64,000 bases of DNA from an uncultured Acidimicrobiales bacterium (GTDB taxonomy: Bacteria > Actinomycetota > Acidimicrobiia > Acidimicrobiales > UBA8190). The first letter of the stretch is position 1. The number at the start of each line of letters is the position of its first letter. A program made the translations under genes and the position numbers. The DNA is taken from assembly GCA_963838775.1 (NCBI GenBank), contig CAWISP010000034.1, positions 13,689 through 77,688 of the forward strand, written 5' to 3'. The notes under the pieces are model-generated. The model worked only from the letters and a program-made list of their open reading frames with translations. It did not search any database and had not been told where the DNA came from. Below, one piece after another: positions 1 through 64,000 of the stretch.

Positions 1-1245
1 GGGATACGCCTTGGGCATGCGCACGACATAGCCCCGTTGCACCTGGGTGGGCTCGACCAGCCCGATGGCGGCCAGTTCCGTCGTCGCCAGGGCCACCAGG
101 GCATCGTCGTCGGTGTCCCACAGCTCGTCACCCTCGAAGACGAAGTACTCCATGCCCAGACACGTGGTGCCGTCGCGCACCATGAACGGGGACCAGGCAC
201 CGAAGTTCTGGATGCGGCCCACCCGCACCTTCGGGGAGTGGATGTAGATCCAATTGTCGGGAAACCCCCCCGCTTCGGGCACGACCAGCGCCACGGTCAG
301 GAAGTCCCGATAGTGCAGGGCGTCAGCAGCGGCGAGCACAGGGGCCGGCGGCGGCGGGTCCAGGGCCCGCACGAGCGCCGAGAACGGCATGGAGCTGATG
401 ACATGGTCCGTCTCGACGCGATGGTGCTGGCCGCCGGACTCGAAGACCACGGCAGTGGCACCCGCCGCCCCCCGCTCGACCCCCACCACCGGGCTCTGCA
501 GGAGGATCTCGACGCCCGCCTTTTCGACCAGTTCCCGACACGTCTCCCACATCATCCCGGGCCCGAGCTTCGGGTACTGGAACTCCTCGATGAGGCTCGT
601 CACCTGTTGGGACCGGTTGGGGCGGCTGCCGGCGAGGCGCGAGCGCAAGGGCTCCCAGACCGCCTTGAACAACGACATGCCCTTGATGCGCTGGGCACCC
701 CAGTCGGCGGAGACCTCCGAGGGGGGGACACCCCACACCTTCTCGCTGTAGGTCTTGAAGAAGTGCTCGTAGAGCCGCCGCCCGTAATTGGCGACCACGT
801 AGCCCTCGAGGGAGCTCTGGTCCTTGGGCGGCGACACCCGCACCTTCAGATAGGAGATCCCGCACCGGGTCGCCTCGACCAGCCCCAGGTTGTGGAGCGC
901 GTTGAGCACGTTGATGGGGTAGTCGTAGAACTTGCCCTCGTAGTAGATCCGGCTCATGCGGGGACGCAGGAGGAAGTCGTCCGGGGCGAGGATCTCGTGC
1001 CACAGGTCCTCCACGGGCTGGACCTTGGTGAAGAATCGGTGGCCGCCGATGTCGAAGCGCCACCCGTCTCGCGCCACGGTCCGGCTGATGCCTCCGACCA
1101 CGTCGTCGGCCTCCAACACCAGGGCGTCGCGCCCCGCCTTGGCGAGCTGGTAGGCAGCCGTGAGCCCGGCGGGCCCGGCCCCGATCACCACCACAGGGCG
1201 ATCGCCTCGCCATGCCGCCGCCGTCTGCGTCACCTCGCCTCGCAT
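1..1245 (-). CDS. FAD/NAD(P)-binding oxidoreductase (amine-oxidase-like fold); C-terminus lies beyond the left edge
   Basis: Absent from the ORF track because the frame runs off the window. Manual reverse translation from ATG at 1245 gives MRGEVTQTAAAWRGDRPVVVIGAGPAGLTAAYQLAKAGRDALVLEADDVVGGISRTVARDGWRFDIGGHRFF..., a GxGxxG dinucleotide-binding motif. The frame stays open to nt 1. Confidence 0.75.
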   Translation of the reverse strand, partial: MRGEVTQTAAAWRGDRPVVVIGAGPAGLTAAYQLAKAGRDALVLEADDVVGGISRTVARDGWRFDIGGHRFFTKVQPVEDLWHEILAPDDFLLRPRMSRIYYEGKFYDYPINVLNALHNLGLVEATRCGISYLKVRVSPPKDQSSLEGYVVANYGRRLYEHFFKTYSEKVWGVPPSEVSADWGAQRIKGMSLFKAVWEPLRSRLAGSRPNRSQQVTSLIEEFQYPKLGPGMMWETCRELVEKAGVEILLQSPVVGVERGAAGATAVVFESGGQHHRVETDHVISSMPFSALVRALDPPPPAPVLAAADALHYRDFLTVALVVPEAGGFPDNWIYIHSPKVRVGRIQNFGAWSPFMVRDGTTCLGMEYFVFEGDELWDTDDDALVALATTELAAIGLVEPTQVQRGYVVRMPKAYP

Positions 1246-1337
1246 CCCCCGTTCGGCCTCCGGCCCCCTGCAAGGCTACCGGTTGGCCATACCCCGACCC
1301 CAGCCAACGATCCCCTTCCGATCACCCCACGACCAGG

Positions 1338-2681
1338 TCAGGGGACATAGAGGTTGGTGAAGGCAAGCAACGCGTAGACGCCGAGCCCGGCCGCGGCCAG
1401 GGTCAGGACGATCCGCTCGACGCGGGGGCCCGATGTGAGGGACGCGCCCGCCAGCACCAGTGGGAAGGCCGACAGCGCGTAGCGCTCGAAGCCGTCCAGG
1501 TTGGCCGCCGTGAGCGCCACCACCAGCACGGCGGCGGCGAAGGCACCGTAGGAGAGCGGCCATCGGCGCAGGGTCACGATGACGAGGGCGATGGCGAGAA
1601 GGGCCCACGGCAGATGCAGTGCCGATCCGAGATGTCGACCGTGGACCAACAGCGAGGCGTCGTGCGCCAGCGTGCGCAACGGATCAGTGACACCACCGCG
1701 CAACGATCCCTGTTGCTGGACCCTGAGGGGGGCGAGGGCGTCGCCGTAGCGCCACCCGACCCATCCGAGGAAGGCACCGAACCCCAGGGCGGGACCCACC
1801 ACCGCGGCGATGCGCCCGACGCGCCCGGGCGCGGACGAGAGGCGCCATCCCCGCAGCACCTCGATGACGGCGGGAACGACCAGCAACACGCCCAAGGGAC
1901 GGGTGGCGGCCGCGGCCAGACCCAGCGCGCCGGCCCACCACCACGCCCGGGCCCGCAGGGCGAGCATGGTCCCGATGCTCAGCGCCAACAGCGTCCCTTC
2001 GGCATACCCCATCACCTGGGTGAAGGCGGCGGGAGCCAGGCACAACAACCAGGCGGCACGCCCCGCCAACGCGTCGTCACCGGTCTCTCGTCTCACCAGG
2101 ACAGCCAGGAGCACCACAGCCACGAACGACGACGCGTTCGCCACCGATACCAGTGCCACTCCGAACCCGATGCCAGGGACCGACGCCACGGCGCGCGTGA
2201 GGAGGGGGACGAGAGGGAAGAACCGCAACGACAGATGGCCGGCTCCCGCATACCCGTGGCGCGCGATCGTCTCGTACCACCCTGCGTCCCATCCCAGCAG
2301 CCCCTCGTGCACACGCGTCGTCACCGCGTCCGAAGGCTTGGCCTGATTGACGAATTCGTGGGCGACGACGAGGGCGGCCGCGACGACGACGCGCGCGACC
2401 ACCCACGGCACCACCGCGGTGCGGACACCCCATGCCAGGTCCCCCTGACCGGACACGGCGCGCCGGGCCCGTGCGATCGTTGCGCGGCGACGGTCAGACG
2501 GCTCCGTGCTGCTTGGTCCCGGAGGGGCGGGATCCGTCGACAACGACGCCGCTGCAGCGTCCTCCACGGGAATCACACTCGGAGCCGGTGCCGAGAACGC
2601 GTCCCCTTGGGGTGGCGGTCTGTCGGGGGGCGTGGTCACCACCGGGGCGGCGGTCGCCTGGCGCCGCATCGGGGTCCGCAT
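1338..2681 (-). CDS. Polytopic membrane glycosyltransferase-like protein (GT-C / PIG-V-like mannosyltransferase family)
   Basis: 447-aa ORF with many hydrophobic segments. The GWDAGWYETIARHGY motif is typical of PIG-V/DUF2029-like GT-C enzymes. The N-terminal tail is Pro-rich. Confidence 0.6.
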   Translation of the reverse strand: MRTPMRRQATAAPVVTTPPDRPPPQGDAFSAPAPSVIPVEDAAAASLSTDPAPPGPSSTEPSDRRRATIARARRAVSGQGDLAWGVRTAVVPWVVARVVVAAALVVAHEFVNQAKPSDAVTTRVHEGLLGWDAGWYETIARHGYAGAGHLSLRFFPLVPLLTRAVASVPGIGFGVALVSVANASSFVAVVLLAVLVRRETGDDALAGRAAWLLCLAPAAFTQVMGYAEGTLLALSIGTMLALRARAWWWAGALGLAAAATRPLGVLLVVPAVIEVLRGWRLSSAPGRVGRIAAVVGPALGFGAFLGWVGWRYGDALAPLRVQQQGSLRGGVTDPLRTLAHDASLLVHGRHLGSALHLPWALLAIALVIVTLRRWPLSYGAFAAAVLVVALTAANLDGFERYALSAFPLVLAGASLTSGPRVERIVLTLAAAGLGVYALLAFTNLYVP

Positions 2682-2888
2682 GACCGCATGCTAACGACGG
2701 GCCTGTGGTCGACCCCGCACTCCTGACCCGCTGGTGGTCCCGCGCCCATGACGGCCGAACGCGGCCGTTCGGGGCTACCTTGGCGCCGATTCTGAGGGCT
2801 GTGCCCGGCTGTTCGGCGGCACGACGTCTACCATGGCGCGCCAACGGCGCCAGGGGGCTGCGTGTCCAACCAGGGGCGAGGGGGACCG

Positions 2889-4553
2889 ATGGCTGACTCC
2901 GCGGATCGATACGACCGGCGGGCGTTTCTCACCCGTGGCGCCACGACCGCGGCGGCAGTGGGACTGGCGGGCGTCGGCCTGCCCTCGTTCCTGGCGGCGT
3001 GCGGGAGCGGCACCACGGCGCCGCCCCACGCCTCCTCCACCCCGGGGATCGGCATCGGGACGCCCAAGCGCGGCGGGACGGTCACGATCGGCCTGAACTC
3101 GGAGATCGACGGCTTCTTGCCCTCGGCGAGCCACTTCGACAACTCCGGCCTGACCTATGCCAACACGATCTTCGACACCTTGACGGTGGTGGGTGCCGAC
3201 GGCTCGGCCAAGCCGTACCTCGCCCAGTCGGTGGTCCCGAACACCGATATGACCGTGTGGACGATCACCTTGCGACCCGGGATCACGTTCCACGACGGCT
3301 CGCCGTTGAACGCCGACGTCCTGATGGCCAACATCCAGGCGCTACAGACCTCGGCGCTCACGGGCCAGGCCCTCAGAGGAGTCGTCGACACCGTCGCCAA
3401 GACCGGCGATCTCTCCGTGGCCGTGACCTGCGCGGAGCCCATCGTGGCCTTCCCGCACTATCTCGCCACCCAGGTGGGCTACGTCATCGCCCTGGCGCAG
3501 CTCGAGAGCCAGAACTCCACCAAGCCCATCGGCACCGGGCCTTTCTCCTTGGTGGAGTGGGTGCCCAACGACCACCTCACGGTGACGCGCAACCACAATT
3601 ACTGGCGCTCGGGGCTCCCCTACCTCGACGGCCTCACCTACCGGCCCATCAGCGAAGACCAGTCCCGGGAGAACTCGCTGCGGTCGGGGACCATCGATCT
3701 CATGGTCACGCGCGACCCCGACGCCATCCGCGACCTCCGTGACAATGCCGCCTACCAGCTCGTCCTGAACCCGAACGTCGGGCAGGGCGACATGGACTTC
3801 GTCATCCTCAACACGAGCGTTGCGCCGACCAGCGACATCCTGGTGCGCCAGGCCCTCGCCCATGCCATCAACGTCGACGAGCTTGTCAAGCTGTTCGGGG
3901 CCGGCATCGCCAAACCCAACCTCAGCCTGTTCCCGCCCGGGTCCCCGTACCGCCCGGCCGACAACGGCTACCCCACCTACGACCTCGCCAAGGCCAAGCA
4001 GCTCGTGGCCCAGGCCGCCCCCAACCACGGCGGCAGCATCAAGATCTCCCTGGCGACGATCACCGACCCCCGTCTGCTCAACGAGGTCCAGGCCATCGCC
4101 AGCATGTGGGGGCTGGCCGGCATCCAGACCACGGTGAGTGAGATCGAGCAGGTCACATTCATCGACAACCTGGTGACGGGACAATTCCAGGCCTATACCG
4201 ACGAGATGTTCGGCGCCACGGACCCCGACCTCAACTACGTGTGGCTGAGCCCCACCACCGCCAACGGGCCCATCGCGCTCAACTTCGCCCGCAACAAGGA
4301 CGATGCGCTAGAGACAGCGCTGCAAACAGGCCGCACCATGTCCGACCAGGCAATCCGCGCCAAGGCCTACCAGCAAGTGGACGAACGTCTGGCCCAGGAC
4401 CTGCCCTATCTGTGGGCGTCTCTGGCGACGTGGTGCTCGATAGGAAGCAACGTGGTGCAGAACTTCAACAACCTCACGCTGCCCGACGGGTCCAAGGCCC
4501 TCGGGTTCAGCAACGGAGTCCTCGACCCGACGCCCGTGTGGCGCAAGGACTGA
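2889..4553 (+). CDS. ABC transporter substrate-binding lipoprotein, family 5 (peptide/nickel type)
   Basis: Twin-arginine-like signal DRRAFLTRGATTAAAVGLAG followed by lipobox LAAC. Long SBP_bac_5-like body. It is the first gene of the permease/ATPase operon. ATG 2889 follows a GAGGGGGA SD; the track ORF starts at 2862. Confidence 0.85.
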   Translation: MADSADRYDRRAFLTRGATTAAAVGLAGVGLPSFLAACGSGTTAPPHASSTPGIGIGTPKRGGTVTIGLNSEIDGFLPSASHFDNSGLTYANTIFDTLTVVGADGSAKPYLAQSVVPNTDMTVWTITLRPGITFHDGSPLNADVLMANIQALQTSALTGQALRGVVDTVAKTGDLSVAVTCAEPIVAFPHYLATQVGYVIALAQLESQNSTKPIGTGPFSLVEWVPNDHLTVTRNHNYWRSGLPYLDGLTYRPISEDQSRENSLRSGTIDLMVTRDPDAIRDLRDNAAYQLVLNPNVGQGDMDFVILNTSVAPTSDILVRQALAHAINVDELVKLFGAGIAKPNLSLFPPGSPYRPADNGYPTYDLAKAKQLVAQAAPNHGGSIKISLATITDPRLLNEVQAIASMWGLAGIQTTVSEIEQVTFIDNLVTGQFQAYTDEMFGATDPDLNYVWLSPTTANGPIALNFARNKDDALETALQTGRTMSDQAIRAKAYQQVDERLAQDLPYLWASLATWCSIGSNVVQNFNNLTLPDGSKALGFSNGVLDPTPVWRKD

Positions 4554-4567
4554 GCGTCGCCTTTCCC

Positions 4568-5512
4568 ATGCTCCGGTTCACCGCAACCCGCCTCGTCCAG
4601 CTGGTCGTCATCTGCTTCCTCATCTCCGTCTTCGCCTTCCTGCTCGTCCACCTCCTCCCCGGGGACCCCACCCTCGCCATCCTCGGGCCCAACGACACCC
4701 CCGCGGCCCGAGCCGTGCTGCTGCACCAGCTCGGGCTCAACAAGGGCCTCCTCGCCCAGTACGGCACGTGGATCGCCAACATCTTCCACGGCAACCTGGG
4801 CGCGTCGTTCCTGACCAAGCAGACCGTGACGAACGCCCTGAGCGTGGCCGTGCCGATCGACCTCGAGCTCATCGTGGTCTCACAGGTGCTCGCCCTCATC
4901 GTGGCCATCCCCATGGCACTCGTCGCCGCCCTGCGCCCCAACCGCGCCTTCGACCGTGTCGCCACCACGTCGACCTTCGCCATGCTGTCGCTCCCCACCT
5001 TCGTGGCGGGCCCGCTGCTGGTGCTCGTGTTCGCGGTCACGCTCAAGTGGGTCCCGGCAACGGGGTTCAACCGGCTCTCTCAGGGGCTCGGGCCCAACCT
5101 CAAATCCGTCATCCTGCCGTCGGTGGCGCTCGCCATCGGGTCCATCACCGTCTACTACCGGCTCCTGCGCGCCGACCTCATCGCCACCTTGCAAGAGGAC
5201 TTCGTGACCATGGCCCGCTCCAAGGGCCTGTCGACCCGGTACATCCTGTTGCGTCATGTGATGCGGCCGTCGTCGTTCTCGTTGCTGGCCGGCGCGGGGA
5301 TCAGCATCGGGACGCTGTTCACCGGAGCGTTCGTGGTCGAAGTGCTCTTCCAGCTGCCGGGGATCGGGTTCCAGCTCGTCCAGGCCATCTACGGACGCGA
5401 CTATCTGGTGGTCCAGGGCATGGCTCTGGTGGCCGCCGTGGCGTTCGTGGTGGTGAACTTCGGGGTCGACTACCTCCTGACCGTCTTGGACCCGAGGGTG
5501 CGCCGTGCCTGA
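4568..5512 (+). CDS. ABC transporter permease (DppB/OppB-like)
   Basis: MLRFTATRLVQLVVICFLISVFAFLLVHLLPGDPT... is the classic N-terminus of DppB/OppB permeases. The upstream part of track ORF 4241-5512 overlaps the SBP gene and is discarded. Confidence 0.85.
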   Translation: MLRFTATRLVQLVVICFLISVFAFLLVHLLPGDPTLAILGPNDTPAARAVLLHQLGLNKGLLAQYGTWIANIFHGNLGASFLTKQTVTNALSVAVPIDLELIVVSQVLALIVAIPMALVAALRPNRAFDRVATTSTFAMLSLPTFVAGPLLVLVFAVTLKWVPATGFNRLSQGLGPNLKSVILPSVALAIGSITVYYRLLRADLIATLQEDFVTMARSKGLSTRYILLRHVMRPSSFSLLAGAGISIGTLFTGAFVVEVLFQLPGIGFQLVQAIYGRDYLVVQGMALVAAVAFVVVNFGVDYLLTVLDPRVRRA

Positions 5513-6451
5513 GCTCCCGTCGTACGTCGCACTGGAGTCCGAGTCGACCCTGGCGCTCGACAGCACTCCCGGGATGGGGGTCCAGGCCCTACAGTCCCGA
5601 CTTCCCGCCTCCGGGCTCTTCTCCAGGAAGGGCGGTCTGGGCCTCACCTTCTGGATCTGCCTGGGCTGGGTGGTCTTCATGATCCTCTTGGCCGTGTTGG
5701 CCTCGGTGCTCCCGATCAAGGCCCCCAACTTCCAGGACTACTCGGCCGTGAACGTCGGCCCGACGGCGCGCCATCTCCTCGGCACCGACGACCTCGGTCG
5801 AGATCTCCTGTCGCGGGTGATCTTCGGGTCGCGCGTGTCGCTCGTCATCGGGTTCGCGCCCATCCTGGCCGGCCTCGTCATCGGGGGCGCCGCCGGGCTC
5901 CTGGCCGGCTACCGCAGCGGCCCCGCCGACACCGTCCTCAACGCGGTGTCGTTCGTGCTCCTGGCCTTCCCCGCGTTGTTGGCCATCATGGTGATCGAGA
6001 CGTTCTGGAAGCCCGTGTCGTTGTTCAAGCTCACCGTGATGTTCACCTTTGTCGCCGCGCCCTCTTGTTCCGCGTCATACGGGCCACGACGTTGTCGTTC
6101 TCCAGTCGGGAATTCGTGGTGGCGGCACGTGCCACCGGTGCCAAGACGTCGCGTCTGCTCCTGCGCGAGCTCCTTCCCAACATCGTGCCGGCGGCGGTCT
6201 CGTTCGCGCTGATCGGGGTTGCCATCGCCATCGTGCTCGAAGGATCGCTCGCCTTCCTGGGGCTGTCGATCATGCTCCCCACGTCGTCGCTCGGGAACAT
6301 CATCAACGACGGGGTGAACAGCAACAACCTGACCATCAACCCCTTCATCGCGCTGTGGCCGTCGCTCTACATCTTCTTGCTGCTCACCGCCCTCAACCTC
6401 ATGGCCGACCGCCTGCGCTCGTACTTCGACCTGCGGGAGGTGACCCTGTGA
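5505..6451 (+). pseudogene. ABC transporter permease (DppC/OppC-like) with an apparent 1-nt deletion near 6057-6064
   Basis: The N-terminal 2/3 is in frame 0 (track ORF 5505-6212, sensible up to ...KLTVMFTFVAAP). The C-terminal 1/3 is in the -1 frame (6065-6451, LLFRVIRATTLSFSSREFVVAARATGAKTSRLLLRELLPNIVP...). Joined, they give a normal DppC. Confidence 0.8.
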
Positions 6452-7593
6452 GCCGCTGGAGCCGGCGACCCCAGCTCAGCTTCCCCGACGTAGGGTCGAT
6501 CGAGGGCCCGCTCCTCGAGGTGATCGACCTCCACACGTCCTTCCGCACCGGCCGCGGGCTCGTACGCGCCGTCGACGGCGTGTCGTTGACCCTGGGACGC
6601 GGCCGCACCCTGGGCGTGGTCGGCGAGTCGGGGTCGGGCAAGACCGTCCTGAGCCGATCGATCATGGGACTGGTCCCGGGGTCCAACGTCGAACGGTCCG
6701 GCGTCGTCCGCTTCTCGGGCCACGACCTCACCGCCATGTCCCTGGCCGAGCTGCGCGAGGTGTGGGGCATGCAGGTGGCCCTCGTCTTCCAAGACCCCAT
6801 GACGGCGCTCAACCCCGTGGTGCGCGTGGGGCGCCAGATCACCGAGTCCCTTCGCCTGCGGGCCGGCCTCGACCGCAAGGCCGCTCACGAGACCGCGGTG
6901 GCACTGCTCAAATCGGTGGGCATCCCCGCGCCCGAACAGCGCCTGCGCAACTACCCCCACGAATTGTCGGGGGGGATGCGCCAAAGGGTCATGATCGCCA
7001 TCGCCGTGGCGTGCGGCCCCAAGCTCCTGCTCGCCGACGAACCCACGACGGGCCTCGACGTCACCGTGCAGGCCCAGATCCTCGACCTCCTCGCCGCCCA
7101 GCAGAGCGAGCGCCACATGGGCATGATCCTCGTCACGCACGACCTCGGCGTGGTGGCCAACCGCACCGACGACATCATGGTGATGTACGCCGGTCGTGTC
7201 GTCGAGCAGGCGCCCACCGCCGAGCTCTTCGCCCATACCCGCATGCCCTACAGCGAAGCGCTGATGCGCTCGATCCCCCGTCTGGCCGAGGCCTCGCACA
7301 CGCGCCTGCGGGCCATCCCGGGCCGACCCCCCGACCTCGCCGCCGATCTGCAGGGCTGTCGCTTCGCACCCCGCTGCCCCTATGTCCAAGAGCACTGCCG
7401 CAAGGAGGAGCCCCCGCTGCGCGCGGCCGGACAGGGACACCTTTTCCGGTGCTGGTACCCGGTCGGCTCGGCCGAAGGCGACGCCGCCTTGGCCTACAAC
7501 GTGGCCTCCCGGGTCCCGGCCGCCCTGGCATTCACCGGTACTCCGGTGCGCGACGCGGCGATGGTGGCGCCCAACGGCATGGGGACCACCTGA
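6448..7593 (+). CDS. ABC transporter ATP-binding protein (DppD/OppD-like)
   Basis: GTG 6448 overlaps the permease stop (GTGA). Walker A GESGSGKT, signature LSGGMRQR, and the C-terminal oligopeptide-ATPase Cys motif CRFAPRCPY. Confidence 0.9.
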   Translation: MSRWSRRPQLSFPDVGSIEGPLLEVIDLHTSFRTGRGLVRAVDGVSLTLGRGRTLGVVGESGSGKTVLSRSIMGLVPGSNVERSGVVRFSGHDLTAMSLAELREVWGMQVALVFQDPMTALNPVVRVGRQITESLRLRAGLDRKAAHETAVALLKSVGIPAPEQRLRNYPHELSGGMRQRVMIAIAVACGPKLLLADEPTTGLDVTVQAQILDLLAAQQSERHMGMILVTHDLGVVANRTDDIMVMYAGRVVEQAPTAELFAHTRMPYSEALMRSIPRLAEASHTRLRAIPGRPPDLAADLQGCRFAPRCPYVQEHCRKEEPPLRAAGQGHLFRCWYPVGSAEGDAALAYNVASRVPAALAFTGTPVRDAAMVAPNGMGTT

Positions 7594-8807
7594 TGGCCGG
7601 GAGCGGTACCGCCCACATGCGAGGCGACGACGTCCTGCTGCGCGTCGAGCACCTCGTCGTCGAGTTCGGATCGGGGCGCCACCGGGTGCGCGCCGTGTCG
7701 GATGTGAGCTTCGACGTGGCCGCAGGTGAGACCCTGGGACTCGTCGGGGAGTCCGGCTGCGGGAAGTCGACCACAGGACGCTCCGTCGCCCTCGTCAACC
7801 ACCCGAACTCGGGATCGGTCAAGTACAACGGGACCGAGCTCACCTCGCTGTCGCGTGCCGAAGCCCGAAAGGCGCGCACCAAGATCCAGATGGTGTTCCA
7901 GGACCCCATCTCGTCACTCAACCCGCGTCGTCGGGTCCTCGATGCCGTCGTCGAGCCCCTGTCGGTGTGGGGCATCGGCACCAGGGACGAGCGCAAGACC
8001 AAGGCCCGGGCCACGCTGGAGTCCGTCGGGATCGACCCCGACGACGCCGGGGGCCGCCGGCCCACCGAGATGTCGGGCGGTCAGTGCCAGCGGGTCAGCA
8101 TCGCCCGGGCCCTCATGCTCGAGCCCACCGTGCTCGTCTGCGACGAACCCGTGTCCTCTCTCGACGTATCGGTCCAAGCCCAGATCCTGAACCTCCTCGA
8201 CGACCTCAAGCGCGACCGGGGACTCACGATGTTGTTCATCGCCCATGACCTCGCCGTGGTGAAGAACGTCAGCGACCGCGTGGCGGTCATGTACCTCGGG
8301 AAGCTGTGCGAGGTGGCCCGGCCCGACGCCCTGTACCACCGACCCGAGCATCCCTACACCGAAGCGCTGCTCACTTCCATCCCCGAGCCCGACCCGGGCG
8401 CGGCCCGCAATGGCAAGGCGACGCTGTCGGGTGATCTCCCGTCACCCATCAACCCGCCCTCGGGATGCCGGTTCCGGACCCGCTGTCCCTTCGCGCAGCA
8501 GAAGTGCGCCGAGGAGGAGCCGCAGATGCGCGCCATCGGGCCCGACCATTTCGTAGCCTGCCACTTCCCGCTCGGCTCGCAGCCCTCCACTGCTTTTGCA
8601 CCCTCGGTGTCGAGCCAACCCCCGGTCGCGCCGCCGGCCCCGGACTCCCAACAGGCACCGGCGTGGAGCGTGCAGGCACCAGACCCGGTGCCGGGATCAT
8701 CGATGCCTGTTTCGTCGCCACCGTCCCAACCGGCACCGAGCCCCACGCCTCTGGCACCACCGGAGAACGCCCCCGAGCGTTCGCCCCTGTGGATCGATCC
8801 CCGCTGA
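7593..8807 (+). CDS. ABC transporter ATP-binding protein (DppF/OppF-like) with a Pro/Ser-rich C-terminal extension
   Basis: ATG overlaps the upstream stop (TGATG). Walker A GESGCGKST, signature MSGGQCQR, CRFRTRCPF motif. About 80 extra low-complexity residues follow the conserved end. Confidence 0.9.
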   Translation: MAGSGTAHMRGDDVLLRVEHLVVEFGSGRHRVRAVSDVSFDVAAGETLGLVGESGCGKSTTGRSVALVNHPNSGSVKYNGTELTSLSRAEARKARTKIQMVFQDPISSLNPRRRVLDAVVEPLSVWGIGTRDERKTKARATLESVGIDPDDAGGRRPTEMSGGQCQRVSIARALMLEPTVLVCDEPVSSLDVSVQAQILNLLDDLKRDRGLTMLFIAHDLAVVKNVSDRVAVMYLGKLCEVARPDALYHRPEHPYTEALLTSIPEPDPGAARNGKATLSGDLPSPINPPSGCRFRTRCPFAQQKCAEEEPQMRAIGPDHFVACHFPLGSQPSTAFAPSVSSQPPVAPPAPDSQQAPAWSVQAPDPVPGSSMPVSSPPSQPAPSPTPLAPPENAPERSPLWIDPR

Positions 8808-8842
8808 AGAACTCCCGCTGACGCAAGCCGTCGCGGTCGGAG

Positions 8843-10411
8843 TCAGCCCTCGGCCGGTGCCGCCGCGTCGGGAGCTTCGGTCTCGCTCGCCACAACCTCG
8901 GTCGGCGCGGTGGGGACCGGTGCTTCGGCGGACGGTGCGGTGGGGGCCGGTGCTTCATGCGCCGATGCCTCGGGGGTGCTGCCGTTGCCGTCTCCCGCCG
9001 GAGCGGGGGGAGGTCCACCTTCGGCACCTTCGGGTGGCGTACCGTGCTCGGCCACGTACTCGGCCCACGCCGCCTGCGCCTCGGTCTCGGGCGTGAACTC
9101 GGTGCCGCCGTAGTCGTAGCCGATGTAGTTGCCCTGCTCGTCGTAGGCGTGCTCGCCGAAGGCCTCGCGGTACTCCTCGGACACCTCGCCGCCCTCGGCC
9201 GCCTGCTTGATCGAAAGGCTGATGCGGCGACGCTGGAGGTCGATGTCGATGATCTTGACCCACAGCTCCTCGCCCGGGGTGACGACCTGCTCGGGGAGGT
9301 CCACATGGTGACCGGCCATCTCCGAGATGTGCACCAGGCCCTCGATGCCGTCGCCCACCTGGACGAAGGAACCGAAGGGCACGAGCTTGGTGATCCGCCC
9401 GTAGACGAGCTCGCCCACCTGGTGGGTGTTGGCGAATTCCTGCCACGGGTCGGTCTGGGTGGCCTTGAGGGAAAGACTGATGCGCTCTTTGTCGAGGTCG
9501 ACGTCGAGCACCTCGACTTCGACCTCGTCGCCGACCGACACCACCGACGAGGGGTGGTCCACGTGCTTCCACGACAGCTCCGACACGTGGATGAGCCCGT
9601 CCATGCCACCGAGGTCGACGAAGGCGCCGAAGTTGACCACCGAGGACACCACACCGCGGCGACGCTCGCCGGGCTTCAGGTTGACGAGGAACTCCCCGCG
9701 CTGCTCCTTCTGGGTCTCTTCGAGCCAGGCCCGGCGGGACAGGACCACGTTGTTGCGGTTGCGGTCGAGCTCGATGATCTTGGCCTCGATACTGCGACCC
9801 ACATAGGGCTGCAGTTCGCGCACCCGGCGCAGCTCCACCAGTGAGGCGGGGAGGAACCCGCGAAGCCCGATGTCGACGATGAGCCCACCCTTGACCACCT
9901 CGATGACCGGCCCCTTGACGATGCCGTCGGAGTCCTTGATCTTTTCGATGGTGCCCCAGGCGCGCTCGTACTGAGCCCGCTTCTTCGACAGGACGAGTCG
10001 GCCCTCTTTGTCTTCCTTTTGGAGCACCAAGGCTTCGATCTGGTCACCGAGGCTGACGATCTCCGACGGGTCGATGTCGTTGCGGATCGAGAGCTCGCGC
10101 GAGGGGATGACCCCTTCGGACTTGAAGCCGATGTCGAGCAGGACTTCGTCCTTGTCGATCTTGACGACCTTCCCCTCGACGATGTCACCGTCGTCGAACT
10201 CGACGATGGTGGCGTCGATGGCTTCTTCGAGTGAGGCACCACCCAGGTCGTCCTCGACGATGGCACGGGGGACGTACTTCCCCGTTTCGTCGAAGGTGCC
10301 CATGGGGGCGTCCGAGAGAAGGGCGATGGCGCCGGGAACTTCACCGGCCGCCGCGGCGGGACTGGCCGCCGGGTCAGCTACGCCGGATGAACCGGCAGCT
10401 TCGTCAGGCAT
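8843..10411 (-). CDS. rpsA: 30S ribosomal protein S1
   Basis: Four consecutive S1 (OB-fold) repeats, e.g. GDIVEGKVVKIDKDEVLLDIGFKSEGVIPSRE and GLIHVSELSWKHVDHP. Acidic/Pro-Ala-rich C-terminal tail. ATG 10411 was chosen over the upstream track start. Confidence 0.93.
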   Translation of the reverse strand: MPDEAAGSSGVADPAASPAAAAGEVPGAIALLSDAPMGTFDETGKYVPRAIVEDDLGGASLEEAIDATIVEFDDGDIVEGKVVKIDKDEVLLDIGFKSEGVIPSRELSIRNDIDPSEIVSLGDQIEALVLQKEDKEGRLVLSKKRAQYERAWGTIEKIKDSDGIVKGPVIEVVKGGLIVDIGLRGFLPASLVELRRVRELQPYVGRSIEAKIIELDRNRNNVVLSRRAWLEETQKEQRGEFLVNLKPGERRRGVVSSVVNFGAFVDLGGMDGLIHVSELSWKHVDHPSSVVSVGDEVEVEVLDVDLDKERISLSLKATQTDPWQEFANTHQVGELVYGRITKLVPFGSFVQVGDGIEGLVHISEMAGHHVDLPEQVVTPGEELWVKIIDIDLQRRRISLSIKQAAEGGEVSEEYREAFGEHAYDEQGNYIGYDYGGTEFTPETEAQAAWAEYVAEHGTPPEGAEGGPPPAPAGDGNGSTPEASAHEAPAPTAPSAEAPVPTAPTEVVASETEAPDAAAPAEG

Positions 10412-10690
10412 GAACTTCGGAACTCGCTTTCGGGATTGGGACACCCCACGCGTCGAGAGCGCGTCAGGCCGGCCGCCGGTGACGGCCAACCTCCAATGCT
10501 AGCAAAGGGCGGTAGTCGGTCACTTTTGACCACTACACCCACACGGTACCCTTCAGAAGTCGGTTCCCCGGTAGGGGGAGGCGTGAAACTGGCCTTGGGG
10601 CCTGCCGACGTAAAGCTGAAATGTACGCGGAGAGTCGAAACCGACCCACTACCCAAAGGGCCGCCTCGAGCCGCCCTGGTCGAGGGTTCT

Positions 10691-13529
10691 TCAACCCTTG
10701 GCGTCGGCCCAGGTGTCGCCCCACGCGGCCGAGACTTCCAGGGGCACGGCGAGGTGGACGGCGTCGGCCACGCCCGCCATCACGCTCGAGACGAGGTCTC
10801 CGGTGATCGCCTCCTCGTCGCTCGGCACCTCGACCAGGACCTCGTCGTGGACCTGGAGGACCACCTGCGATGCGAGCTGCTTCTCCTCGAGCGCGGCGTC
10901 GAGGCGCACCAGAGCCACCTTGAACAGATCGGCGGCGAGGCCTTGGATGCCGGCGTTCATGGCCTGGCGCTCGGCCGCCATGCGCAGGTTGCGGTTGGGA
11001 GAGTGGAGGTCGGGCAGGGGCCGTCGCCGGCCGAAGAGCGTCTCGGTGTAGCCCCGGGACCGGGCTTCGACGACGGTGCGGTCCATGTACGCCCGCACGG
11101 CCGGGAACGCCACGAAGTAGGCGTCGAGGATCTGGGCGGCTTCGGACGGCTCGATCGAGAGCCGCTGGGCCAGGCCGTAGGCCTCCATGCCGTAGGCCAG
11201 GCCGTAGGAGACCATCTTGGCCCGGCTGCGCTGAGCGGAGGTGACGTCGTCCGGCTCAACGCCGAACACACTGGCCGCCGTGGTCCGGTGGATGTCGCGC
11301 CCCTCGGCGAAGGCGGCCACGAGCCCCGGGTCGTGCGACAGGTGGGCGATGACGCGCAGCTCGATCTGGTCGTAGTCCGCCACCAGGAGGCGACACCCTT
11401 CGGCGGGGATGAACGCCTTACGCAGGCGCCTCCCCTCCTCGCTGCGCACGGGGATGTTGTGGAGGTTGGGCCGGTCCGACGACAGGCGGCCGGTGCGCGC
11501 CACGGTCTGGCCGAAGGTGGCATGGATGCGACCGTCGGGGGCGACCTCGGCGAGCAGCGTCTCGCCGTAGGTGGAGCGCAGCTTCTCCAGCTCGCGGTAG
11601 CGCAGCAACGTGTCGACGACGGGGTGCTGGCCCCGCAGCTTCTCGAGGGTCTGGGCGTCGGTGGAGAACCCCGTCTTGGTCTTGCGCCCCGGTGTCAGCC
11701 CGAGACGGTCGTAGAGCACGGCCCGCAACTGCGGGGTGGAGTTGACGTTGAAGGTCTCGCCGGCGAGCTCGTGGATCTCGGCCTCGAGCCGGGCACACTC
11801 GGCCACAAGGCCGGCGGCGATGCGGCGCAGCTCCTGAGTGTCGACGCGGATCCCCGCCACCTCCATGCGGGCCAGGACGCGCACGAGGGGCCGCTCCACT
11901 TCGTCGTGGAGTCGTTCGAGGCCGGCGCGCATGAGGGCTTCGCGCATGGGCGCGAACAACAGCCCGAGCGCCACGGCGTTGCGCGCCGCCAGGGTGGACA
12001 CTTCGAGCTCGCCGGGGCCGTCGAGTGCGAGCCGGCCGGCCGCCTCGGCTTCGACCTCGGCGTCGAGCGCCAGCCCGAGCTGTACCTCGACCACGTCCTC
12101 GAGGCGGTACCGACCCGACGACGGGTCGAGCAGGTAAGCGACCACGGCGGTGTCGAGCGCCAACGAGGTGATGTCGATGCCGATCGGCAGCAGACTCCGC
12201 ATGAGCTCTTTCGACCCGTGGGAAACCAGGGGTGCACCGCCCGGCCCCACCAGAGCGGCGAGGGCACTACGCACGTCACTGTCGGCCAGTAACACCTCGT
12301 CGAGCCACATCGGCGCCGGCACGGCGGCGTCGACCACCTCCCTCGCAGCATCGCCGTGCGGCGTTGCTGCGTCGCGGGATGCGGTGTCGCCGGCTGCGGT
12401 GTCGCCGGGATCAAGATCTGAGGGGGCGGCGGCGATCGCGATGCCCACGAGCGGACTCCGACCGGCGTCTCCCGACCACACCGGTGCCAGGGCCACGGGG
12501 TCCTTGGCTTCGGCGGCGGCGCGCAGCGCCTGGGCCGCCGCCTTGGCGTCGGCCGGCACGGCGGCGGTGACCGACCCCAGGTCGATGGCCGGCGGCGCCC
12601 GCGTCCCCGCCGCGCGGCAGGGCCTCCTCGGCATCGCCGCCGAGCAGCGGGGCCAGGCGCTGCCACGCCGAGCGCAGCTCGAGCTCACCGAAGACCCGCT
12701 TGACCTCGGCGGCGTCCCACTTGCCGAGGGCGAGGTCGTCCAGGGACAGGTCGAGCTCGACGTCGCGCACCAGGGGGATCACCTCCGCATTGCGGCGCAC
12801 CTGCTCCTCGTGCTCGGCCAGGTTCTGGCGGAGCTTCGGGGTCTGATCCTGGATGTGGCTGAAGATGGTGTCGAGGTCGCCGTAGGTGCTCACGAGCTTG
12901 GCGGCCGTTTTCTCACCCACCCCGGGCACCCCCGGCAGGTTGTCGGACGTGTCGCCGCGCAGCGCGGCCAGCGTGGGGTACGAGCGGGGCGACACGCCGT
13001 GACGCTCCATGATGCCGGCCTCGTCGTAGACGACGGTGTCGGAGATGCCCCGTCGCGTGTACATCACCTTGACGAGCGGGTCCTCCACGAGTTGGAAGGT
13101 GTCCCGGTCGCCGCTCACCACCACCACGTTGCGCCCCGCGTCGCGCGCCTGGGTGGCGAGCGTGGCGAGGATGTCGTCGGCCTCGTACCCGGGCTTCTCG
13201 ACCATCACGATGCCGAGCGACGAGAGGACCTGGCGCACCAGCGAGAACTGCGGGACGAGCAGGTCGGGCGTGTCGGGGCGGTTGCCTTTGTACTCCACGA
13301 CGATGTCGTCGCGGAAAGTCCGCTCGGGCCGGTCGAAGGCGACGGCCATGCCGGCCGGCTCGTTGTCGCGCAGGAGCATGACCAACATCGAAGTGAAGCC
13401 GTGCACGGCGTTGGTCACCTGGCCGGCCTTGGTGGCCAGGTCGATGGGGAGGGCGAAGAAGGCCCGGAAGACGAGGGAATTGCCGTCGAGGAGGTACAGG
13501 GTGCCGGTGTCGGGCTTGGAGGTTGCCAC
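10691..13529 (-). pseudogene. polA: DNA polymerase I, reading frame broken once in the inter-domain linker (about 12588-12612)
   Basis: The 5'-3' exonuclease domain (LYLLDGNSLVFRAFFALP..., GVPGVGEKTA) is in track ORF 12411-13595. The 3'-5' exo-like and polymerase domains (RTGRLSSDRPNLHNIP, LVADYDQIELRV, QVHDEVLVE) are in ORF 10691-12688, which is one base offset. Confidence 0.9.
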
Positions 13530-13617
13530 CGCCTCGGATCCTATGTGGCCCCGGCCCGATGTCACCCGGCCCCGGGGCCGGCACCCGGCGGCCACCGGAT
13601 CGAGTCAGGTGGGAGGC

Positions 13618-14214
13618 TCAGGGGATGAGGTCCCCGTCGATGATCTCCTGGGCCACCCGCTCCATCCGGACCCGCCGGTCCATGGCTGTGCGCTGGATGA
13701 AGGCGAAGGCCACTTCCTCGCTCATTTGATGGCCGTCCATCAGGACCGCCTTGGCGCGGTCCACCATCTGGCGGGTCCTGAGCTTGTCCTCGTGGGTGGG
13801 TACGTCCTCCGACAGGCGGGTGTGCTCGTCCTCGATGGCCCGGTACTCCTCGAAGCGCGCCGTGGCGACGGCGATGGCCGGGACCAGCTCGCCGCGCTGG
13901 AAGGGCTTCACCAGATAGGCCGCCACGCCCGCGTCCCGCGCCTCTTCGATCAGGTTGCGCTGGCTGAAGGCCGTCAGGATGAGGACGGCCACGCGGTGGT
14001 TCGCCGAGATGCGGCGGGCGGCCTCGATCCCGTCGATCCCCGGCATCTTGATGTCGAGGATGGCGATGTCGGGCTGGAGGGTGGCGACCAGCTCCACGGC
14101 CTCGTCGCCGCGACCGGTCTCTCCCACGACGGAGTAACCCTCGGCCTCGAGGATCTCCTTGAGATCGAGACGGATGATGGCCTCGTCTTCGGCGATGACG
14201 ACGCGTTTGCCCAT
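13618..14214 (-). CDS. pdtaR: Response regulator with ANTAR RNA-binding output domain (PdtaR-like)
   Basis: REC domain (VVIAEDEAIIRLDL...DIAILDIKMPGIDG) plus a C-terminal ANTAR helix bundle (RQMVDRAKAVLMDGHQMSEEVAFAFIQRTAMDRRVRMERVAQEI). It is adjacent to polA/rpsA, as in mycobacteria. Confidence 0.85.
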   Translation of the reverse strand: MGKRVVIAEDEAIIRLDLKEILEAEGYSVVGETGRGDEAVELVATLQPDIAILDIKMPGIDGIEAARRISANHRVAVLILTAFSQRNLIEEARDAGVAAYLVKPFQRGELVPAIAVATARFEEYRAIEDEHTRLSEDVPTHEDKLRTRQMVDRAKAVLMDGHQMSEEVAFAFIQRTAMDRRVRMERVAQEIIDGDLIP

Positions 14215-14265
14215 GCGGCGTGTCTCTCTCCTTCTGGTGTTGTGGCGCTGCGGTCCGGGGCCCGG

Positions 14266-14559
14266 CTACCTGGGCTCGACGACCAGCTTGCCGAGTAGCT
14301 CGTCCTGGCGGCGCTCCAACTCGGTGATCATGGTCAACAGTGCCGCCCGGCCCCGGTTGGCGGCGTCGGCGGAGCGTTGCGCGTCGGCGTAGTCATGTCC
14401 GGCCAGCGGCGTCTCCGACACGAGCGAACGGATGCGGGCGTCGTCCGCGGCGTCGTTGAGCACCGCCAGTTGTTCGTCGAGCACCGCCAACTCCTCGCGG
14501 ACCCGCACGAGACGTCCGTGGACATCCCGGAGGGATCGTTCGACCAGGGAGCGGCGCAT
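14266..14559 (-). CDS. Hypothetical small coiled-coil protein
   Basis: 97-aa ORF from ATG 14559 (MRRSLVERSLRDVHGRLVRVREELAVLDEQLAVLN...) with heptad-like Leu/Glu/Arg pattern and high GC3. The longer track start would overlap the tRNA. Confidence 0.5.
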   Translation of the reverse strand: MRRSLVERSLRDVHGRLVRVREELAVLDEQLAVLNDAADDARIRSLVSETPLAGHDYADAQRSADAANRGRAALLTMITELERRQDELLGKLVVEPR

Positions 14560-14650
14560 GCTGTGGGGAATTGTAGGTGACCTGGTGCCCCGTCGAGCGC
14601 GGAGGCCCCCAAACACCTGTTCGCTACCGTTGGGATCAGCCCGCCGATCG

Positions 14651-14734
14651 TGCCCGAGGCGGGATTCGAACCCGCACGTCCTTTCGAACAAAGGCTTTTG
14701 AGGCCTTCGGGTCTGCCTATTCCCCCACTCGGGC
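14651..14734 (-). tRNA. tRNA-Leu (anticodon CAA), type II with long variable arm; CCA not encoded
   Basis: The reverse complement reads GCCCGAG-TG-GGGGAATAGGCAGACCC-G-AAGGC-CTCAAAA-GCCTT-TGTTCGAAAGGACGT-GCGGG-TTCGAAT-CCCGC-CTCGGGC-A. It has a 7-bp acceptor stem, a GTTCGAATC T-loop and a CAA anticodon. Confidence 0.9.
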
Positions 14735-14999
14735 GGGTCTCAGAATGGTAGTGGCGGGAGGACAACGGACAAGACTGCGTCGCCAGGCAACGCCGCCTCG
14801 CTGTGGTCTCTCGTGCGCCCGGTCCGCCGCCGCGCTGTCGTGTCATCGCGAACCACGCCAATGGGCGATCGTCGATGAGTCGATGAACAGCTGAGCACGA
14901 GCGGTGGGCTCATGACCTACCGGTAACGTGACCCGACGCTCCGATCGTGTCACCCTGGGACGACCCCGATCGATCGGGACGCGAAGAAGAGGAGTCCCA

Positions 15000-16244
15000 G
15001 TGCTGGCGTTCACCTTCCCGGGTCAGGGATCCCAGCGACCCGGAATGGGCCGTGCCTGGCGGGAACACCCCTCCTGGGAGGTGGTCGAAGAAGCGTCGAC
15101 CGTGGCCGGTCGCGACGTCGCCCGACTGTTGTTGGAGGTCGATCAGGAGGAGCTCACCCTCAGCGCCAACGCCCAGCTCGCCACGTTCGTCCTCAGCCTC
15201 GTGGTCCTCGACGCCATCGAGCGGGTCGGCATCGAACCTCGCCTGTGCGCCGGTCACAGCTTGGGTGAGTACACCGCCCTCGCCGCCAGCGGCGCCCTCG
15301 GGTTCGAGGAGGGGGTGCGCCTCGTCGTGGAGCGGGGCGAAGCCATGCACAACGCGGCGGAAGAGCACCCCGGCACCATGGCGGCGGTGATGGGCGCGGA
15401 CGACGACGCCGTCGACGCCGCCTGCCAGCGGGCCGAGGGCGAGGTGTGGGTCGCCAATTACAACGCCCCCGGTCAGGTGGTGATCGCCGGCATCGCCGAG
15501 GCGGTGACGCGCGCCGGCGCCATCGCCAAGGAGCTCGGCGCCCGCAAGGTGCTCCCCATTCCCGTCGCCGGTGCCTTCCACACGATGCTCATGGCCCCGG
15601 CGCGCTCGTGGCTCCGGAAGTCGCTGGCGAGCACGGGCTTCACGGTGCCCGAGATCCCCGTCGTCGCCAATGTCGACGCGCGCCCCCACGTCGAGGCGGA
15701 GGAGTGGCCGGGCTTGCTCTCCGCCCAGCTGTGCAGCCCGGTGCGCTGGCGCCAGAGCCTCGAGACCCTGGCGGGCCTGGGCGCGACACGCTTCGTCGAA
15801 GTCGGGACCGGTGGCGTGCTCACCGGGCTCGCCCGGCGCACCCTGCCCGACGCGCCGGCCAGCGCCGTGGCGACCCCCGACGACCTCGACATCCTCGTCA
15901 ACGCCATCGCCGGCAGCGACACCTGGAATGCCTACGCCGCCGCCCACCAAGGGGAGCACCTCTACACCTCCGAGCGGGTCGTCATCTCCCCCTCGGCGGG
16001 TGTCTTCGAGCCCGTCGTCGGGCTGGCCGCGCCCGGGCCCGGCGGCCTCTCCCCCGCCGGCGTTTCGCCTGACGTCACCGACGGCGCCCCCGTGGCTGTG
16101 GGCGACCTCCTCGGCACGGTGGGAGCCGCCGAGGTCCGCACCCCCTTTGCCGGGATGGTGGTGGGGTTCCTGGCCCATCCCGGCGAACGCGTGGCGGCGG
16201 GCGAGCCCATCGCCTGGCTACGCGTCCAGGCCGACGGCGCGTGA
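15000..16244 (+). CDS. fabD: Malonyl-CoA:ACP transacylase fused to a C-terminal lysine-less biotinyl/lipoyl-like barrel domain
   Basis: AGGAG SD then GTG 15000. FPGQGSQ and GHSLGEY active-site motifs. About 100 extra C-terminal residues (VISPSAGVFEP...VAVGDLLGTVGAAEVRTPFAGMVVGFLAHPGERVAAGEPIAWL). Confidence 0.88.
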   Translation: MLAFTFPGQGSQRPGMGRAWREHPSWEVVEEASTVAGRDVARLLLEVDQEELTLSANAQLATFVLSLVVLDAIERVGIEPRLCAGHSLGEYTALAASGALGFEEGVRLVVERGEAMHNAAEEHPGTMAAVMGADDDAVDAACQRAEGEVWVANYNAPGQVVIAGIAEAVTRAGAIAKELGARKVLPIPVAGAFHTMLMAPARSWLRKSLASTGFTVPEIPVVANVDARPHVEAEEWPGLLSAQLCSPVRWRQSLETLAGLGATRFVEVGTGGVLTGLARRTLPDAPASAVATPDDLDILVNAIAGSDTWNAYAAAHQGEHLYTSERVVISPSAGVFEPVVGLAAPGPGGLSPAGVSPDVTDGAPVAVGDLLGTVGAAEVRTPFAGMVVGFLAHPGERVAAGEPIAWLRVQADGA

Positions 16245-17194
16245 GCCCCACCGGAGCGGTGATCACCGGGTGGGGCGCGGCTCTGCCCGACACCGTCGTC
16301 ACCAACGCAGACCTCGAGGCCCGTCTCGACACCACCGACGAATGGATCGTGACCCGCTCGGGCATCCGCGAGCGCCGCATCGGGGGCACGGTGTCGTCAC
16401 TGGCCATCGACGCCGGGCGCCGGGCCCTCGAGCGCGCCGGGCTGGCGCCGGCGCAGGTGGACCTCCTGGTCCTGGCCACGTGCACTCCTGACCTGGCCGT
16501 GCCGGCCACATCGGCGGCGGTCCACTACGCCCTCGGACTGTCCGGTGGTGCCTTCGACGTGAACGCGGCGTGCTCGGGGTTCGTCTACGCGCTGGTGGCG
16601 ACCCACGGCGTCGTGAGCACCGGCGCCTCGCGCCGGGCCCTGCTCATCGGCGCCGACTGTGTGTCGTTGCTCACCGATCCCGACGACCGGGCCACGGCCG
16701 TGCTCTTCGCCGACGGTGCGGGCGCGGTCGTGATCGAGGCGAGCGACACCGACGGCTTGCTGGCGGTCGACCTCGGGGTCGACGGCAGCGGGCACGATCT
16801 GCTCACCTGTCCCCACGGCGGCTACATGGCGATGGAGGGCAAAGAGGTCTTCCGCCGCGCCGTGCGCGTCACCGTCGAATCCGCCGTCACCGCCCTCGAA
16901 CGGGCCAAGCTCACCCCCGATGACATCGCCCTGTTCGTCCCCCACCAGGCCAACCTGCGCATCATCGAGGCGGCCGCCACGCGTCTGGGCATCCCCATGG
17001 AACGCGTCGCCGTGGTCGTCGACCGAACCGGGAACACCTCGAGCGCCTCGGTGCCCCTCGCCCTCGCCGACGCCGCCGACGCCGGACGCCTGCACGCCGG
17101 TGACCTCGTCCTCATGTCCGGATTCGGAGCCGGGATGGCATGGGCCAGCACCGTCATCCGCTGGACGGTCGACACCGCCGGGAGCCCGGCGTGA
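16241..17194 (+). CDS. fabH: 3-oxoacyl-ACP synthase III
   Basis: GTGA overlap with fabD. TDEWIVTRSGIRERR motif, active-site ACSGF, HQAN and GNTSSAS motifs. Confidence 0.92.
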   Translation: MSPTGAVITGWGAALPDTVVTNADLEARLDTTDEWIVTRSGIRERRIGGTVSSLAIDAGRRALERAGLAPAQVDLLVLATCTPDLAVPATSAAVHYALGLSGGAFDVNAACSGFVYALVATHGVVSTGASRRALLIGADCVSLLTDPDDRATAVLFADGAGAVVIEASDTDGLLAVDLGVDGSGHDLLTCPHGGYMAMEGKEVFRRAVRVTVESAVTALERAKLTPDDIALFVPHQANLRIIEAAATRLGIPMERVAVVVDRTGNTSSASVPLALADAADAGRLHAGDLVLMSGFGAGMAWASTVIRWTVDTAGSPA

Positions 17195-17955
17195 GTGAAA
17201 CCTCGGACGACACCGTGGCATCAAAGGGGCGCGTGGTGCTCGTCACGGGCGGCTCACGGGGGATCGGGCTCGGCTGCGCTCGTCATTTCCAGGGGCTCGG
17301 GGACAAGGTGGCGATCACGTATCGCACGGCACCGCCCGCCGAGCCGCAAGGGACCGGCGCCGGCAGCACGGACCTCTTCGCGGTGCGCTGTGACGTCCGC
17401 GACCCGGCTCAGGTCGAGTCGGCGTTTTCCACCGTGGAAAAAGCGCTGGGCCCCGTCGAGGTACTGGTCGCCAACGCCGGGGTGACCAAGGACACCTTGC
17501 TGCTGCGCATGAACGAAGAGGCCTGGCAGGAGGTGCTCGACACCAACCTGTCGGGCGTCTACCGGGTGGTGCGCCGGTGCATCGGCCCCATGGTGCGGGC
17601 CCACCGGGGCCGAATCGTGCTCGTGTCGTCGGTGGTCGCCTTCTTCGGGTCTCCCGGCCAGGTCAATTACGGCGCCGCCAAGGCCGGCCTCGTGGGCCTG
17701 GCTCGGTCGCTGGCCCGCGAGGTGGGCAGCCGCGGCATCACCGTCAACGTTGTGGCGCCCGGTGTGGTGGACACGGATATGATCGCCAGCCTGGGAGAAC
17801 AGCGTGTGGAGCAGCTCCTGGCGTTGGTGCCGTTGGGTCGCAGAGCAAGCCCCGCCGATGTCGCGGGGGCGGTGGCCTTCCTCGCCTCTGACGACGCCGC
17901 CTACATCACCGGAGCCGTTCTCCCGGTGGACGGAGGCCTGGCCATGGGACTGTGA
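17191..17955 (+). CDS. fabG: 3-oxoacyl-ACP reductase (SDR family)
   Basis: GTGA overlap with fabH. TGGSRGIG cofactor motif, NAG, YGAAK catalytic motif, PGVVDTDM. Confidence 0.88.
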   Translation: MSETSDDTVASKGRVVLVTGGSRGIGLGCARHFQGLGDKVAITYRTAPPAEPQGTGAGSTDLFAVRCDVRDPAQVESAFSTVEKALGPVEVLVANAGVTKDTLLLRMNEEAWQEVLDTNLSGVYRVVRRCIGPMVRAHRGRIVLVSSVVAFFGSPGQVNYGAAKAGLVGLARSLAREVGSRGITVNVVAPGVVDTDMIASLGEQRVEQLLALVPLGRRASPADVAGAVAFLASDDAAYITGAVLPVDGGLAMGL

Positions 17956-18066
17956 GATGCCATGGCCACACGGACAGGGCTCGGTCGTGACGCCGGCCAC
18001 AACCAGTAGGGGAAACAACCGACAGGACCCGGGCCACCGGGAGACGATGCGACTGAGGAGGAAGCA

Positions 18067-18306
18067 GTGCCCGACGACGCCAGCTTCGACAAGTTCAAGG
18101 CGTGCGCGATCGACGTCTTGCAGGTACCAGCGGACAAGGTCGTGCCCGAGGCCCGATTCGGCGACGACCTCGATGCCGACAGCCTCGACCTGGTCGAGCT
18201 CGTGATGGCGCTGGAAGAGGCCTTCGACGTCACCGTCGACGAGTCCGAGCTCGAGGGCATCGAGACCGTCGGCCAGGCCTACGATCTGATCTCCGCCAAG
18301 CTCTGA
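18067..18306 (+). CDS. acpP: Acyl carrier protein
   Basis: 79 aa with a strong GAGGAGGAAG SD and the phosphopantetheine site LDADSLDLVELVMALEE. Confidence 0.92.
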   Translation: MPDDASFDKFKACAIDVLQVPADKVVPEARFGDDLDADSLDLVELVMALEEAFDVTVDESELEGIETVGQAYDLISAKL

Positions 18307-19508
18307 TGCTCCTGGGCGTCAGGCCCGACGGGCCCGTCCAGGGTCGACGCGTCGTCGTCACCGGCATGGGCGTCGTCTCGTGTTGCGGGATCGGCCTCGA
18401 CGCCTTTTGGGACGGCCTGTTGCAACCCGCGCCCGAGGGGGAGCGGCGCGTGGTGGGCTTCGACCCGACCACCTGGTTCGGCCCCAAAGAAGTCCGGCGC
18501 GTCGACCGTTTCGCGCAGTTCTCGGTGGCGGCCGCCGACATGGCACTCGTCGACGCGGGCGAGATCGGGGCGGATCCGGATCGTTCCGGCGTCGTGTTCG
18601 CCACCGGTGTCGGTGGTCTCGAGACGCTCCAGGATCAGATCGGGGTGTTCCACGAGAAGGGGCCGCGGCGCGTGTCCCCGTTCCTCATCCCCATGATGAT
18701 GGTGAACGCCGGGGCCGCACACGTGTCCATGCACTCCGGTTTCCACGGCCCGTGCGAGACGATTGCCACGGCGTGCGCGGCCGGGACCCACGCCATCGCG
18801 GCTGCGGCCCGACTGGTGTCGACCGGTCGGTGTGACGTCACCATCGGAGGCGGCGCCGAAGCGGCCATGGTCGGGATCGGCTTGGCCGCGTTCGGCAACA
18901 TGACGGCCCTGTCGAGCGAGGGCAAGTCCCGCCCCTTCGACGTTCGGCGCGACGGCTTCGTCTGCGCCGAGGGCGGAGCGGCTCTGGTGCTCGAGGACCT
19001 CGACCATGCCCGTCGTCGGGGGGCGCGCATCTACGCCGAGCTCCTCGGGGCGGGATCGACCGCCGACGCCCATCACATCACCGCGCCCGCGCCGGGAGGA
19101 AACGGCGCCGCGGCGTGCATGGAGCTGGCCCTGGCCGACGCCGGGGTGCCGCCCTCGGGCATCGGGCACATCAACGCCCACGGGACCTCGACCCCCCTCA
19201 ACGACCTGGCCGAGGCGCAAGCCATCGAGAAGGTGTTCGGCTCCCCCGCTCCGCCGGTCACCTCCATCAAGGGCGTCACGGGGCATGCCCTCGGTGGGGC
19301 GGGGGCCCTCGAGGCCGTCGCCACCACGCTCACCATCGACCGTCGCCTCATCCCGCCCACCGCCGGCTACGAGGAACCCGACCCCGAGATCCACCTCGAC
19401 GTGGTCCACGGCCAGGGCCGGCCCTGGGATCCCGCCCCCGCCCTGTCGAACTCCTTCGGTTTCGGTGGGCACAACGGGTGCCTGGTGATCGGGCCGCCTC
19501 CGGCCTGA
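18306..19508 (+). CDS. fabF: 3-oxoacyl-ACP synthase II (KAS II)
   Basis: ATG overlaps the acpP stop (TGATG). VVVTGMGVVS start, active-site ACAAG, HGTSTPLND and GHALGGAGALE motifs. Confidence 0.92.
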   Translation: MLLGVRPDGPVQGRRVVVTGMGVVSCCGIGLDAFWDGLLQPAPEGERRVVGFDPTTWFGPKEVRRVDRFAQFSVAAADMALVDAGEIGADPDRSGVVFATGVGGLETLQDQIGVFHEKGPRRVSPFLIPMMMVNAGAAHVSMHSGFHGPCETIATACAAGTHAIAAAARLVSTGRCDVTIGGGAEAAMVGIGLAAFGNMTALSSEGKSRPFDVRRDGFVCAEGGAALVLEDLDHARRRGARIYAELLGAGSTADAHHITAPAPGGNGAAACMELALADAGVPPSGIGHINAHGTSTPLNDLAEAQAIEKVFGSPAPPVTSIKGVTGHALGGAGALEAVATTLTIDRRLIPPTAGYEEPDPEIHLDVVHGQGRPWDPAPALSNSFGFGGHNGCLVIGPPPA

Positions 19509-19550
19509 CCCAGCGTCTCGCACCCGCCCGGGGCCCGCACCGCAAACCCG

Positions 19551-21212
19551 GTGGGGCACGGTACGGTCGACATGATGACCATTCCCGACGGCGGGGCAGC
19601 CGCGGGGCCTGACCCTGCGGACCTCGCCTTCGGCGCCTTCTCCTCGCACCCGCCCTGGGTCCTCGACCTGGATCGACTGTCGTGGAGCGCGGGCATCGAC
19701 GGGCTCCGCCGGCGGACGCGGGCCGAGGCCCCCCGTCTCACCCGCAAGCGCCGGCTGCCCCCGGGGTCGCGCGTGGTCCGGGTGGCCGCCGTCCTGGGCC
19801 CGGCGGTGGCGGGCTGGTATGTAAGCGACCGCCGCCGGGGGCAGCACCAGTCGCGGGCCGGATTGTCTCGCCGTCTGCGTCGGGCCTTCGAGCGGCTCGG
19901 GCCCACCTACATCAAGTTGGGCCAGATCCTGTCCTCGGGGGAGGGACTCTTCCCCGAGGAGCTCGTCGCCGAGTTTCGCCTCCTTCGTGATCGTGTCCCG
20001 GCCGAGCCCTTCGCCGTGGTGCGCCGCATCGTCGAAGCGGACCTGGGTATGACACTCGAACAGCAGTTCAGCGAGTTCGATCGGACGCCCATCGCGGCGG
20101 CTTCGGTGGCGCAGGTCCACGCGGCGCGCCTCAAGAGCGGAGAAGCCGTCGTGGTGAAGGTGCAACGGCCCGACGTAGCGACACTGGTACGCCGTGACCT
20201 CGCCGCGATGAGCTGGCTAGCACCCCTCCTCGTCGGCCGCATCCCCGTCGCCGCCCTCGCCAACCCCCCTGCCCTGGTAGAGCTGTTCGGCGAGACCATC
20301 GTGGAGGAGCTCGACTTCCGTCTCGAGGCCCAGAACATGCTCGACGTGGCGCGTGTGCTGGCCGACACCGACCAGCACGCCATCGTCGTTCCCCGACCCC
20401 ACCCCTCCCTCGTCACCCGCCGGGTCCTCGTCATGGAGAGACTCGACGGCTTCGCGTGGGGCGATGCCGACGCCATGCGCGCCGCGGGGATCGATACCGA
20501 GGAGGTCCTGCACGCCGCGCTGATTGCGTTCTTGGAAGGCGCCCTTCTCTACGGTGTCTTCCACGGCGACCTGCACGGCGGCAATTTGTTCGTGCAGCCG
20601 GACGGCCGCGTGGCCCTCCTCGACTTCGGCATCACGGGCCGTTTCGACGAGCCCCGACGCCTGGCTTTTCTCCGTCTGGTCATGGCGGCGTCCGCCAACG
20701 ACGTCCCCGGACAGATCGCAGCCATGCGTGACCTCGGCGCCCTGCCGGTCGACGTGGACATCGACGCCGTGATCCACGACCTCGGGCTGGACCGCCCCCC
20801 CTTCGACCCGACCACACTCACCGCCGAGGAGCTCACCGCCGAGATCCGCAACCTCACCAAGGGCCTCCTCGGCTACGGGGCGCGTATGCCCAAGGAGCTC
20901 ATGCTCTACGTGAAGGACATGCTCTTTCTCGACGGCGCCCTGGCGGTCATGGCTCCCAACGTGGACGTCATCGGCGAGATCGTCAGGGTGGTGATGTACT
21001 TCCACGAGCGTCACGGCGATCGGATCGCCAAGGAGATGGGGGTCGATCCGGGCGCGATCCCCGCCCTCGACGTGGCCGGGATCCGGGCCTCACTCGGCGT
21101 CGGCGACGCCGTGGACGCCATCACCTACAAAGAGCTCCAAGAGCGCCGTGAACTCATCCGGCGCCGCCTCGAGCACCACCAACGGGGTCGAAGGCGCAGG
21201 CGGCAGGCCTAG
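19551..21212 (+). CDS. ABC1/UbiB-family atypical protein kinase
   Basis: LGPTYIKLGQILSSGEGLFPEE, AAASVAQVHAARL, VVKVQRPDV and FHGDLHGGN motifs are typical of the AarF/ABC1/UbiB family. Confidence 0.85.
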   Translation: MGHGTVDMMTIPDGGAAAGPDPADLAFGAFSSHPPWVLDLDRLSWSAGIDGLRRRTRAEAPRLTRKRRLPPGSRVVRVAAVLGPAVAGWYVSDRRRGQHQSRAGLSRRLRRAFERLGPTYIKLGQILSSGEGLFPEELVAEFRLLRDRVPAEPFAVVRRIVEADLGMTLEQQFSEFDRTPIAAASVAQVHAARLKSGEAVVVKVQRPDVATLVRRDLAAMSWLAPLLVGRIPVAALANPPALVELFGETIVEELDFRLEAQNMLDVARVLADTDQHAIVVPRPHPSLVTRRVLVMERLDGFAWGDADAMRAAGIDTEEVLHAALIAFLEGALLYGVFHGDLHGGNLFVQPDGRVALLDFGITGRFDEPRRLAFLRLVMAASANDVPGQIAAMRDLGALPVDVDIDAVIHDLGLDRPPFDPTTLTAEELTAEIRNLTKGLLGYGARMPKELMLYVKDMLFLDGALAVMAPNVDVIGEIVRVVMYFHERHGDRIAKEMGVDPGAIPALDVAGIRASLGVGDAVDAITYKELQERRELIRRRLEHHQRGRRRRRQA

Positions 21213-21919
21213 ACCGGAGGTGTCACCAACGAAGAGGGCATCCCCGACCCGGTGTTCGAGCCAGACGCCGGGCCCATCGGCCGCCACGTCCCGCCGTTGG
21301 CCTTCGACACCGTCTGGTCGTTGACCACCTTGGCCGTCGCCGTCCCGCCCGAGACCACCGCGACGACCTGCACCGTGTCGCCGGTCTTGACGCTGCCGAT
21401 ACCCATCTCCCCGCCGTTGACACTCGTGCCGGAGTCGACGGTGAAGGTGCCCGAGCTGCCGTCCGCGCTCTTCACCGTCAGCGACCACGTGCTGCCCGAC
21501 GTGTCGGTGACGCTGGAGACGGTCCCGGTGCGCTCCGACACCGTCTCGTAGCCGTTCGGGCCCTTGATCGTGAACTGGCCGTCGATGATCGGTCCACCGA
21601 GACCGAGCCCACCGACAGCGGCCCCACCGAACCCACCTCCGCCGAACCCGAACCGAGCACGGCCCGGCCCTCCGAACCCGTGCTTCGGGCCCGGGACCGT
21701 GGTGGTGGTCGACGTCGAGGCCGTCGCCGCGGCGTCGGGGGTGGTCCCACCTGACGCCGTGGCGGCCTGCGCCAGCGCGGTGGCGCCGACGGCCACGCCG
21801 GCCGCGGCGCCGATGCCCACCGCCACCTTCAACCAGCGCCGACGAGAGCCACTGCGGTGGTCAGGGCTGGGTTCCCAAGGAGCCTGGGCCCCGGGTGGTG
21901 TTCCCGGCGTGTCTTGCAT
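21209..21919 (-). CDS. Hypothetical secreted protein (Tat-like signal, Gly-rich linker, beta-rich C-terminal domain)
   Basis: RRRWLKVAVGIGAAAGVAVGATALAQA signal, a GFGGGGFGG low-complexity stretch, then Ser/Thr/Val-rich beta-type sequence. I recognise no family. Its stop shares CTAG with the convergent ubiB-like gene. Confidence 0.6.
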   Translation of the reverse strand: MQDTPGTPPGAQAPWEPSPDHRSGSRRRWLKVAVGIGAAAGVAVGATALAQAATASGGTTPDAAATASTSTTTTVPGPKHGFGGPGRARFGFGGGGFGGAAVGGLGLGGPIIDGQFTIKGPNGYETVSERTGTVSSVTDTSGSTWSLTVKSADGSSGTFTVDSGTSVNGGEMGIGSVKTGDTVQVVAVVSGGTATAKVVNDQTVSKANGGTWRPMGPASGSNTGSGMPSSLVTPPV

Positions 21920-22139
21920 CGTTCAGCCTCTCCGTCCCGCGTCGGCAGGGGGGCCGTTTCTCTTCGTGATGGTACGGCTCGATCCTGTGGCGACACTGTG
22001 GATCTCGCCCTTTCTCCCGGTCAGGGGCAGAAATCCTCGAGTTGGGCCGGGCGGGCCGGGCATTGCTCCCGGGATCTTCCTTCCGACATCGGGGTCGTGA
22101 AGGAAACGGCGTGCCGGGCCGTACCACCGTTGCCGGTCC

Positions 22140-23048
22140 ATGACGCCGACCGACGAGAGGATGACTCCCGCCATGCGCCCCAAAGCCCCAGACACCTTGA
22201 TCCCACGCGCCCCGGGACCGGCGGCTCCGGGCAGACATCTTCGCCGTCGCATGGTCCGGGCCGGGCTCGCCACGCTGGTGATCGCCGTCGTCACCACGCT
22301 GTCGCCAGCGGGATACGCGGCGGGTGCCACCGTCGAGGTCACGACCAGTGCCAACTTCGGCCCGGTGCTCACCGACGCCCAGGGCTTCGCGTTGTACACC
22401 TTCCCGAGCGACCACAACGGCATGAGCGCGTGCACGGGCGCGTGCGTGTCGGTCTGGCCGGCGCTCACCGTCCCCGCCGGGACCACGCCCACCGCCGGGA
22501 CCGGGGTCCCGGGCACGGTGGCGTCGGTGCTGCAAGCCAACGGCACGTACCAGGTCACCTACGACGGCGCGCCGCTGTACACCTTCGTGGGCGACACGAA
22601 TCCGGGTGAGGTGACGGGGAACAACGTGGGCGGGTTCACCGTCGTCCAGGTCGCGGCCGCGCCCTCCACACCCACCACGTCGGCTCCCGCCCCCACCGCG
22701 GGATCGACCTCGCCCTCGACACCGACGACGACGGCGCCGGCGTCGACCACGCCGACGACACCGGCCCCGGCACAAGCGGCCCCTCCTGCCCGGGCGGCGG
22801 CCCCCGCCACCGCCGCCGGCTCGGGCACCTCGCCCTCACCGGTACCAGCTGCCGCGGCCGGGACCAACGCCCCCACCTCCCTGGCCTTCACCGGCCCCGG
22901 GCCCGCGCTGCGGTGGATGGTGCTGGCCGGCGCCATCCTGGTGGTCACCAGCCTCGCGATGTTGTCGGTGCTCGGGGACCGCAACCGACTTCCCCATGTC
23001 ATGCTCCGCCGAGCGCGGCGCGCCGGCGGCTGGCTCCTCGGCCGCTGA
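22140..23048 (+). CDS. Secreted COG4315/Lipoprotein_15-repeat protein with LAFTG sorting signal
   Basis: Two copies of the 'LYTF..D..G.S.C.G.C...WP' type repeat (GFALYTFPSDHNGMSACTGACVSVWPAL; GAPLYTFVGDTNPG). Pro/Thr/Ala stalk, LAFTG at 22881-22895, hydrophobic helix, Arg-rich tail. The true start may be an internal Met. Confidence 0.75.
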   Translation: MTPTDERMTPAMRPKAPDTLIPRAPGPAAPGRHLRRRMVRAGLATLVIAVVTTLSPAGYAAGATVEVTTSANFGPVLTDAQGFALYTFPSDHNGMSACTGACVSVWPALTVPAGTTPTAGTGVPGTVASVLQANGTYQVTYDGAPLYTFVGDTNPGEVTGNNVGGFTVVQVAAAPSTPTTSAPAPTAGSTSPSTPTTTAPASTTPTTPAPAQAAPPARAAAPATAAGSGTSPSPVPAAAAGTNAPTSLAFTGPGPALRWMVLAGAILVVTSLAMLSVLGDRNRLPHVMLRRARRAGGWLLGR

Positions 23049-23070
23049 CCTCGACGAGCCGGGTCACAAC

Positions 23071-23120
23071 GCACACCGGAACCGATGCACACCGGAACCG
23101 GTGCGCACCCAAACCGGTGC
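23071..23120. repeat. Three tandem 16-bp units containing CACCGG-AA-CCGGTG type palindromes, in a convergent intergenic region
   Basis: GCACACCGGAACCGAT / GCACACCGGAACCGGT / GCGCACCCAAACCGGT lie between the stop of 22140-23048 (+) and the stop of trpA (-). Confidence 0.7.
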
Positions 23121-23143
23121 AGCAGGGCGCGTCGGGACTGCGG

Positions 23144-23974
23144 CTACGAGGCGGCTCCGTCGATGCCGGCGCGCAGTGACGCCACGAACTCGCCCGCTCC
23201 CTCGGGGCCGTCCCCGTCGAGGAGGCGACGCACGATCGCCGACCCCACCACGACGCCGTCGGCGTCGACACAGGCCTGGGCGGCCTGGTGCGGGGTGGAC
23301 ACCCCGATGCCGATGCACACGGGGCGGTCCGTGACGGCGCGCACCAACCTGGCCACGTCACCGGCCGTCGCGGCCAGGGTGGGCCGCTCCCCGGTCACCC
23401 CCATCACCCCCACCGTGTAGACGAAACCGCGGGCGCGTTCGCAGATGGCGACGGCCCGTGCCCGGGGCGTCGACGGAGCGACCAGCAACACGGTGGCGAC
23501 GCCGGCGTCGTCGGCCTCGGCACACCATTCCTCGCCCTCCTCGAGGGGCAGGTCGGGGATGATGGCCCCCGCCACGCCGGCGTCGGCCAAGGAGCGGGCG
23601 AACCGGCGGAGACCGGCACGGAACACGATGTTGTAATACGTCATCACACACAGCGGCACGGCCAGGTCGGCCCGGGCCAGCGCATCGAGCACCATCGTCG
23701 GCGTGGTCCCTCGCTGGAGTGCCCGCAGGGAGGCCTCCTGGACGGTGGGACCGTCGATCATCGGGTCCGAGAACGGGATGCCGATCTCCACGGCGTCGGC
23801 ACCGGCGTCGGCGACGGCGTGGATCGACTCGATCCAATCGGGGCCCATGCCGCCGGTGACGTAAGGCACGAGCAGCTTTCGGCCCGCGTCGCGCCGAGCC
23901 CGAAGGTGGGCCTCGAGCGGTCCCGTGCGCGCCTGGCGAGCCGCCGCCGCCCCGTCCGGGGAGCGCACCGTCAT
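23144..23974 (-). CDS. trpA: Tryptophan synthase alpha chain
   Basis: [25 protein letters not shown] and the C-terminal GVVVGSAIV motifs. ATGA overlap with trpB. Confidence 0.92.
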
Positions 23975-25203
23975 CGCAACATCTCGCGCACCTGGGCGAC
24001 GTCCTTGTCGCCCCGCCCCGACAGCGTGACGAGGACGGTGGACCCGGCCGGCACCGCGTGCCCCGCCTCGCGCGCCAGCCAGGCCAGCGCATGGGCGGGC
24101 TCGAGGGCGGGGATGATGCCCTCGGTCTCCGACAGCAACTTGAACGCCTCGAGCACCTCGTCGTCGGCCGCCTGTTCGTAGCGCGTACGCCCGATCGACG
24201 ACAGGTACGCGTGTTCGGGGCCGATCCCCGGGTAGTCGAGCCCGGCCGAGATCGAATGCGCCTCGGAGATCTGCCCCACCTCGTCCTGCAGCACATAGGA
24301 CTTCATCCCGTGGACGACGCCCGGCACCCCCCGGCCCACGGCCGCGCCGCCGGCGGCTTCCACCCCCACCAACACGGCATCGGTGTCGACGAAGCCGGCG
24401 AAGGTCCCCGCCGCGTTCGAACCGCCACCGATGCAGGCCACCACCCAGTCCGGGTCGTCACCGCCCAGCAGCACGCGGCACTGCTCCCTGGCCTCGTCGC
24501 CCACCACCCGTTGGAGTTCGCGCACCATCCACGGGTAGGGATGCGGCCCCATGACCGACCCCACGCAGTAGTGGGTGTCGGCCACGTTCGCCACCCAGTC
24601 CCGCAACGCCTCGTTGACGGCGTCTTTGAGGGTGCGACTCCCCGCTCGCACGGGACGGACCTCGGCGCCGAGCAGCTCCATCCGAAAGACGTTGAGCTCC
24701 TGGCGGGCGGTGTCGACCTCGCCCATGTACACGACGCAGTCCATGCCGAACAACGCCGCCGCCGTAGCCGACGCCACGCCGTGCTGGCCGGCGCCTGTCT
24801 CGGCGATGAGGCGGCTCTTGCCCATGCGCCGGGCCAACAGCGTCTGGCCGATCACGTTGTTGAGCTTGTGCGACCCGGTGTGGGCGAGGTCCTCGCGCTT
24901 GAGCAGGATCCGCACCCCCAGGCGCTGCGACAGGCGGAGGCACTCGGTGACCGGGGTGGGCCGACCGCCGTAGTCGCGGAGGATGGTCTCGAACTCCTCG
25001 TGAAAACCAGGATCGGACCACGCCGACCGGAACGCCGCTTCGAGCTCGAGGCACGCCGGCATGAGCGACTCGGGGACGAACCGTCCCCCGAACTCGCCGA
25101 AGCGCCCGCTGGCCGACGGCTCGCCCATGACGCTGGTCGGCGCCGGTGGTGGTCCCGCGTGCTGCGCTCCGTCGCCGCCGACGACGCGCCGATCGGGGCT
25201 CAC
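23971..25203 (-). CDS. trpB: Tryptophan synthase beta chain
   Basis: [27 protein letters not shown] (PLP lysine) and GGGSNA motifs. GTGA overlap with trpF. Confidence 0.93.
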
Positions 25204-25885
25204 GCGTCCTCCTGCCAGTCGAAGGGGCCTCCGAGCTCTTCGTCGTCAGGGGCATCGACCTCGGTGTCGTCGTCCACCTTCTCTCCTGCGGCGGTGCGCG
25301 CCGCCACTACGAAGGCGCGCACCTTTCGAGGGTCCTTGCGGCCGGGCTCGGACTCCACCCCCGAAGACACGTCCACCCCGAAGGGGTGGAGATGGGCGAT
25401 GGCGTCGGCCACGTTGCCGGCGTTGAGCCCGCCCGACACGATGAGCCGAGCCGGGTCGGCGACCCCCTCGGCCAACCGCCAGTCGAAGACCTCGCCCGAC
25501 CCGGGCGACTCGGCATCCACCAAGACGGTCTCCACGCCGTAGTCGTCGAGACGGGCGATGTTGCGGTGTCCGGCCGGAAAGGCCTTGATCGTGAACGCGA
25601 TGCGTTCGGCCACCCAGCGTGTGTCCTCGGCGGTCTCGTCACCGTGGAGCTGCGCGGCGCGCAGGCCGATGCCGTTGACGATGTCCACCACCCGCGTCGG
25701 TGCCTCGTTGCGGAACACTCCCACGGTCAGGATCTCGGGGGGACGCGCTCGATGATGCGTCGCACCGCCTGGGGCGCGACCTGGCGCGGCGAGGGGGCGA
25801 ACACGAACCCGATGGCGTCGGCCCCCAACCCGACGGCCAGGAGCGCGTCGGCCTCGGAGGTGATCCCGCAGATCTTCACGAGCAC
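25200..25885 (-). pseudogene. trpF: Phosphoribosylanthranilate isomerase, frame broken at a G6/C6 homopolymer (25737-25742)
   Basis: The N-terminus [36 protein letters not shown]...RRIIERVPP is in one frame (tail of track ORF 25727-26143). The continuation (EILT)VGVFRNEAP...QLHGDE...GGLNAGNV...GVDVSSGVE is in ORF 25200-25724. One extra C would restore [11 protein letters not shown]. Confidence 0.85.
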
Positions 25886-25889
25886 GGGG

Positions 25890-26807
25890 TCACCTCTCTG
25901 TCGCCCCGCCGGGGCGCATCCCGACCCGGGAGGCGTGCGGGCGCGAGCCCACCCGGTGCCCGGTGAGGGCCCGAACCGCGGCGGCTCGGTCGGGGGCCCG
26001 GATGAGCGACTCCCCCACCAGCACGGCCTGGTAGCCGATATCGGCCAGGCGAGCGACGTCGTCTTCGCCCCCGATGCCCGACTCGGCCACCGCCACCACC
26101 TCCGACGGGATGTGCTCCACGAGCCGGGCCGCTCGACCGGCATCGACCGAAAAGGTCGTGAGGTCGCGCTGGTTGACCCCGACGAGCTCCGCCCCGGCGT
26201 CGAGGGCCCGCTCCAGCTCGGCTTCGTCGTGCACCTCGACCACGGCGTCGAGTGTGATCTCGTGGGCCACGCTGAGGAAGCTCGACAGTTCGGTGTCCGA
26301 AAGGGCGGCCACGATCAACAGGACGGCATCGGCGCCCATGAGCCGGGCGTCACAGATGTCGGCGGGACTCACGGTGAAGTCCTTGCGCAAGACCGGGAGC
26401 CGACACGCCGACCGGGCCGCCACCAGATCGGCGGGGGAACCCGAGAAGAACTCCACGTCGGTGAGCACCGAGACACCCGCGGCCCCCCCGGCCTCGTAGT
26501 CGACGGCCACGGCGGCGGCATCGAGCCCGACGTCGAGGTCCCCCTTCGACGGCGAGCGCCGCTTCACCTCGGCGATCACGGCGAGCTCGCCCCCGGCCGG
26601 GACCGACAGGCTCAGGGCGAAGGGCCGCGTCGGGCCACAGGCCTGGGCCCGGTCGAGGAGGTCGTCGAGGTCACGCTCATCAGCGGCAGCCCGGGCGCGG
26701 TGCGCGGCGAGAATCCCCGTCAGGTAGGTGTCGGGCGGCACCGGACCAAGACTAATGGGCGGCGCCTGGCTGCCAGCGGTCCCCGGCGCCACCGTCCGTC
26801 GGGCCAT
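25890..26807 (-). CDS. trpC: Indole-3-glycerol phosphate synthase
   Basis: [26 protein letters not shown] and ESGI motifs. The N-terminal start is uncertain (an internal GTG is possible). Confidence 0.9.
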
Positions 26808-26890
26808 GACCGGGCCCTCGGAGCTGCGACATCACACTCTCCTCATCAACTCTTCATGGTCCGCTGACCCCGACGTTGTGGGATGGACCG

Positions 26891-27631
26891 ATGCCAGAGC
26901 GCCCCGAGGGTCCCCGTCGGTCGTACTCCCCCGGTGCCAAGCTGGGGCCGGTGGCAACAGACGGGGAAACCATCGTCGTCATCGAGGATGACCCGAACAT
27001 TTCCGACCTGGTGGCGCTGTACCTGCGTCGAGAGGGCTTCCGGGTCTTGCAGGCCGATGACGGCGAGCAAGGCCTCGCCTACGTCGACCGGGACCGGCCC
27101 AAGCTCGTGGTGGTGGACGTGGGCCTGCCCGGCGAGCTCGACGGATTCGACGTGTGCCGGCGGCTGCGCGCCGCGGGGGACGTCCCCATCGTGATGCTCA
27201 CGGCCCGCGACGACGAGATCGATCGCGTCGTGGGGCTCGAGTTCGGCGCCGACGACTACGTCACCAAACCGTTCTCGCCGCGCGAGCTCGTGGCCCGGGT
27301 CCGGACCATCCTGCGCCGGGCCGGGACACCGACACGGGTGGAGCCTTCGGTCCTCGAGGTGGGAGACGCCGTCATCGACACCGGTCGGCGCGAGGTCCGG
27401 CGCGCCGGGTCGGTGGTGGCCCTCACCACCCGCGAGTTCGATCTGCTCACGTACCTGGCCCTCAATACCGGCCTGGCTCTGTCACGGCGCCAACTGCTCG
27501 ACGGCGTATGGGGGGAAGGCTGGTACGGCGACGAGCGGACGGTCGACGTCCACGTCCGACAACTGCGCAAGAAACTCGGCGACGACCTACCTCTCACCAC
27601 GGTGTGGGGGGTCGGGTACCGGCTGGGCTGA
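26891..27631 (+). CDS. OmpR/PhoB-family response regulator
   Basis: REC (IVVIEDDPNISDL...LVVVDVGLPGELDG...GADDYVTKPFSPREL) plus a winged-helix domain (LTTREFDLLTYLA...VWGVGYRL). Divergent from trpC. Confidence 0.88.
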   Translation: MPERPEGPRRSYSPGAKLGPVATDGETIVVIEDDPNISDLVALYLRREGFRVLQADDGEQGLAYVDRDRPKLVVVDVGLPGELDGFDVCRRLRAAGDVPIVMLTARDDEIDRVVGLEFGADDYVTKPFSPRELVARVRTILRRAGTPTRVEPSVLEVGDAVIDTGRREVRRAGSVVALTTREFDLLTYLALNTGLALSRRQLLDGVWGEGWYGDERTVDVHVRQLRKKLGDDLPLTTVWGVGYRLG

Positions 27632-27640
27632 CCTCGCCAC

Positions 27641-29095
27641 GTGCGCCGCCGCATCACCGTCGCCATCCTCGGGGTGGTCATCGGGACACTCGTGCTGACC
27701 GTGGTGGGCAGCGTCTTCCTCGTCCGCCGGGCCGCCATCTCGACCGCCGAGAACGAGCTCACCACCGAGGCCCAGGCCATCGGCGGGCTCATGTCCCTCG
27801 ACCCGACGTTCACGCGCCACAAGGTCGAGGACGTGCTGCGACGGGCCGGCGCCTTCGACCGCCTGACCCTGGTCGGCCTGGGGCCGACGGGCACCCTCGC
27901 CACAGTCCCCGCCCCCCTCGACGTACTGGTGCTCGACATCGCCGCCCTGCGCGCCGGAGACACCGTGGCCGGCAATGTGGGCCATGTCGTGTTCGTGGCG
28001 CAGCCTCTCGATCTGACGCCGGCCCAACGGGCCGCCCTCGACGACGGCCTGCCGGCGTCGGACGTGCGCATCCTCGTGGTCACCCGTCACGTCGCCGACC
28101 CCGTCAACGGCGTCGGCTATTTTTTCCTGGTGGCGGGGGTGGTGCTCCTCGCCGGCATCGCCGTGGCGGCCGCGCTCGCCCGCCGCATCAGCGCGCCCAT
28201 CGTCCGTGCCGTGGGGGCCACCCGCCAGATCGCCGATGGCAACCTGGCCGCCACGGTCCCCGTCGAGGACCGTGACTACCCGGAGTTGGCGGAGCTCGCC
28301 GAGGCCATCAACACCTTGGGCGAGAACCTCAGTCGGGCCCAGGGTCTCGAACGCGAGTTCCTGCTGTCGGTCTCCCACGAACTGCGCACGCCCCTGACGT
28401 CGATCCGTGGCTATGCCGATGCCATCACCGACGGCGCCACCGACGACGTTGCCGGTGCCGTGGGAATCATCGGGAGCGAGGCCCGGCGTCTCGAGCGACT
28501 GGTGCAGGACCTGCTCGACCTCGCCCGGTTGCAGGCGCGTCAGTTCTCGCTCCACACCCAACGCGTCGACTGCAACGCCGTGGCGAGGACCGTGGCCGAG
28601 GGATTCCAACCCGAAGCCACCGGCACCGGCGTCGACCTCGTGGCCGCGCCGGGCGGGGCACTGTGGGCCGACGCCGATCCCGACCGCGTGGGCCAGGTCA
28701 TCGCCAACCTCATCGAGAACGCGCTGAAGTTCGCCACCAGCAGGGTCGAGATCGGCACGCATCGACAAGACGGATGGATCGCCGTATGGGTCTCCGACGA
28801 CGGTCCGGGGATCAGCGCCGCCGACCTCCACCACATCTTCGAACGGCACTACCGCTCCGACCGCGTTCCGGGTCGCAAGCTCGGGGCCGGCCTGGGCCTC
28901 GCCATCGTGTCGGAGCTGGCCGCGGCCATGGGCGGCGTGGTCGACGCGCAGTCCCCGCTCGGTCACGGACGCGGCGCCCGCATGGTGCTGTGGCTGCGCA
29001 ACGCGCCGCCGCCCGACGGCCGCGAGGATCCCCCCGATACCAGCTCAGCAGGGGCGACGCTGACACCGGCGCTCCCCCTCCACCCCCCTGTGTAG
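27641..29095 (+). CDS. Sensor histidine kinase (two TM segments, HAMP, HisKA, HATPase_c)
   Basis: N-terminal TM helix, periplasmic-type loop, second TM and HAMP. H-box SHELRTPLTSIRGYA, N-box NLIENALKF, G-boxes DDGPGI and GAGLGLAIV. Confidence 0.88.
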   Translation: MRRRITVAILGVVIGTLVLTVVGSVFLVRRAAISTAENELTTEAQAIGGLMSLDPTFTRHKVEDVLRRAGAFDRLTLVGLGPTGTLATVPAPLDVLVLDIAALRAGDTVAGNVGHVVFVAQPLDLTPAQRAALDDGLPASDVRILVVTRHVADPVNGVGYFFLVAGVVLLAGIAVAAALARRISAPIVRAVGATRQIADGNLAATVPVEDRDYPELAELAEAINTLGENLSRAQGLEREFLLSVSHELRTPLTSIRGYADAITDGATDDVAGAVGIIGSEARRLERLVQDLLDLARLQARQFSLHTQRVDCNAVARTVAEGFQPEATGTGVDLVAAPGGALWADADPDRVGQVIANLIENALKFATSRVEIGTHRQDGWIAVWVSDDGPGISAADLHHIFERHYRSDRVPGRKLGAGLGLAIVSELAAAMGGVVDAQSPLGHGRGARMVLWLRNAPPPDGREDPPDTSSAGATLTPALPLHPPV

Positions 29096-29112
29096 GGGGA
29101 GCGCCGCTGGCG

Positions 29113-30174
29113 TCAGCCCCGGTTGCGACCCTGAGGCTCCCAACCGTCGAACCACAGTCCTGGCGATCCTCCAGCCTTCGGATAGGCGGGCTTGGCACTG
29201 GGCGGCTCGGACCACACGCTCGGCGCCGGCGTCGCTTCCAGGGCTTCCGCCACCGATGCCGTGGCCGGCATCGGGGTCGGTGCCAACCGCAGCACCCGCC
29301 GCAGCAGGCTGCGTGGCCGCTCGACCAGGGCCAGCACCACCGAGCCCAGGTACAGGACGATGAACCCGATCACGGCCACGAGCCACAGGTGGGGCCCGGG
29401 GCCCGTCGAGGCCAGAGCCGAGGTGGCCGGGGCCGCCGTGGTCGCCGTCGGGGCGGCCGTGGTGGCCGTCGGGGCGGCCGTGGTGGCCGTCGGGGCGGCC
29501 GTGGTGGTCGGGGCGGCGCCCGATGTGGTGGAGGCGATCACCGGTGACGCCTTGGCGGCCGTCGGCGCATTGGCGACGATGCCCGTGGTGGCGCTGTTGT
29601 TCGGGTACGGCGTGCACGTCAGGGCGAGTGTGCTGCCCGACACGTTGAGGGACAGTCCCACGGCCGGGTCGACGGTCAGGCTGATGGCGCCGCCCGAAGC
29701 CGTGAACGGGCCCACCGTGCCGGGCGTCGACGGCAGGACCAGGGACAGGCCCGTGGCCGGGACCGGGCTCGGGATGGGCGCCGCGATCGTGATCGGGGCA
29801 GCGGCCACGCTCGCCGGCGTGGCGCCGGTAGCGTCGACCTTCAGGGTGGCCATACCCGCGATCGAGGAGTTCCCCAGGGCGGCGGCGGCACCCACGATGG
29901 AAGCCGGCAGCGCCACCGTCGACTGGTAGTTGGTGAGATTGAACTGCGCCCCCGACGCCGGCGCGGCGGGCGTGATCGTCCCCGTCGTCACGACGTTGTT
30001 GAGCACGATGTTGCCGACGGGCGTTCCCGGGCAGTAGAGCTCGTAGGCAGACGAGTCGGCGAACGCCGACGGCGCCGAGGCGGCGAACAACGCGAACACG
30101 CCGACGCTTCCCCCTACCAGTCCGACCATGACGGCCGCGACAGCGCGTCCTCTGCGGCTCGACCTTGCCATCAT
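29113..30174 (-). CDS. Surface protein with one copy of the two-cysteine module of the 50159-53749 protein, plus a LASTG sorting signal and a long tail
   Basis: GGGGGGA SD then ATG-ATG at 30174. Signal peptide ...SAPSAFA/DSS. Module YELYCPGTPVGNIVLNNV...LTCTPYPNN...PVIAS. (PTATTAA)n stalk, LASTG at 29401-29415, TM helix, then about 70 further residues. Confidence 0.8.
   Translation of the reverse strand: MMARSSRRGRAVAAVMVGLVGGSVGVFALFAASAPSAFADSSAYELYCPGTPVGNIVLNNVVTTGTITPAAPASGAQFNLTNYQSTVALPASIVGAAAALGNSSIAGMATLKVDATGATPASVAAAPITIAAPIPSPVPATGLSLVLPSTPGTVGPFTASGGAISLTVDPAVGLSLNVSGSTLALTCTPYPNNSATTGIVANAPTAAKASPVIASTTSGAAPTTTAAPTATTAAPTATTAAPTATTAAPATSALASTGPGPHLWLVAVIGFIVLYLGSVVLALVERPRSLLRRVLRLAPTPMPATASVAEALEATPAPSVWSEPPSAKPAYPKAGGSPGLWFDGWEPQGRNRG
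29431..29511. repeat. In-frame 21-bp tandem repeat (about 3.9 copies) encoding (PTATTAA)n in the stalk of the surface protein
   Basis: GGCGGCCGTGGTGGCCGTCGG repeats almost perfectly on the plus strand. Translation on the minus strand is AAPTATTAAPTATTAAPTATTAAP. Confidence 0.85.
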
Positions 30175-30411
30175 TCCCCCCCTATTCGGCGGCATCTTCG
30201 ACTTCATCAGTGCCACGACCTCCCCGGTCACCCGAGCCGGCTGCGATGGCCCCGCTCGAATGGCCCCTGACGGGCACCATGACGCGCGAGGGCGTTCGCC
30301 TGCAACACCTCTTACGCACGTTACGGAACGCCGCCCGCCTCGGCATCATCACGATTGACGATTTCCTGTCGCCCAGTTTCGCCGCTCTGACCTGGGAGAA
30401 CGTCTGCAGGG

Positions 30412-30442
30412 CGCGAAAAGAAGGGCTCACGGGGGTGAGCTC
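30412..30442 (-). terminator. Candidate intrinsic terminator downstream of the REC-GGDEF-EAL gene
   Basis: Minus-strand RNA GAGCUCAC-CCCC-GUGAGC followed by CCUUCUUUUCG, 26 nt after the stop at 30468. The stem is only 6 bp. Confidence 0.4.
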
Positions 30443-30467
30443 GTCCGAGTCTCGAGACCCAGAACAA

Positions 30468-32267
30468 CTATGCCTCGGGCGCCGCCCAGACTTGCTCGCG
30501 CGGTCCCGGATGGCCGAGGTGGTATCCCTGGGCGAACTCGCAGCCGATCACCCGCAGCGCAGCGGCTTGCGCCGGGGTCTCGACACCTTCTGCCACGAGC
30601 GACAACCGAAGCTCGTGGCCGAGGGCGATCAGCGCCCGCACCATGACGGCCCCGTGAGGGTTGCTGGTCGAGTCCAGCGCAGCCACGAATTCGGGGGCGA
30701 TCTTCAACGAGGAGATGGGGAGGTCCTGGAGCCACGACAGGTTGCACTCCCGGGCGCCGAAATCGTCGAGGTTGAAGCGCACGCCCATCTGGCTCAACGC
30801 CACGACGGCGGCCGGCGACGCGGCAGCCACCCGGGCGGCGTCGTCGGACAGGTCGATGCTGAGCATGGTGGGGGCGACGCCGTGCTTGCGGGTGAGCTCC
30901 TCGAAGGTCTGTGCGAAGCCCGGGTCGCTCAATTCCCGTCCCGAGACGTTGATGGTCAACCGGAAGTGGTCGGGCAGGTTCTCGGCCTGACGCCACAGGA
31001 CCAGCTCGGTGAGGGCGCGGTCGAGGGTCCACCGGCCCAGCGCTTCGGCCATGCCGACCTCGCCCGCCACGTCGAGGAATTCGCCCGGCAAGAGCAATCC
31101 CTGATCGGGCCGCTGCCACCGCAGGAGCGCTTCGGCACCCACGACCTGACCGCTGTGGAGGTCCACCACGGGCTGGTAGAACAGCGCCAGCTCACCGTTG
31201 TCCATGGCGTTTTGGAGCCCGTGCTCGATCTCGAAGCGAGACACGACACGGTCGCGCATGGACGGGTCGAACATGCGCGACGCCCGGCCCTCGTCGCGGG
31301 CCCAGTACATGGCCAGCTCGGCGTTCTCGAGCACGTTGTCGGCGGTCTCGCCGGCCTGTGTCGGGTTGGTGAGCACGATACCGACGGTGGGCCGAACCCG
31401 GTGCTCCACCCCATGCACGATGACAGGACGGGCCGCGCCGTCGAGGATGAGGCTGGCGATGCGCATGGCGTCGGCGTCGGAGTGCACGTCCGCACATGCC
31501 ACCACGAACTTGTCGTTGCCCACCCTCGACACGATGTCGGTCTTGCGACGGGCCACCGACAACCGGCTCGCCACCTCGCGCGCCACTTGCTCGGCCGCAC
31601 CCGCTCCGAATTGCTGGTTCACGTCCTGCCAGCCATCGAGCTCGACAAAGAGCACGGCCAACGCGCTCCCGGCGCGCTGAGCGCCTGCCAGGGCGGCGTC
31701 GAGCTGCTCCTCGACGAGCGCACGGTTGGGCGGCTCTGCGAAGAGGTCGTCGGCGGCCTCGGGAGCCATGGTGGGCTCCGCCGCAGCCGCAGCCGGAGCC
31801 GGAGCCGGCGGCGGCGGCGCCTGCGCCTGCTCGGTCATCTCTTCGATGACCCGCGCCAAGCGGTGGTTCTCGACCGCCAGCGCCCGCTGCGTCAGCGCGT
31901 TGCGGACGGTCTGGACGAATGCCTGGGGCACGAGGGGCTTGACCAGCAGCCCGTCGAGATGTGCCGACGCGGCCAGCGCGCTGTCGAGCGAAGCGAGGCC
32001 CGTGAGCAACAAGACGGGCGTGTCGGGGTCCTCTTCCTTGAGCCTGCGGGCCAACTCGACCCCGGTGTGGTCGGCGAGCTGGTGGTCGACCACCACGGCG
32101 GCGGGACGCTGCAGGCCGTGCAACGTCAGGGCCTCAGTCGGGTCCGATGCCACGAACACCTCGATGCCCGCCCCCTTGAGCACCGACGCGAGGCTCTCCC
32201 TGGTGGCCTGATCGTCGTCGACGACAAGGACCGAGTCCTCTAGCACGCTGGGTTGGAACGCAGACAA
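30468..32267 (-). CDS. Response-regulator receiver - degenerate GGDEF - EAL protein (probable c-di-GMP phosphodiesterase)
   Basis: REC (VLVVDDDQATRESL...VVVDHQLADHTG...GLLVKP). GGDEF-type domain with GNDKF in place of GG[D/E]EF. EAL domain with GAEALLRW, DDFG, and the C-terminal EGVE...QGY motifs. Confidence 0.88.
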   Translation of the reverse strand: MSAFQPSVLEDSVLVVDDDQATRESLASVLKGAGIEVFVASDPTEALTLHGLQRPAAVVVDHQLADHTGVELARRLKEEDPDTPVLLLTGLASLDSALAASAHLDGLLVKPLVPQAFVQTVRNALTQRALAVENHRLARVIEEMTEQAQAPPPPAPAPAAAAAEPTMAPEAADDLFAEPPNRALVEEQLDAALAGAQRAGSALAVLFVELDGWQDVNQQFGAGAAEQVAREVASRLSVARRKTDIVSRVGNDKFVVACADVHSDADAMRIASLILDGAARPVIVHGVEHRVRPTVGIVLTNPTQAGETADNVLENAELAMYWARDEGRASRMFDPSMRDRVVSRFEIEHGLQNAMDNGELALFYQPVVDLHSGQVVGAEALLRWQRPDQGLLLPGEFLDVAGEVGMAEALGRWTLDRALTELVLWRQAENLPDHFRLTINVSGRELSDPGFAQTFEELTRKHGVAPTMLSIDLSDDAARVAAASPAAVVALSQMGVRFNLDDFGARECNLSWLQDLPISSLKIAPEFVAALDSTSNPHGAVMVRALIALGHELRLSLVAEGVETPAQAAALRVIGCEFAQGYHLGHPGPREQVWAAPEA

Positions 32268-32518
32268 CGGAAGGCCCCCCTACAAGCTCCAGGTCGACTT
32301 GGACGACGAGGTTCCGCCGTCCGAGCACGCCTCTCAGTGATGATCCACCCGCGGCCTTCGTCTTCAGGAAACACCCGCCGCCAGGTCAGCCGCTACCCGG
32401 TGTCCGGTAACAACCAAGCATCTCACCACTCCTCGCGCGAAGTCAACGTCGGCACGTCGGTCGTTGCCGGAATGATGCGGTATGCCCAGGGAACTCACCA
32501 CGCTCCGTGGTAGTCTAC

Positions 32519-33136
32519 TCACAGCTCGTGCGGCGACGACACCTCGGCAGCGTCCAATGCCCCCAGAACCCGGTCCACGGCGTCGGACAGGGGGAGGTGG
32601 TGGCCCACCACCAGGTCCGGATCGGTGGGCGGCTCGTAGGGGTGATCGAACCCGGTAAAGGACGTGATGGCCCCGACCGAGGCCCGGGCGTAGAGCCCCT
32701 TCGGGTCGCGTTGGGCGCACACCGAGATCGGGGTGGCAACGTAGACCTCGACGAACTTCACCCCCGCATCCTCGTGCAGGGCCCGGGCCCGGGCCCGCCC
32801 CTTGGCGTAGGGGCTGATGAGCGCGGCCAGGGCGATGAGGCCGGCGTCCGCGAACAGCAGGGCCACCTCCGACACACGGCGCACGTTCTCCTCGCGGCCT
32901 TCGGGACTGAAGCCGAGGTCCACGTTGAGCCCGCTCCGGATGTTGTCGCCGTCGAGGCGGTAGGCGGGTCGCCCGCTCGCCACCAGACGCTCCTCGACCG
33001 CCGCGGCCAGGGTCGACTTCCCCGACCCGGACAATCCGGTGAACCAGACGGTGGCCCCCTTGGTCCCGAGCGTGTCCCAGCGATCGGCCCGGGTGAGACG
33101 ACCCACCGACCACACGACGTCAGAGGCCGGGGTCAT
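32519..33136 (-). CDS. cysC: Adenylylsulfate (APS) kinase
   Basis: P-loop GLSGSGKST, LDGDNIR and the ISPY motif. ATG 33136 lies 2 nt after the cysN stop. The rest of track ORF 32519-33808 is an out-of-frame overlap with cysN. Confidence 0.9.
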   Translation of the reverse strand: MTPASDVVWSVGRLTRADRWDTLGTKGATVWFTGLSGSGKSTLAAAVEERLVASGRPAYRLDGDNIRSGLNVDLGFSPEGREENVRRVSEVALLFADAGLIALAALISPYAKGRARARALHEDAGVKFVEVYVATPISVCAQRDPKGLYARASVGAITSFTGFDHPYEPPTDPDLVVGHHLPLSDAVDRVLGALDAAEVSSPHEL

Positions 33137-33138
33137 CG

Positions 33139-34389
33139 TCAGTCGGCTCCGAGGATCATGCCGGCGCCGACGGTGGCGTTGGTGTCTTCGGATGCCAAGA
33201 CGAACGACCCGGTGAAGCGGTTGCGGCGGTAGCTGTCGTAGAAGAGGGGCTGGGTCACCCGCAGGCTCACCCTCCCCACCTCGTTGAGCTTCAGCGCGTT
33301 GATCGAGTCGTCGCGGTGCAGCGTGTTGACGTTCAGGCCGTAGTGCACGTGCCGCACCTGGGCCCGTACCCAGCGCGTCGTGTGCTTCAGGGCCACGACG
33401 TCGCCCTCGGTCAACGGCCGGTCGGCCATCCAGCACAGCATGGCGTCGATGTCCTGGCCCACGGTGGGCTGGTTGTGCGGACGGCAGATGAGGTCGCCGC
33501 GCGAGACGTCGAGGTCCTCGGCGAGCCGGACCATCACCGACATGGGGGCGAACGCCTCCTCCACGGGGCCGTCGAAGGTGTCGATCGCCGCGATCGTGGT
33601 GCTGAGGCCCGAAGGCAGCACCATGACCTCGTCGCCGGGCCGGAACACCCCGCCCGCCACCCGCCCGGCGTAACCCCGGAAATCGGGCACCGTCGACGCC
33701 GTGGGCCGCACCACCCACTGCACGGGCAGCCGGGGGTCGATCAGGTTCCGGTCCGAGGCGATGTAGACCTGCTCGAGATGGTGCAGAAGCGACGGGCCCT
33801 CGTACCACGACATGTTGAGGGACCGCTGCACGACGTTGTCGCCGTGGAGCGCCGAGATCGGGATGAAAGCTAGATCCGTGACCTCGAGGCGCGTGGCGAA
33901 CGCCTTGAATTCCTCGCGGATCCTCGAGAAGACGGCCTCATCGTAGTCCACAAGGTCCATCTTGTTGACGCACACGAGCAGATGCGGGACCCGCAACAGC
34001 GACGCCAGGAAGGCATGGCGCCTGGTCTGCTCGACGATCCCTTTGCGTGCGTCGACGAGGACGAGCGTGAGATCGGCCGTCGAGTTCCCGGTCACCATGT
34101 TGCGCGTGTACTGGATGTGGCCCGGGGTGTCGGCGATGATGAATTTCCGCAGGGGCGTGGCGAAGTAGCGGTAGGCGACGTCGATCGTGATGCCCTGCTC
34201 GCGCTCGGCCCGCAACCCGTCGGTCAACAGGGCGAGGTCGGTGTACTCGTCGCCGCGCTGGCGACTCAGGCGCTCGACCGCCTCGAGCTGGTCCTCGAAG
34301 ATGGCTTTGGAGTCGTAGAGGAGCCGACCGATGAGCGTGCTCTTACCGTCGTCGACCGAACCGGCGGTGGCGAATCGGAGGAGCTCCAT
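33139..34389 (-). CDS. cysN: Sulfate adenylyltransferase subunit 1 (GTPase)
   Basis: LRFATAGSVDDGKSTLIGRLL (G1), DTPGH (G3), NKMD (G4). ATG 34389 lies 2 nt after the cysD stop. Confidence 0.92.
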   Translation of the reverse strand: MELLRFATAGSVDDGKSTLIGRLLYDSKAIFEDQLEAVERLSRQRGDEYTDLALLTDGLRAEREQGITIDVAYRYFATPLRKFIIADTPGHIQYTRNMVTGNSTADLTLVLVDARKGIVEQTRRHAFLASLLRVPHLLVCVNKMDLVDYDEAVFSRIREEFKAFATRLEVTDLAFIPISALHGDNVVQRSLNMSWYEGPSLLHHLEQVYIASDRNLIDPRLPVQWVVRPTASTVPDFRGYAGRVAGGVFRPGDEVMVLPSGLSTTIAAIDTFDGPVEEAFAPMSVMVRLAEDLDVSRGDLICRPHNQPTVGQDIDAMLCWMADRPLTEGDVVALKHTTRWVRAQVRHVHYGLNVNTLHRDDSINALKLNEVGRVSLRVTQPLFYDSYRRNRFTGSFVLASEDTNATVGAGMILGAD

Positions 34390-34391
34390 GC

Positions 34392-35318
34392 CTAGAAGTA
34401 CCCCTCCCGCTTGCGGTCCTCCATCGAGGCCTCGCTGAAGCGGTCGTCGGCACGGGTGGCGCCGCGCTCGGTGAGCCGCGACACCGCCGTCTCGGCGATG
34501 ATCTCGTCCACGGTCACCGCCGTCGATTCGACGGCGCCGGTACACGTCATGTCACCCACGGTGCGGTAGCGGACGTTGGTATCGAAAGGCTCTTCGTCGT
34601 CGAGGACCGTCACGAACAGATTGAGGGCCAGCAGCATCCCGTCGCGCCGGAACACGGTGCGACGGTGCGAGAAGTAGATCGAAGGCACCTCGATGTGCTC
34701 CTGCGCGATGTACTGCCAGATGTCGAGCTCGGTCCAGTCCGACAACGGGAACACCCGGATGTGCTCTCCGCTGCGATGACGGCCGTTGAAGAGCCCCCAC
34801 AACTCCGGGCGCTGATTCTTCGGGTCCCACTGTCCGAACTCGTCGCGAAACGAGTAGACGCGCTCCTTGGCCCGGGCCTTCTCCTCGTCACGGCGGGCGC
34901 CGCCGAAGACGGCGTCGAAACGATGCTCGGTGATGGCGTCGAGCAGCGTTCTCGTCTGCAGGCGGTTGCGCGACGGGTTCGGGCCCGGGTCTTCTACCAC
35001 CCGTCCGCTGTCGATGGACTCCTGGACCGAGGCGATCTTGAGCTGGGCGTCGAGCTCTGCCACCCGACGGTCACGGAAGTCGAGGACCTCCGGAAAATTG
35101 TGACCGGTGTCCACATGCATGACCGGGAACGGCAGTCGTGCCGGCCAGAAGGCCTTTTCGGCCAGCCGGAGCATGACCACCGAGTCCTTACCGCCCGAGA
35201 ACAGCAAGACGGGACGTTCGAACTCGGCCACGACCTCGCGCATGATGTGGACGGACTGGGCCTCGAGGGCCTCGAGATGAGAAAGTTGGTACTGCCCGGC
35301 CCCCGCACGTCCCCCCAT
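34392..35318 (-). CDS. cysD: Sulfate adenylyltransferase subunit 2
   Basis: LSHLEALEAQSVHIMREV, PP-loop LFSGGKDS, and FPLSDWTELDIWQYI motifs. ATG 35318 was chosen; the longer track start overlaps cysQ on the other strand. Confidence 0.92.
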   Translation of the reverse strand: MGGRAGAGQYQLSHLEALEAQSVHIMREVVAEFERPVLLFSGGKDSVVMLRLAEKAFWPARLPFPVMHVDTGHNFPEVLDFRDRRVAELDAQLKIASVQESIDSGRVVEDPGPNPSRNRLQTRTLLDAITEHRFDAVFGGARRDEEKARAKERVYSFRDEFGQWDPKNQRPELWGLFNGRHRSGEHIRVFPLSDWTELDIWQYIAQEHIEVPSIYFSHRRTVFRRDGMLLALNLFVTVLDDEEPFDTNVRYRTVGDMTCTGAVESTAVTVDEIIAETAVSRLTERGATRADDRFSEASMEDRKREGYF

Positions 35319-35400
35319 AGAACAACGAGAATAGCTTGGCCTTGTCTCTTTCCGATACGTCCCGCGGCCTCGACCTCCCGGGCCCGACCCCAACCCAGGA

Positions 35401-36168
35401 GTGAATTTGGCGACGATCGACGACGACGAGCTGGCCGCCTCTATCGCCGAGCAGGCCGGGCATGTCCTGGTGGAGCTGAGGCACCACATCGGGCTCGACG
35501 ACGCCAAGGCCCTCGGGGGGGAGGGTGACCGGCGCTCGAACGAGCTCATCATGGCCGCTCTCCACGACGCCCGTCCCCACGATGCCGTGCTCTCCGAGGA
35601 AGGAGGCGACGACACCGCAGGGCCCGATCGCGACGGCGCCCGCAGGGTGTGGGTCGTCGACCCTCTCGACGGGACCCGCGAATACTCCGAGGGGCGCGAC
35701 GACTTCGCCGTCCACGTCGGACTCCTGCTCGACGGCCTGCCGATGGTGGGGGCTGTGGCGCTGCCCGGCGAGGGCATCGTTTTCGTCACCGGGGCGCGGC
35801 GCTCTCGGTCCCGGACGCTGGCGCCGCGCGCCGAGGGCCCGTTGCGCATCGCCGTGAGCCGCTCCCGGCCCCCCGTCGAGGCCAAGCGCGTGGCGGCGCG
35901 CCTCGACGCGCAGCTCGTCCCCATGGGGTCGGCGGGTGCCAAGACCGCGGCGGTGCTCCGGGGAACCGTCGACGCCTACGTGCACGCCGGAGGACAGTAC
36001 GAGTGGGACTCGGCCGCGCCCGTGGCCGTCGCCCACGCCTACGGCGCCTACGCGGCACGCCTCGACGGCTCGGCACTGCTCTACAACCGGCCCGACCCGT
36101 GGCTTCCCGATCTCCTGGTGTGCCGTCCCGAGCTGTCGAAGGACATCCTCGACGCCGTGCCCGCCTAG
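35401..36168 (+). CDS. cysQ: 3'(2'),5'-bisphosphate nucleotidase / inositol-monophosphatase family
   Basis: LSEE metal motif, WVVDPLDGT and WDSAA motifs. Divergent from cysDNC. TTG 35407 behind AGGAG is an alternative start. Confidence 0.8.
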   Translation: MNLATIDDDELAASIAEQAGHVLVELRHHIGLDDAKALGGEGDRRSNELIMAALHDARPHDAVLSEEGGDDTAGPDRDGARRVWVVDPLDGTREYSEGRDDFAVHVGLLLDGLPMVGAVALPGEGIVFVTGARRSRSRTLAPRAEGPLRIAVSRSRPPVEAKRVAARLDAQLVPMGSAGAKTAAVLRGTVDAYVHAGGQYEWDSAAPVAVAHAYGAYAARLDGSALLYNRPDPWLPDLLVCRPELSKDILDAVPA

Positions 36169-36173
36169 CGCCC

Positions 36174-37205
36174 TCAGACCAGCGGCAGGGCGCGCACCTC
36201 GGCGGTGACCGCCCCCGCCAGCGCGTCGTCGTCTGCACCCCCACCGGCGGGGCGGAGCTCGATGATGCTCGGGGGTGTCACCGTCCTGTGCACGTAGCCC
36301 AGCGCCACCATCGCGCCGAGGCTCGGCGACCACGCCGAGGACGTCACCGTGCCGACGACCTTTCCTTCGGACACGATCTCGGACCCCGGCGCCACGCCCT
36401 GAGCCCCGGACCGATCCTCGCCCGGGCCCGGTGCCCCGGAGGCGGCGAGCCCCACCACGACGAGGCCCCGCAGATGACGCGCCACCCGGTTCCCCCGGGC
36501 GTCGAGCCTGGCCACGAGCTCCTGGCCGGTGTAACAACCCTTGGTGAAGCTCACGCACCGCTCGAGAAGGTCGGCTTCCGCCGCGATGGTGCGCTCGTCG
36601 AGCTCCGCCCCCATGACGGGGATGCCCGCCTCGACGCGCACCGACTCCCACGCCCCGAGCGAGCACACCCGAACGCCGTCGGGGACGTGCGGAGCCTCAC
36701 CCAAGAGGTCGACACCCGAAACGCCGTTCCACGAGAACGCCGCGGTCAACGAGGCCCCTGCGGTGTCTCCCCCCGCGATGTCTCCCCCCGCGGTGCGCGG
36801 TCCCCGCAGTGCGACGCAGCGCCATGCCAGGGGCTCGATGACGACCTTGACCCGCAGCTTGAAGCGCGCCAGACGCGCCGCCACCACCTCGCCGAAACCT
36901 CCGTCGACGTCGAGGACGAATGCGTCGTCGCCGGTCCGCGTCACGCGCACCAGCGCGTCGAGCTTCCCCTGGGGCGTCAGGATCAGAGAATCCGCCGACT
37001 CCCCCACTCCCAGCGCGACGACGTCCTGGGACAGCTGGCCCTGGAGGTACTCCACCGCATCAGCGCCCGACACGTCGAGGACGTCTCGTCGCAGTGTCAC
37101 CGCTCCCGTCGCGGTCCGCAAGGCCTGGTAGTCGGCGAGGAACCCCGTGTCGTGGAACCCCGTGTCGTCGGACGAGCGGGACGAGGCGTCACCGGCGATG
37201 GTCAT
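36174..37205 (-). CDS. ygfZ: YgfZ-type folate-binding protein (GcvT-like fold)
   Basis: Diagnostic KGCYTGQE motif (SFTKGCYTGQELVARL). GcvT-like N-terminal region (GADAVEYLQGQLSQDV). ATGA overlap with the trpE stop. Confidence 0.8.
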   Translation of the reverse strand: MTIAGDASSRSSDDTGFHDTGFLADYQALRTATGAVTLRRDVLDVSGADAVEYLQGQLSQDVVALGVGESADSLILTPQGKLDALVRVTRTGDDAFVLDVDGGFGEVVAARLARFKLRVKVVIEPLAWRCVALRGPRTAGGDIAGGDTAGASLTAAFSWNGVSGVDLLGEAPHVPDGVRVCSLGAWESVRVEAGIPVMGAELDERTIAAEADLLERCVSFTKGCYTGQELVARLDARGNRVARHLRGLVVVGLAASGAPGPGEDRSGAQGVAPGSEIVSEGKVVGTVTSSAWSPSLGAMVALGYVHRTVTPPSIIELRPAGGGADDDALAGAVTAEVRALPLV

Positions 37206-38734
37206 CGATGCGTGGCGCGCCGCGCCGCGGGCACCGCCGCCAGCAGGGCGGCGGCCTTGTTGTGACATTCGACGTCCTCTTCCACCGGGTCGCTGTCGGC
37301 CACGATCCCGGCCCCGGCCTGCACCGAGGCACGCCCGTCGGGTGTCACCACCATCGTCCGGATGGCGATGGCCGTGTCGAGATTGCCCGAGAAGTCGAGA
37401 TATCCCACCACTCCGCCGTAGACACCGCGCTTGGTGGGCTCGAGGTCGTCGATGATCTGCATGGCTCGCACCTTGGGAGCCCCGGACAGGGTTCCGGCCG
37501 GGATCGTGGCCCGCAGGACATCGATCGGCCCCTTGCCCGGGGCCAGGCGCCCCGACACCTGGGAGGTGAGATGCATGACGTGGCTGTAGCGCTCGACGGT
37601 CTTGAACTCGTCGACATGCTCGGTCCCGAAGGTGACCACCCGACCGAGGTCGTTGCGCGCCAGGTCCACGAGCATCACGTGCTCGGCGACCTCCTTGGGG
37701 TGTTCAGAGAGCTCACCGGCCAGACGGTCGTCCTCGGCTTCGCTCTGGCCCCGTCGACGCGTCCCGGCGATGGGACGTGACACCACCACGCCGTCGCGCA
37801 GTCGGACGAGCGGTTCGGGGGTAGCCCCCACCACGGTGCAGTGGTCGCTGCGGAGGAAATAGAGGTACGGGCTCGGGTTCACGAGGCGCAGCACCCGGTA
37901 CAGGTCGAAGGGATCGGCACCGAGGTCGAGGTCGAAGCGTTGCGACAACACCACCTGGAAGATGTCACCGGCCCGAATGAGCTCCTTGGCGCTGCACACG
38001 GCGGCTTGGTACGCCTCCGACGACATGGTCCCCGTCACCTCCGGTGCCGGGTCGTCCGCTCGGGGCGCTTCCAACGGCGGGCCACCCAAGGGACGGAAGA
38101 GCGCTGCAGCCAGATCGTCGAGGCGCTTCCCCGCCGCGTCGAAGGCGGCCGACGCCTCGGCGTCGTCCCAGTCCTCACCCACGACGACGTTGTCCACGAG
38201 CACGACGCGCTGACGCCAGTGGTCGAAGGCGCACAGCTGCCCAATCACATGCAGGACGGCGTCGGGGAGCCCGGTGTCGTCACGGGGCATGTTGGGGAGA
38301 TGTTCGACCTCCCGCACGACGTCGTAACCCAGATACCCCACCAGCCCGCCGTGGAGAGGAGGTAGATCGGCGACGACCGGGGAACGGTAGGCACTGAGCA
38401 TGGCGTCGATGGTGGCGAGGATCCCCTCGTCGGCACGCGCCCGGACCTCAAGAGGTAGCTCGAGCGTGCCCTCGGCGCTGACCGACCGCCCTCGACCCAC
38501 CAGGGTGGCCAAGGGATTGCGACCCACGAAGGAATAGCGCCCCCAGCGCTCCCCGCCCTCGACGGACTCGAGCAGGAACCCGGTGTCGTCGCCCACGGCG
38601 AGCAGGAAGGCGCTCACGGGCGTGAGCGTGTCGGCCACCACCTCGCGCCACACCGGGACGATGCGGTGCTCGCGACACAGAGCAGCGAAGACGGCGCGCC
38701 CCGGACGGTCGGGAAGCGACCCGGTGGCGCTCAC
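37202..38734 (-). CDS. trpE: Anthranilate synthase component I
   Basis: [16 protein letters not shown], chorismate-binding core ([39 protein letters not shown]). GTG 38734 overlaps the hisI stop (GTGA). Confidence 0.92.
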
Positions 38735-39144
38735 GCCTGGGCCGGAGATCCCCCGGCCGCGCCGTTCGCGTCGCCGGCGCCGGAGCCGGCGCCGAACGAC
38801 CGGTAGAAGCACGACCGGGCCCCGGTGTGACAGGCCCCGTTCCCGTCCTGGTCCACCACCACGAGCAGGGCATCGCCGTCACAGTCGTAGCGGACGGCCC
38901 GCACCCATTGGCGGTCGCCCGAGGTCTCCCCCTTGCACCAGTACTCGCTGCGGCTCCGGCTCCAGAACCAGGACCGACCGGTCCGAAGGGTCCGGCGCAG
39001 GGCCTCGCAGTCCATGTACCCGAGCATCAGGACCACACCGTCGCCGGCGTCCTGCACGATCGCCGGCACGAGGCCGTCAGCCCCGAAGCGCACGACGGCG
39101 AGATCCTCCTCGGTGAACTCCACAGGCGACGCGACCCGGTCCAT
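38731..39144 (-). CDS. hisI: Phosphoribosyl-AMP cyclohydrolase
   Basis: [24 protein letters not shown] and CDGDALL...CHTG motifs. Confidence 0.92.
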
Positions 39145-39321
39145 GAGCTCTCACGATACCGGTCGCCTCACACGGTCCCGGCGCAAAGTGCCAGGCACGA
39201 CGAGTCTTCTGGGAACCCGGCCCCGGTGGGCGACGGGCCCCGATCGAGACATCGGCGCCTATGAAGCCTACTATTCGGTAACTCCGCCGACATCCGGTGC
39301 GGAGGGTGGCCGGGGGGCGCA

Positions 39322-41979
39322 ATGAGACGGACGTGGGAGTGGCTCGGCCTCAACCTGGGCAGGCGCGCCGGGACGGTGGCCATCTGCGGGTTGCTCATCA
39401 CCCTCGCCCTCGGCTTCGGCATCACCACCCTGCGCTTCACGACCAGCAACTCCGACTATCTCAATACCAACGATCCCGCCTGGATCAACAACGTCAACTA
39501 CGAGAACGTCTTCGGCGGCGATCCCATGGCCGTCCTCTTCACCATGAAGCCGGGGACGACCGTCGACAATCTCCTGACCCTCCAGAACCAGGCCGCCTTC
39601 AAGACCATCTCCTCCAAGTTGACGAAAGACCCCTGGGTGTTCAGTGCGGTCACCCCCATGGACGCCCTGCAGTTCGCGCAGAAGCTTCTGAGCAGTCCGA
39701 CGGGCAGCCCTCTCGACAGCCCCGCCTTCCATCTGCTCCAGGCGGCCATCTCGAGTGACACCAACCCCACCGACAAGCAGATCCGGGCCCACTACCTGAC
39801 CCAGGAGGGCATCGAGCTGGCCAAGACCCTGCCGGCGGATCAGGTGCTCCAGAATCCCAAGTGGATGGACTTCGTCATCCACGAGCAGAACGGGACGATT
39901 CGACAGTCGCTGCTGACCTTCGTGCACGACAACCATCACGCCCTGCTGGCGGTCTACCTGAAGGGCGACCTCAACATCAACCAGGAGACCACCGCAGCAT
40001 CGTCGGTGACCAAGATCATCGATGCGGCGCATTTCCAGAACGTCACGACCATCACCACCGGCGTGCCGGCGCTGCTCAAGACCATCAACGACTACCTCAA
40101 GCACGGCATCATCATCCTGGCGTTGTTGGCCGGGGCGATCATGATGACGATCCTCCTCCTGTCCTTCACAGTGCGATGGCGACTGCTCGCCTTCGCCATC
40201 GTGGCCGTCGGCCTGGTCTGGGGGTTCGGCCTCGTCGGCTACTTCCATGTCCCACTCACCCTGGCCACCATCGCCGCACTCCCGGTCTTGCTCGGGGTGG
40301 GCATGGACTACGCCATCCAGATGCACTCGCGCATCGAGGAGGAAGTGATCCTCGCCCGCGCCGCGCATCCCATTCAGGCGGCGGCACGCGGCCTCGGCCC
40401 TGCGCTCCTCGTCGTCACCTTCGACGCCGTCTTCGCCTTCATGGCGCTGTGGTTCGCCAAGACCCCCGCCATCCGCGAATTCGGCTCCCTGCTCGTGATC
40501 GGCATCATCGCCGTGTGCGTGTGCAGCATCATCGCCACCCTGGCCGTCCTCGGCATCCGCGAGTACAAGTCGCCGACCAAAGGCAAGGACTTCAGCCAGG
40601 GCCGTCTCAGCCGGGTGGCGGTGTTCCTCGGGAGCCTCCCCCAGCGCTCCGCCGTCCCCTTGGCCATCGTCAGCGTGGTGATCCTGCTGTCGGGGATCGC
40701 GGTCGAGGGGAAGCTGGCGCTGCAGACCGACCCCATTTCCTGGGTGAACCCGCAGTCCCAGGCCATCAAGGACATCACGCAGCTGAAAACAGCGACGGGA
40801 TCGAACAACGAGATCGCCATGCGGATCTCGACCGATCACCCGTGGAGCAACCAGACCGTCGACTACGTCATCAACTTCTCGCACCAGCTCGAGAAGAAGT
40901 ACCCCAACACCCTGTTCCCCGGCGCCGGGCTCATCAACACCATCGACCAGTTCGTGACCGTCAAGGGCATGAAGGAAATTCCGCCCACGGGGGCCGAGAT
41001 GCAGGGCATCTACCTCATCGCCCCTCCCGGCATCGTGAAGACGACGGTGGCCGACAACGGGGCCGCGCTCAACGTCATATTCCTGGGACGGACCGACACG
41101 CTCGATCAGCTCGCTCCCGTGGTGAAGGACCTCGAGGGTGGGATCAACGCCCCGCCGGGGATCTCGGTGGCACCCGGGGGCATCGCCACGGTGGGTGTGG
41201 GCCTCATCCAGAACCTCGAAGCGTCCCGGGTCAAGCTCACGTATCTGGCCATCCTCTTCGTCGGCCTCTTCCTCACTCTCAGGCTGCGCAGCCTCATTCG
41301 GGCCCTGCTGTCGCTCGTGCCCGTGCTCGTGGCCGTGGGGGCGGTGTCGCTGATCGGCGTGGCCTTCCACCTCAAGCTGAGCCCCGTGACGGCGGTGGCC
41401 GGGCCCCTGGTGGTGGCCGTCTGTACGGAATTCACCTCCCTCATCCTGTTGCGATTCGTCGAGGAGCGGGCCCGGGGCCTCACACCGCGCCAGGCGATGG
41501 ACGCCACGGCGCGGCGCACCGGAAGGGCCTTCATGGTCTCGGGCATGACCGCCATCGCCGGCGTTGCGACCTTGGGCCTGTCGTCGATGCCACTGCTGAG
41601 CGACTTCGGCGTCATCGTCGCCATCAACATCACCGTCGCCCTGCTGAGCGCGCTGATCGTGCTGCCGCCCATCCTGGTGTGGGCTGATCAGCGCAACTGG
41701 GTATCGCGTGGATTGATCAAGCCGCCACCGCCCCAATACCAGACGATCGATGAGCGCTACCCGGCCCTCGTGGGAGCCAACGGCAGTGTCGACGCCAACG
41801 GCAGTGTCGACGCCAACGGCAACCTCGACGGGGCGTACCCTGCTCCGCCGCCCCCGCCGCGATCCCAGCCCCAGCCCGTGTTGCAGCCCCAGCCGGTGTC
41901 CCCGGGTGTGCACGTGCCACCGGTGCCGGCCCCGGTGGCGCTGTGGCACCCGCAGTTCCGCGACGTCGACCCCGGCTGA
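39322..41979 (+). CDS. MMPL/RND-superfamily membrane transporter with a repeat-containing Pro-rich C-terminal tail
   Basis: 885 aa in two blocks of about 6 TM helices, each preceded by a large soluble loop. The LPVLLGVGMDYAIQMHSR motif is typical of the MMPL domain. Confidence 0.85.
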   Translation: MRRTWEWLGLNLGRRAGTVAICGLLITLALGFGITTLRFTTSNSDYLNTNDPAWINNVNYENVFGGDPMAVLFTMKPGTTVDNLLTLQNQAAFKTISSKLTKDPWVFSAVTPMDALQFAQKLLSSPTGSPLDSPAFHLLQAAISSDTNPTDKQIRAHYLTQEGIELAKTLPADQVLQNPKWMDFVIHEQNGTIRQSLLTFVHDNHHALLAVYLKGDLNINQETTAASSVTKIIDAAHFQNVTTITTGVPALLKTINDYLKHGIIILALLAGAIMMTILLLSFTVRWRLLAFAIVAVGLVWGFGLVGYFHVPLTLATIAALPVLLGVGMDYAIQMHSRIEEEVILARAAHPIQAAARGLGPALLVVTFDAVFAFMALWFAKTPAIREFGSLLVIGIIAVCVCSIIATLAVLGIREYKSPTKGKDFSQGRLSRVAVFLGSLPQRSAVPLAIVSVVILLSGIAVEGKLALQTDPISWVNPQSQAIKDITQLKTATGSNNEIAMRISTDHPWSNQTVDYVINFSHQLEKKYPNTLFPGAGLINTIDQFVTVKGMKEIPPTGAEMQGIYLIAPPGIVKTTVADNGAALNVIFLGRTDTLDQLAPVVKDLEGGINAPPGISVAPGGIATVGVGLIQNLEASRVKLTYLAILFVGLFLTLRLRSLIRALLSLVPVLVAVGAVSLIGVAFHLKLSPVTAVAGPLVVAVCTEFTSLILLRFVEERARGLTPRQAMDATARRTGRAFMVSGMTAIAGVATLGLSSMPLLSDFGVIVAINITVALLSALIVLPPILVWADQRNWVSRGLIKPPPPQYQTIDERYPALVGANGSVDANGSVDANGNLDGAYPAPPPPPRSQPQPVLQPQPVSPGVHVPPVPAPVALWHPQFRDVDPG
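41776..41829 (+). repeat. In-frame 18-bp tandem repeat (3 copies) encoding ANGSVD-ANGSVD-ANGNLD in the MMPL tail
   Basis: GCCAACGGCAGTGTCGAC occurs twice, then GCCAACGGCAACCTCGAC. Confidence 0.85.
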
Positions 41980-42018
41980 CGTCACCCGAGGCGACGGGCG
42001 GACCGCCGATCAGATGTG

Positions 42019-42378
42019 TCAGAGGTAGAGGCCGGTGCCGCTGTCGATGCGCTCGGAGGCCACGGCGTGGATGTCTCGCTCGCGCAGGATCACGTATTCG
42101 TCGCCCTGGACCTCGACCTCGAAACGGTCCTCGGGGTTGAAGAGCACCTTGTCGCCCACCTTGATCGACCGAACGTGCGGGCCCACCGCCACGACCTCGG
42201 CCCACAACAGGCGGCGTGACACCTGCGCCGTGGCGGGAATGAGGATGCCGGCACGGGAGCGCCGCTCGCCCTCGGCCACGGGTTGCTGGGCCAACACCCG
42301 GTCGGCGAGCATGATGATGGGCTGCTTCGGGGACGGGGTTGGTGACGTAGAGCGAGTCGCCTTGCCCTCAGAAGCCAC
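42019..42378 (-). CDS. GroES/Cpn10-fold protein, stand-alone and atypical
   Basis: IIMLADRVLAQQPVAEGERRSRAGILIPATAQ...AEVVAVGPHVRSIKVGDKVLFNPEDRFEVEVQGDEYVILRERDIHAV aligns by eye to GroES (I.PL.DRVLV...GI.IP..A...G.VVAVG...V.VGD.VL......E....G.EY.IL...DI.AV). It has an extra tail ...SERIDSGTGLYL. Confidence 0.65.
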   Translation of the reverse strand: MASEGKATRSTSPTPSPKQPIIMLADRVLAQQPVAEGERRSRAGILIPATAQVSRRLLWAEVVAVGPHVRSIKVGDKVLFNPEDRFEVEVQGDEYVILRERDIHAVASERIDSGTGLYL

Positions 42379-42443
42379 GGGCGCACCGTAGCCGATCTCG
42401 CTCGCGGCCCGACCTCGCTCGCCGTGTCGGTGGCACTGTCGCG

Positions 42444-43214
42444 CTACCCCGGCGGGGGACGGACGGTGACGCCGTGCGCGCCGAGGTACGCCTTCGCCTC
42501 GGCCACGGTGAACTCCCGGCGATGAAAGATCGACGCCGCCAACACGGCGTCGGCGCCTCCTGCGATCGCCCCCTCCACGAGGTGGTCGAGGTTCCCCACC
42601 CCACCAGACGCCACCACGGGGACACCGACGATGTCGACGATCGCCCTCGTGAGCTCGACGTCGAACCCGTCCCGGGTCCCGTCGCGGTCCATCGACGTGA
42701 CGAGGATCTCACCCGCCCCGCGCCTGGCGCACTCTTCCGCCCACGCCAATGCATCTGTGCCGGTCGCCTGACGCCCTCCGTGGGTGAACACCTCCCAGCC
42801 CGGCTCAGTGGTGCGATGCCGCGCGTCGATGGCCACCACGACACATTGCGAGCCGAACTCGTCGGCCAGCGCGCCGATCAGCGCCGGGTCGAGGATCGCG
42901 GCGGTGTTCAACGCCACCTTGTCCGCCCCGGCGCGCAACAGTCGACGGGCGTCGTCGGGCGCTCGCACGCCGCCGCCCACGGTGAAGGGGATGAACACCT
43001 CGGCCGCGGTGCGCGACACCACGTCCACCATGGTGTCGCGCCCGTGCACAGAGGCGGTGATGTCGAGGAAGACGAGCTCGTCGGCACCCTCGGCGTCATA
43101 GCGTGCCGCCAGTTCCACTGGATCACCGGCGTCCACCAGATCGACGAACCGCACACCCTTCACGACTCGTCCGGCGTCGACGTCCAGACAGGGGATCACT
43201 CGAACGGCACGCAC
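42444..43214 (-). CDS. hisF: Imidazole glycerol phosphate synthase cyclase subunit
   Basis: [25 protein letters not shown] and SGGVG motifs. Confidence 0.92.
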
Positions 43215-43954
43215 GCGGCGATCGCCTCCTCGACGGTCATGGCCCCTTCGGCCAGCGCGGTCCCGACGATGGCACCGACCAGCCGTCGGTGTCGGTGCTC
43301 CGTCCCCGCCGTCGCCTCGAGCCCGGACAAGGCGGCGAGGTCCGACGTCGACCGCACCCCTCCTGACGCCACCACAGGATGATCCGTCAGCTTGAGCACG
43401 GCGAGCAGTCCCACGAGATCGGGGCCGCCGAGCATGCCGTCTCGGTCGATGGCGGTGACCACCACCGCGCCCAGGTCCACCGGCGCCAGCCGGCTCAGGG
43501 CGGCATCGAGCGTGGTGCCGGTCGAGTGTTCCCAGCCCCGCACCGCCAACTCCGCTCCCGCCGCCCGGTGGTCGAGGCCCACCGCCACCCGCCCCGGGTA
43601 ACGCGCCGCCAGCGACTCGACGAGCTCGGGCGTCTCGAGGGCGGCGGTGCCGAGCACCACCCGGTGCACGCCGTGGTCGAGCAGAGCGGCGGCATCCGCC
43701 GACCTGCGCACGCCCCCGCCTGCCTGCACCGCGACATCGACGGTCGTGGCGATCTCGAGCACCACGTCCCGGTTGACGGGCTCGCCCGTCCGGGCCGCGT
43801 CGAGGTCAACGACGTGGATCCACGACGCGCCGCCGGCCGCGTACGAGCGCGCCAGCGCCACCGGGTCCCCGTACTCGCGCACGCGACCGAAGTCGCCTTG
43901 GACGAGCCGCACCGCCCCGCCGTCGTGGAGGTCGATGGCCGGGTAGAGCTCCAT
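43196..43954 (-). CDS. hisA: ProFAR isomerase (HisA; PriA-type dual specificity cannot be judged)
   Basis: [22 protein letters not shown]..., VQAGGGVR and [11 protein letters not shown] motifs. ATG 43954 was chosen. Confidence 0.9.
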
Positions 43955-43962
43955 GACACCCG

Positions 43963-44601
43963 TCACGGGCGGGCGAGCCCGTTTCCACACACGGCCACGA
44001 AATTGGCGAGGATGGAGAGCCCTACCGAGCCCGACTTCTCGGGGTGGAACTGCGCGCCCCACACCGACCCGCGCTCGGCGGCGGCGACGACCTCGCCGCC
44101 GTAGTCACACGTCGCCACGGTGTCGCCCGACATCTCCGGCGCATAGGAATGGACGAAGTACACCCACGCCATCGGGGCGATCCCCGCCAGGAGCCGACTG
44201 TCGGCGCCGGGTCGCGTCACCACCTGGTTCCACTGCATCTGGGGACGCTTGACGCCCTCGGGAAGGGATCGCACCGTGCCACCGAGGACGCCGAGACCGG
44301 GCACCGCCGGGGACTCCTCGGATCCTTCGTAGAGCAACTGGAACCCGATGCAGATGCCGAGGAACGGCACCCCCCGCTCGAGGGCGTCGTCGACAGCCGT
44401 GTCAAGGCCGGTGGCGCGCAACGCCTGCGCGCACCGTCCGAATGCCCCCACACCGGGAAGCACCACTCCCGAGGCGCCCGCGGCGTCGTCTGGATCGGTG
44501 ACGAGCCGGGCGTCCGCCCCGAGATGCACGAACGCCTTCTGGGCCGAGGCGAGGTTGCCGATGCCGTAGTCGAGGACGGCGATTCCTCCGTCCATCGTCA
44601 T
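43963..44601 (-). CDS. hisH: Imidazole glycerol phosphate synthase glutamine amidotransferase subunit
   Basis: IAVLDYGIGNLASAQKA, GVGAFG, catalytic GICIGFQLL, and FVHSY...AAQFHPEKS motifs. ATGA overlap with hisB. Confidence 0.92.
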   Translation of the reverse strand: MTMDGGIAVLDYGIGNLASAQKAFVHLGADARLVTDPDDAAGASGVVLPGVGAFGRCAQALRATGLDTAVDDALERGVPFLGICIGFQLLYEGSEESPAVPGLGVLGGTVRSLPEGVKRPQMQWNQVVTRPGADSRLLAGIAPMAWVYFVHSYAPEMSGDTVATCDYGGEVVAAAERGSVWGAQFHPEKSGSVGLSILANFVAVCGNGLARP

Positions 44602-45218
44602 GCCCCGTCGGTGCTTCCCAACGTGCCCTTGGTGGAGGGCACGCCCCCGCCTTCCACCCGCATGGCGTCGCGCAGGCATCGTGCCGTCGCCTTGAACGAT
44701 GCCTCCACGATGTGGTGCGTGTTCTTGCCTGTCAACAGGCGCACGTGCATCGTCATGCCCGACGCCGTGACGAAGGCGCGCCAGAATTCCTCGGCCAGCT
44801 GCGGGTCGAACGGGGGTGAGCCCAGGGGCGTGACGTCGGGGCCGAACGCCACGTCATAGGCGAGGTAGGGGCGACCCGAGATGTCGAGGGCCACCTCCAC
44901 CAACGCCTCGTCGAGCGGCAGCGCGATGGACGCGAAGCGGCGGATGCCCGCCTTGTCACCGAGGGCCTGGGCCAGGGTTTCGCCGAGCACGATGCCCACG
45001 TCCTCCACGGTGTGATGGGCGTCGACGTGGAGGTCACCGGTGGCTTTGACCGTCAGGTCCAACCCCCCATGACGACCGAGTTGGGAGATCATGTGGTCGA
45101 AGAAGGGAAGCCCGGTCTCGACCTGGACCGATCCCGCGCCGTCGAGGTCGAGCTCGACGTCGATGGCCGTCTCTTTCGTCCTGCGTTGGCGCGCCGCGGC
45201 GCGAGGACCCGGACTCAT
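44598..45218 (-). CDS. hisB: Imidazoleglycerol-phosphate dehydratase
   Basis: RRTKETAIDVELDLDG, DAHHTVEDVGI and GKNTHHIVEASFKA motifs. Confidence 0.93.
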   Translation of the reverse strand: MSPGPRAAARQRRTKETAIDVELDLDGAGSVQVETGLPFFDHMISQLGRHGGLDLTVKATGDLHVDAHHTVEDVGIVLGETLAQALGDKAGIRRFASIALPLDEALVEVALDISGRPYLAYDVAFGPDVTPLGSPPFDPQLAEEFWRAFVTASGMTMHVRLLTGKNTHHIVEASFKATARCLRDAMRVEGGGVPSTKGTLGSTDGA

Positions 45219-45351
45219 TTGTCGGGCTCGGCCGGGGCGGGCCCGGTGCGGTTGTCGGAGTTGTCGGCGTGCGTCATGGAATCGCCCAGGTTACGCGCTG
45301 GGCCGGCCGTGACTGACGCTCGGCGCCACGGGGCCGTGCCCGTCGGGTGCA

Positions 45352-46434
45352 TCAGCCCGTCGACAGGCTCGAGCGCAGCGCGGCCAGGAACCGGTCGTTC
45401 TCCTCGGGCGTTCCCACCGTCACGCGCAGGCAGTTGTCGAGCCCCGGCCAGCTCGAACAGTCGCGCACCAGGACCGACGCGCCGAGGAGGTCCTGCCATA
45501 CGGCGGTGGCGGCCCGGGTCGTGGGGCGGAACAGGATGAAGTTGGCATCCGATGGCCACGACTCGACGGCCAGGTCATTGAGGGCGGCGGCGACACGACC
45601 GCGCTCCTCGGTGATCAGCGCCACGCGCGCCTCCATGGCATCGACGTGCCGTAGGGCGAGGCGACCCGCTGCTTGGGTCATGGCATCGAGGTGGTACGGA
45701 AGGACGACGGCTTCGCACGCGGCCACCACCGTCGGATCGCCGACGAGGTACCCGAGTCGACAGGCGGCCATGGACCACGTCTTGGAGAAGGTGCGCACCA
45801 CCACCAGCCGCTCCGCGCCGCTGGCACCGCTCTCCATGAGATCGAGCGCGCTCCACGGCGCGAACTGCCCATAGGCCTCGTCCACCACGACGAGGCCCGG
45901 GGCGCGCTCGAGGACGCGCGCCACGACCTCGGGTGGCTCGGCTCTCCCCGTGGGATTGTTGGGTGAGCACAGGAACGTGATCACGGGTTGGAACTCGTCG
46001 AGGACGTCGTCGAGCACGTCCAGGTCCATTTGGTGATCGGGACCACGCCAACCGCGCACCACCTCCGTGGCCGTGATCGAGGCGATGTGGCTGTGCAGCG
46101 CGTACGTGGGCTCGAACACCGCCACGACGCGACCGGGGCCCCCATAGGCCAGGAGCAGGCACTGCAGGACCTCGTTGGAGCCGTTGGCACAGAACACACG
46201 GACCGGGTCGACCCCGTGGAACCGGCCCAGGGCGTGGCGCAACTCGGTGGCGTCGCGGTCGGGATAGCGGTTGAAGTCGATCCGGCCGAGCTCGTCGCGC
46301 AGCTCGTCGAGCCACGCCGGCGGCGGTGGCAACGGGGACTCGTTCGTGTTGAGGCGCACCTCGACGTGGACCTGCGGGGAGTGGTAGCCCGACAACAGTG
46401 TCAGGTCCGGCCGCAGCGGTATCGGGCCCGTCAT
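45352..46434 (-). CDS. hisC: Histidinol-phosphate aminotransferase
   Basis: RLNTNESP, NGSNE, CSPNNPTG and TFSKTWSMAACRLGY (PLP lysine) motifs. ATGA overlap with the hisD stop. The upstream part of track ORF 45352-47301 is spurious. Confidence 0.92.
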   Translation of the reverse strand: MTGPIPLRPDLTLLSGYHSPQVHVEVRLNTNESPLPPPPAWLDELRDELGRIDFNRYPDRDATELRHALGRFHGVDPVRVFCANGSNEVLQCLLLAYGGPGRVVAVFEPTYALHSHIASITATEVVRGWRGPDHQMDLDVLDDVLDEFQPVITFLCSPNNPTGRAEPPEVVARVLERAPGLVVVDEAYGQFAPWSALDLMESGASGAERLVVVRTFSKTWSMAACRLGYLVGDPTVVAACEAVVLPYHLDAMTQAAGRLALRHVDAMEARVALITEERGRVAAALNDLAVESWPSDANFILFRPTTRAATAVWQDLLGASVLVRDCSSWPGLDNCLRVTVGTPEENDRFLAALRSSLSTG

Positions 46435-47729
46435 GGCGATTCGCCCCGCACGACGACGGATCGGGCGTGGGCGGGGAGCCCCTCGGCCGCGGCGATGGCG
46501 GCCACGTGCGGTGCCAGTCGGGCCAGGGCTGCGGCGTCCATCGACACGGCGTGGATGTGGGTGCGGAAGTCGTCGACGCGCAGCGCCGACGCGAAACGCG
46601 CCGTGCGAGCGGTGGGCAGGACGTGGTTCGGGCCGGCCACGTAGTCGCCCACACTGGCCGGGGCATACGGGCCCAGGAACACAGCCCCCGCGCACCGGAC
46701 GAGGGGCAGGAGCGCCACCGCGTCCGCCACGAGCAGTTCCAGATGTTCGGGCGCCACCAGGTTGGCGACGGCCACGGCCTGGTCCGGGCCGTCCACGAGC
46801 ACGACGTACCCGCCCGTCCCCAGTGTCGCTTCGAGATCCTGACGCCGGGGCGAGGCCGCCACCAACCGATCGACCTCGGCCTCGATGGCGTCGGCCGCTT
46901 CGGCCGACCACGTGACCAACCAGGCCAGGCCGTCGGGGCCGTGCTCGGCCTGGACCACGACGTCGATCGCGGCCCACGCCACCGGCGTGTCGCCGTCGGC
47001 GACCACGACCACCTCCGAAGGTCCCGCGAACGCGGACGGGACACCCACCATCCCCGACACCTGGCGCTTGGCCTCGGCCACGTAGCGGTTGCCGGGTCCG
47101 GCGATGACGTCGACGGGTCGGATCGACGGCGTGCCGAACGCCATCGCGGCGACGGCCTGAGCTCCTCCCACCCGATAGACCTCGTCGATCCCGGCGATGG
47201 CGGCGGCCGCCAAGGTCTCGGACGCGATGGCGCCGTCGGGCCCGGGCGGGACGCACAACGCGAGCTCGGACACGCCCGCCACCCGGGCCGGGGCCGCGCA
47301 CATGAGCACGGTCGAGGGATAGCGCGCCCGGCCCCCCGGGGCGTACAGCCCGGCGCGCCCCACCGGTCGCAGCAGGTGCCGGACCACCACCCCGTCGTTC
47401 ACGAAGTCGGAGATCGGCTCCGGCTCGTGGCCGTGATAGGCGAGGATGCGGTTGTACGCGACCTCCAGCGCAACGCGCAGCCGGGGGTCGATCCCGGCCA
47501 AGGCGGCGTCGAGGTCCTCGCCGGGCACCCGCAGGGCGCCGACCTCGACACCGTCGAACCGCCGCGTCAGGGCCCGCAGCGCCTCGTCGCCCCCGATCCG
47601 CACCTCGTCGAGGATGGCTCGCACCGACTCACTGGGAAACGTCTGCTCGGCGGGCGGGCGCGGCAGCGCCTCAGCCAGCTCGTCGGCGGGCACACCACGC
47701 AGGTCGAGGCGCTTCATGGGCACGGTCAC
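46431..47729 (-). CDS. hisD: Histidinol dehydrogenase
   Basis: 432 aa with the YPSTVLM, GPGNRYVAEAK and QAEHGPD motifs. Confidence 0.93.
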   Translation of the reverse strand: MTVPMKRLDLRGVPADELAEALPRPPAEQTFPSESVRAILDEVRIGGDEALRALTRRFDGVEVGALRVPGEDLDAALAGIDPRLRVALEVAYNRILAYHGHEPEPISDFVNDGVVVRHLLRPVGRAGLYAPGGRARYPSTVLMCAAPARVAGVSELALCVPPGPDGAIASETLAAAAIAGIDEVYRVGGAQAVAAMAFGTPSIRPVDVIAGPGNRYVAEAKRQVSGMVGVPSAFAGPSEVVVVADGDTPVAWAAIDVVVQAEHGPDGLAWLVTWSAEAADAIEAEVDRLVAASPRRQDLEATLGTGGYVVLVDGPDQAVAVANLVAPEHLELLVADAVALLPLVRCAGAVFLGPYAPASVGDYVAGPNHVLPTARTARFASALRVDDFRTHIHAVSMDAAALARLAPHVAAIAAAEGLPAHARSVVVRGESP

Positions 47730-47862
47730 GCGATCGTACTCGGGGCACCTGCGCCCTCCGGTCCTGGTGAGAGGCTTGGAATCCCTCGAAGCGGACCATC
47801 CGGCGCGGTGAGGCCGGCGTCCCGGCTTCGCATCGCCCTCGGGGATCGGTCATCATCAGGGC

Positions 47863-48063
47863 GTGTCCGCCCCCCTCGCCGAGCTGTCTTCGGTGGCAAC
47901 CGCCCTGGAGGAGTTGCGCCAGCGTGTCGCCGCCATCGCGGACCAGGCTGCCTCGGAGAGCGATGACGACACCGCGTCCGAGCTCTACGCCGTGGAGCGG
48001 GCCCTCACCGGCGCGGGACGACGCCTCAGTCGACTCACCTCCGCCCCCGTGCGGCGCCGGTAA
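47863..48063 (+). CDS. Hypothetical small helical protein (66 aa)
   Basis: GTG start, high GC3, and a non-repetitive helical sequence (LAELSSVATALEELRQRVAAIADQAAS...). No recognisable family. Confidence 0.45.
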   Translation: MSAPLAELSSVATALEELRQRVAAIADQAASESDDDTASELYAVERALTGAGRRLSRLTSAPVRRR

Positions 48064-48289
48064 CGGGCAGCCGAAACGCCAGGCGCCAGGCGAATAGCGC
48101 TGACGGCGCCCTTGCGGGCGCCGTCGCGCGAGCGGGCCGGACGGCGGATGCCGACCGCACTCATCGGAACCGAGTGGCGGGAACCGGTTCCGTCTTCACT
48201 ACAACACCACGCGACGCCTCTGCCTTCCATGAACGGGCACAAAACTTCGTCCCAAATCGGTCGGCTCACCGGCCCGGCACCGCTCGACC

Positions 48290-49003
48290 TCACGCGGTGG
48301 TGACGGGCGGTACCAGCGGAGCGGTGTCAGCGGGTCGGTGTGACCGGAACGGGATCAGCGACGAGGGGCAGATGTCGGCGAGGACGCACTCGCCGCACAG
48401 CGGGGTACGGGCCCGACACGTCTTGCGGCCGTGGAGGATGAGACGCAGGCTCAGCGCCCCCCATTCCTCGGGAGGGACCAGCGCACCGACCTCGGCTTCG
48501 ACTTTGACCGGATCGGTCTGCGCCGTGAGGCCCAAACGCCGGGTGAGACGCCCCACATGGGTGTCGACGGGCAGCCCCGGCAGGTCCATGGCCACACTGC
48601 GCACCACGTTGGCGGTCTTGCGGCCCACCCCGGGCAGGCTCGTGAGGTCCTCCATCGACGACGGCACCTCACCGCCGAAGCGCTCGGTCACGCCCCGGGC
48701 CATCCCCACGAGGTTCTTTGCCTTCGAGCGGAAGAACCCCGTTGACCGCACCCGCTCCTCGAGGTCCTCGATCGGCGCGGCGGCGAGAGCCTCGGCTGTC
48801 GGGTACGCCTCGAACAGACCGGGCGTCACCATGTTGACCCGCTCGTCGGTGCACTGGGCCGAGAGGATCGTCGCCACGAGAAGCTGGAAGGCGCCGTCGT
48901 GACGGAGCGCGCACAACTGGGCGGCGCTACCCGGGTACAGGTTTGCGAGACGCTTCACGACCTCGGCCGCCCGGGCGCGTAGGGAACGGGGACGGGCCAC
49001 CAC
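48290..49003 (-). CDS. nth: Endonuclease III (DNA glycosylase/AP lyase)
   Basis: HhH-GPD region (LVATILSAQCTDERVN, LPGVGRKTANVV, VDTHV) and the 4Fe-4S loop CRARTPLCGECVLADIC. A GTG near 49003 was chosen as the start. Confidence 0.9.
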   Translation of the reverse strand: MVARPRSLRARAAEVVKRLANLYPGSAAQLCALRHDGAFQLLVATILSAQCTDERVNMVTPGLFEAYPTAEALAAAPIEDLEERVRSTGFFRSKAKNLVGMARGVTERFGGEVPSSMEDLTSLPGVGRKTANVVRSVAMDLPGLPVDTHVGRLTRRLGLTAQTDPVKVEAEVGALVPPEEWGALSLRLILHGRKTCRARTPLCGECVLADICPSSLIPFRSHRPADTAPLVPPVTTA

Positions 49004-49074
49004 GTCACAGTACCGAGACCACTGACCGGGCCGGGCAGTCGGGGTCGGCAAGCGACGTTCGGTAGCCTTCGACG

Positions 49075-49989
49075 GTGCATCCCATCGAGGTGAAGCGCCG
49101 CATGGGCGAGTCCGACATCGCCGAGGTGTCTCAGCTTCTGCAGCAGGCACTGGTCGCCGACGGCCACTATCCGCTCGGTGAGCACAAGTGGTTGGACCTG
49201 GTGCACGGGGGTCGCACGGGTTTCGCCGGCTTCGTCGCCCGGGAACCGTCCAACGGCCCTCTGGTCGGCTATGCACAACTCAGCCGCGGTCACGGCACCT
49301 GGGGTGTCGAGGTGGTGGTCCGCCCCGACCATCGCAAGCCCGATGCCGAGGTCGGCATCAGTCTCCTGACCGCCGCGTTGCGCGAGGTGGCCAGAGAGGG
49401 CGGAGGGCACGTGCATCTGTGGGTTCCGAAACCCACCACCCTCACCGACGCCATGGCCGAGACCTGTGGCCTCCGACGCGGCCGGGACCTCTATCAGATG
49501 CGCCGACCGCTCCCGCTCGACGACGAGCATCCCCGCATCCCCGTCCGCCCCTTTCGACCCGGCGAGGACGAGGAGGCGTGGCTGGCGGTCAACAACCGCG
49601 CCTTCGCCTCTCATCCCGAACAGGGGGGTTGGAGTCTCGACACGATCCGCGAGCGCGAAGCCGAATCGTGGTTCGACCCCGAGGGGTTTCTCCTCCACGA
49701 GCGCGACGGACGTCTGGCTGCCTCGTGCTGGACGAAGGTGCACCATGACACCGAGCCCCCACTGGGAGAGATCTACGTGATCTCGGTGGACCCGGACTTC
49801 CAGGGCCTGGGGCTCGGACGCGACCTGGTCCTCGCCGGCCTCGACTACCTCTCGGCGCGGGGCATCACGGTGGGCATGCTCTACGTCGACGCCGACAACA
49901 CCCCCGCCGTCGGCCTCTACCGCAAGCTCGGCTTCGAGGTCGACCACACCGATCGCGCCTACGTCACCGACGTGCCCGCATCGGCCTGA
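49075..49989 (+). CDS. mshD: Mycothiol synthase (tandem GNAT acetyltransferase)
   Basis: Two GNAT halves. The C-terminal half has EIYVISVDPDFQGLGLGRDLV...GMLYVDADNTPAVGLYRKLGF. Length and layout match MshD. Confidence 0.8.
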   Translation: MHPIEVKRRMGESDIAEVSQLLQQALVADGHYPLGEHKWLDLVHGGRTGFAGFVAREPSNGPLVGYAQLSRGHGTWGVEVVVRPDHRKPDAEVGISLLTAALREVAREGGGHVHLWVPKPTTLTDAMAETCGLRRGRDLYQMRRPLPLDDEHPRIPVRPFRPGEDEEAWLAVNNRAFASHPEQGGWSLDTIREREAESWFDPEGFLLHERDGRLAASCWTKVHHDTEPPLGEIYVISVDPDFQGLGLGRDLVLAGLDYLSARGITVGMLYVDADNTPAVGLYRKLGFEVDHTDRAYVTDVPASA

Positions 49990-49992
49990 AAA

Positions 49993-50009
49993 CCACTGGT
50001 CGACAGTGG
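49993..50009 (+). terminator. Short hairpin immediately after the mshD stop (weak terminator candidate)
   Basis: CCACTG-GTCGA-CAGTGG lies 4 nt after the TGA. There is no U-tract, so support is weak. Confidence 0.25.
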
Positions 50010-50158
50010 TGACGTTGCCGTCCCCGCCCAGTCACTCTGCGCAGTTCATCAATCTTGGGGATGCATGTGGGAAACGCAACTGGTGCCATGAAGGGGCACA
50101 CTCGCCCGTCGCCGACTGAGGGGCCGGATCTCCCAGCTGGCGGGCAGAGGGGGTCACC

Positions 50159-53100
50159 GTGGGACGCTTTCAGCACCTCGCCACCCGACTGAGCATCGTT
50201 GGCGCGCTCGCACTCGTCATCGGAACCTCATTGGTGGCTGGCGTCATAACGCAGGCCCTCACAAGCTCCGCCTTTGCCGACACCGCGCCCTACGAGACCT
50301 TCTGCGCCAATACGCCAGCGGGAAACATCGTGCTCAACGATGTCGTCGTCAGCGGTGCGCTGTCTCCCTCCAATCCCACGACGGGTCAGCAATTCAACGT
50401 GACCGGGCTCGAGGTCAAAGAACAACTGCCCGCCGCCGTCGTGCAGGATGCCGCCGCCACCGGTCTCACCTCCCTTACCGGCACGCTGACGACTTCCGTG
50501 GACGCCACCGGAGCGACGCCGCCGTCGATCTCGACCGGGGCAATGTCCTTCGACATCCCCATCCCGAATCCCGTGCCGGCGTCGGGCATCACCCTGCAAG
50601 TCCCGTCGACGCCGGCCACCGTCGGACCCTTCACGGCCACGAGCAGCAACATCACCGTGAGTGAAGCGGCTGTCGCGAACACCACCGACATCGACGGTGA
50701 CGGCATCGGCCTCATTGCGCTCGACTGTTCTTCCTACCCGAACGACACCCTGCCGTCCGGATTCACCAGCAACTCCCCGCCGGGGCTCCCCATATCCCCT
50801 GTCATCGCTACCGCCGGCCAGGGGACCCCTCCCCCTGCTCCCCCGACGCTGACCGGGCCCTACGAGCTGTACTGCCCCCACACCCCGGTGGGCGACCTCG
50901 TGCTCAATGACGTCGTCACCTCCGCCTCGATCTCGCCGAGCAGCCTCTCGGCCGGCGAACAATTCGACGTGGCGGGATACCAGACCCACATCCCACTCCC
51001 CGCCGGCTTGGTCTCTGCCGCGGCCGGGTTGGGCAACAGCAGCTTCGACGGGTTGGCCGCCAGTGCCGTCGACGCCTACGGCGCCACGCCGTCACAGGCA
51101 TCGACGGGGTCGATGAGCTTCGACGTGCCCATCCCGGCCACGGTGCCGAGCTCGGGCCTCGGCGTCGACTTCCCGACGTCCGCCACCACGGTCGGGCCCT
51201 TCACCGCCTCGGGCGGGCCCGTCACCATCGCCGAGGACCAGTCCACGATGGTGGTGGCGGCCTTGTCGAGCAAGGCGTTCACGATGTCGTGCACCGCGTA
51301 CCCCAACGACGACGTCGCCACCTCGGGATCGACGGGCACCGCCCCCACCGGGGTTCCCATCCGGCCCATCATCGCCACCGCCTCGGCGTCGGGATCCACG
51401 CCTACGACGACCACGGCGCCACCGACGACGGTCCCCCCGACGTCGCCCACCGGCCCCTACGAGCTGTACTGCCCGAATACTCCCGTGGGCAACATCGTCC
51501 TCAACGACACGACGACCTCGGCCACGATCACACCTTCCACGCTGGCCCAGAACCAGCAATTCCAGCTGGCCGACCTCCAGACCCAGTTCTCGATCCCCCA
51601 GAGTGTCGTCGAACAGGCCGAAGGCCTCGGGCTCACCCAGATCTCCGGGCACATGTCGATGTTCGTCGACGCCACGGGCGTGTCCCAATTCGATGAACCC
51701 GGTCCCGTCGAAGTCGTCGGGTCGTCACCCAGTACGTCGTTGACGGACCTCCCCCCCACCCCCACGACCACGTCGGTCACCGTGGAGCCGACCTCCCCCG
51801 GGGTGCCGTTCCCCGAACCGTTCCAACCCTACCCGTCGTTCTTCGACCTCCCCTTCAACGTGACGCTGCCCAACCCCGTGCCCGCCACCGGGGTCCAGTT
51901 CGACGCGACCGTTCCCTCCGGCGAGCTGGTGGGATCCTTCACGGCGGCGGGGGGCCCCATCGCCTTCGGCATCAACGCCGTCAACCTCAACGTGACCGAG
52001 TTCGGCGACAACTTCGGGCTCTTCTGCACGCCGTTCGCCAATGACACCGAGCCCACTGGCCTCACGACCACGGTGCCGAGCGGATCGATCATCGAGCCGG
52101 TCATGGCCACCGGCACCGCCACCATCACCCCGCCACCTCCCATCGGCCCGGGGGGCGAGGGACCGTACGAGCTGTACTGTCCGAACACACCGGTCGGAAA
52201 CGTCGTGCTCAACGAGGTCACGACCACGGCGACCCTGTCACCACCCGATCCGTCCCCCGGTGACCAGTTCAGCGTGACGAACTATCAGACCCAGGTTCCC
52301 CTGCCCGCCTCCATCGCCGCGGCCGCCGCCGCCCTCGGGAACCCGTCGCTCCCCGGCAACGTCACGGCCACGATCGACGCCGCGGGCGCCACCCCGGCGT
52401 CGATCCCGACGGGCCCGATGAGCTTCGACGTCGCCCTCCCGACCCCCATGCCGGCCTCTGGCGTCACGATCGTGGTGCCGTCGGCTCCCAGCACGATCGG
52501 CCCCTTCACCGCCACCAGCAACGCCATCACCATCGCCCAGAACGCGGCGGTCAACCTCATCCTCGAGGTGTCGGGCAGCGATCTGGCGCTGAACTGCACC
52601 GCCTATCCCGACGACAGTGCGCCGACCGGCATCACCGAATTCCCGCCCGACGCCTCGCCCGTCTCCCCCGTCATCGTCACCGCAGGCCCGGTGACCACGA
52701 CGACCACGACGACCACGACACCCCCCCCGACGGTGCCACCCGGACAGACGACGGGCGCCTACGAGCTGTACTGCCCCGGCACGCCGGTCGGCAACATCGT
52801 CCTCAACAACGTGACCACCACGGCGTCGATCCCGAGCAGCCTGACGGTGGGACAACAGTTCGAGGCCACCAACTTCCAGACGAACCTCAACCTACCGTCG
52901 TCGATCGTCTCCGCGGCCGCCGCCCTCGGCAACTCAGCGATCGAGGGTGACGCGGTGGTCAAGGTCGATGCCACCGGTGCCGACCCGGCGACGGTGTCGT
53001 CGGGTGCGCTCGACATCAATGCTCCTATCCCGAGCCCGGTGCCTCGTTCGGGCCTGGCGCTGGCGGTGCCTTCGCCTCCGGGAAGCGTCGGCCCCTTCAC

Positions 53101-53749
53101 CGCCACAGGCGGCGCGGTCACGCTTACCGTGGACCCGGACGTCTCGTTAACCCTGACGGTGTCGGGCAGCTCGCTGAACCTCACGTGCAAGCCCTACCCG
53201 AACAACACCGATTCCACCGGCATCGTGGCGAACCCGCCCAATGGCTCGGCGGTGGCGCCCGTCATCGCCACCGGCTCGACCGGGACCACGCCCCCGACGC
53301 CGACAACGGTCACGGCATCGCCGACGACGGCTCCGGCCGAGACCGGCCCCACCGAGACCACCGTGCCCGACACGGGCACAGCACCGACCACGACACAGGC
53401 GGTCACGGGTCCCGTCGCCGTCACCGACGCCCCGACGACGACCGCCCCGGCGCCGGGATCGACGACAACGGCGACACCGGCGTCGTCGATCACCGCCTCG
53501 ACAGCCACCGCGGCCGGGTCTTCGCACGGGGACACCGCCGATCAGACCACGGCACCCGGCCCCGTCGTGGCGGCGAGCTCAGGGGCCCTCGCCTTCACCG
53601 GTGTGGGGGTGATCGCGCAGTGGCTGGCCGTGGTGGGCGGCGCCCTCATGGTGCTCGGCTTCGCCCTCCTCATCATGGTGGACACCCCGCGCCGGATCAT
53701 GTTCCGGTTGGCCCGGCACAACGCGTCCTGGCGGCGTTGGCCACGTTGA
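50159..53749 (+). CDS. Giant wall-anchored surface protein: signal peptide, five two-cysteine repeat modules, Thr/Pro stalk, LAFTG sorting signal
   Basis: Single 1,196-aa ORF. AGAGGGGG SD then GTG. Signal ...LTSSAFA/DTAP. Modules start at 50291, 50861, 51458, 52166 and 52760. LAFTG at 53588-53602, then a TM helix and a basic tail. Confidence 0.85.
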   Translation: MGRFQHLATRLSIVGALALVIGTSLVAGVITQALTSSAFADTAPYETFCANTPAGNIVLNDVVVSGALSPSNPTTGQQFNVTGLEVKEQLPAAVVQDAAATGLTSLTGTLTTSVDATGATPPSISTGAMSFDIPIPNPVPASGITLQVPSTPATVGPFTATSSNITVSEAAVANTTDIDGDGIGLIALDCSSYPNDTLPSGFTSNSPPGLPISPVIATAGQGTPPPAPPTLTGPYELYCPHTPVGDLVLNDVVTSASISPSSLSAGEQFDVAGYQTHIPLPAGLVSAAAGLGNSSFDGLAASAVDAYGATPSQASTGSMSFDVPIPATVPSSGLGVDFPTSATTVGPFTASGGPVTIAEDQSTMVVAALSSKAFTMSCTAYPNDDVATSGSTGTAPTGVPIRPIIATASASGSTPTTTTAPPTTVPPTSPTGPYELYCPNTPVGNIVLNDTTTSATITPSTLAQNQQFQLADLQTQFSIPQSVVEQAEGLGLTQISGHMSMFVDATGVSQFDEPGPVEVVGSSPSTSLTDLPPTPTTTSVTVEPTSPGVPFPEPFQPYPSFFDLPFNVTLPNPVPATGVQFDATVPSGELVGSFTAAGGPIAFGINAVNLNVTEFGDNFGLFCTPFANDTEPTGLTTTVPSGSIIEPVMATGTATITPPPPIGPGGEGPYELYCPNTPVGNVVLNEVTTTATLSPPDPSPGDQFSVTNYQTQVPLPASIAAAAAALGNPSLPGNVTATIDAAGATPASIPTGPMSFDVALPTPMPASGVTIVVPSAPSTIGPFTATSNAITIAQNAAVNLILEVSGSDLALNCTAYPDDSAPTGITEFPPDASPVSPVIVTAGPVTTTTTTTTTPPPTVPPGQTTGAYELYCPGTPVGNIVLNNVTTTASIPSSLTVGQQFEATNFQTNLNLPSSIVSAAAALGNSAIEGDAVVKVDATGADPATVSSGALDINAPIPSPVPRSGLALAVPSPPGSVGPFTATGGAVTLTVDPDVSLTLTVSGSSLNLTCKPYPNNTDSTGIVANPPNGSAVAPVIATGSTGTTPPTPTTVTASPTTAPAETGPTETTVPDTGTAPTTTQAVTGPVAVTDAPTTTAPAPGSTTTATPASSITASTATAAGSSHGDTADQTTAPGPVVAASSGALAFTGVGVIAQWLAVVGGALMVLGFALLIMVDTPRRIMFRLARHNASWRRWPR
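50291..53280 (+). repeat. Five tandem coding repeats (570-708 nt each) inside the giant surface-protein gene
   Basis: Modules 2-5 each start with TACGAGCTGTACTGYCC (YELYCP). Blocks FD[IV]PIPxPVPxSG, TVGPFTA, CxxYPN and PVIAT recur at matching positions. Confidence 0.85.
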
Positions 53750-53820
53750 AGCGGCAGGAGCTGGCGGCCTCGCCAGGACGATCCGGGTCGCCCGGCGAGA
53801 CTGGCCTCGGGCTTCGGGGG

Positions 53821-54627
53821 CTAGTGCGCGGTGCTGATGCCGACGAGGGCGCCGACCCCGAAGGTCACGGCGGCAGGTAACGCCGTCATCAGGAGCTGGC
53901 GAGTCGACGACCGCCACCAGCTCCGGCGAGTGAACACCGCCAAGGCGGCTCCTACGCCGAGCGCGGCGAGCACGCTCAGCACGACCGATGCCACTACCGC
54001 AGCGGTCCCCCTGGCGATGAACCACGGGATGAGAGGGATCAGCGCGCCCACACCGAAGGTGACGAACGACGACACCGCGGCCTGCAGGGGACGACCGAGC
54101 GCGGCGGGATTGATGCCGAGCTCCTCACGGGCGTGAGTCTCGAGCGCCAACTCAGGCGTCCGCATCATCTCGTCGGCGAGGGTGCGAGCGACGGTCGGGT
54201 CCACGCCACGCTTCTCGTAGATGCCGACGAGCTCACGCCGCTCGCCTTCGGGTCGGTGGCTGATCTCGTGCTTCTCCATGGCCAGCTCGCGCTCGAGGAG
54301 CTCGCGCTGAGCCGACATGGAGGTCCACTCGCCCGACGCCATCGAGAACGCCCCCGCGATCGTTAGCGAGATCCCGGCCAGGCGCACCACACTCGGGCCG
54401 GCGTTGGCGCCGGCGAACCCCAGGATCAGCGAAACGTTGGTGACCAGGCCGTCCGCCACCCCGAACACGGCGGCGCGGGCCCCTCCGCCTTGGACGTTGC
54501 GGTGATGGTGGTCCCACAGGTGGGCCTCACCGGTGCCTCGCCGGCTGGGGTGGGCGTCTGACGCCCGGCGGCCGAACAATCGGGCCGCCCGGCTCCGGGT
54601 CTCGAGCCCACCGGTCGCCTTCACCAC
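53821..54627 (-). CDS. VIT1/CCC1-family (Fe/Mn) transporter
   Basis: VFGVADGLVTNVSLILG, GAFSMASGEWTS, a central cytoplasmic helical region (ELAMEKHEISHRPEGERRELVGIYEKRGV) and C-terminal TM helices. GTG 54627 was chosen so as not to overlap the divergent gene. Confidence 0.75.
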   Translation of the reverse strand: MVKATGGLETRSRAARLFGRRASDAHPSRRGTGEAHLWDHHHRNVQGGGARAAVFGVADGLVTNVSLILGFAGANAGPSVVRLAGISLTIAGAFSMASGEWTSMSAQRELLERELAMEKHEISHRPEGERRELVGIYEKRGVDPTVARTLADEMMRTPELALETHAREELGINPAALGRPLQAAVSSFVTFGVGALIPLIPWFIARGTAAVVASVVLSVLAALGVGAALAVFTRRSWWRSSTRQLLMTALPAAVTFGVGALVGISTAH

Positions 54628-54678
54628 CGCGAGACTACCGACCGCCCCGGGGTCAAGCGGCCACCCGGACCTGCAAGA

Positions 54679-55050
54679 ATGACTCACATGGCCGAGCCCC
54701 GACGCTGGTTCGACCCGTCGCAACCCCAGACCCTGCAGGGTGCGGTGATGCTCAGCTATCTGATCGCTGCCTTCAGCCTGCTGTGGCTCCTGTTCGGGGC
54801 GTACCCGTCGGTGATCTCTCTGGGCTTGGGTGCGGCCGGCTACGGCATCGCCAACGAGAAACGGTGGGGTTACCGCCTCGGTCTCGTGTTGGCCGGACTC
54901 AGCGTCCTCTTGTTCCTGTCGGTGTTTGCCGACGTCGGGCTCGCGTCCGGTTTCAGGCTCGTGGGCATCAACCTCGTCTTCACCCTCGTCCTCGTCGCCC
55001 TCTATCTCCATCCCCAGAGCCGCGAGTACCAGCGCGTCTGGTTCAAGTGA
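54679..55050 (+). CDS. Hypothetical small membrane protein (3-4 TM helices)
   Basis: 123 aa, strongly hydrophobic segments, high GC3. Its position is incompatible with the long antisense track ORF 53821-55095. Confidence 0.65.
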   Translation: MTHMAEPRRWFDPSQPQTLQGAVMLSYLIAAFSLLWLLFGAYPSVISLGLGAAGYGIANEKRWGYRLGLVLAGLSVLLFLSVFADVGLASGFRLVGINLVFTLVLVALYLHPQSREYQRVWFK

Positions 55051-55106
55051 CGCGAGCCGGGCGCAGCGCCCGGCGAGCCACAGGGCGGCGCGCATAGTCT
55101 CGGGCC

Positions 55107-55565
55107 ATGACGACCACCGTTTCGAGCATCGACGAGCTCAGCAAGCTCACCGGCCAACACCTCGGGTACTCCGGCTGGCACGTGATCGACCAGGCGCAGA
55201 TCAACCTCTTCGCCGACGCCACCGGCGACCACCAGTGGATCCACGTCGATCCCGAGCGGGCCGCGTCGGGGCCCTTCGGCACCACCATCGCCCACGGTTA
55301 CCTCACCCTGTCGATCATCCCGTCGATCCTGCACGAGGTGATCCGGGTCGAGGGCTTCAAGTTCGGCGTGAACTACGGCGCCAACAAGGTCAGGTTCCCG
55401 TCCCCGGTCAAGGTGGGGTCGAAGCTCCGCCTGGGAGCGGCCGTGTCGTCGGTGGAGAACGTCGGCCCCGACGCCGCCCAGGCCGTGCTCGACATCACCA
55501 TCGAGACCGAGGGCTCGGACAAGCCATCGTGTGTAGCCCAGGTGGTCTACCGCTACTCCTGGTGA
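55107..55565 (+). CDS. MaoC-like (R)-specific enoyl-CoA hydratase / hot-dog fold dehydratase
   Basis: LFADATGDHQWIHVDPERA...GTTIAHGY motif of the MaoC dehydratase family. 152 aa. Confidence 0.85.
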   Translation: MTTTVSSIDELSKLTGQHLGYSGWHVIDQAQINLFADATGDHQWIHVDPERAASGPFGTTIAHGYLTLSIIPSILHEVIRVEGFKFGVNYGANKVRFPSPVKVGSKLRLGAAVSSVENVGPDAAQAVLDITIETEGSDKPSCVAQVVYRYSW

Positions 55566-55642
55566 TCCCACGGCGTTCGGTCGCCGTCACCGGCGCCCAC
55601 CGGTCGCCCTGGCGCCAGGATCGCCCGCCTCACAACCCCGCT

Positions 55643-55705
55643 TCTCAGAGCCCATTTCTCAGAGCCCATTTCACAGAGCCCATTTCACAGAGCCCATCAC
55701 AGAGG
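55643..55705. repeat. 14-bp tandem repeat (about 4.5 copies) in a convergent intergenic region, running into the acyl-CoA dehydrogenase stop codon
   Basis: TCTCAGAGCCCATT / TCTCAGAGCCCATT / TCACAGAGCCCATT / TCACAGAGCCCAT / CACAGAGGG. The region is locally much less GC-rich than its surroundings. Confidence 0.85.
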
Positions 55706-56923
55706 GAGATCGCCCGTCGCGGCCCGCGTGGTGCCGTGTTCGTTGTAGGCGGCGATGACCGCTTCGGCCACGCGCCATTTGTGGATCTCGTCGGCGCCGT
55801 CGGCGAACCGGCTCCAGCGCGCCTGGAGGAGCATGTCCGACAGGGGCGAGTCCTTGGAGTAGCCGAGGGCGCCGTGGACCTGCACCGCCCGGTCCACCAC
55901 GCGCCACAGCGTGTTCGCCACGTGGTGCTTGGCCATCGACACCTCGGTGGTGAAAGGCAGCCTGTGCTCGATCCGGTAGGCGGCGTGCAGGACCATCAAC
56001 TTGGCCTGGTAGAGCTCGATCGCCGACTCGCTCACCAACCACTGGATGCCCTGCTTCTCCGACAGGAACGACCCGTGCGAATAGCGCTGGGTGGCCCTCG
56101 CCACCATGAGGTCGAGGGCGGTCTCGATCTGCCCGATCCAGCGCATGCAATGGGCGAGGCGCGCCGGTCCCAGGCGGTACTGCCCCAGTCGGTGGCCCTG
56201 GCCCCGGTCGCCCAGCCGGTTGGCGTCGGGCACCCGGAGGCCGTCGATCCTGATCTCACAGTGGTTGTGGCTCCCCGCCATCGTCTCCACGTCGCGCACG
56301 ATCTCCCAACCCGCCGACGGCACATCCACGATGAAGGCCGTGGTTGCCGCCTGCGGAACCTCGGGGTCGTCCTCGGTGCGGGCGAGCAGGATGGCGAAGC
56401 GCGCCCCGTGCGCGCCGCTGATGAACCATTTGTGCCCGTTGATCACCCACTCGTCGCCATCGGGCACGGCCCGGGTGCGCATGAGGGTCGGGTCCGAGCC
56501 CGCCACCTCCGGCTCGGTCATGGCGAAGCACGACCGCACCGTCCCTTCGCACATGGGCGCGAGGTACCGCTCCTTCTGGTCGTCGGTGCCCCAGTGCAAC
56601 AGGGTGTGCATGTTGCCCTCGTCGGGCGCGTAGCAGTTGACAACGTACGACGCCCAACGCGCCTTGGACGACTCGGCGGACACCGCCGCCAACGCCGTCG
56701 GGCCGAGGCCTGCCCCACCCCATTCCTTGGGCATGTGCGGCATCCACAGGTCGAGCTCACGGGCCCGGGCCCGGAGACGGTCGAGCTCGGCCCGCCAGTC
56801 GCCGCGACCCGAGCTCTCCTCGCTCAGGCGCTGCTCGGTGGGACGCACCTCTTCGTCGACGAAGGCCTGCATGCGCAGGCGGGCTTCTTCGACATCGGGC
56901 TCGAAGGTGAAGTCGATGGCCAT
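55697..56923 (-). CDS. Acyl-CoA dehydrogenase
   Basis: FAMTEPEVAGSDP, the GDEWVINGHKWFISGA motif and a C-terminal helical domain. ATG 56923 (MAIDFTFEPDVEE...) was chosen. Confidence 0.88.
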   Translation of the reverse strand: MAIDFTFEPDVEEARLRMQAFVDEEVRPTEQRLSEESSGRGDWRAELDRLRARARELDLWMPHMPKEWGGAGLGPTALAAVSAESSKARWASYVVNCYAPDEGNMHTLLHWGTDDQKERYLAPMCEGTVRSCFAMTEPEVAGSDPTLMRTRAVPDGDEWVINGHKWFISGAHGARFAILLARTEDDPEVPQAATTAFIVDVPSAGWEIVRDVETMAGSHNHCEIRIDGLRVPDANRLGDRGQGHRLGQYRLGPARLAHCMRWIGQIETALDLMVARATQRYSHGSFLSEKQGIQWLVSESAIELYQAKLMVLHAAYRIEHRLPFTTEVSMAKHHVANTLWRVVDRAVQVHGALGYSKDSPLSDMLLQARWSRFADGADEIHKWRVAEAVIAAYNEHGTTRAATGDLPL

Positions 56924-56983
56924 CGGCGCAGTCTTCCACCCCGGGACAGCCTCATCTCGCAACGACCACGGCATCCGTGACGT

Positions 56984-57847
56984 TCAATCGGGCGTGTCGT
57001 ACTCCGCCTGTTGCGCCCGCTGGTCCTGGGCCCGGGACTCCACGTTGCGTACGGCCGAGGCCACCACGTCGGGAGCGTCGCGGGGGACGAAATGCCCGGT
57101 ACGGGCGACGCTCACGAGCTCGCTGCCGGGGATCGACGCCGCGATGCTCGCCGACACCGACGGTGGCACCACGAGGTCCCACGTCCCCGAGATCACGACG
57201 GCGGGCACCCGCACCGAGCCGAGCGCGGCCTCGACGGCACCGATCTCGCGTACGAGGAACCGTTGCTCGGCCACGAAGCTCCTCCACACCTGTCGGCCCC
57301 GTTGCAACGAGACGCTGTCGTAGCGTTCATCGGGGAGGCTGGCCCGCAACCACGCCAGTGCGGCGTGATGCTGAGCCCCCACCAGATGACGGACGCGGGG
57401 AAGGAGCCGCGTCAAGGTGAACAGGCCCGCCGCGCTCAGAGCCTCTCCCATCAGCGGCGTGGCCAGGACGCGGTCGAGCATGTTGAGGCTGTTGGCGCGG
57501 CCGATCGAGCCGACCAGCACGAGACCCGCCACGAGCTCGGGGCGGCGCGCCACGAGCTCGATGGCCACCCCGCCCCCGTAGCTGTGGCCGACCACGGTGA
57601 CCGGCCCCGCGTCGCGCTCGGTGACCACATCGGCCAGGAGATCGGCGTTGCCGGCGATGCTGAAGGTCTCCTCGCCGCTGCGTCCGTAGCCGGGACGGTC
57701 GACGACGAGCACGCGGTGATCCTCCAAGCGCTCGACGACCGGGTCCCAGTCGCTGCCCAGTCCGGGTTGTCCGTGCACGAAGAGGACCGGGGCGCCCCGG
57801 CCGCGGTCAACGACGTACGGACGGCGCAAGGTGCTCGTCCCCGGCAT
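56984..57847 (-). CDS. Alpha/beta-fold hydrolase
   Basis: VLFVHGQPG, nucleophile elbow GHSYGG and a C-terminal GHF (His) motif. The start overlaps the 3' end of the kinase gene. Confidence 0.8.
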   Translation of the reverse strand: MPGTSTLRRPYVVDRGRGAPVLFVHGQPGLGSDWDPVVERLEDHRVLVVDRPGYGRSGEETFSIAGNADLLADVVTERDAGPVTVVGHSYGGGVAIELVARRPELVAGLVLVGSIGRANSLNMLDRVLATPLMGEALSAAGLFTLTRLLPRVRHLVGAQHHAALAWLRASLPDERYDSVSLQRGRQVWRSFVAEQRFLVREIGAVEAALGSVRVPAVVISGTWDLVVPPSVSASIAASIPGSELVSVARTGHFVPRDAPDVVASAVRNVESRAQDQRAQQAEYDTPD

Positions 57848-59458
57848 CGGGGCTCGTGGACGACGTGTCGGCGGCGAGCTCGGTGTCGGGTGCCGGAGGC
57901 GGTGGTCCTCCGGTGCCGTCGGAGTCGGCGACAGGGATCTCGATGATGAACACCGAACCGACACCGGGCGTGGAGTCGACGCGGGCGCTTCCACCGTGGG
58001 CTCCGGCCAGGGCGGCCACGATCGACAGTCCCAGTCCCGTGCCGTCCCCGGTGCGGGCCTCGCTGCCGCGGTAGAAGCGGTCGAAGACGTGGGCGGCCTG
58101 CTCCGCGTCGAGGCCGGGACCCTCGTCGGCGACCCGCACCACGGCGGTCGGGCCGTGACGGGCCACGTCCACGTGGACCGGGGTGGCCGCGGGCGTGTGC
58201 ACCACCGCGTTGTGGAGGAGGTTGTCGACGATCTGGCGCAGGCGGGCGCTGTCGCCGAGGACAAGGACGGGAGCGTCCATGGCGAGGGTGATGGGTCTCT
58301 CGGGGTCGTAGGTGCGCGTGGCATCCACGGCGTCGGCGACGATCCGGCCCAGATCCACGTTCTCGCGCGCCAGAGGACGGCCCTGATCGAGCCGGGCCAA
58401 CAAGAGCAGGTCCTGGACCAACAGGGCCATGCGTGCCGCCTCACCCTCGATGCGCTCGGCGGCGCGCCGGCGATCCTCCTCGGACTCGAAGGCTCCTTTG
58501 CGCAGGAGCTCGGCGTAGCCCCGGATCGAGGTCAGGGGTGTGCGCAGCTCGTGCGAGGCGTCGGCCACGAAGCGCCGCAGGCGCACCTCGGAAGATGTGC
58601 GCTCGCGGAAGGCGGCCTCGATCTGACTCAACATGCCGTTCAGCGCCACTCCCAGGCGACCGACCTCGCTGCGATCGTCGGTGCGCCTGATCCGTTGGGT
58701 GAGGTCGCCCCTGGCGATGGCCCCGGCCGTTTCGGTCATGTCATCGAGCGGGCGCATCCCCATGCGCACGATCCACAGCGTGAGCAGCAGCAGGGCGATC
58801 ATCACCGCGATCGACACCAAGAGCTCCACGTGCGTCAGCGAGGCGATCGTCTTGTCGGTCGGGTCGAGCGAGATGGCGGTGACGACGGTTCCCCCCGGGA
58901 CCGCGACGGCCTCGAGCCGGTACTGCTGCCCGTGCGACCCGACGGCGGGGACGTCGATCGCCCGCTCTCGGGTGCGTACGGACCGTGGTTGGTCCCGAAG
59001 ACGTGCGGTCTCGTGATGTGCTGGACGGGCAGGTCCCGCGGCAGCACGGGGGCGGGGTCGGGGTTGGCGGCCAGTCCCGAGGGCAGCCGGACCAGCACCG
59101 TGCCGGTCGTCGAGAGGACCTCGACGTAGGCGTCGGAGCTCAGCCGGTCGGCCAGCACGCTCCCGTTCAACCGCGGGTTCGGAGGTGGAGTGGCATTGAA
59201 CTTCGGCGGCGCCTTCGTGCTCAGCTCGGCCAGCCATTTGCCGGGGTCGGTGACCGGCGTCCGGTCCCCCGCCTTCAGGTCGCGCTCGTAGACCTGGGAG
59301 ATGTAGTTGTAGGCCTGGGTCTGCGAGGCGTCGATCTGTTCGTCGAGCCTTCCGATCAGAAACGACCGCAACGACGACGACGTCACGACGTCGGTCGTGA
59401 TGAGCGCCGCCACGAGCAGCAACATCATGCCCACCACGAGCCGGCGCCGCAGCGACAC
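57807..59458 (-). pseudogene. Sensor histidine kinase with an apparent 1-nt deletion in the sensor-domain region (about 58962-58972)
   Basis: TM1 and the extracytoplasmic region (MSLRRRLVVGMMLLLVAALITT...VFGTNHGPYAPE) are in the frame of track ORF 58835-59611. The continuation (RAIDVPAVGSHGQQYRLEAV..., TM2, HAMP, H-box SHELRTPLTSIRGYA, HATPase GTGLGLSIV) is in ORF 57807-59237. Confidence 0.8.
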
Positions 59459-59463
59459 CGTGA

Positions 59464-60159
59464 CTACTCTCGGTCGCGCGGGAGCCTGAGGCTGTAGCCC
59501 ACGCCGCGGATGGTGTGGATCAACGGCGGGTCCACACGGTCGATCTTCTTGCGCAGGTAGCTGATGTAGGTCTCGACGATGTTGGGGTCGCCGTCGAAGT
59601 CGTAGGTCCACACGTGATCCAGGATCTCACTCTTCGACAGCACCCGACGGGCATTCTCGAGCATGTACCGCAGAAGGTTGAATTCCGTGGCGGTCAACTC
59701 GACGAGCGAGTCCTGGCGCCAGACCTCGTGGGTCTGGTCGTCCATCTCGAGGTCGGCGAACTTGAGCCGGTCGCTGTCGAGCGAAGGCGTGGTCCGGCGC
59801 AAGACGGCGTGGATGCGAGCCACGAGCTCGTCGAGGCTGAACGGCTTGGTCACGTAGTCGTCACCGCCGGCGGTGAGACCCCCCACCTTGTCCTCGGTGG
59901 CGTCGCGGGCCGTCAGGAACAGCACTGGCGTCCTGTTGCCCTGCTCCCGCATCCGGCGGCACACCTCGGTGCCGTCGACGTCGGGAAGCATGACGTCCAA
60001 AAGAACCAGGTCATGGTGGCCACGCCCGGCCAGCGTGATGGCGTCCCCGCCCGTGGCCGCGGTCTCCACGGCGAATCCCTCGAAGCGCAGGGCGGCGCCG
60101 AGGAGATCAGTGATGTAGGGCTCGTCGTCGACGACCAGGATCTTCGTGGGTGTGTTCAC
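59464..60159 (-). CDS. OmpR/PhoB-family response regulator
   Basis: ILVVDDEPYITDLL...LVLLDVMLPDVDG...GGDDYVTKPFSLDEL plus the winged helix LTATEFNLLRYML...IRGVGYSL. The kinase gene starts 5 nt downstream. Confidence 0.9.
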   Translation of the reverse strand: MNTPTKILVVDDEPYITDLLGAALRFEGFAVETAATGGDAITLAGRGHHDLVLLDVMLPDVDGTEVCRRMREQGNRTPVLFLTARDATEDKVGGLTAGGDDYVTKPFSLDELVARIHAVLRRTTPSLDSDRLKFADLEMDDQTHEVWRQDSLVELTATEFNLLRYMLENARRVLSKSEILDHVWTYDFDGDPNIVETYISYLRKKIDRVDPPLIHTIRGVGYSLRLPRDRE

Positions 60160-60210
60160 CCCTCCATGTTCTCAGATGGGGCGCCCGACCCGGAGGGCAC
60201 TGCGCCGCGG

Positions 60211-60970
60211 TTAGGCCGCCACCCCCGTCCGGGCACGGTGGCCGCCACCCTTGACCAGGACGAGCCCCGCCCGTTTGCATGCCCACCACGTCACGAGGAG
60301 CAGAGCCTCGACCACGATGTGCATCGACATCTTCGACTTGCCCTCCACCCGGTCCACGAACCGGATGGGCACTTCGGTCACCTGTCCCCCGTGCTGGAGG
60401 ACCTGGTACACCATCTCGATCTGGAACCCGTACCCCTCGGCACGCACCGCGTTGAGGTCGATGCGGCGCAGCGCATCGGCCCGGTAGGCCCGGAACCCCG
60501 AGGTCGAGTCGGTCACGTGCAGCCCGTAGCAGCATGGCAGCGTAGACGTTGCCACCCTGGGACAGCAGGCGGCGGTGCCAGCGCCAGTTGGGGATCGACC
60601 CGCCCGGGACGTAGCGCGACCCGATCACGAGGTCGACACCCTCGCGCAGTGGCGCGATCAGCGTGGGGAGCGCCTCGGGCTCGTGCGAAAGGTCGGCGTC
60701 CATCTCCACGAACGCCTCCCAGCCCCGTTCGAGGCCCCAGGCGAACCCGGCGCGGTACGCGCTTCCCAGACCGGACTTGGCGTGGCGCCGCAGGACGTCG
60801 ATGTTGCCGAGCTCGTCGCCGAGCTTCTCGGCCATGTCGGCGGTGCCGTCGGGACTGCCGTCGTCGACCACGAGCACCCCCGCGTCGGGCAGGGCGCCCC
60901 GGATGCGGTGCAGGACGTGGTCGATGTTCTCCGCTTCGTTGTACGTCGGCAGGACGACGAGGACGCGCAC
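60211..60970 (-). pseudogene. ppm1: Polyprenol-phosphate mannosyltransferase (GT2, Ppm1/DPM1-like) with an apparent 1-nt insertion near 60525-60528
   Basis: The N-terminal part VVLPTYNEAENI...VVDDGSPDGT...EMDADLSHEP...GSRYVPGG...LSQGGNVYAAMLL is in track ORF 60107-60970. The continuation GLHVTDSTSGFRAYR...GYGFQIEM...EVPIRFVDRVEGKSKMS is in ORF 60211-60555. Confidence 0.82.
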
Positions 60971-60979
60971 GACCGAAGC

Positions 60980-62153
60980 CTAGGGGACCGCGGTGGGTCC
61001 GCCAGTGGTTCCCACGATCTCCAATTGCGCCTCGGGAGCGCTCGAGTGCCACATCTCGCGCACGATCACCTGGATCGACCCGGCGATGGGGATGGCCAGC
61101 AGCGTGCCCACGAACCCCCCGAAGAACCCGCCCACCAGGTCGCCGACGTTGGCCCCCACCAGGATGGCGATGAGCACGAGGAGCGGGTTGATGCGCACGG
61201 TCCGGCTCATCACGATGGGATTGAGCACGTGGTTCTCGATCTGGGTGTAGGCGAGAAAGACCACGGCGAAGACGACGAAGGCGGTCACCGAGTGCGCCAG
61301 TGCGAACAAGGCGGTGGGCAGACCCGCCACCAGGCCGCCGATCATGGGCAGGAAGTCGAAGAGCGCCACCCACAGGGCCCACAACAGCGCGTAGGGCACC
61401 CCCAACGCCAACAAGGTCACGAAGACGACCACGCCGGCGATGACCGACGTGATGAAGTTCCCGAGCATGAACCCGGTCACCGACCGGTTGACCTCCCCGG
61501 CGACGCGTGTGAGCCGGGCGGCGCGTTGGGGGGCGATGAGCCGCAACAGCGCCGGCGCGTAGCTTGGGGCCCTCCAGCAACAGCAACAGCACCAGCATGA
61601 ACACCACGAACAGATCGAAGCCGAGGGCGAAGGCCCCGGCCCCGAGCTTCAACGCCGGCTTGGACAGGTTCTTGGCGTAGCTCTGGAGCTTGGGCAGGTT
61701 CTGTTGGACCCAGTGCTGCACGTGGTACTTGCGGACCAGACTCCCGATGTACCCCTTACCGTGCTCGGCACTCTTCACATAGCTGGGGAGCTTGGAGATG
61801 AGGTGGGTCAACCCGTTCGCCAACGGTGCGCCGAACGCATAGGCGAGGCCGGTGAACACGAGCACGGCGAACAGCGTCACGATGGCGACGGCATAGCCCC
61901 GGCGCGAGAGCCCCACCCGCTGCAACAGAACGACCAAAGGGTTGAGCAGCAGCGCGATGAACCCGGCCACGGCCATGAGCAGGATCACGTCGCGCAGCTT
62001 GTAGGCGATCTTTCCCGCCGCCAGGGTGGCGACCACCACGCCCACGGTGACGAGGATCGCTTGCAGGGGGACGCGTCGCTCGTCGGCCCACTCCCAGAGC
62101 CGCGTTCGCCTGGTCACCGGCGGTGCGGGCATCTCCGACATCGTCCCCAGCAT
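60980..62153 (-). pseudogene. AI-2E/PerM (UPF0118) family transporter with an apparent 1-nt insertion near 61545-61556
   Basis: The N-terminal TM helices, up to ...FMLVLLLLLEGPKLR, are in track ORF 60513-62153. The continuation LRLIAPQRAARLTRVAGEVNRSVTGFMLGNFITS...FDFLPMIGG...IENHVLNPIVMSR is in ORF 60980-61546. Confidence 0.8.
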
Positions 62154-62242
62154 GGCAGCCCCCGTCCCGGCGACCGCGGCACAACTCCGAGTCCGCCGCG
62201 CCGATCCGGATTGGCCCGTCTCGGGCCCTCTGACGTGGAAGC

Positions 62243-63364
62243 ATGGCTCGGATGCAGGCGGAGACGGAGGCCGCCCCCAGGCGGAGGCGGATGCGCAGAC
62301 AGGTCAAGTGGGGTCTCTACGCGGTCGGGCTCTTTCTCGTCCTCGAGTACCTCGTCCTGCCCCAGCTGGCGGGCGCACGCAAGTCGGTCAACCTCCTGGG
62401 CCGGATCAACTTCGCCTACGTCATCGCCGGTGTGATCCTCGAAGCTGCATCGCTCGTGTCCTACAGCCAGCTCACCCACACCGTGCTGCACAACGGTGGA
62501 CCGCCGCGATCGCGGCTGCTGCGGATCAACCTGTCGAGTCTGTCGGTGAGCCACATCGTACCGGGAGGCACGGCGCCGGGCACCGCCGTCGCCTTCCGCC
62601 TGCTCACGCAGTCGGGTGTGACGGGCGCCGACGCCGGCTTCGCCCTGGGCATGCAGGGCGTCGGCTCGGCGCTGGTCCTCAATTCGATCCTGTGGTTGGC
62701 CCTGCTCGTCTCGGTGTTCTTCCACGGGTACAACCCGCTCTACGCCGTGGCCGCCGGGGCGGGGGTCGTGCTCATGGGTCTGGTCGCCGGGCTCGTGCTG
62801 GCGCTCACGCGGGGGCGCCACCGCTCCATCGCGATCTGCCGTCGCTGGGCGGACCACATCCCCTTCCTGGACGGCGACAAGGTCGCCGTCCAGGCCCACC
62901 GGGTGGCCGAGCGTCTGGGCCAGTTCCTGGCCGAACCCCAGGTCCTGCTCCGGGCGGTCGCGTGGGCAGCGGCGTTCTGGTTGCTCGATGCGGCCTCGCT
63001 GTTCGTCTTCATCGCCGCGCTGGGGACGATCGTCTCCCCCATCGACCTACTGGTCGCCTACGGCCTGGCCCAGGTGCTCGCCGTGTTCCCGATCACGCCC
63101 TCGGGCCTCGGCGTGGTCGAAGGTGTCCTCATCTCCACCCTGAGCGGCTTCGGTGTCCCCCAGGAGACGGCCATCCTCGGCGTCCTGGGCTACCGCCTGG
63201 CCAACTTCTGGCTGCCCATCCCCGTCGGCGGCATCGCCTATCTGTCCCTGCGGTTCTCGGGGGAAGGGTGGTACCAACGCCTGCGTCGTGCCCGCGACGA
63301 GGTGGTGTCCCTCGACGACAACGGGGTGCTGCCGACCCCCGACGCCCTCTCCCCGGAGTGCTGA
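62243..63364 (+). CDS. UPF0104 / lysylphosphatidylglycerol-synthase-TM-region family membrane protein (flippase-like)
   Basis: 373 aa with about 8 TM helices. The motifs near VFPITPSGLGVVEG and GYRLANFWLPIPVGG are characteristic of this family. Confidence 0.7.
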   Translation: MARMQAETEAAPRRRRMRRQVKWGLYAVGLFLVLEYLVLPQLAGARKSVNLLGRINFAYVIAGVILEAASLVSYSQLTHTVLHNGGPPRSRLLRINLSSLSVSHIVPGGTAPGTAVAFRLLTQSGVTGADAGFALGMQGVGSALVLNSILWLALLVSVFFHGYNPLYAVAAGAGVVLMGLVAGLVLALTRGRHRSIAICRRWADHIPFLDGDKVAVQAHRVAERLGQFLAEPQVLLRAVAWAAAFWLLDAASLFVFIAALGTIVSPIDLLVAYGLAQVLAVFPITPSGLGVVEGVLISTLSGFGVPQETAILGVLGYRLANFWLPIPVGGIAYLSLRFSGEGWYQRLRRARDEVVSLDDNGVLPTPDALSPEC

Positions 63365-63416
63365 CCCCTCGATCGAAATCGAATCGGCCCTCGGCGGGAA
63401 GGGGCCCTCGGCGTGA

Positions 63417-64000
63417 TCAGCTGGTGGCGCCCAGGGTGTCGGCTTCGCGCCGGCGCCGGGCGCGATCCCGGGCCAGTTCCTGGAGCCGGCGCTGGGCGCT
63501 GATCCCCTCCACGGTGGGTACCCGCTCCCAGGTTCCGTTGACGCCGAGGACCCAGGAATTGGTGTCGTCGGCCAGGTTCAGGTCGAGCACCTCGAGCAGC
63601 CGGGCTTGGAGCTCGGGATCGAGGACCGGGACCAGGACCTCGATGCGGCGGTCGAGATTCCGCTCCATGAGGTCGGCCGACCCCATGAGCACGGTCAAGG
63701 GGCGGGTGCCCGTGCCCCCGAAGCGGTAGATCCGGGAGTGCTCGAGGAAGCGGCCCACGATTGACCTCACCCGGATGGTGTCGGACAGGCCCGGGACGCC
63801 GGGACGGAGGTTGCACACCCCGCGCACGACGAGGTCGATGGGAACGCCAGCCACCGAGGCGTGGTACAGCGAGTCGATCACGTCGGGGTCGGTGAGCCCG
63901 TTCACCTTGATGGCGATGCGACCCTCGGGCCCCGCCCTCGCCTCCTCCTCGATGAACTCGGTGATGCGCTGGCGCAACGCCATGGGCGCGACCACCAGCT
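63417..64000 (-). CDS. ppk: Polyphosphate kinase 1, C-terminal part (N-terminus beyond the right edge)
   Basis: C-terminal PLD-like domain motifs GRFLEHSRIY and GSADLMERNLDRRIEV. The frame remains open to nt 64000. Confidence 0.88.
   Translation of the reverse strand, partial: LVVAPMALRQRITEFIEEEARAGPEGRIAIKVNGLTDPDVIDSLYHASVAGVPIDLVVRGVCNLRPGVPGLSDTIRVRSIVGRFLEHSRIYRFGGTGTRPLTVLMGSADLMERNLDRRIEVLVPVLDPELQARLLEVLDLNLADDTNSWVLGVNGTWERVPTVEGISAQRRLQELARDRARRRREADTLGATS

Follow-up and report, generated by a model that had tools for sequence, protein, structure and literature searches.

A five-module DUF6801-type protein with a class E-type sorting signal in an uncultured Acidimicrobiales bacterium

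The open reading frame at 50159..53749 (+) of the 64-kb window, by which we mean the whole stretch of DNA analysed, is a real gene of an uncultured soil Acidimicrobiales bacterium. It encodes 1,196 aa, arranged as a signal peptide, five modules of about 175-180 aa, a stalk, LAFTG, a transmembrane (TM) helix and a basic tail. The protein is a tidy case of a catalogued but functionally uncharacterised domain family, DUF6801, and not a new kind of protein. We consider it reasonably probable that it is a sortase-linked, protease-resistant surface fibre of disulfide-locked domains, serving adhesion or the outer envelope. The features, in window coordinates, are as follows.

50147..50153 (+): ribosome-binding site GAGGGGG, purine-rich, 5 nt before the GTG start, read from the sequence
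50159..50278 (+): Sec-type signal peptide, aa 1-40, predicted cleavage AFA/DTAP; basic R3 and R10, hydrophobic core, AxA site, by inspection
50288..50815 (+): module 1, DUF6801-type beta-sandwich, aa 44-219, Cys49 and Cys190; 237 bits against the module profile
50858..51391 (+): module 2, aa 234-411, Cys239 and Cys378; most conserved module across orthologues
51455..52123 (+): module 3, aa 433-655, Cys438 and Cys623; bears the insertion
51692..51835 (+): module-3 insertion, about aa 512-559, 48 aa, a Pro/Thr/Ser-rich loop; pLDDT 24-36 in the full-length model
52163..52684 (+): module 4, aa 669-842, Cys674 and Cys813; most variable module among close orthologues
52757..53281 (+): module 5, aa 867-1041, Cys872 and Cys1010; best DUF6801 match
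53282..53587 (+): Thr/Ala/Pro-rich stalk, about aa 1042-1143; T 32, A 20, P 15 of 101 residues; pLDDT < 50
53588..53602 (+): LAFTG, a sorting motif of the LAXTG type ascribed to class E sortases, aa 1144-1148; an alignment of 34 orthologues shows no change at L, A, T or G
53603..53680 (+): TM segment of 26 hydrophobic residues, aa 1149-1174, VGVIAQWLAVVGGALMVLGFALLIMV, by inspection
53681..53749 (+): basic cytoplasmic tail, DTPRRIMFRLARHNASWRRWPR, 22 aa, plus stop codon; 6 Arg, 1 His; V-D/E-x-P-R motif conserved in the family
29113..30231 (-): single-module paralogue, 372 aa, module at nt 29479-30054; six-frame HMM scan, 238.6 bits

A coding gene under purifying selection

Translation begins at a GTG codon, and orthologues share the N-terminus MGRF..., which supports this start site. 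GC content by codon position 1/2/3 is 0.59/0.60/0.88, a pattern typical of coding sequence, and comparison with five orthologues yields dN/dS values of 0.23-0.33, indicating that the gene is under purifying selection. It is syntenic across six Acidimicrobiales MAG species. The gene order hisD-endoIII-GNAT-[gene]-VIT1-orf123-MaoC-ACAD flanks it in seven loci (L001-L007), complete in five and, in the other two, over the part that the sequence covers. In total, 118 homologues of the protein were found.

Could the frame nonetheless be a chance opening in GC-rich DNA that is never translated? At ~70% GC long spurious ORFs are common, many antisense ORFs overlap here, and neither a promoter nor a terminator consensus turned up. 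However, the third-position GC, the selective constraint, the conserved gene order, the number of homologues and a highly confident AF2 model all speak against this idea; the model, synteny and dN/dS effectively refute it, and we regard its probability as negligible.

Modules, cysteines and family membership

The five-fold repeat of the protein is far beyond chance. YE[LT][YF]C occurs at aa 45, 235, 434, 670 and 868 (nt 50291, 50861, 51458, 52166 and 52760), all in frame and exactly where a first-pass annotation of this DNA had placed the module starts, and the longer opening motif that it gave, Y-E-[LT]-[YF]-C-[PA]-x-T-P-[VA]-G-[ND]-[ILV]-V-L-N, matches literally in all five modules. The internal and closing blocks that it ascribed to each module hold as a consensus but not to the letter: AAxLGN and VDAxGAxP are each exact in three of the five, FD[IV]PIPxPVPxSG and VPSxPxTVGPFTA in module 1 only, and the closing LxCxx[YF][PA]N[DN] again in three, while G[PS]FTA is found in all five. 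Pairwise identity among the modules is 42-51%, with 33 invariant columns. Against a profile of homologous modules they score 150-264 bits each, the match of module 3 being split into 92 + 58 bits because of its insertion. This insertion, first put at about 40 aa and in fact 48 aa long, is probably disordered, as judged from the model. It is common to all orthologues and varies in length; in nearly all relatives with at least 3 modules the longest module is the third or, in some such as P0033, the fourth. Module 2 shares 66-93% of its residues with its counterparts in eight five-module relatives. Module 4 is 58% identical to its counterpart in an 81%-identical orthologue, and its dS is 0.74, versus 0.23-0.43 for the other modules. 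When modules are compared across relatives, each of the five positions forms an orthologue lineage of its own, and on this ground the five modules are individually specialised.

The protein contains ten Cys (aa 49, 190, 239, 378, 438, 623, 674, 813, 872 and 1010), two per module and none elsewhere, in agreement with the original count. Of 407 homologous modules, 406 keep one of the two Cys and all 407 the other; 398 have exactly two Cys, and distant single-domain relatives also retain the pair. This conservation lends indirect support to the disulfide staple proposed at first reading; each module is probably locked by one disulfide, linking the N-terminal Cys to the Cys ~140 residues on. The exposed part of the protein is almost Lys/Arg-free and net acidic: the ectodomain of 1,103 aa holds 6 K+R versus 76 D+E, and K+R averages 0.6% across the family (407 modules). 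The overall composition is rich in Thr/Ala/Pro/Ser/Gly/Val. The whole protein has four Lys (aa 87, 372, 935 and 1011), which occupy non-equivalent module positions, as do its six His. Tyr and Phe are invariant at module positions 5, 38, 117 and 150. The modules do not show the conserved Lys of isopeptide stalk domains of the Cna-B or pilin type, which pair it with Asn or Asp beside a catalytic Glu or Asp: the Lys are scattered, K+R content is low and a Pfam match is lacking. Nor do they resemble thioester domains, in which one reactive Cys pairs with Gln in a TED fold or CGEQ motif, as each module has two Cys and not one, there is no Pfam match, and the top 50 PDB matches to the module include no thioester-domain adhesin.

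Is the module unrecognised, as the first-pass annotation claimed? A Pfam profile search contradicts this. By hmmscan the whole protein matches DUF6801 (PF20611) with 37.5 bits over 4 stretches, above the gathering cut-off of 26. Module 5 alone reaches 40.6-41.3 bits at HMM positions 15-133 of 161, a match that leaves out both conserved Cys, and module 1 alone has no Pfam match at E <= 10. DUF6801 is matched by 35 of 65 diverse modules (E <= 0.01), and NCBI nr already lists an orthologue, HVA04822.1, under the name DUF6801 domain-containing protein. Since the match covers part of the HMM and not all modules match, the modules appear to form a peripheral, two-Cys subfamily of DUF6801. No paper on DUF6801 was found and no solved structure is detectable by sequence. 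As the family has no assigned function, the claim is not strictly refuted by the criterion that came with it, a match to a characterised family. The module is matched by no more than 289 cluster representatives out of 1.84 billion, and every match bearing a source name comes from Acidimicrobiales, so that among the named matches the module is restricted to that lineage. Homologues join it to GDSL lipase, DUF4214, BNR/sortilin-type repeats, TIG and neocarzinostatin-like Ig domains, and reuse with such partners is in keeping with a spacer or binding role outside the cell.

The AF2 model of a single module (module 5) has a pLDDT of 95.6 and a pTM of 0.88 and displays 11 strands and one helix. The modelled fold class is an all-beta sandwich plus one helix, in accordance with the beta-rich domain suggested at the outset. 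In the full-length model five ordered beta domains are separated by linkers that, like the insertion and the stalk, are of low confidence or disordered, and terminal helices are predicted at aa 5-35, in the signal peptide, and at aa 1151-1189, over the C-terminal region. A Foldseek search of the PDB with the module model returned one notable match, 3LSO (E 1.7e-3, probability 1.00, query-normalised TM 0.55). The full-length model matches proteins with beta-sandwich domains in tandem, among them the enterococcal adhesin PrgB, through its Ig-like stalk (E 1.3e-7), and alpha-2-macroglobulin MG domains; TM for whole-chain matches is 0.11 or less. The matches to A2M and TEP1 reflect generic tandem MG-domain similarity (TM 0.07 or less).

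The paralogue within the window repeats the layout with one module. It has a SAFA/D signal junction, its Thr/Ala/Pro stalk leads to LASTG and a TM helix, and after VERPR the tail runs on for another 60 residues or so, which gives a cytoplasmic tail of about 80 aa. The closest relative of its module within the main protein is module 5, and the paralogue has no Pfam match.

Surface attachment and possible roles

The ends of the protein conform to the first description, a signal-peptide-like N-terminus (GTG start, R3/R10, hydrophobic core, AFA/DTAP) and a Thr/Pro/Ala stalk followed by LAFTG, a TM helix and a basic tail. LA[FYAS]TG is found in most complete homologues. In the tail D1175 is invariant and P1177 and R1179 are nearly invariant in orthologues, and the V-D/E-x-P-R motif recurs in the distant homologues P0215, P0231 and P0235 and in the window paralogue. 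A secretion signal together with LAXTG, hydrophobic segment and positive tail at the extreme C-terminus characterises class E substrates, and inspection finds all of these here. LAXTG is the class E sortase motif, a signal of soil and freshwater Actinobacteria, and in Actinobacteria enzymes of this class act as the housekeeping sortases (PMC5148588). Two further LAxTG proteins are encoded in the same 64-kb window. The canonical tripartite signal thus agrees with the sortase anchoring postulated earlier, and the protein probably becomes attached to the wall in this way.

We propose that after Sec export the signal peptide would be removed at AFA/DTAP, and that LAFTG, the TM helix and the basic tail would retain the precursor in the membrane. 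A class E housekeeping sortase specific for LAXTG would then cut between Thr and Gly and join the protein to peptidoglycan. The stalk of roughly 100 residues (32% Thr, 20% Ala, 15% Pro) is probably extended and wall-spanning and may be O-glycosylated; it would take the remainder of the protein through the wall. Displayed outside would be five DUF6801-type beta-sandwich domains, beads on a string joined by short Pro/Thr linkers, each stabilised by its disulfide much as isopeptide and ester cross-links stabilise the adhesin stalks of Firmicutes. The product would be a class E sortase substrate forming a rod of disulfide-locked domains, an adhesin or an envelope fibre.

Several observations run counter to a wall-linked fibre. 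A six-frame search of the window for the TL[IVTSL]TC motif revealed no sortase gene. The tail, 22 aa here and about 80 aa in the paralogue, carries a conserved V-D/E-x-P-R-R, and at least one homologue, P0035, has a DUF2510 domain near its C-terminus. A tail elaborated beyond a simple stop-transfer sequence means that the protein could stay anchored in the membrane. Furthermore, neither a binding partner nor an adhesin family emerged, and the sole notable structural neighbour is uncharacterised. The tail, the DUF2510 domain and the lack of a sortase gene in the window favour a type I membrane protein, held by its C-terminal TM helix with LAFTG uncleaved or partly cleaved, whose tail binds cytoplasmic partners or signals; the preservation of the tail motif in orthologues, distant homologues and paralogue, and the description of 3LSO as membrane anchored, point the same way. 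Yet the invariance of L, A, T and G in the orthologues, directly ahead of the TM helix, is hard to explain without a sortase, sortase genes are usually unlinked to their substrates, and class E enzymes are the housekeeping sortases of this phylum. We therefore think a membrane protein of this kind unlikely.

Other readings concern what the exposed modules do. Many copies of the protein, together with single-module paralogues, might build an S-layer-like coat or sheath, a dense, acidic, protease-resistant layer and not a specific adhesin. The nearly Lys/Arg-free, acidic composition would suit such a layer, as would the presence of several paralogues per genome (two genes in the window, three family members, P0038, P0084 and P0104, on one 4.0-Mb contig) and the conserved chromosomal position among housekeeping genes. 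On the other hand, no SLH domain, other S-layer anchoring family or adhesin family was matched in Pfam/NCBIfam at E <= 10, and flexible beads on a string with disordered linkers are typical of fibrillar adhesins, not of two-dimensional lattices; we see little likelihood in a coat. Alternatively, the modules might capture a carbohydrate, metal or haem, as HtaA/CR domains or CBMs do, making the protein a nutrient-acquisition receptor. Homologues fuse the module to GDSL lipase/esterase, sialidase-type BNR repeats and Sortilin/Vps10-type repeats, as is frequent for CBM-like modules, and the invariant Tyr and Phe would be in keeping with ligand capture. Corynebacterial haem-binding CR domains have been described with a fold that recalls the 11 strands and one helix of the model. 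But HtaA, CBM or other binding families gave no Pfam match even at E <= 10, nor did any, HtaA/CR included, appear among the top 50 Foldseek PDB matches, and ligand capture strikes us as very improbable. Five tandem copies, position-specific orthology and the absence of a tip domain are compatible with it without lending it support.

A broader proposal, to which we give only a small chance, is that the two-Cys DUF6801 module represents an uncharacterised fold class of disulfide-locked beta-sandwiches that lacks any characterised structural relative, with 3LSO as its sole neighbour, a lineage-specific block with which Acidimicrobiales build a nearly Lys/Arg-free, acidic, protease-resistant coat or fibre on the cell surface. 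If true, the five-module protein would rank among the main envelope constituents of a soil lineage that is widespread but uncultured, and V-D/E-x-P-R-R, conserved beyond the TM helix, could be the sign of a variant route of sorting or retention.

Comparison with known systems

3LSO, a structural-genomics entry from Corynebacterium diphtheriae entitled 'putative membrane anchored protein', is, like the five-module protein, an actinobacterial envelope protein. The two differ considerably (14% identity, rmsd 11.5 A), and 3LSO is undetectable from the module by sequence-profile search. No function has been described for it, nor was a paper on it found, so nothing about function can be transferred from it to the module. 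The Streptomyces chaplins ChpA-C, which carry LAXTG, share with the five-module protein the signal peptide, the sorting motif, the hydrophobic segment and the basic tail, and both come from soil actinobacterial lineages (PMC5148588). Their passengers are unrelated to the modules, chaplins being small, amyloid-forming and hydrophobic, and the tail of the five-module protein is longer and bears a conserved motif.

Fibrillar adhesins of Gram-positive bacteria (PrgB with Ig-like domains, Cna-B/SdrD-B, Thr-Gln ester domains) are linked to the modules by neither sequence nor close fold membership, with no Pfam matches, and the five-module protein is without a distinct N-terminal ligand-binding tip domain. 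The layout, however, is common to both: a wall anchor is followed by a region of low complexity that spans the wall and by a rod made of beta-sandwich repeats. Where the fibrillar adhesins staple their domains by a Lys-Asn isopeptide or a Thr-Gln ester bond, the modules would do so by a putative disulfide.

The two-cysteine module and its family

We find that the frame at 50159..53749 on the + strand, 1,196 codons opening with GTG and preceded at 5 nt by the ribosome-binding site GAGGGGG, encodes a tandem array of DUF6801 (PF20611) repeats bearing a sorting signal of class E type. Re-translation agrees exactly with the coordinates and length proposed in the first-pass annotation. The protein shows a Sec-type signal, five DUF6801-type beta-sandwich domains, flexible Pro/Thr linkers, a low-complexity stalk, and LAXTG with a TM helix and basic tail, so that the stalk, LAFTG, helix and tail said to follow the modules are all found at its C-terminus.

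C-terminal features of the main protein
Stalk after module 5: 101 residues, 32% Thr, 20% Ala and 15% Pro
aa 1144, nt 53588-53602, +: LAFTG sorting motif, read from the sequence
26 residues directly after LAFTG: hydrophobic segment, read from the sequence
After the 26-residue hydrophobic segment: C-terminal tail, DTPRRIMFRLARHNASWRRWPR

Directly after the TM helix of the sorting signal (53681-53746, +) close and distant family members carry a V-D/E-x-P-R-(R) motif, found also in the homologues P0215, P0231 and P0235 and in the single-module paralogue of the window (29113-30231, -). A simple stop-transfer tail would not normally carry a conserved motif at this place. In some homologues the tail is long, or a DUF2510 domain lies beyond the helix.

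The sequence YE[LT][YF]C occurs at aa 45, 235, 434, 670 and 868; these are the five module starts of the first-pass annotation, all in frame, and the 16-residue motif that it gave for the module opening is literal in all five. Its internal blocks hold as consensus features and not literally throughout: AAxLGN and VDAxGAxP each appear in three of five modules, and two long blocks are exact only in module 1. The modules are 42-51% identical in pairs, with 33 invariant columns, and module 3 carries a Pro/Thr/Ser-rich insertion of 48 residues at aa 512-559, earlier put at about 40. Translation bears out the count of ten cysteines (aa 49, 190, 239, 378, 438, 623, 674, 813, 872 and 1010). A profile built from the five modules retrieved 407 near-full-length modules in 118 homologues, each with one to five of them. 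The first Cys is kept in 406 of them and the second in all 407, so that the conservation of the pair, on which the earlier reading depended, is upheld; exactly two Cys are present in 398 of the 407. Distant single-domain relatives of ~210-240 aa also retain the pair. Mean-field DCA on 453 non-redundant modules, asking whether the Cys-bearing strands are neighbours, gave output dominated by gap and conservation artefacts of the invariant N-terminal segment.

The module had been described as unrecognised. This does not stand, because the full protein matches Pfam DUF6801, a "family of unknown function", at 37.5 bits against a gathering score of 26, and "DUF6801 domain-containing protein" is already the name given to the orthologue HVA04822.1. 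Module 5 alone scores 40.6-41.3 bits, and module 1 alone has no DUF6801 match in the Pfam scan. The match spans HMM positions 15-133 of 161 and leaves both Cys outside, and of 65 diverse homologous modules no more than 35 match DUF6801 at E <= 0.01; the match of these modules to the family is peripheral. The module thus remains catalogued yet uncharacterised. NCBIfam yielded a single match, the LAXTG_small_WW model over the sorting signal, below threshold. Sequence searches of the PDB with the main protein and with profiles A2 (65 diverse modules) and A3 returned nothing meaningful, and a literature search on DUF6801, PF20611 and 3LSO found no relevant papers.

The taxonomic spread of the module has now been mapped. 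The 118 homologues come from a collection of 5.8 billion proteins, and all named ones are from Acidimicrobiales MAGs; when 1.84 billion cluster representatives were searched exhaustively with the profile, only 289 proteins reached E <= 1e-3, and a second, word-indexed search seeded with distant single-domain members again yielded nothing but Acidimicrobiales proteins or metagenome proteins lacking a name. The two-Cys modules form a small subfamily whose matches, where a source is named, are all from Acidimicrobiales.

Locus, module lineages and further LAXTG proteins

Relatives are encoded in eight loci of GTDB species representatives, every one an Acidimicrobiales MAG with soil, permafrost or the like as its source. 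The order hisD-endonuclease III-GNAT-[main gene]-VIT1-orf123-MaoC-acyl-CoA dehydrogenase is complete in five of the eight, and two more show the same neighbourhood as far as their contigs reach; at least five further species of Acidimicrobiales share this gene order without change. On both sides the main gene is flanked by conserved housekeeping genes.

Flanks of the main gene
42444-49989: upstream, hisF/hisA/hisH/hisB/hisD, endonuclease III and a 304-aa GNAT acetyltransferase (by reading, MshD-like)
53821-56974: downstream, VIT1-family transporter, 123-aa membrane ORF (no Pfam match), MaoC dehydratase and acyl-CoA dehydrogenase

Neighbour proteins are mostly 80-96% identical across loci (endonuclease III and VIT1 less so), compared with 69-81% for the surface protein. 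Each module of the window protein finds its best match in the module of the same position in orthologues, every position forming its own lineage, which argues that the five-module array is old and has not undergone concerted evolution. Module 2 is the most conserved across orthologues. Module 4 (52163-52684, +) is exceptional, with 58% identity to module 4 (L005 11981-12568) of an otherwise 81%-identical orthologue. Given that dN (0.35) and dS (0.74) are both raised here, against a dS of 0.23-0.43 in the other modules, the comparison suggests recombinational allelic replacement of one module rather than positive selection. The window protein has no counterpart to a further Cys-rich domain found in sister-species orthologues of 1,320-1,360 aa (loci L002, L004 and L006; proteins P0006-P0014). 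This domain is either neocarzinostatin-like (PF00960) or PF26580, the latter listed in precomputed annotation and absent from the local Pfam scan. In more distant homologues one or two modules are joined to a GDSL lipase with DUF4214, to BNR/sortilin-type repeats, or to TIG or Big domains, which makes the module a portable extracellular unit.

A six-frame scan of the window with the module profile revealed a sixth module at 29479-30054 (-), scoring 238.6 bits, in a paralogue that, like a further LAFTG protein, the first-pass annotation had overlooked.

Other LAXTG proteins of the window, and neighbours of the paralogue
29113..30231, -: single-module paralogue, 372-aa ORF holding the sixth module
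27641-29095, +: histidine kinase, neighbour of the paralogue
30468-32267, -: diguanylate-cyclase/phosphodiesterase-type regulator by the look of its sequence, neighbour of the paralogue
22140..23048, +: third LAFTG protein, 302 aa, two Lipoprotein_15 (PF03640) repeats

The paralogue has a SAFA/D signal junction, one two-Cys module nearest to module 5 of the main protein, a Thr/Ala/Pro stalk with AAPTATT repeats, and LASTG followed by a TM helix and a VERPR... tail of ~80 aa. It has no Pfam match whatever, and annotation based on Pfam would therefore miss its DUF6801 label. In the protein at 22140..23048 a Thr/Pro/Ala stalk leads to LAFTG (nt 22881), with a TM helix and basic tail behind it, and the protein is predicted to be the third class E sortase substrate of the window. 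The sortase signature TLxTC is found in no frame of the 64 kb.

Candidate cross-link and proposed wall anchoring

How might the modules be stabilised? The mature ectodomain (aa 41-1143; nt 50279-53587, +; 1,103 aa) is net acidic, with 6 Lys+Arg against 76 Asp+Glu, and Lys+Arg average 0.6% across the 407 modules, compared with 7-13% in the non-surface window proteins checked. The main protein has four Lys and six His, none at equivalent module positions. Because basic residues are so scarce and so placed, and Lys and His too few and not conserved, Lys-Asn isopeptide and His-assisted Thr-Gln ester cross-link domains are ruled out, as is pilin-type Lys polymerisation; a pilin reading also fails for want of a pilin-motif Lys. 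A thioester domain does not fit two Cys per module, nor a lipoprotein a signal peptide devoid of Cys. This leaves the invariant Cys pair as the sole remaining candidate staple.

In Actinobacteria, exported Cys pairs are oxidised by MdbA/DsbA-type enzymes. Class E sortases, which serve soil and freshwater Actinobacteria as housekeeping sortases, have LAXTG as their signal (PMC5148588). We propose that the main protein is cleaved after Thr1147 and then linked to peptidoglycan, that the stalk, perhaps O-glycosylated, spans the wall, and that each module would be locked by a disulfide, the rod of modules forming an adhesive or structural surface fibre. Taken as a whole, we regard this mechanism as fairly probable; our confidence in the architecture is much higher than that, and in the function lower.

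Other readings deserve weighing. A spurious frame is effectively excluded: in DNA of ~70% GC, a GC content of 0.59/0.60/0.88 at codon positions 1/2/3 is the pattern of a real gene. Whole-gene dN/dS against five orthologues is 0.23-0.33, which answers the doubt whether the ORF is translated in favour of a coding gene and indicates that it is under purifying selection and, almost certainly, expressed as protein. A scan for promoters and terminators found no consensus sites, a weak test in a high-GC actinobacterium. The TM helix could instead retain the protein in the membrane, the conserved V-D/E-x-P-R-R tail having a role of its own; with LAFTG directly before that helix, we consider this unlikely. 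Equally improbable is an abundant, S-layer-like envelope coat built together with paralogues, of which the window encodes one. A receptor capturing carbohydrate, haem or metal is more doubtful still. We retain the wall-anchored fibre as the working reading.

Modelled fold and comparison with known surface proteins

The earlier suggestion of a beta-rich domain agrees with the AlphaFold2 model of module 5 (A2 alignment), which has a mean pLDDT of 95.6, a pTM of 0.88, eleven beta strands and one short helix (residues 51-59). Strand 1 bears the first Cys, and the strand spanning residues 141-151 bears the second. Foldseek of this model against the PDB gave one notable neighbour, 3LSO_A (E 1.7e-3, probability 1.00, query-normalised TM 0.55, 14% identity), an uncharacterised structural-genomics entry titled [quoted passage not shown]. 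The remaining PDB matches (E > 0.03, TM <= 0.33), transglutaminase C-terminal barrels, arrestins and similar, reflect generic beta-sandwich resemblance, and viral structures (BFVD) gave no match with E < 0.05. As modelled, the module fold is without a characterised close relative.

The full-length model was built from 34 orthologues (alignment A4).

Regions of the full-length model
aa 45-219, 235-411, 434-655, 670-842, 868-1041: ordered beta domains
aa 415-430, 658-665, 844-862: low-confidence linkers
aa 512-559: module-3 insertion, low confidence
aa 1043-1154: stalk, low confidence
aa 5-35: signal peptide, modelled helix
aa 1151-1189: TM segment and tail, modelled helix

For this model Foldseek returned nothing but further proteins strung together from beta-sandwich domains (whole-chain TM <= 0.11), among them the algal mastigoneme, the enterococcal adhesin PrgB with its Ig-like stalk, MG domains of TEP1 and alpha-2-macroglobulin, pilin shafts and cohesin dyads. 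By its predicted architecture the protein is therefore a fibrillar surface protein.

The Acidimicrobiales, actinobacteria abundant in soil and freshwater and for the most part uncultured, have a cell surface that to our knowledge is essentially unstudied. The main gene supplies a well-defined, high-confidence structural model for the uncharacterised DUF6801, and shows members uniting a strict Cys pair, a LAXTG wall-sorting signal and a composition nearly free of Lys and Arg. It could steer structural-genomics and surface-proteome work, and may offer an antigen or enrichment handle for Acidimicrobiales. That the family is catalogued and its orthologues so annotated is known already; worth keeping are the high-confidence fold with its lone, uncharacterised PDB neighbour, the strict Cys pair, the scarce basic residues and the Acidimicrobiales restriction. 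None of these would surprise a specialist, and no concept is changed, because tandem beta-sandwich, sortase-anchored surface proteins are commonplace.
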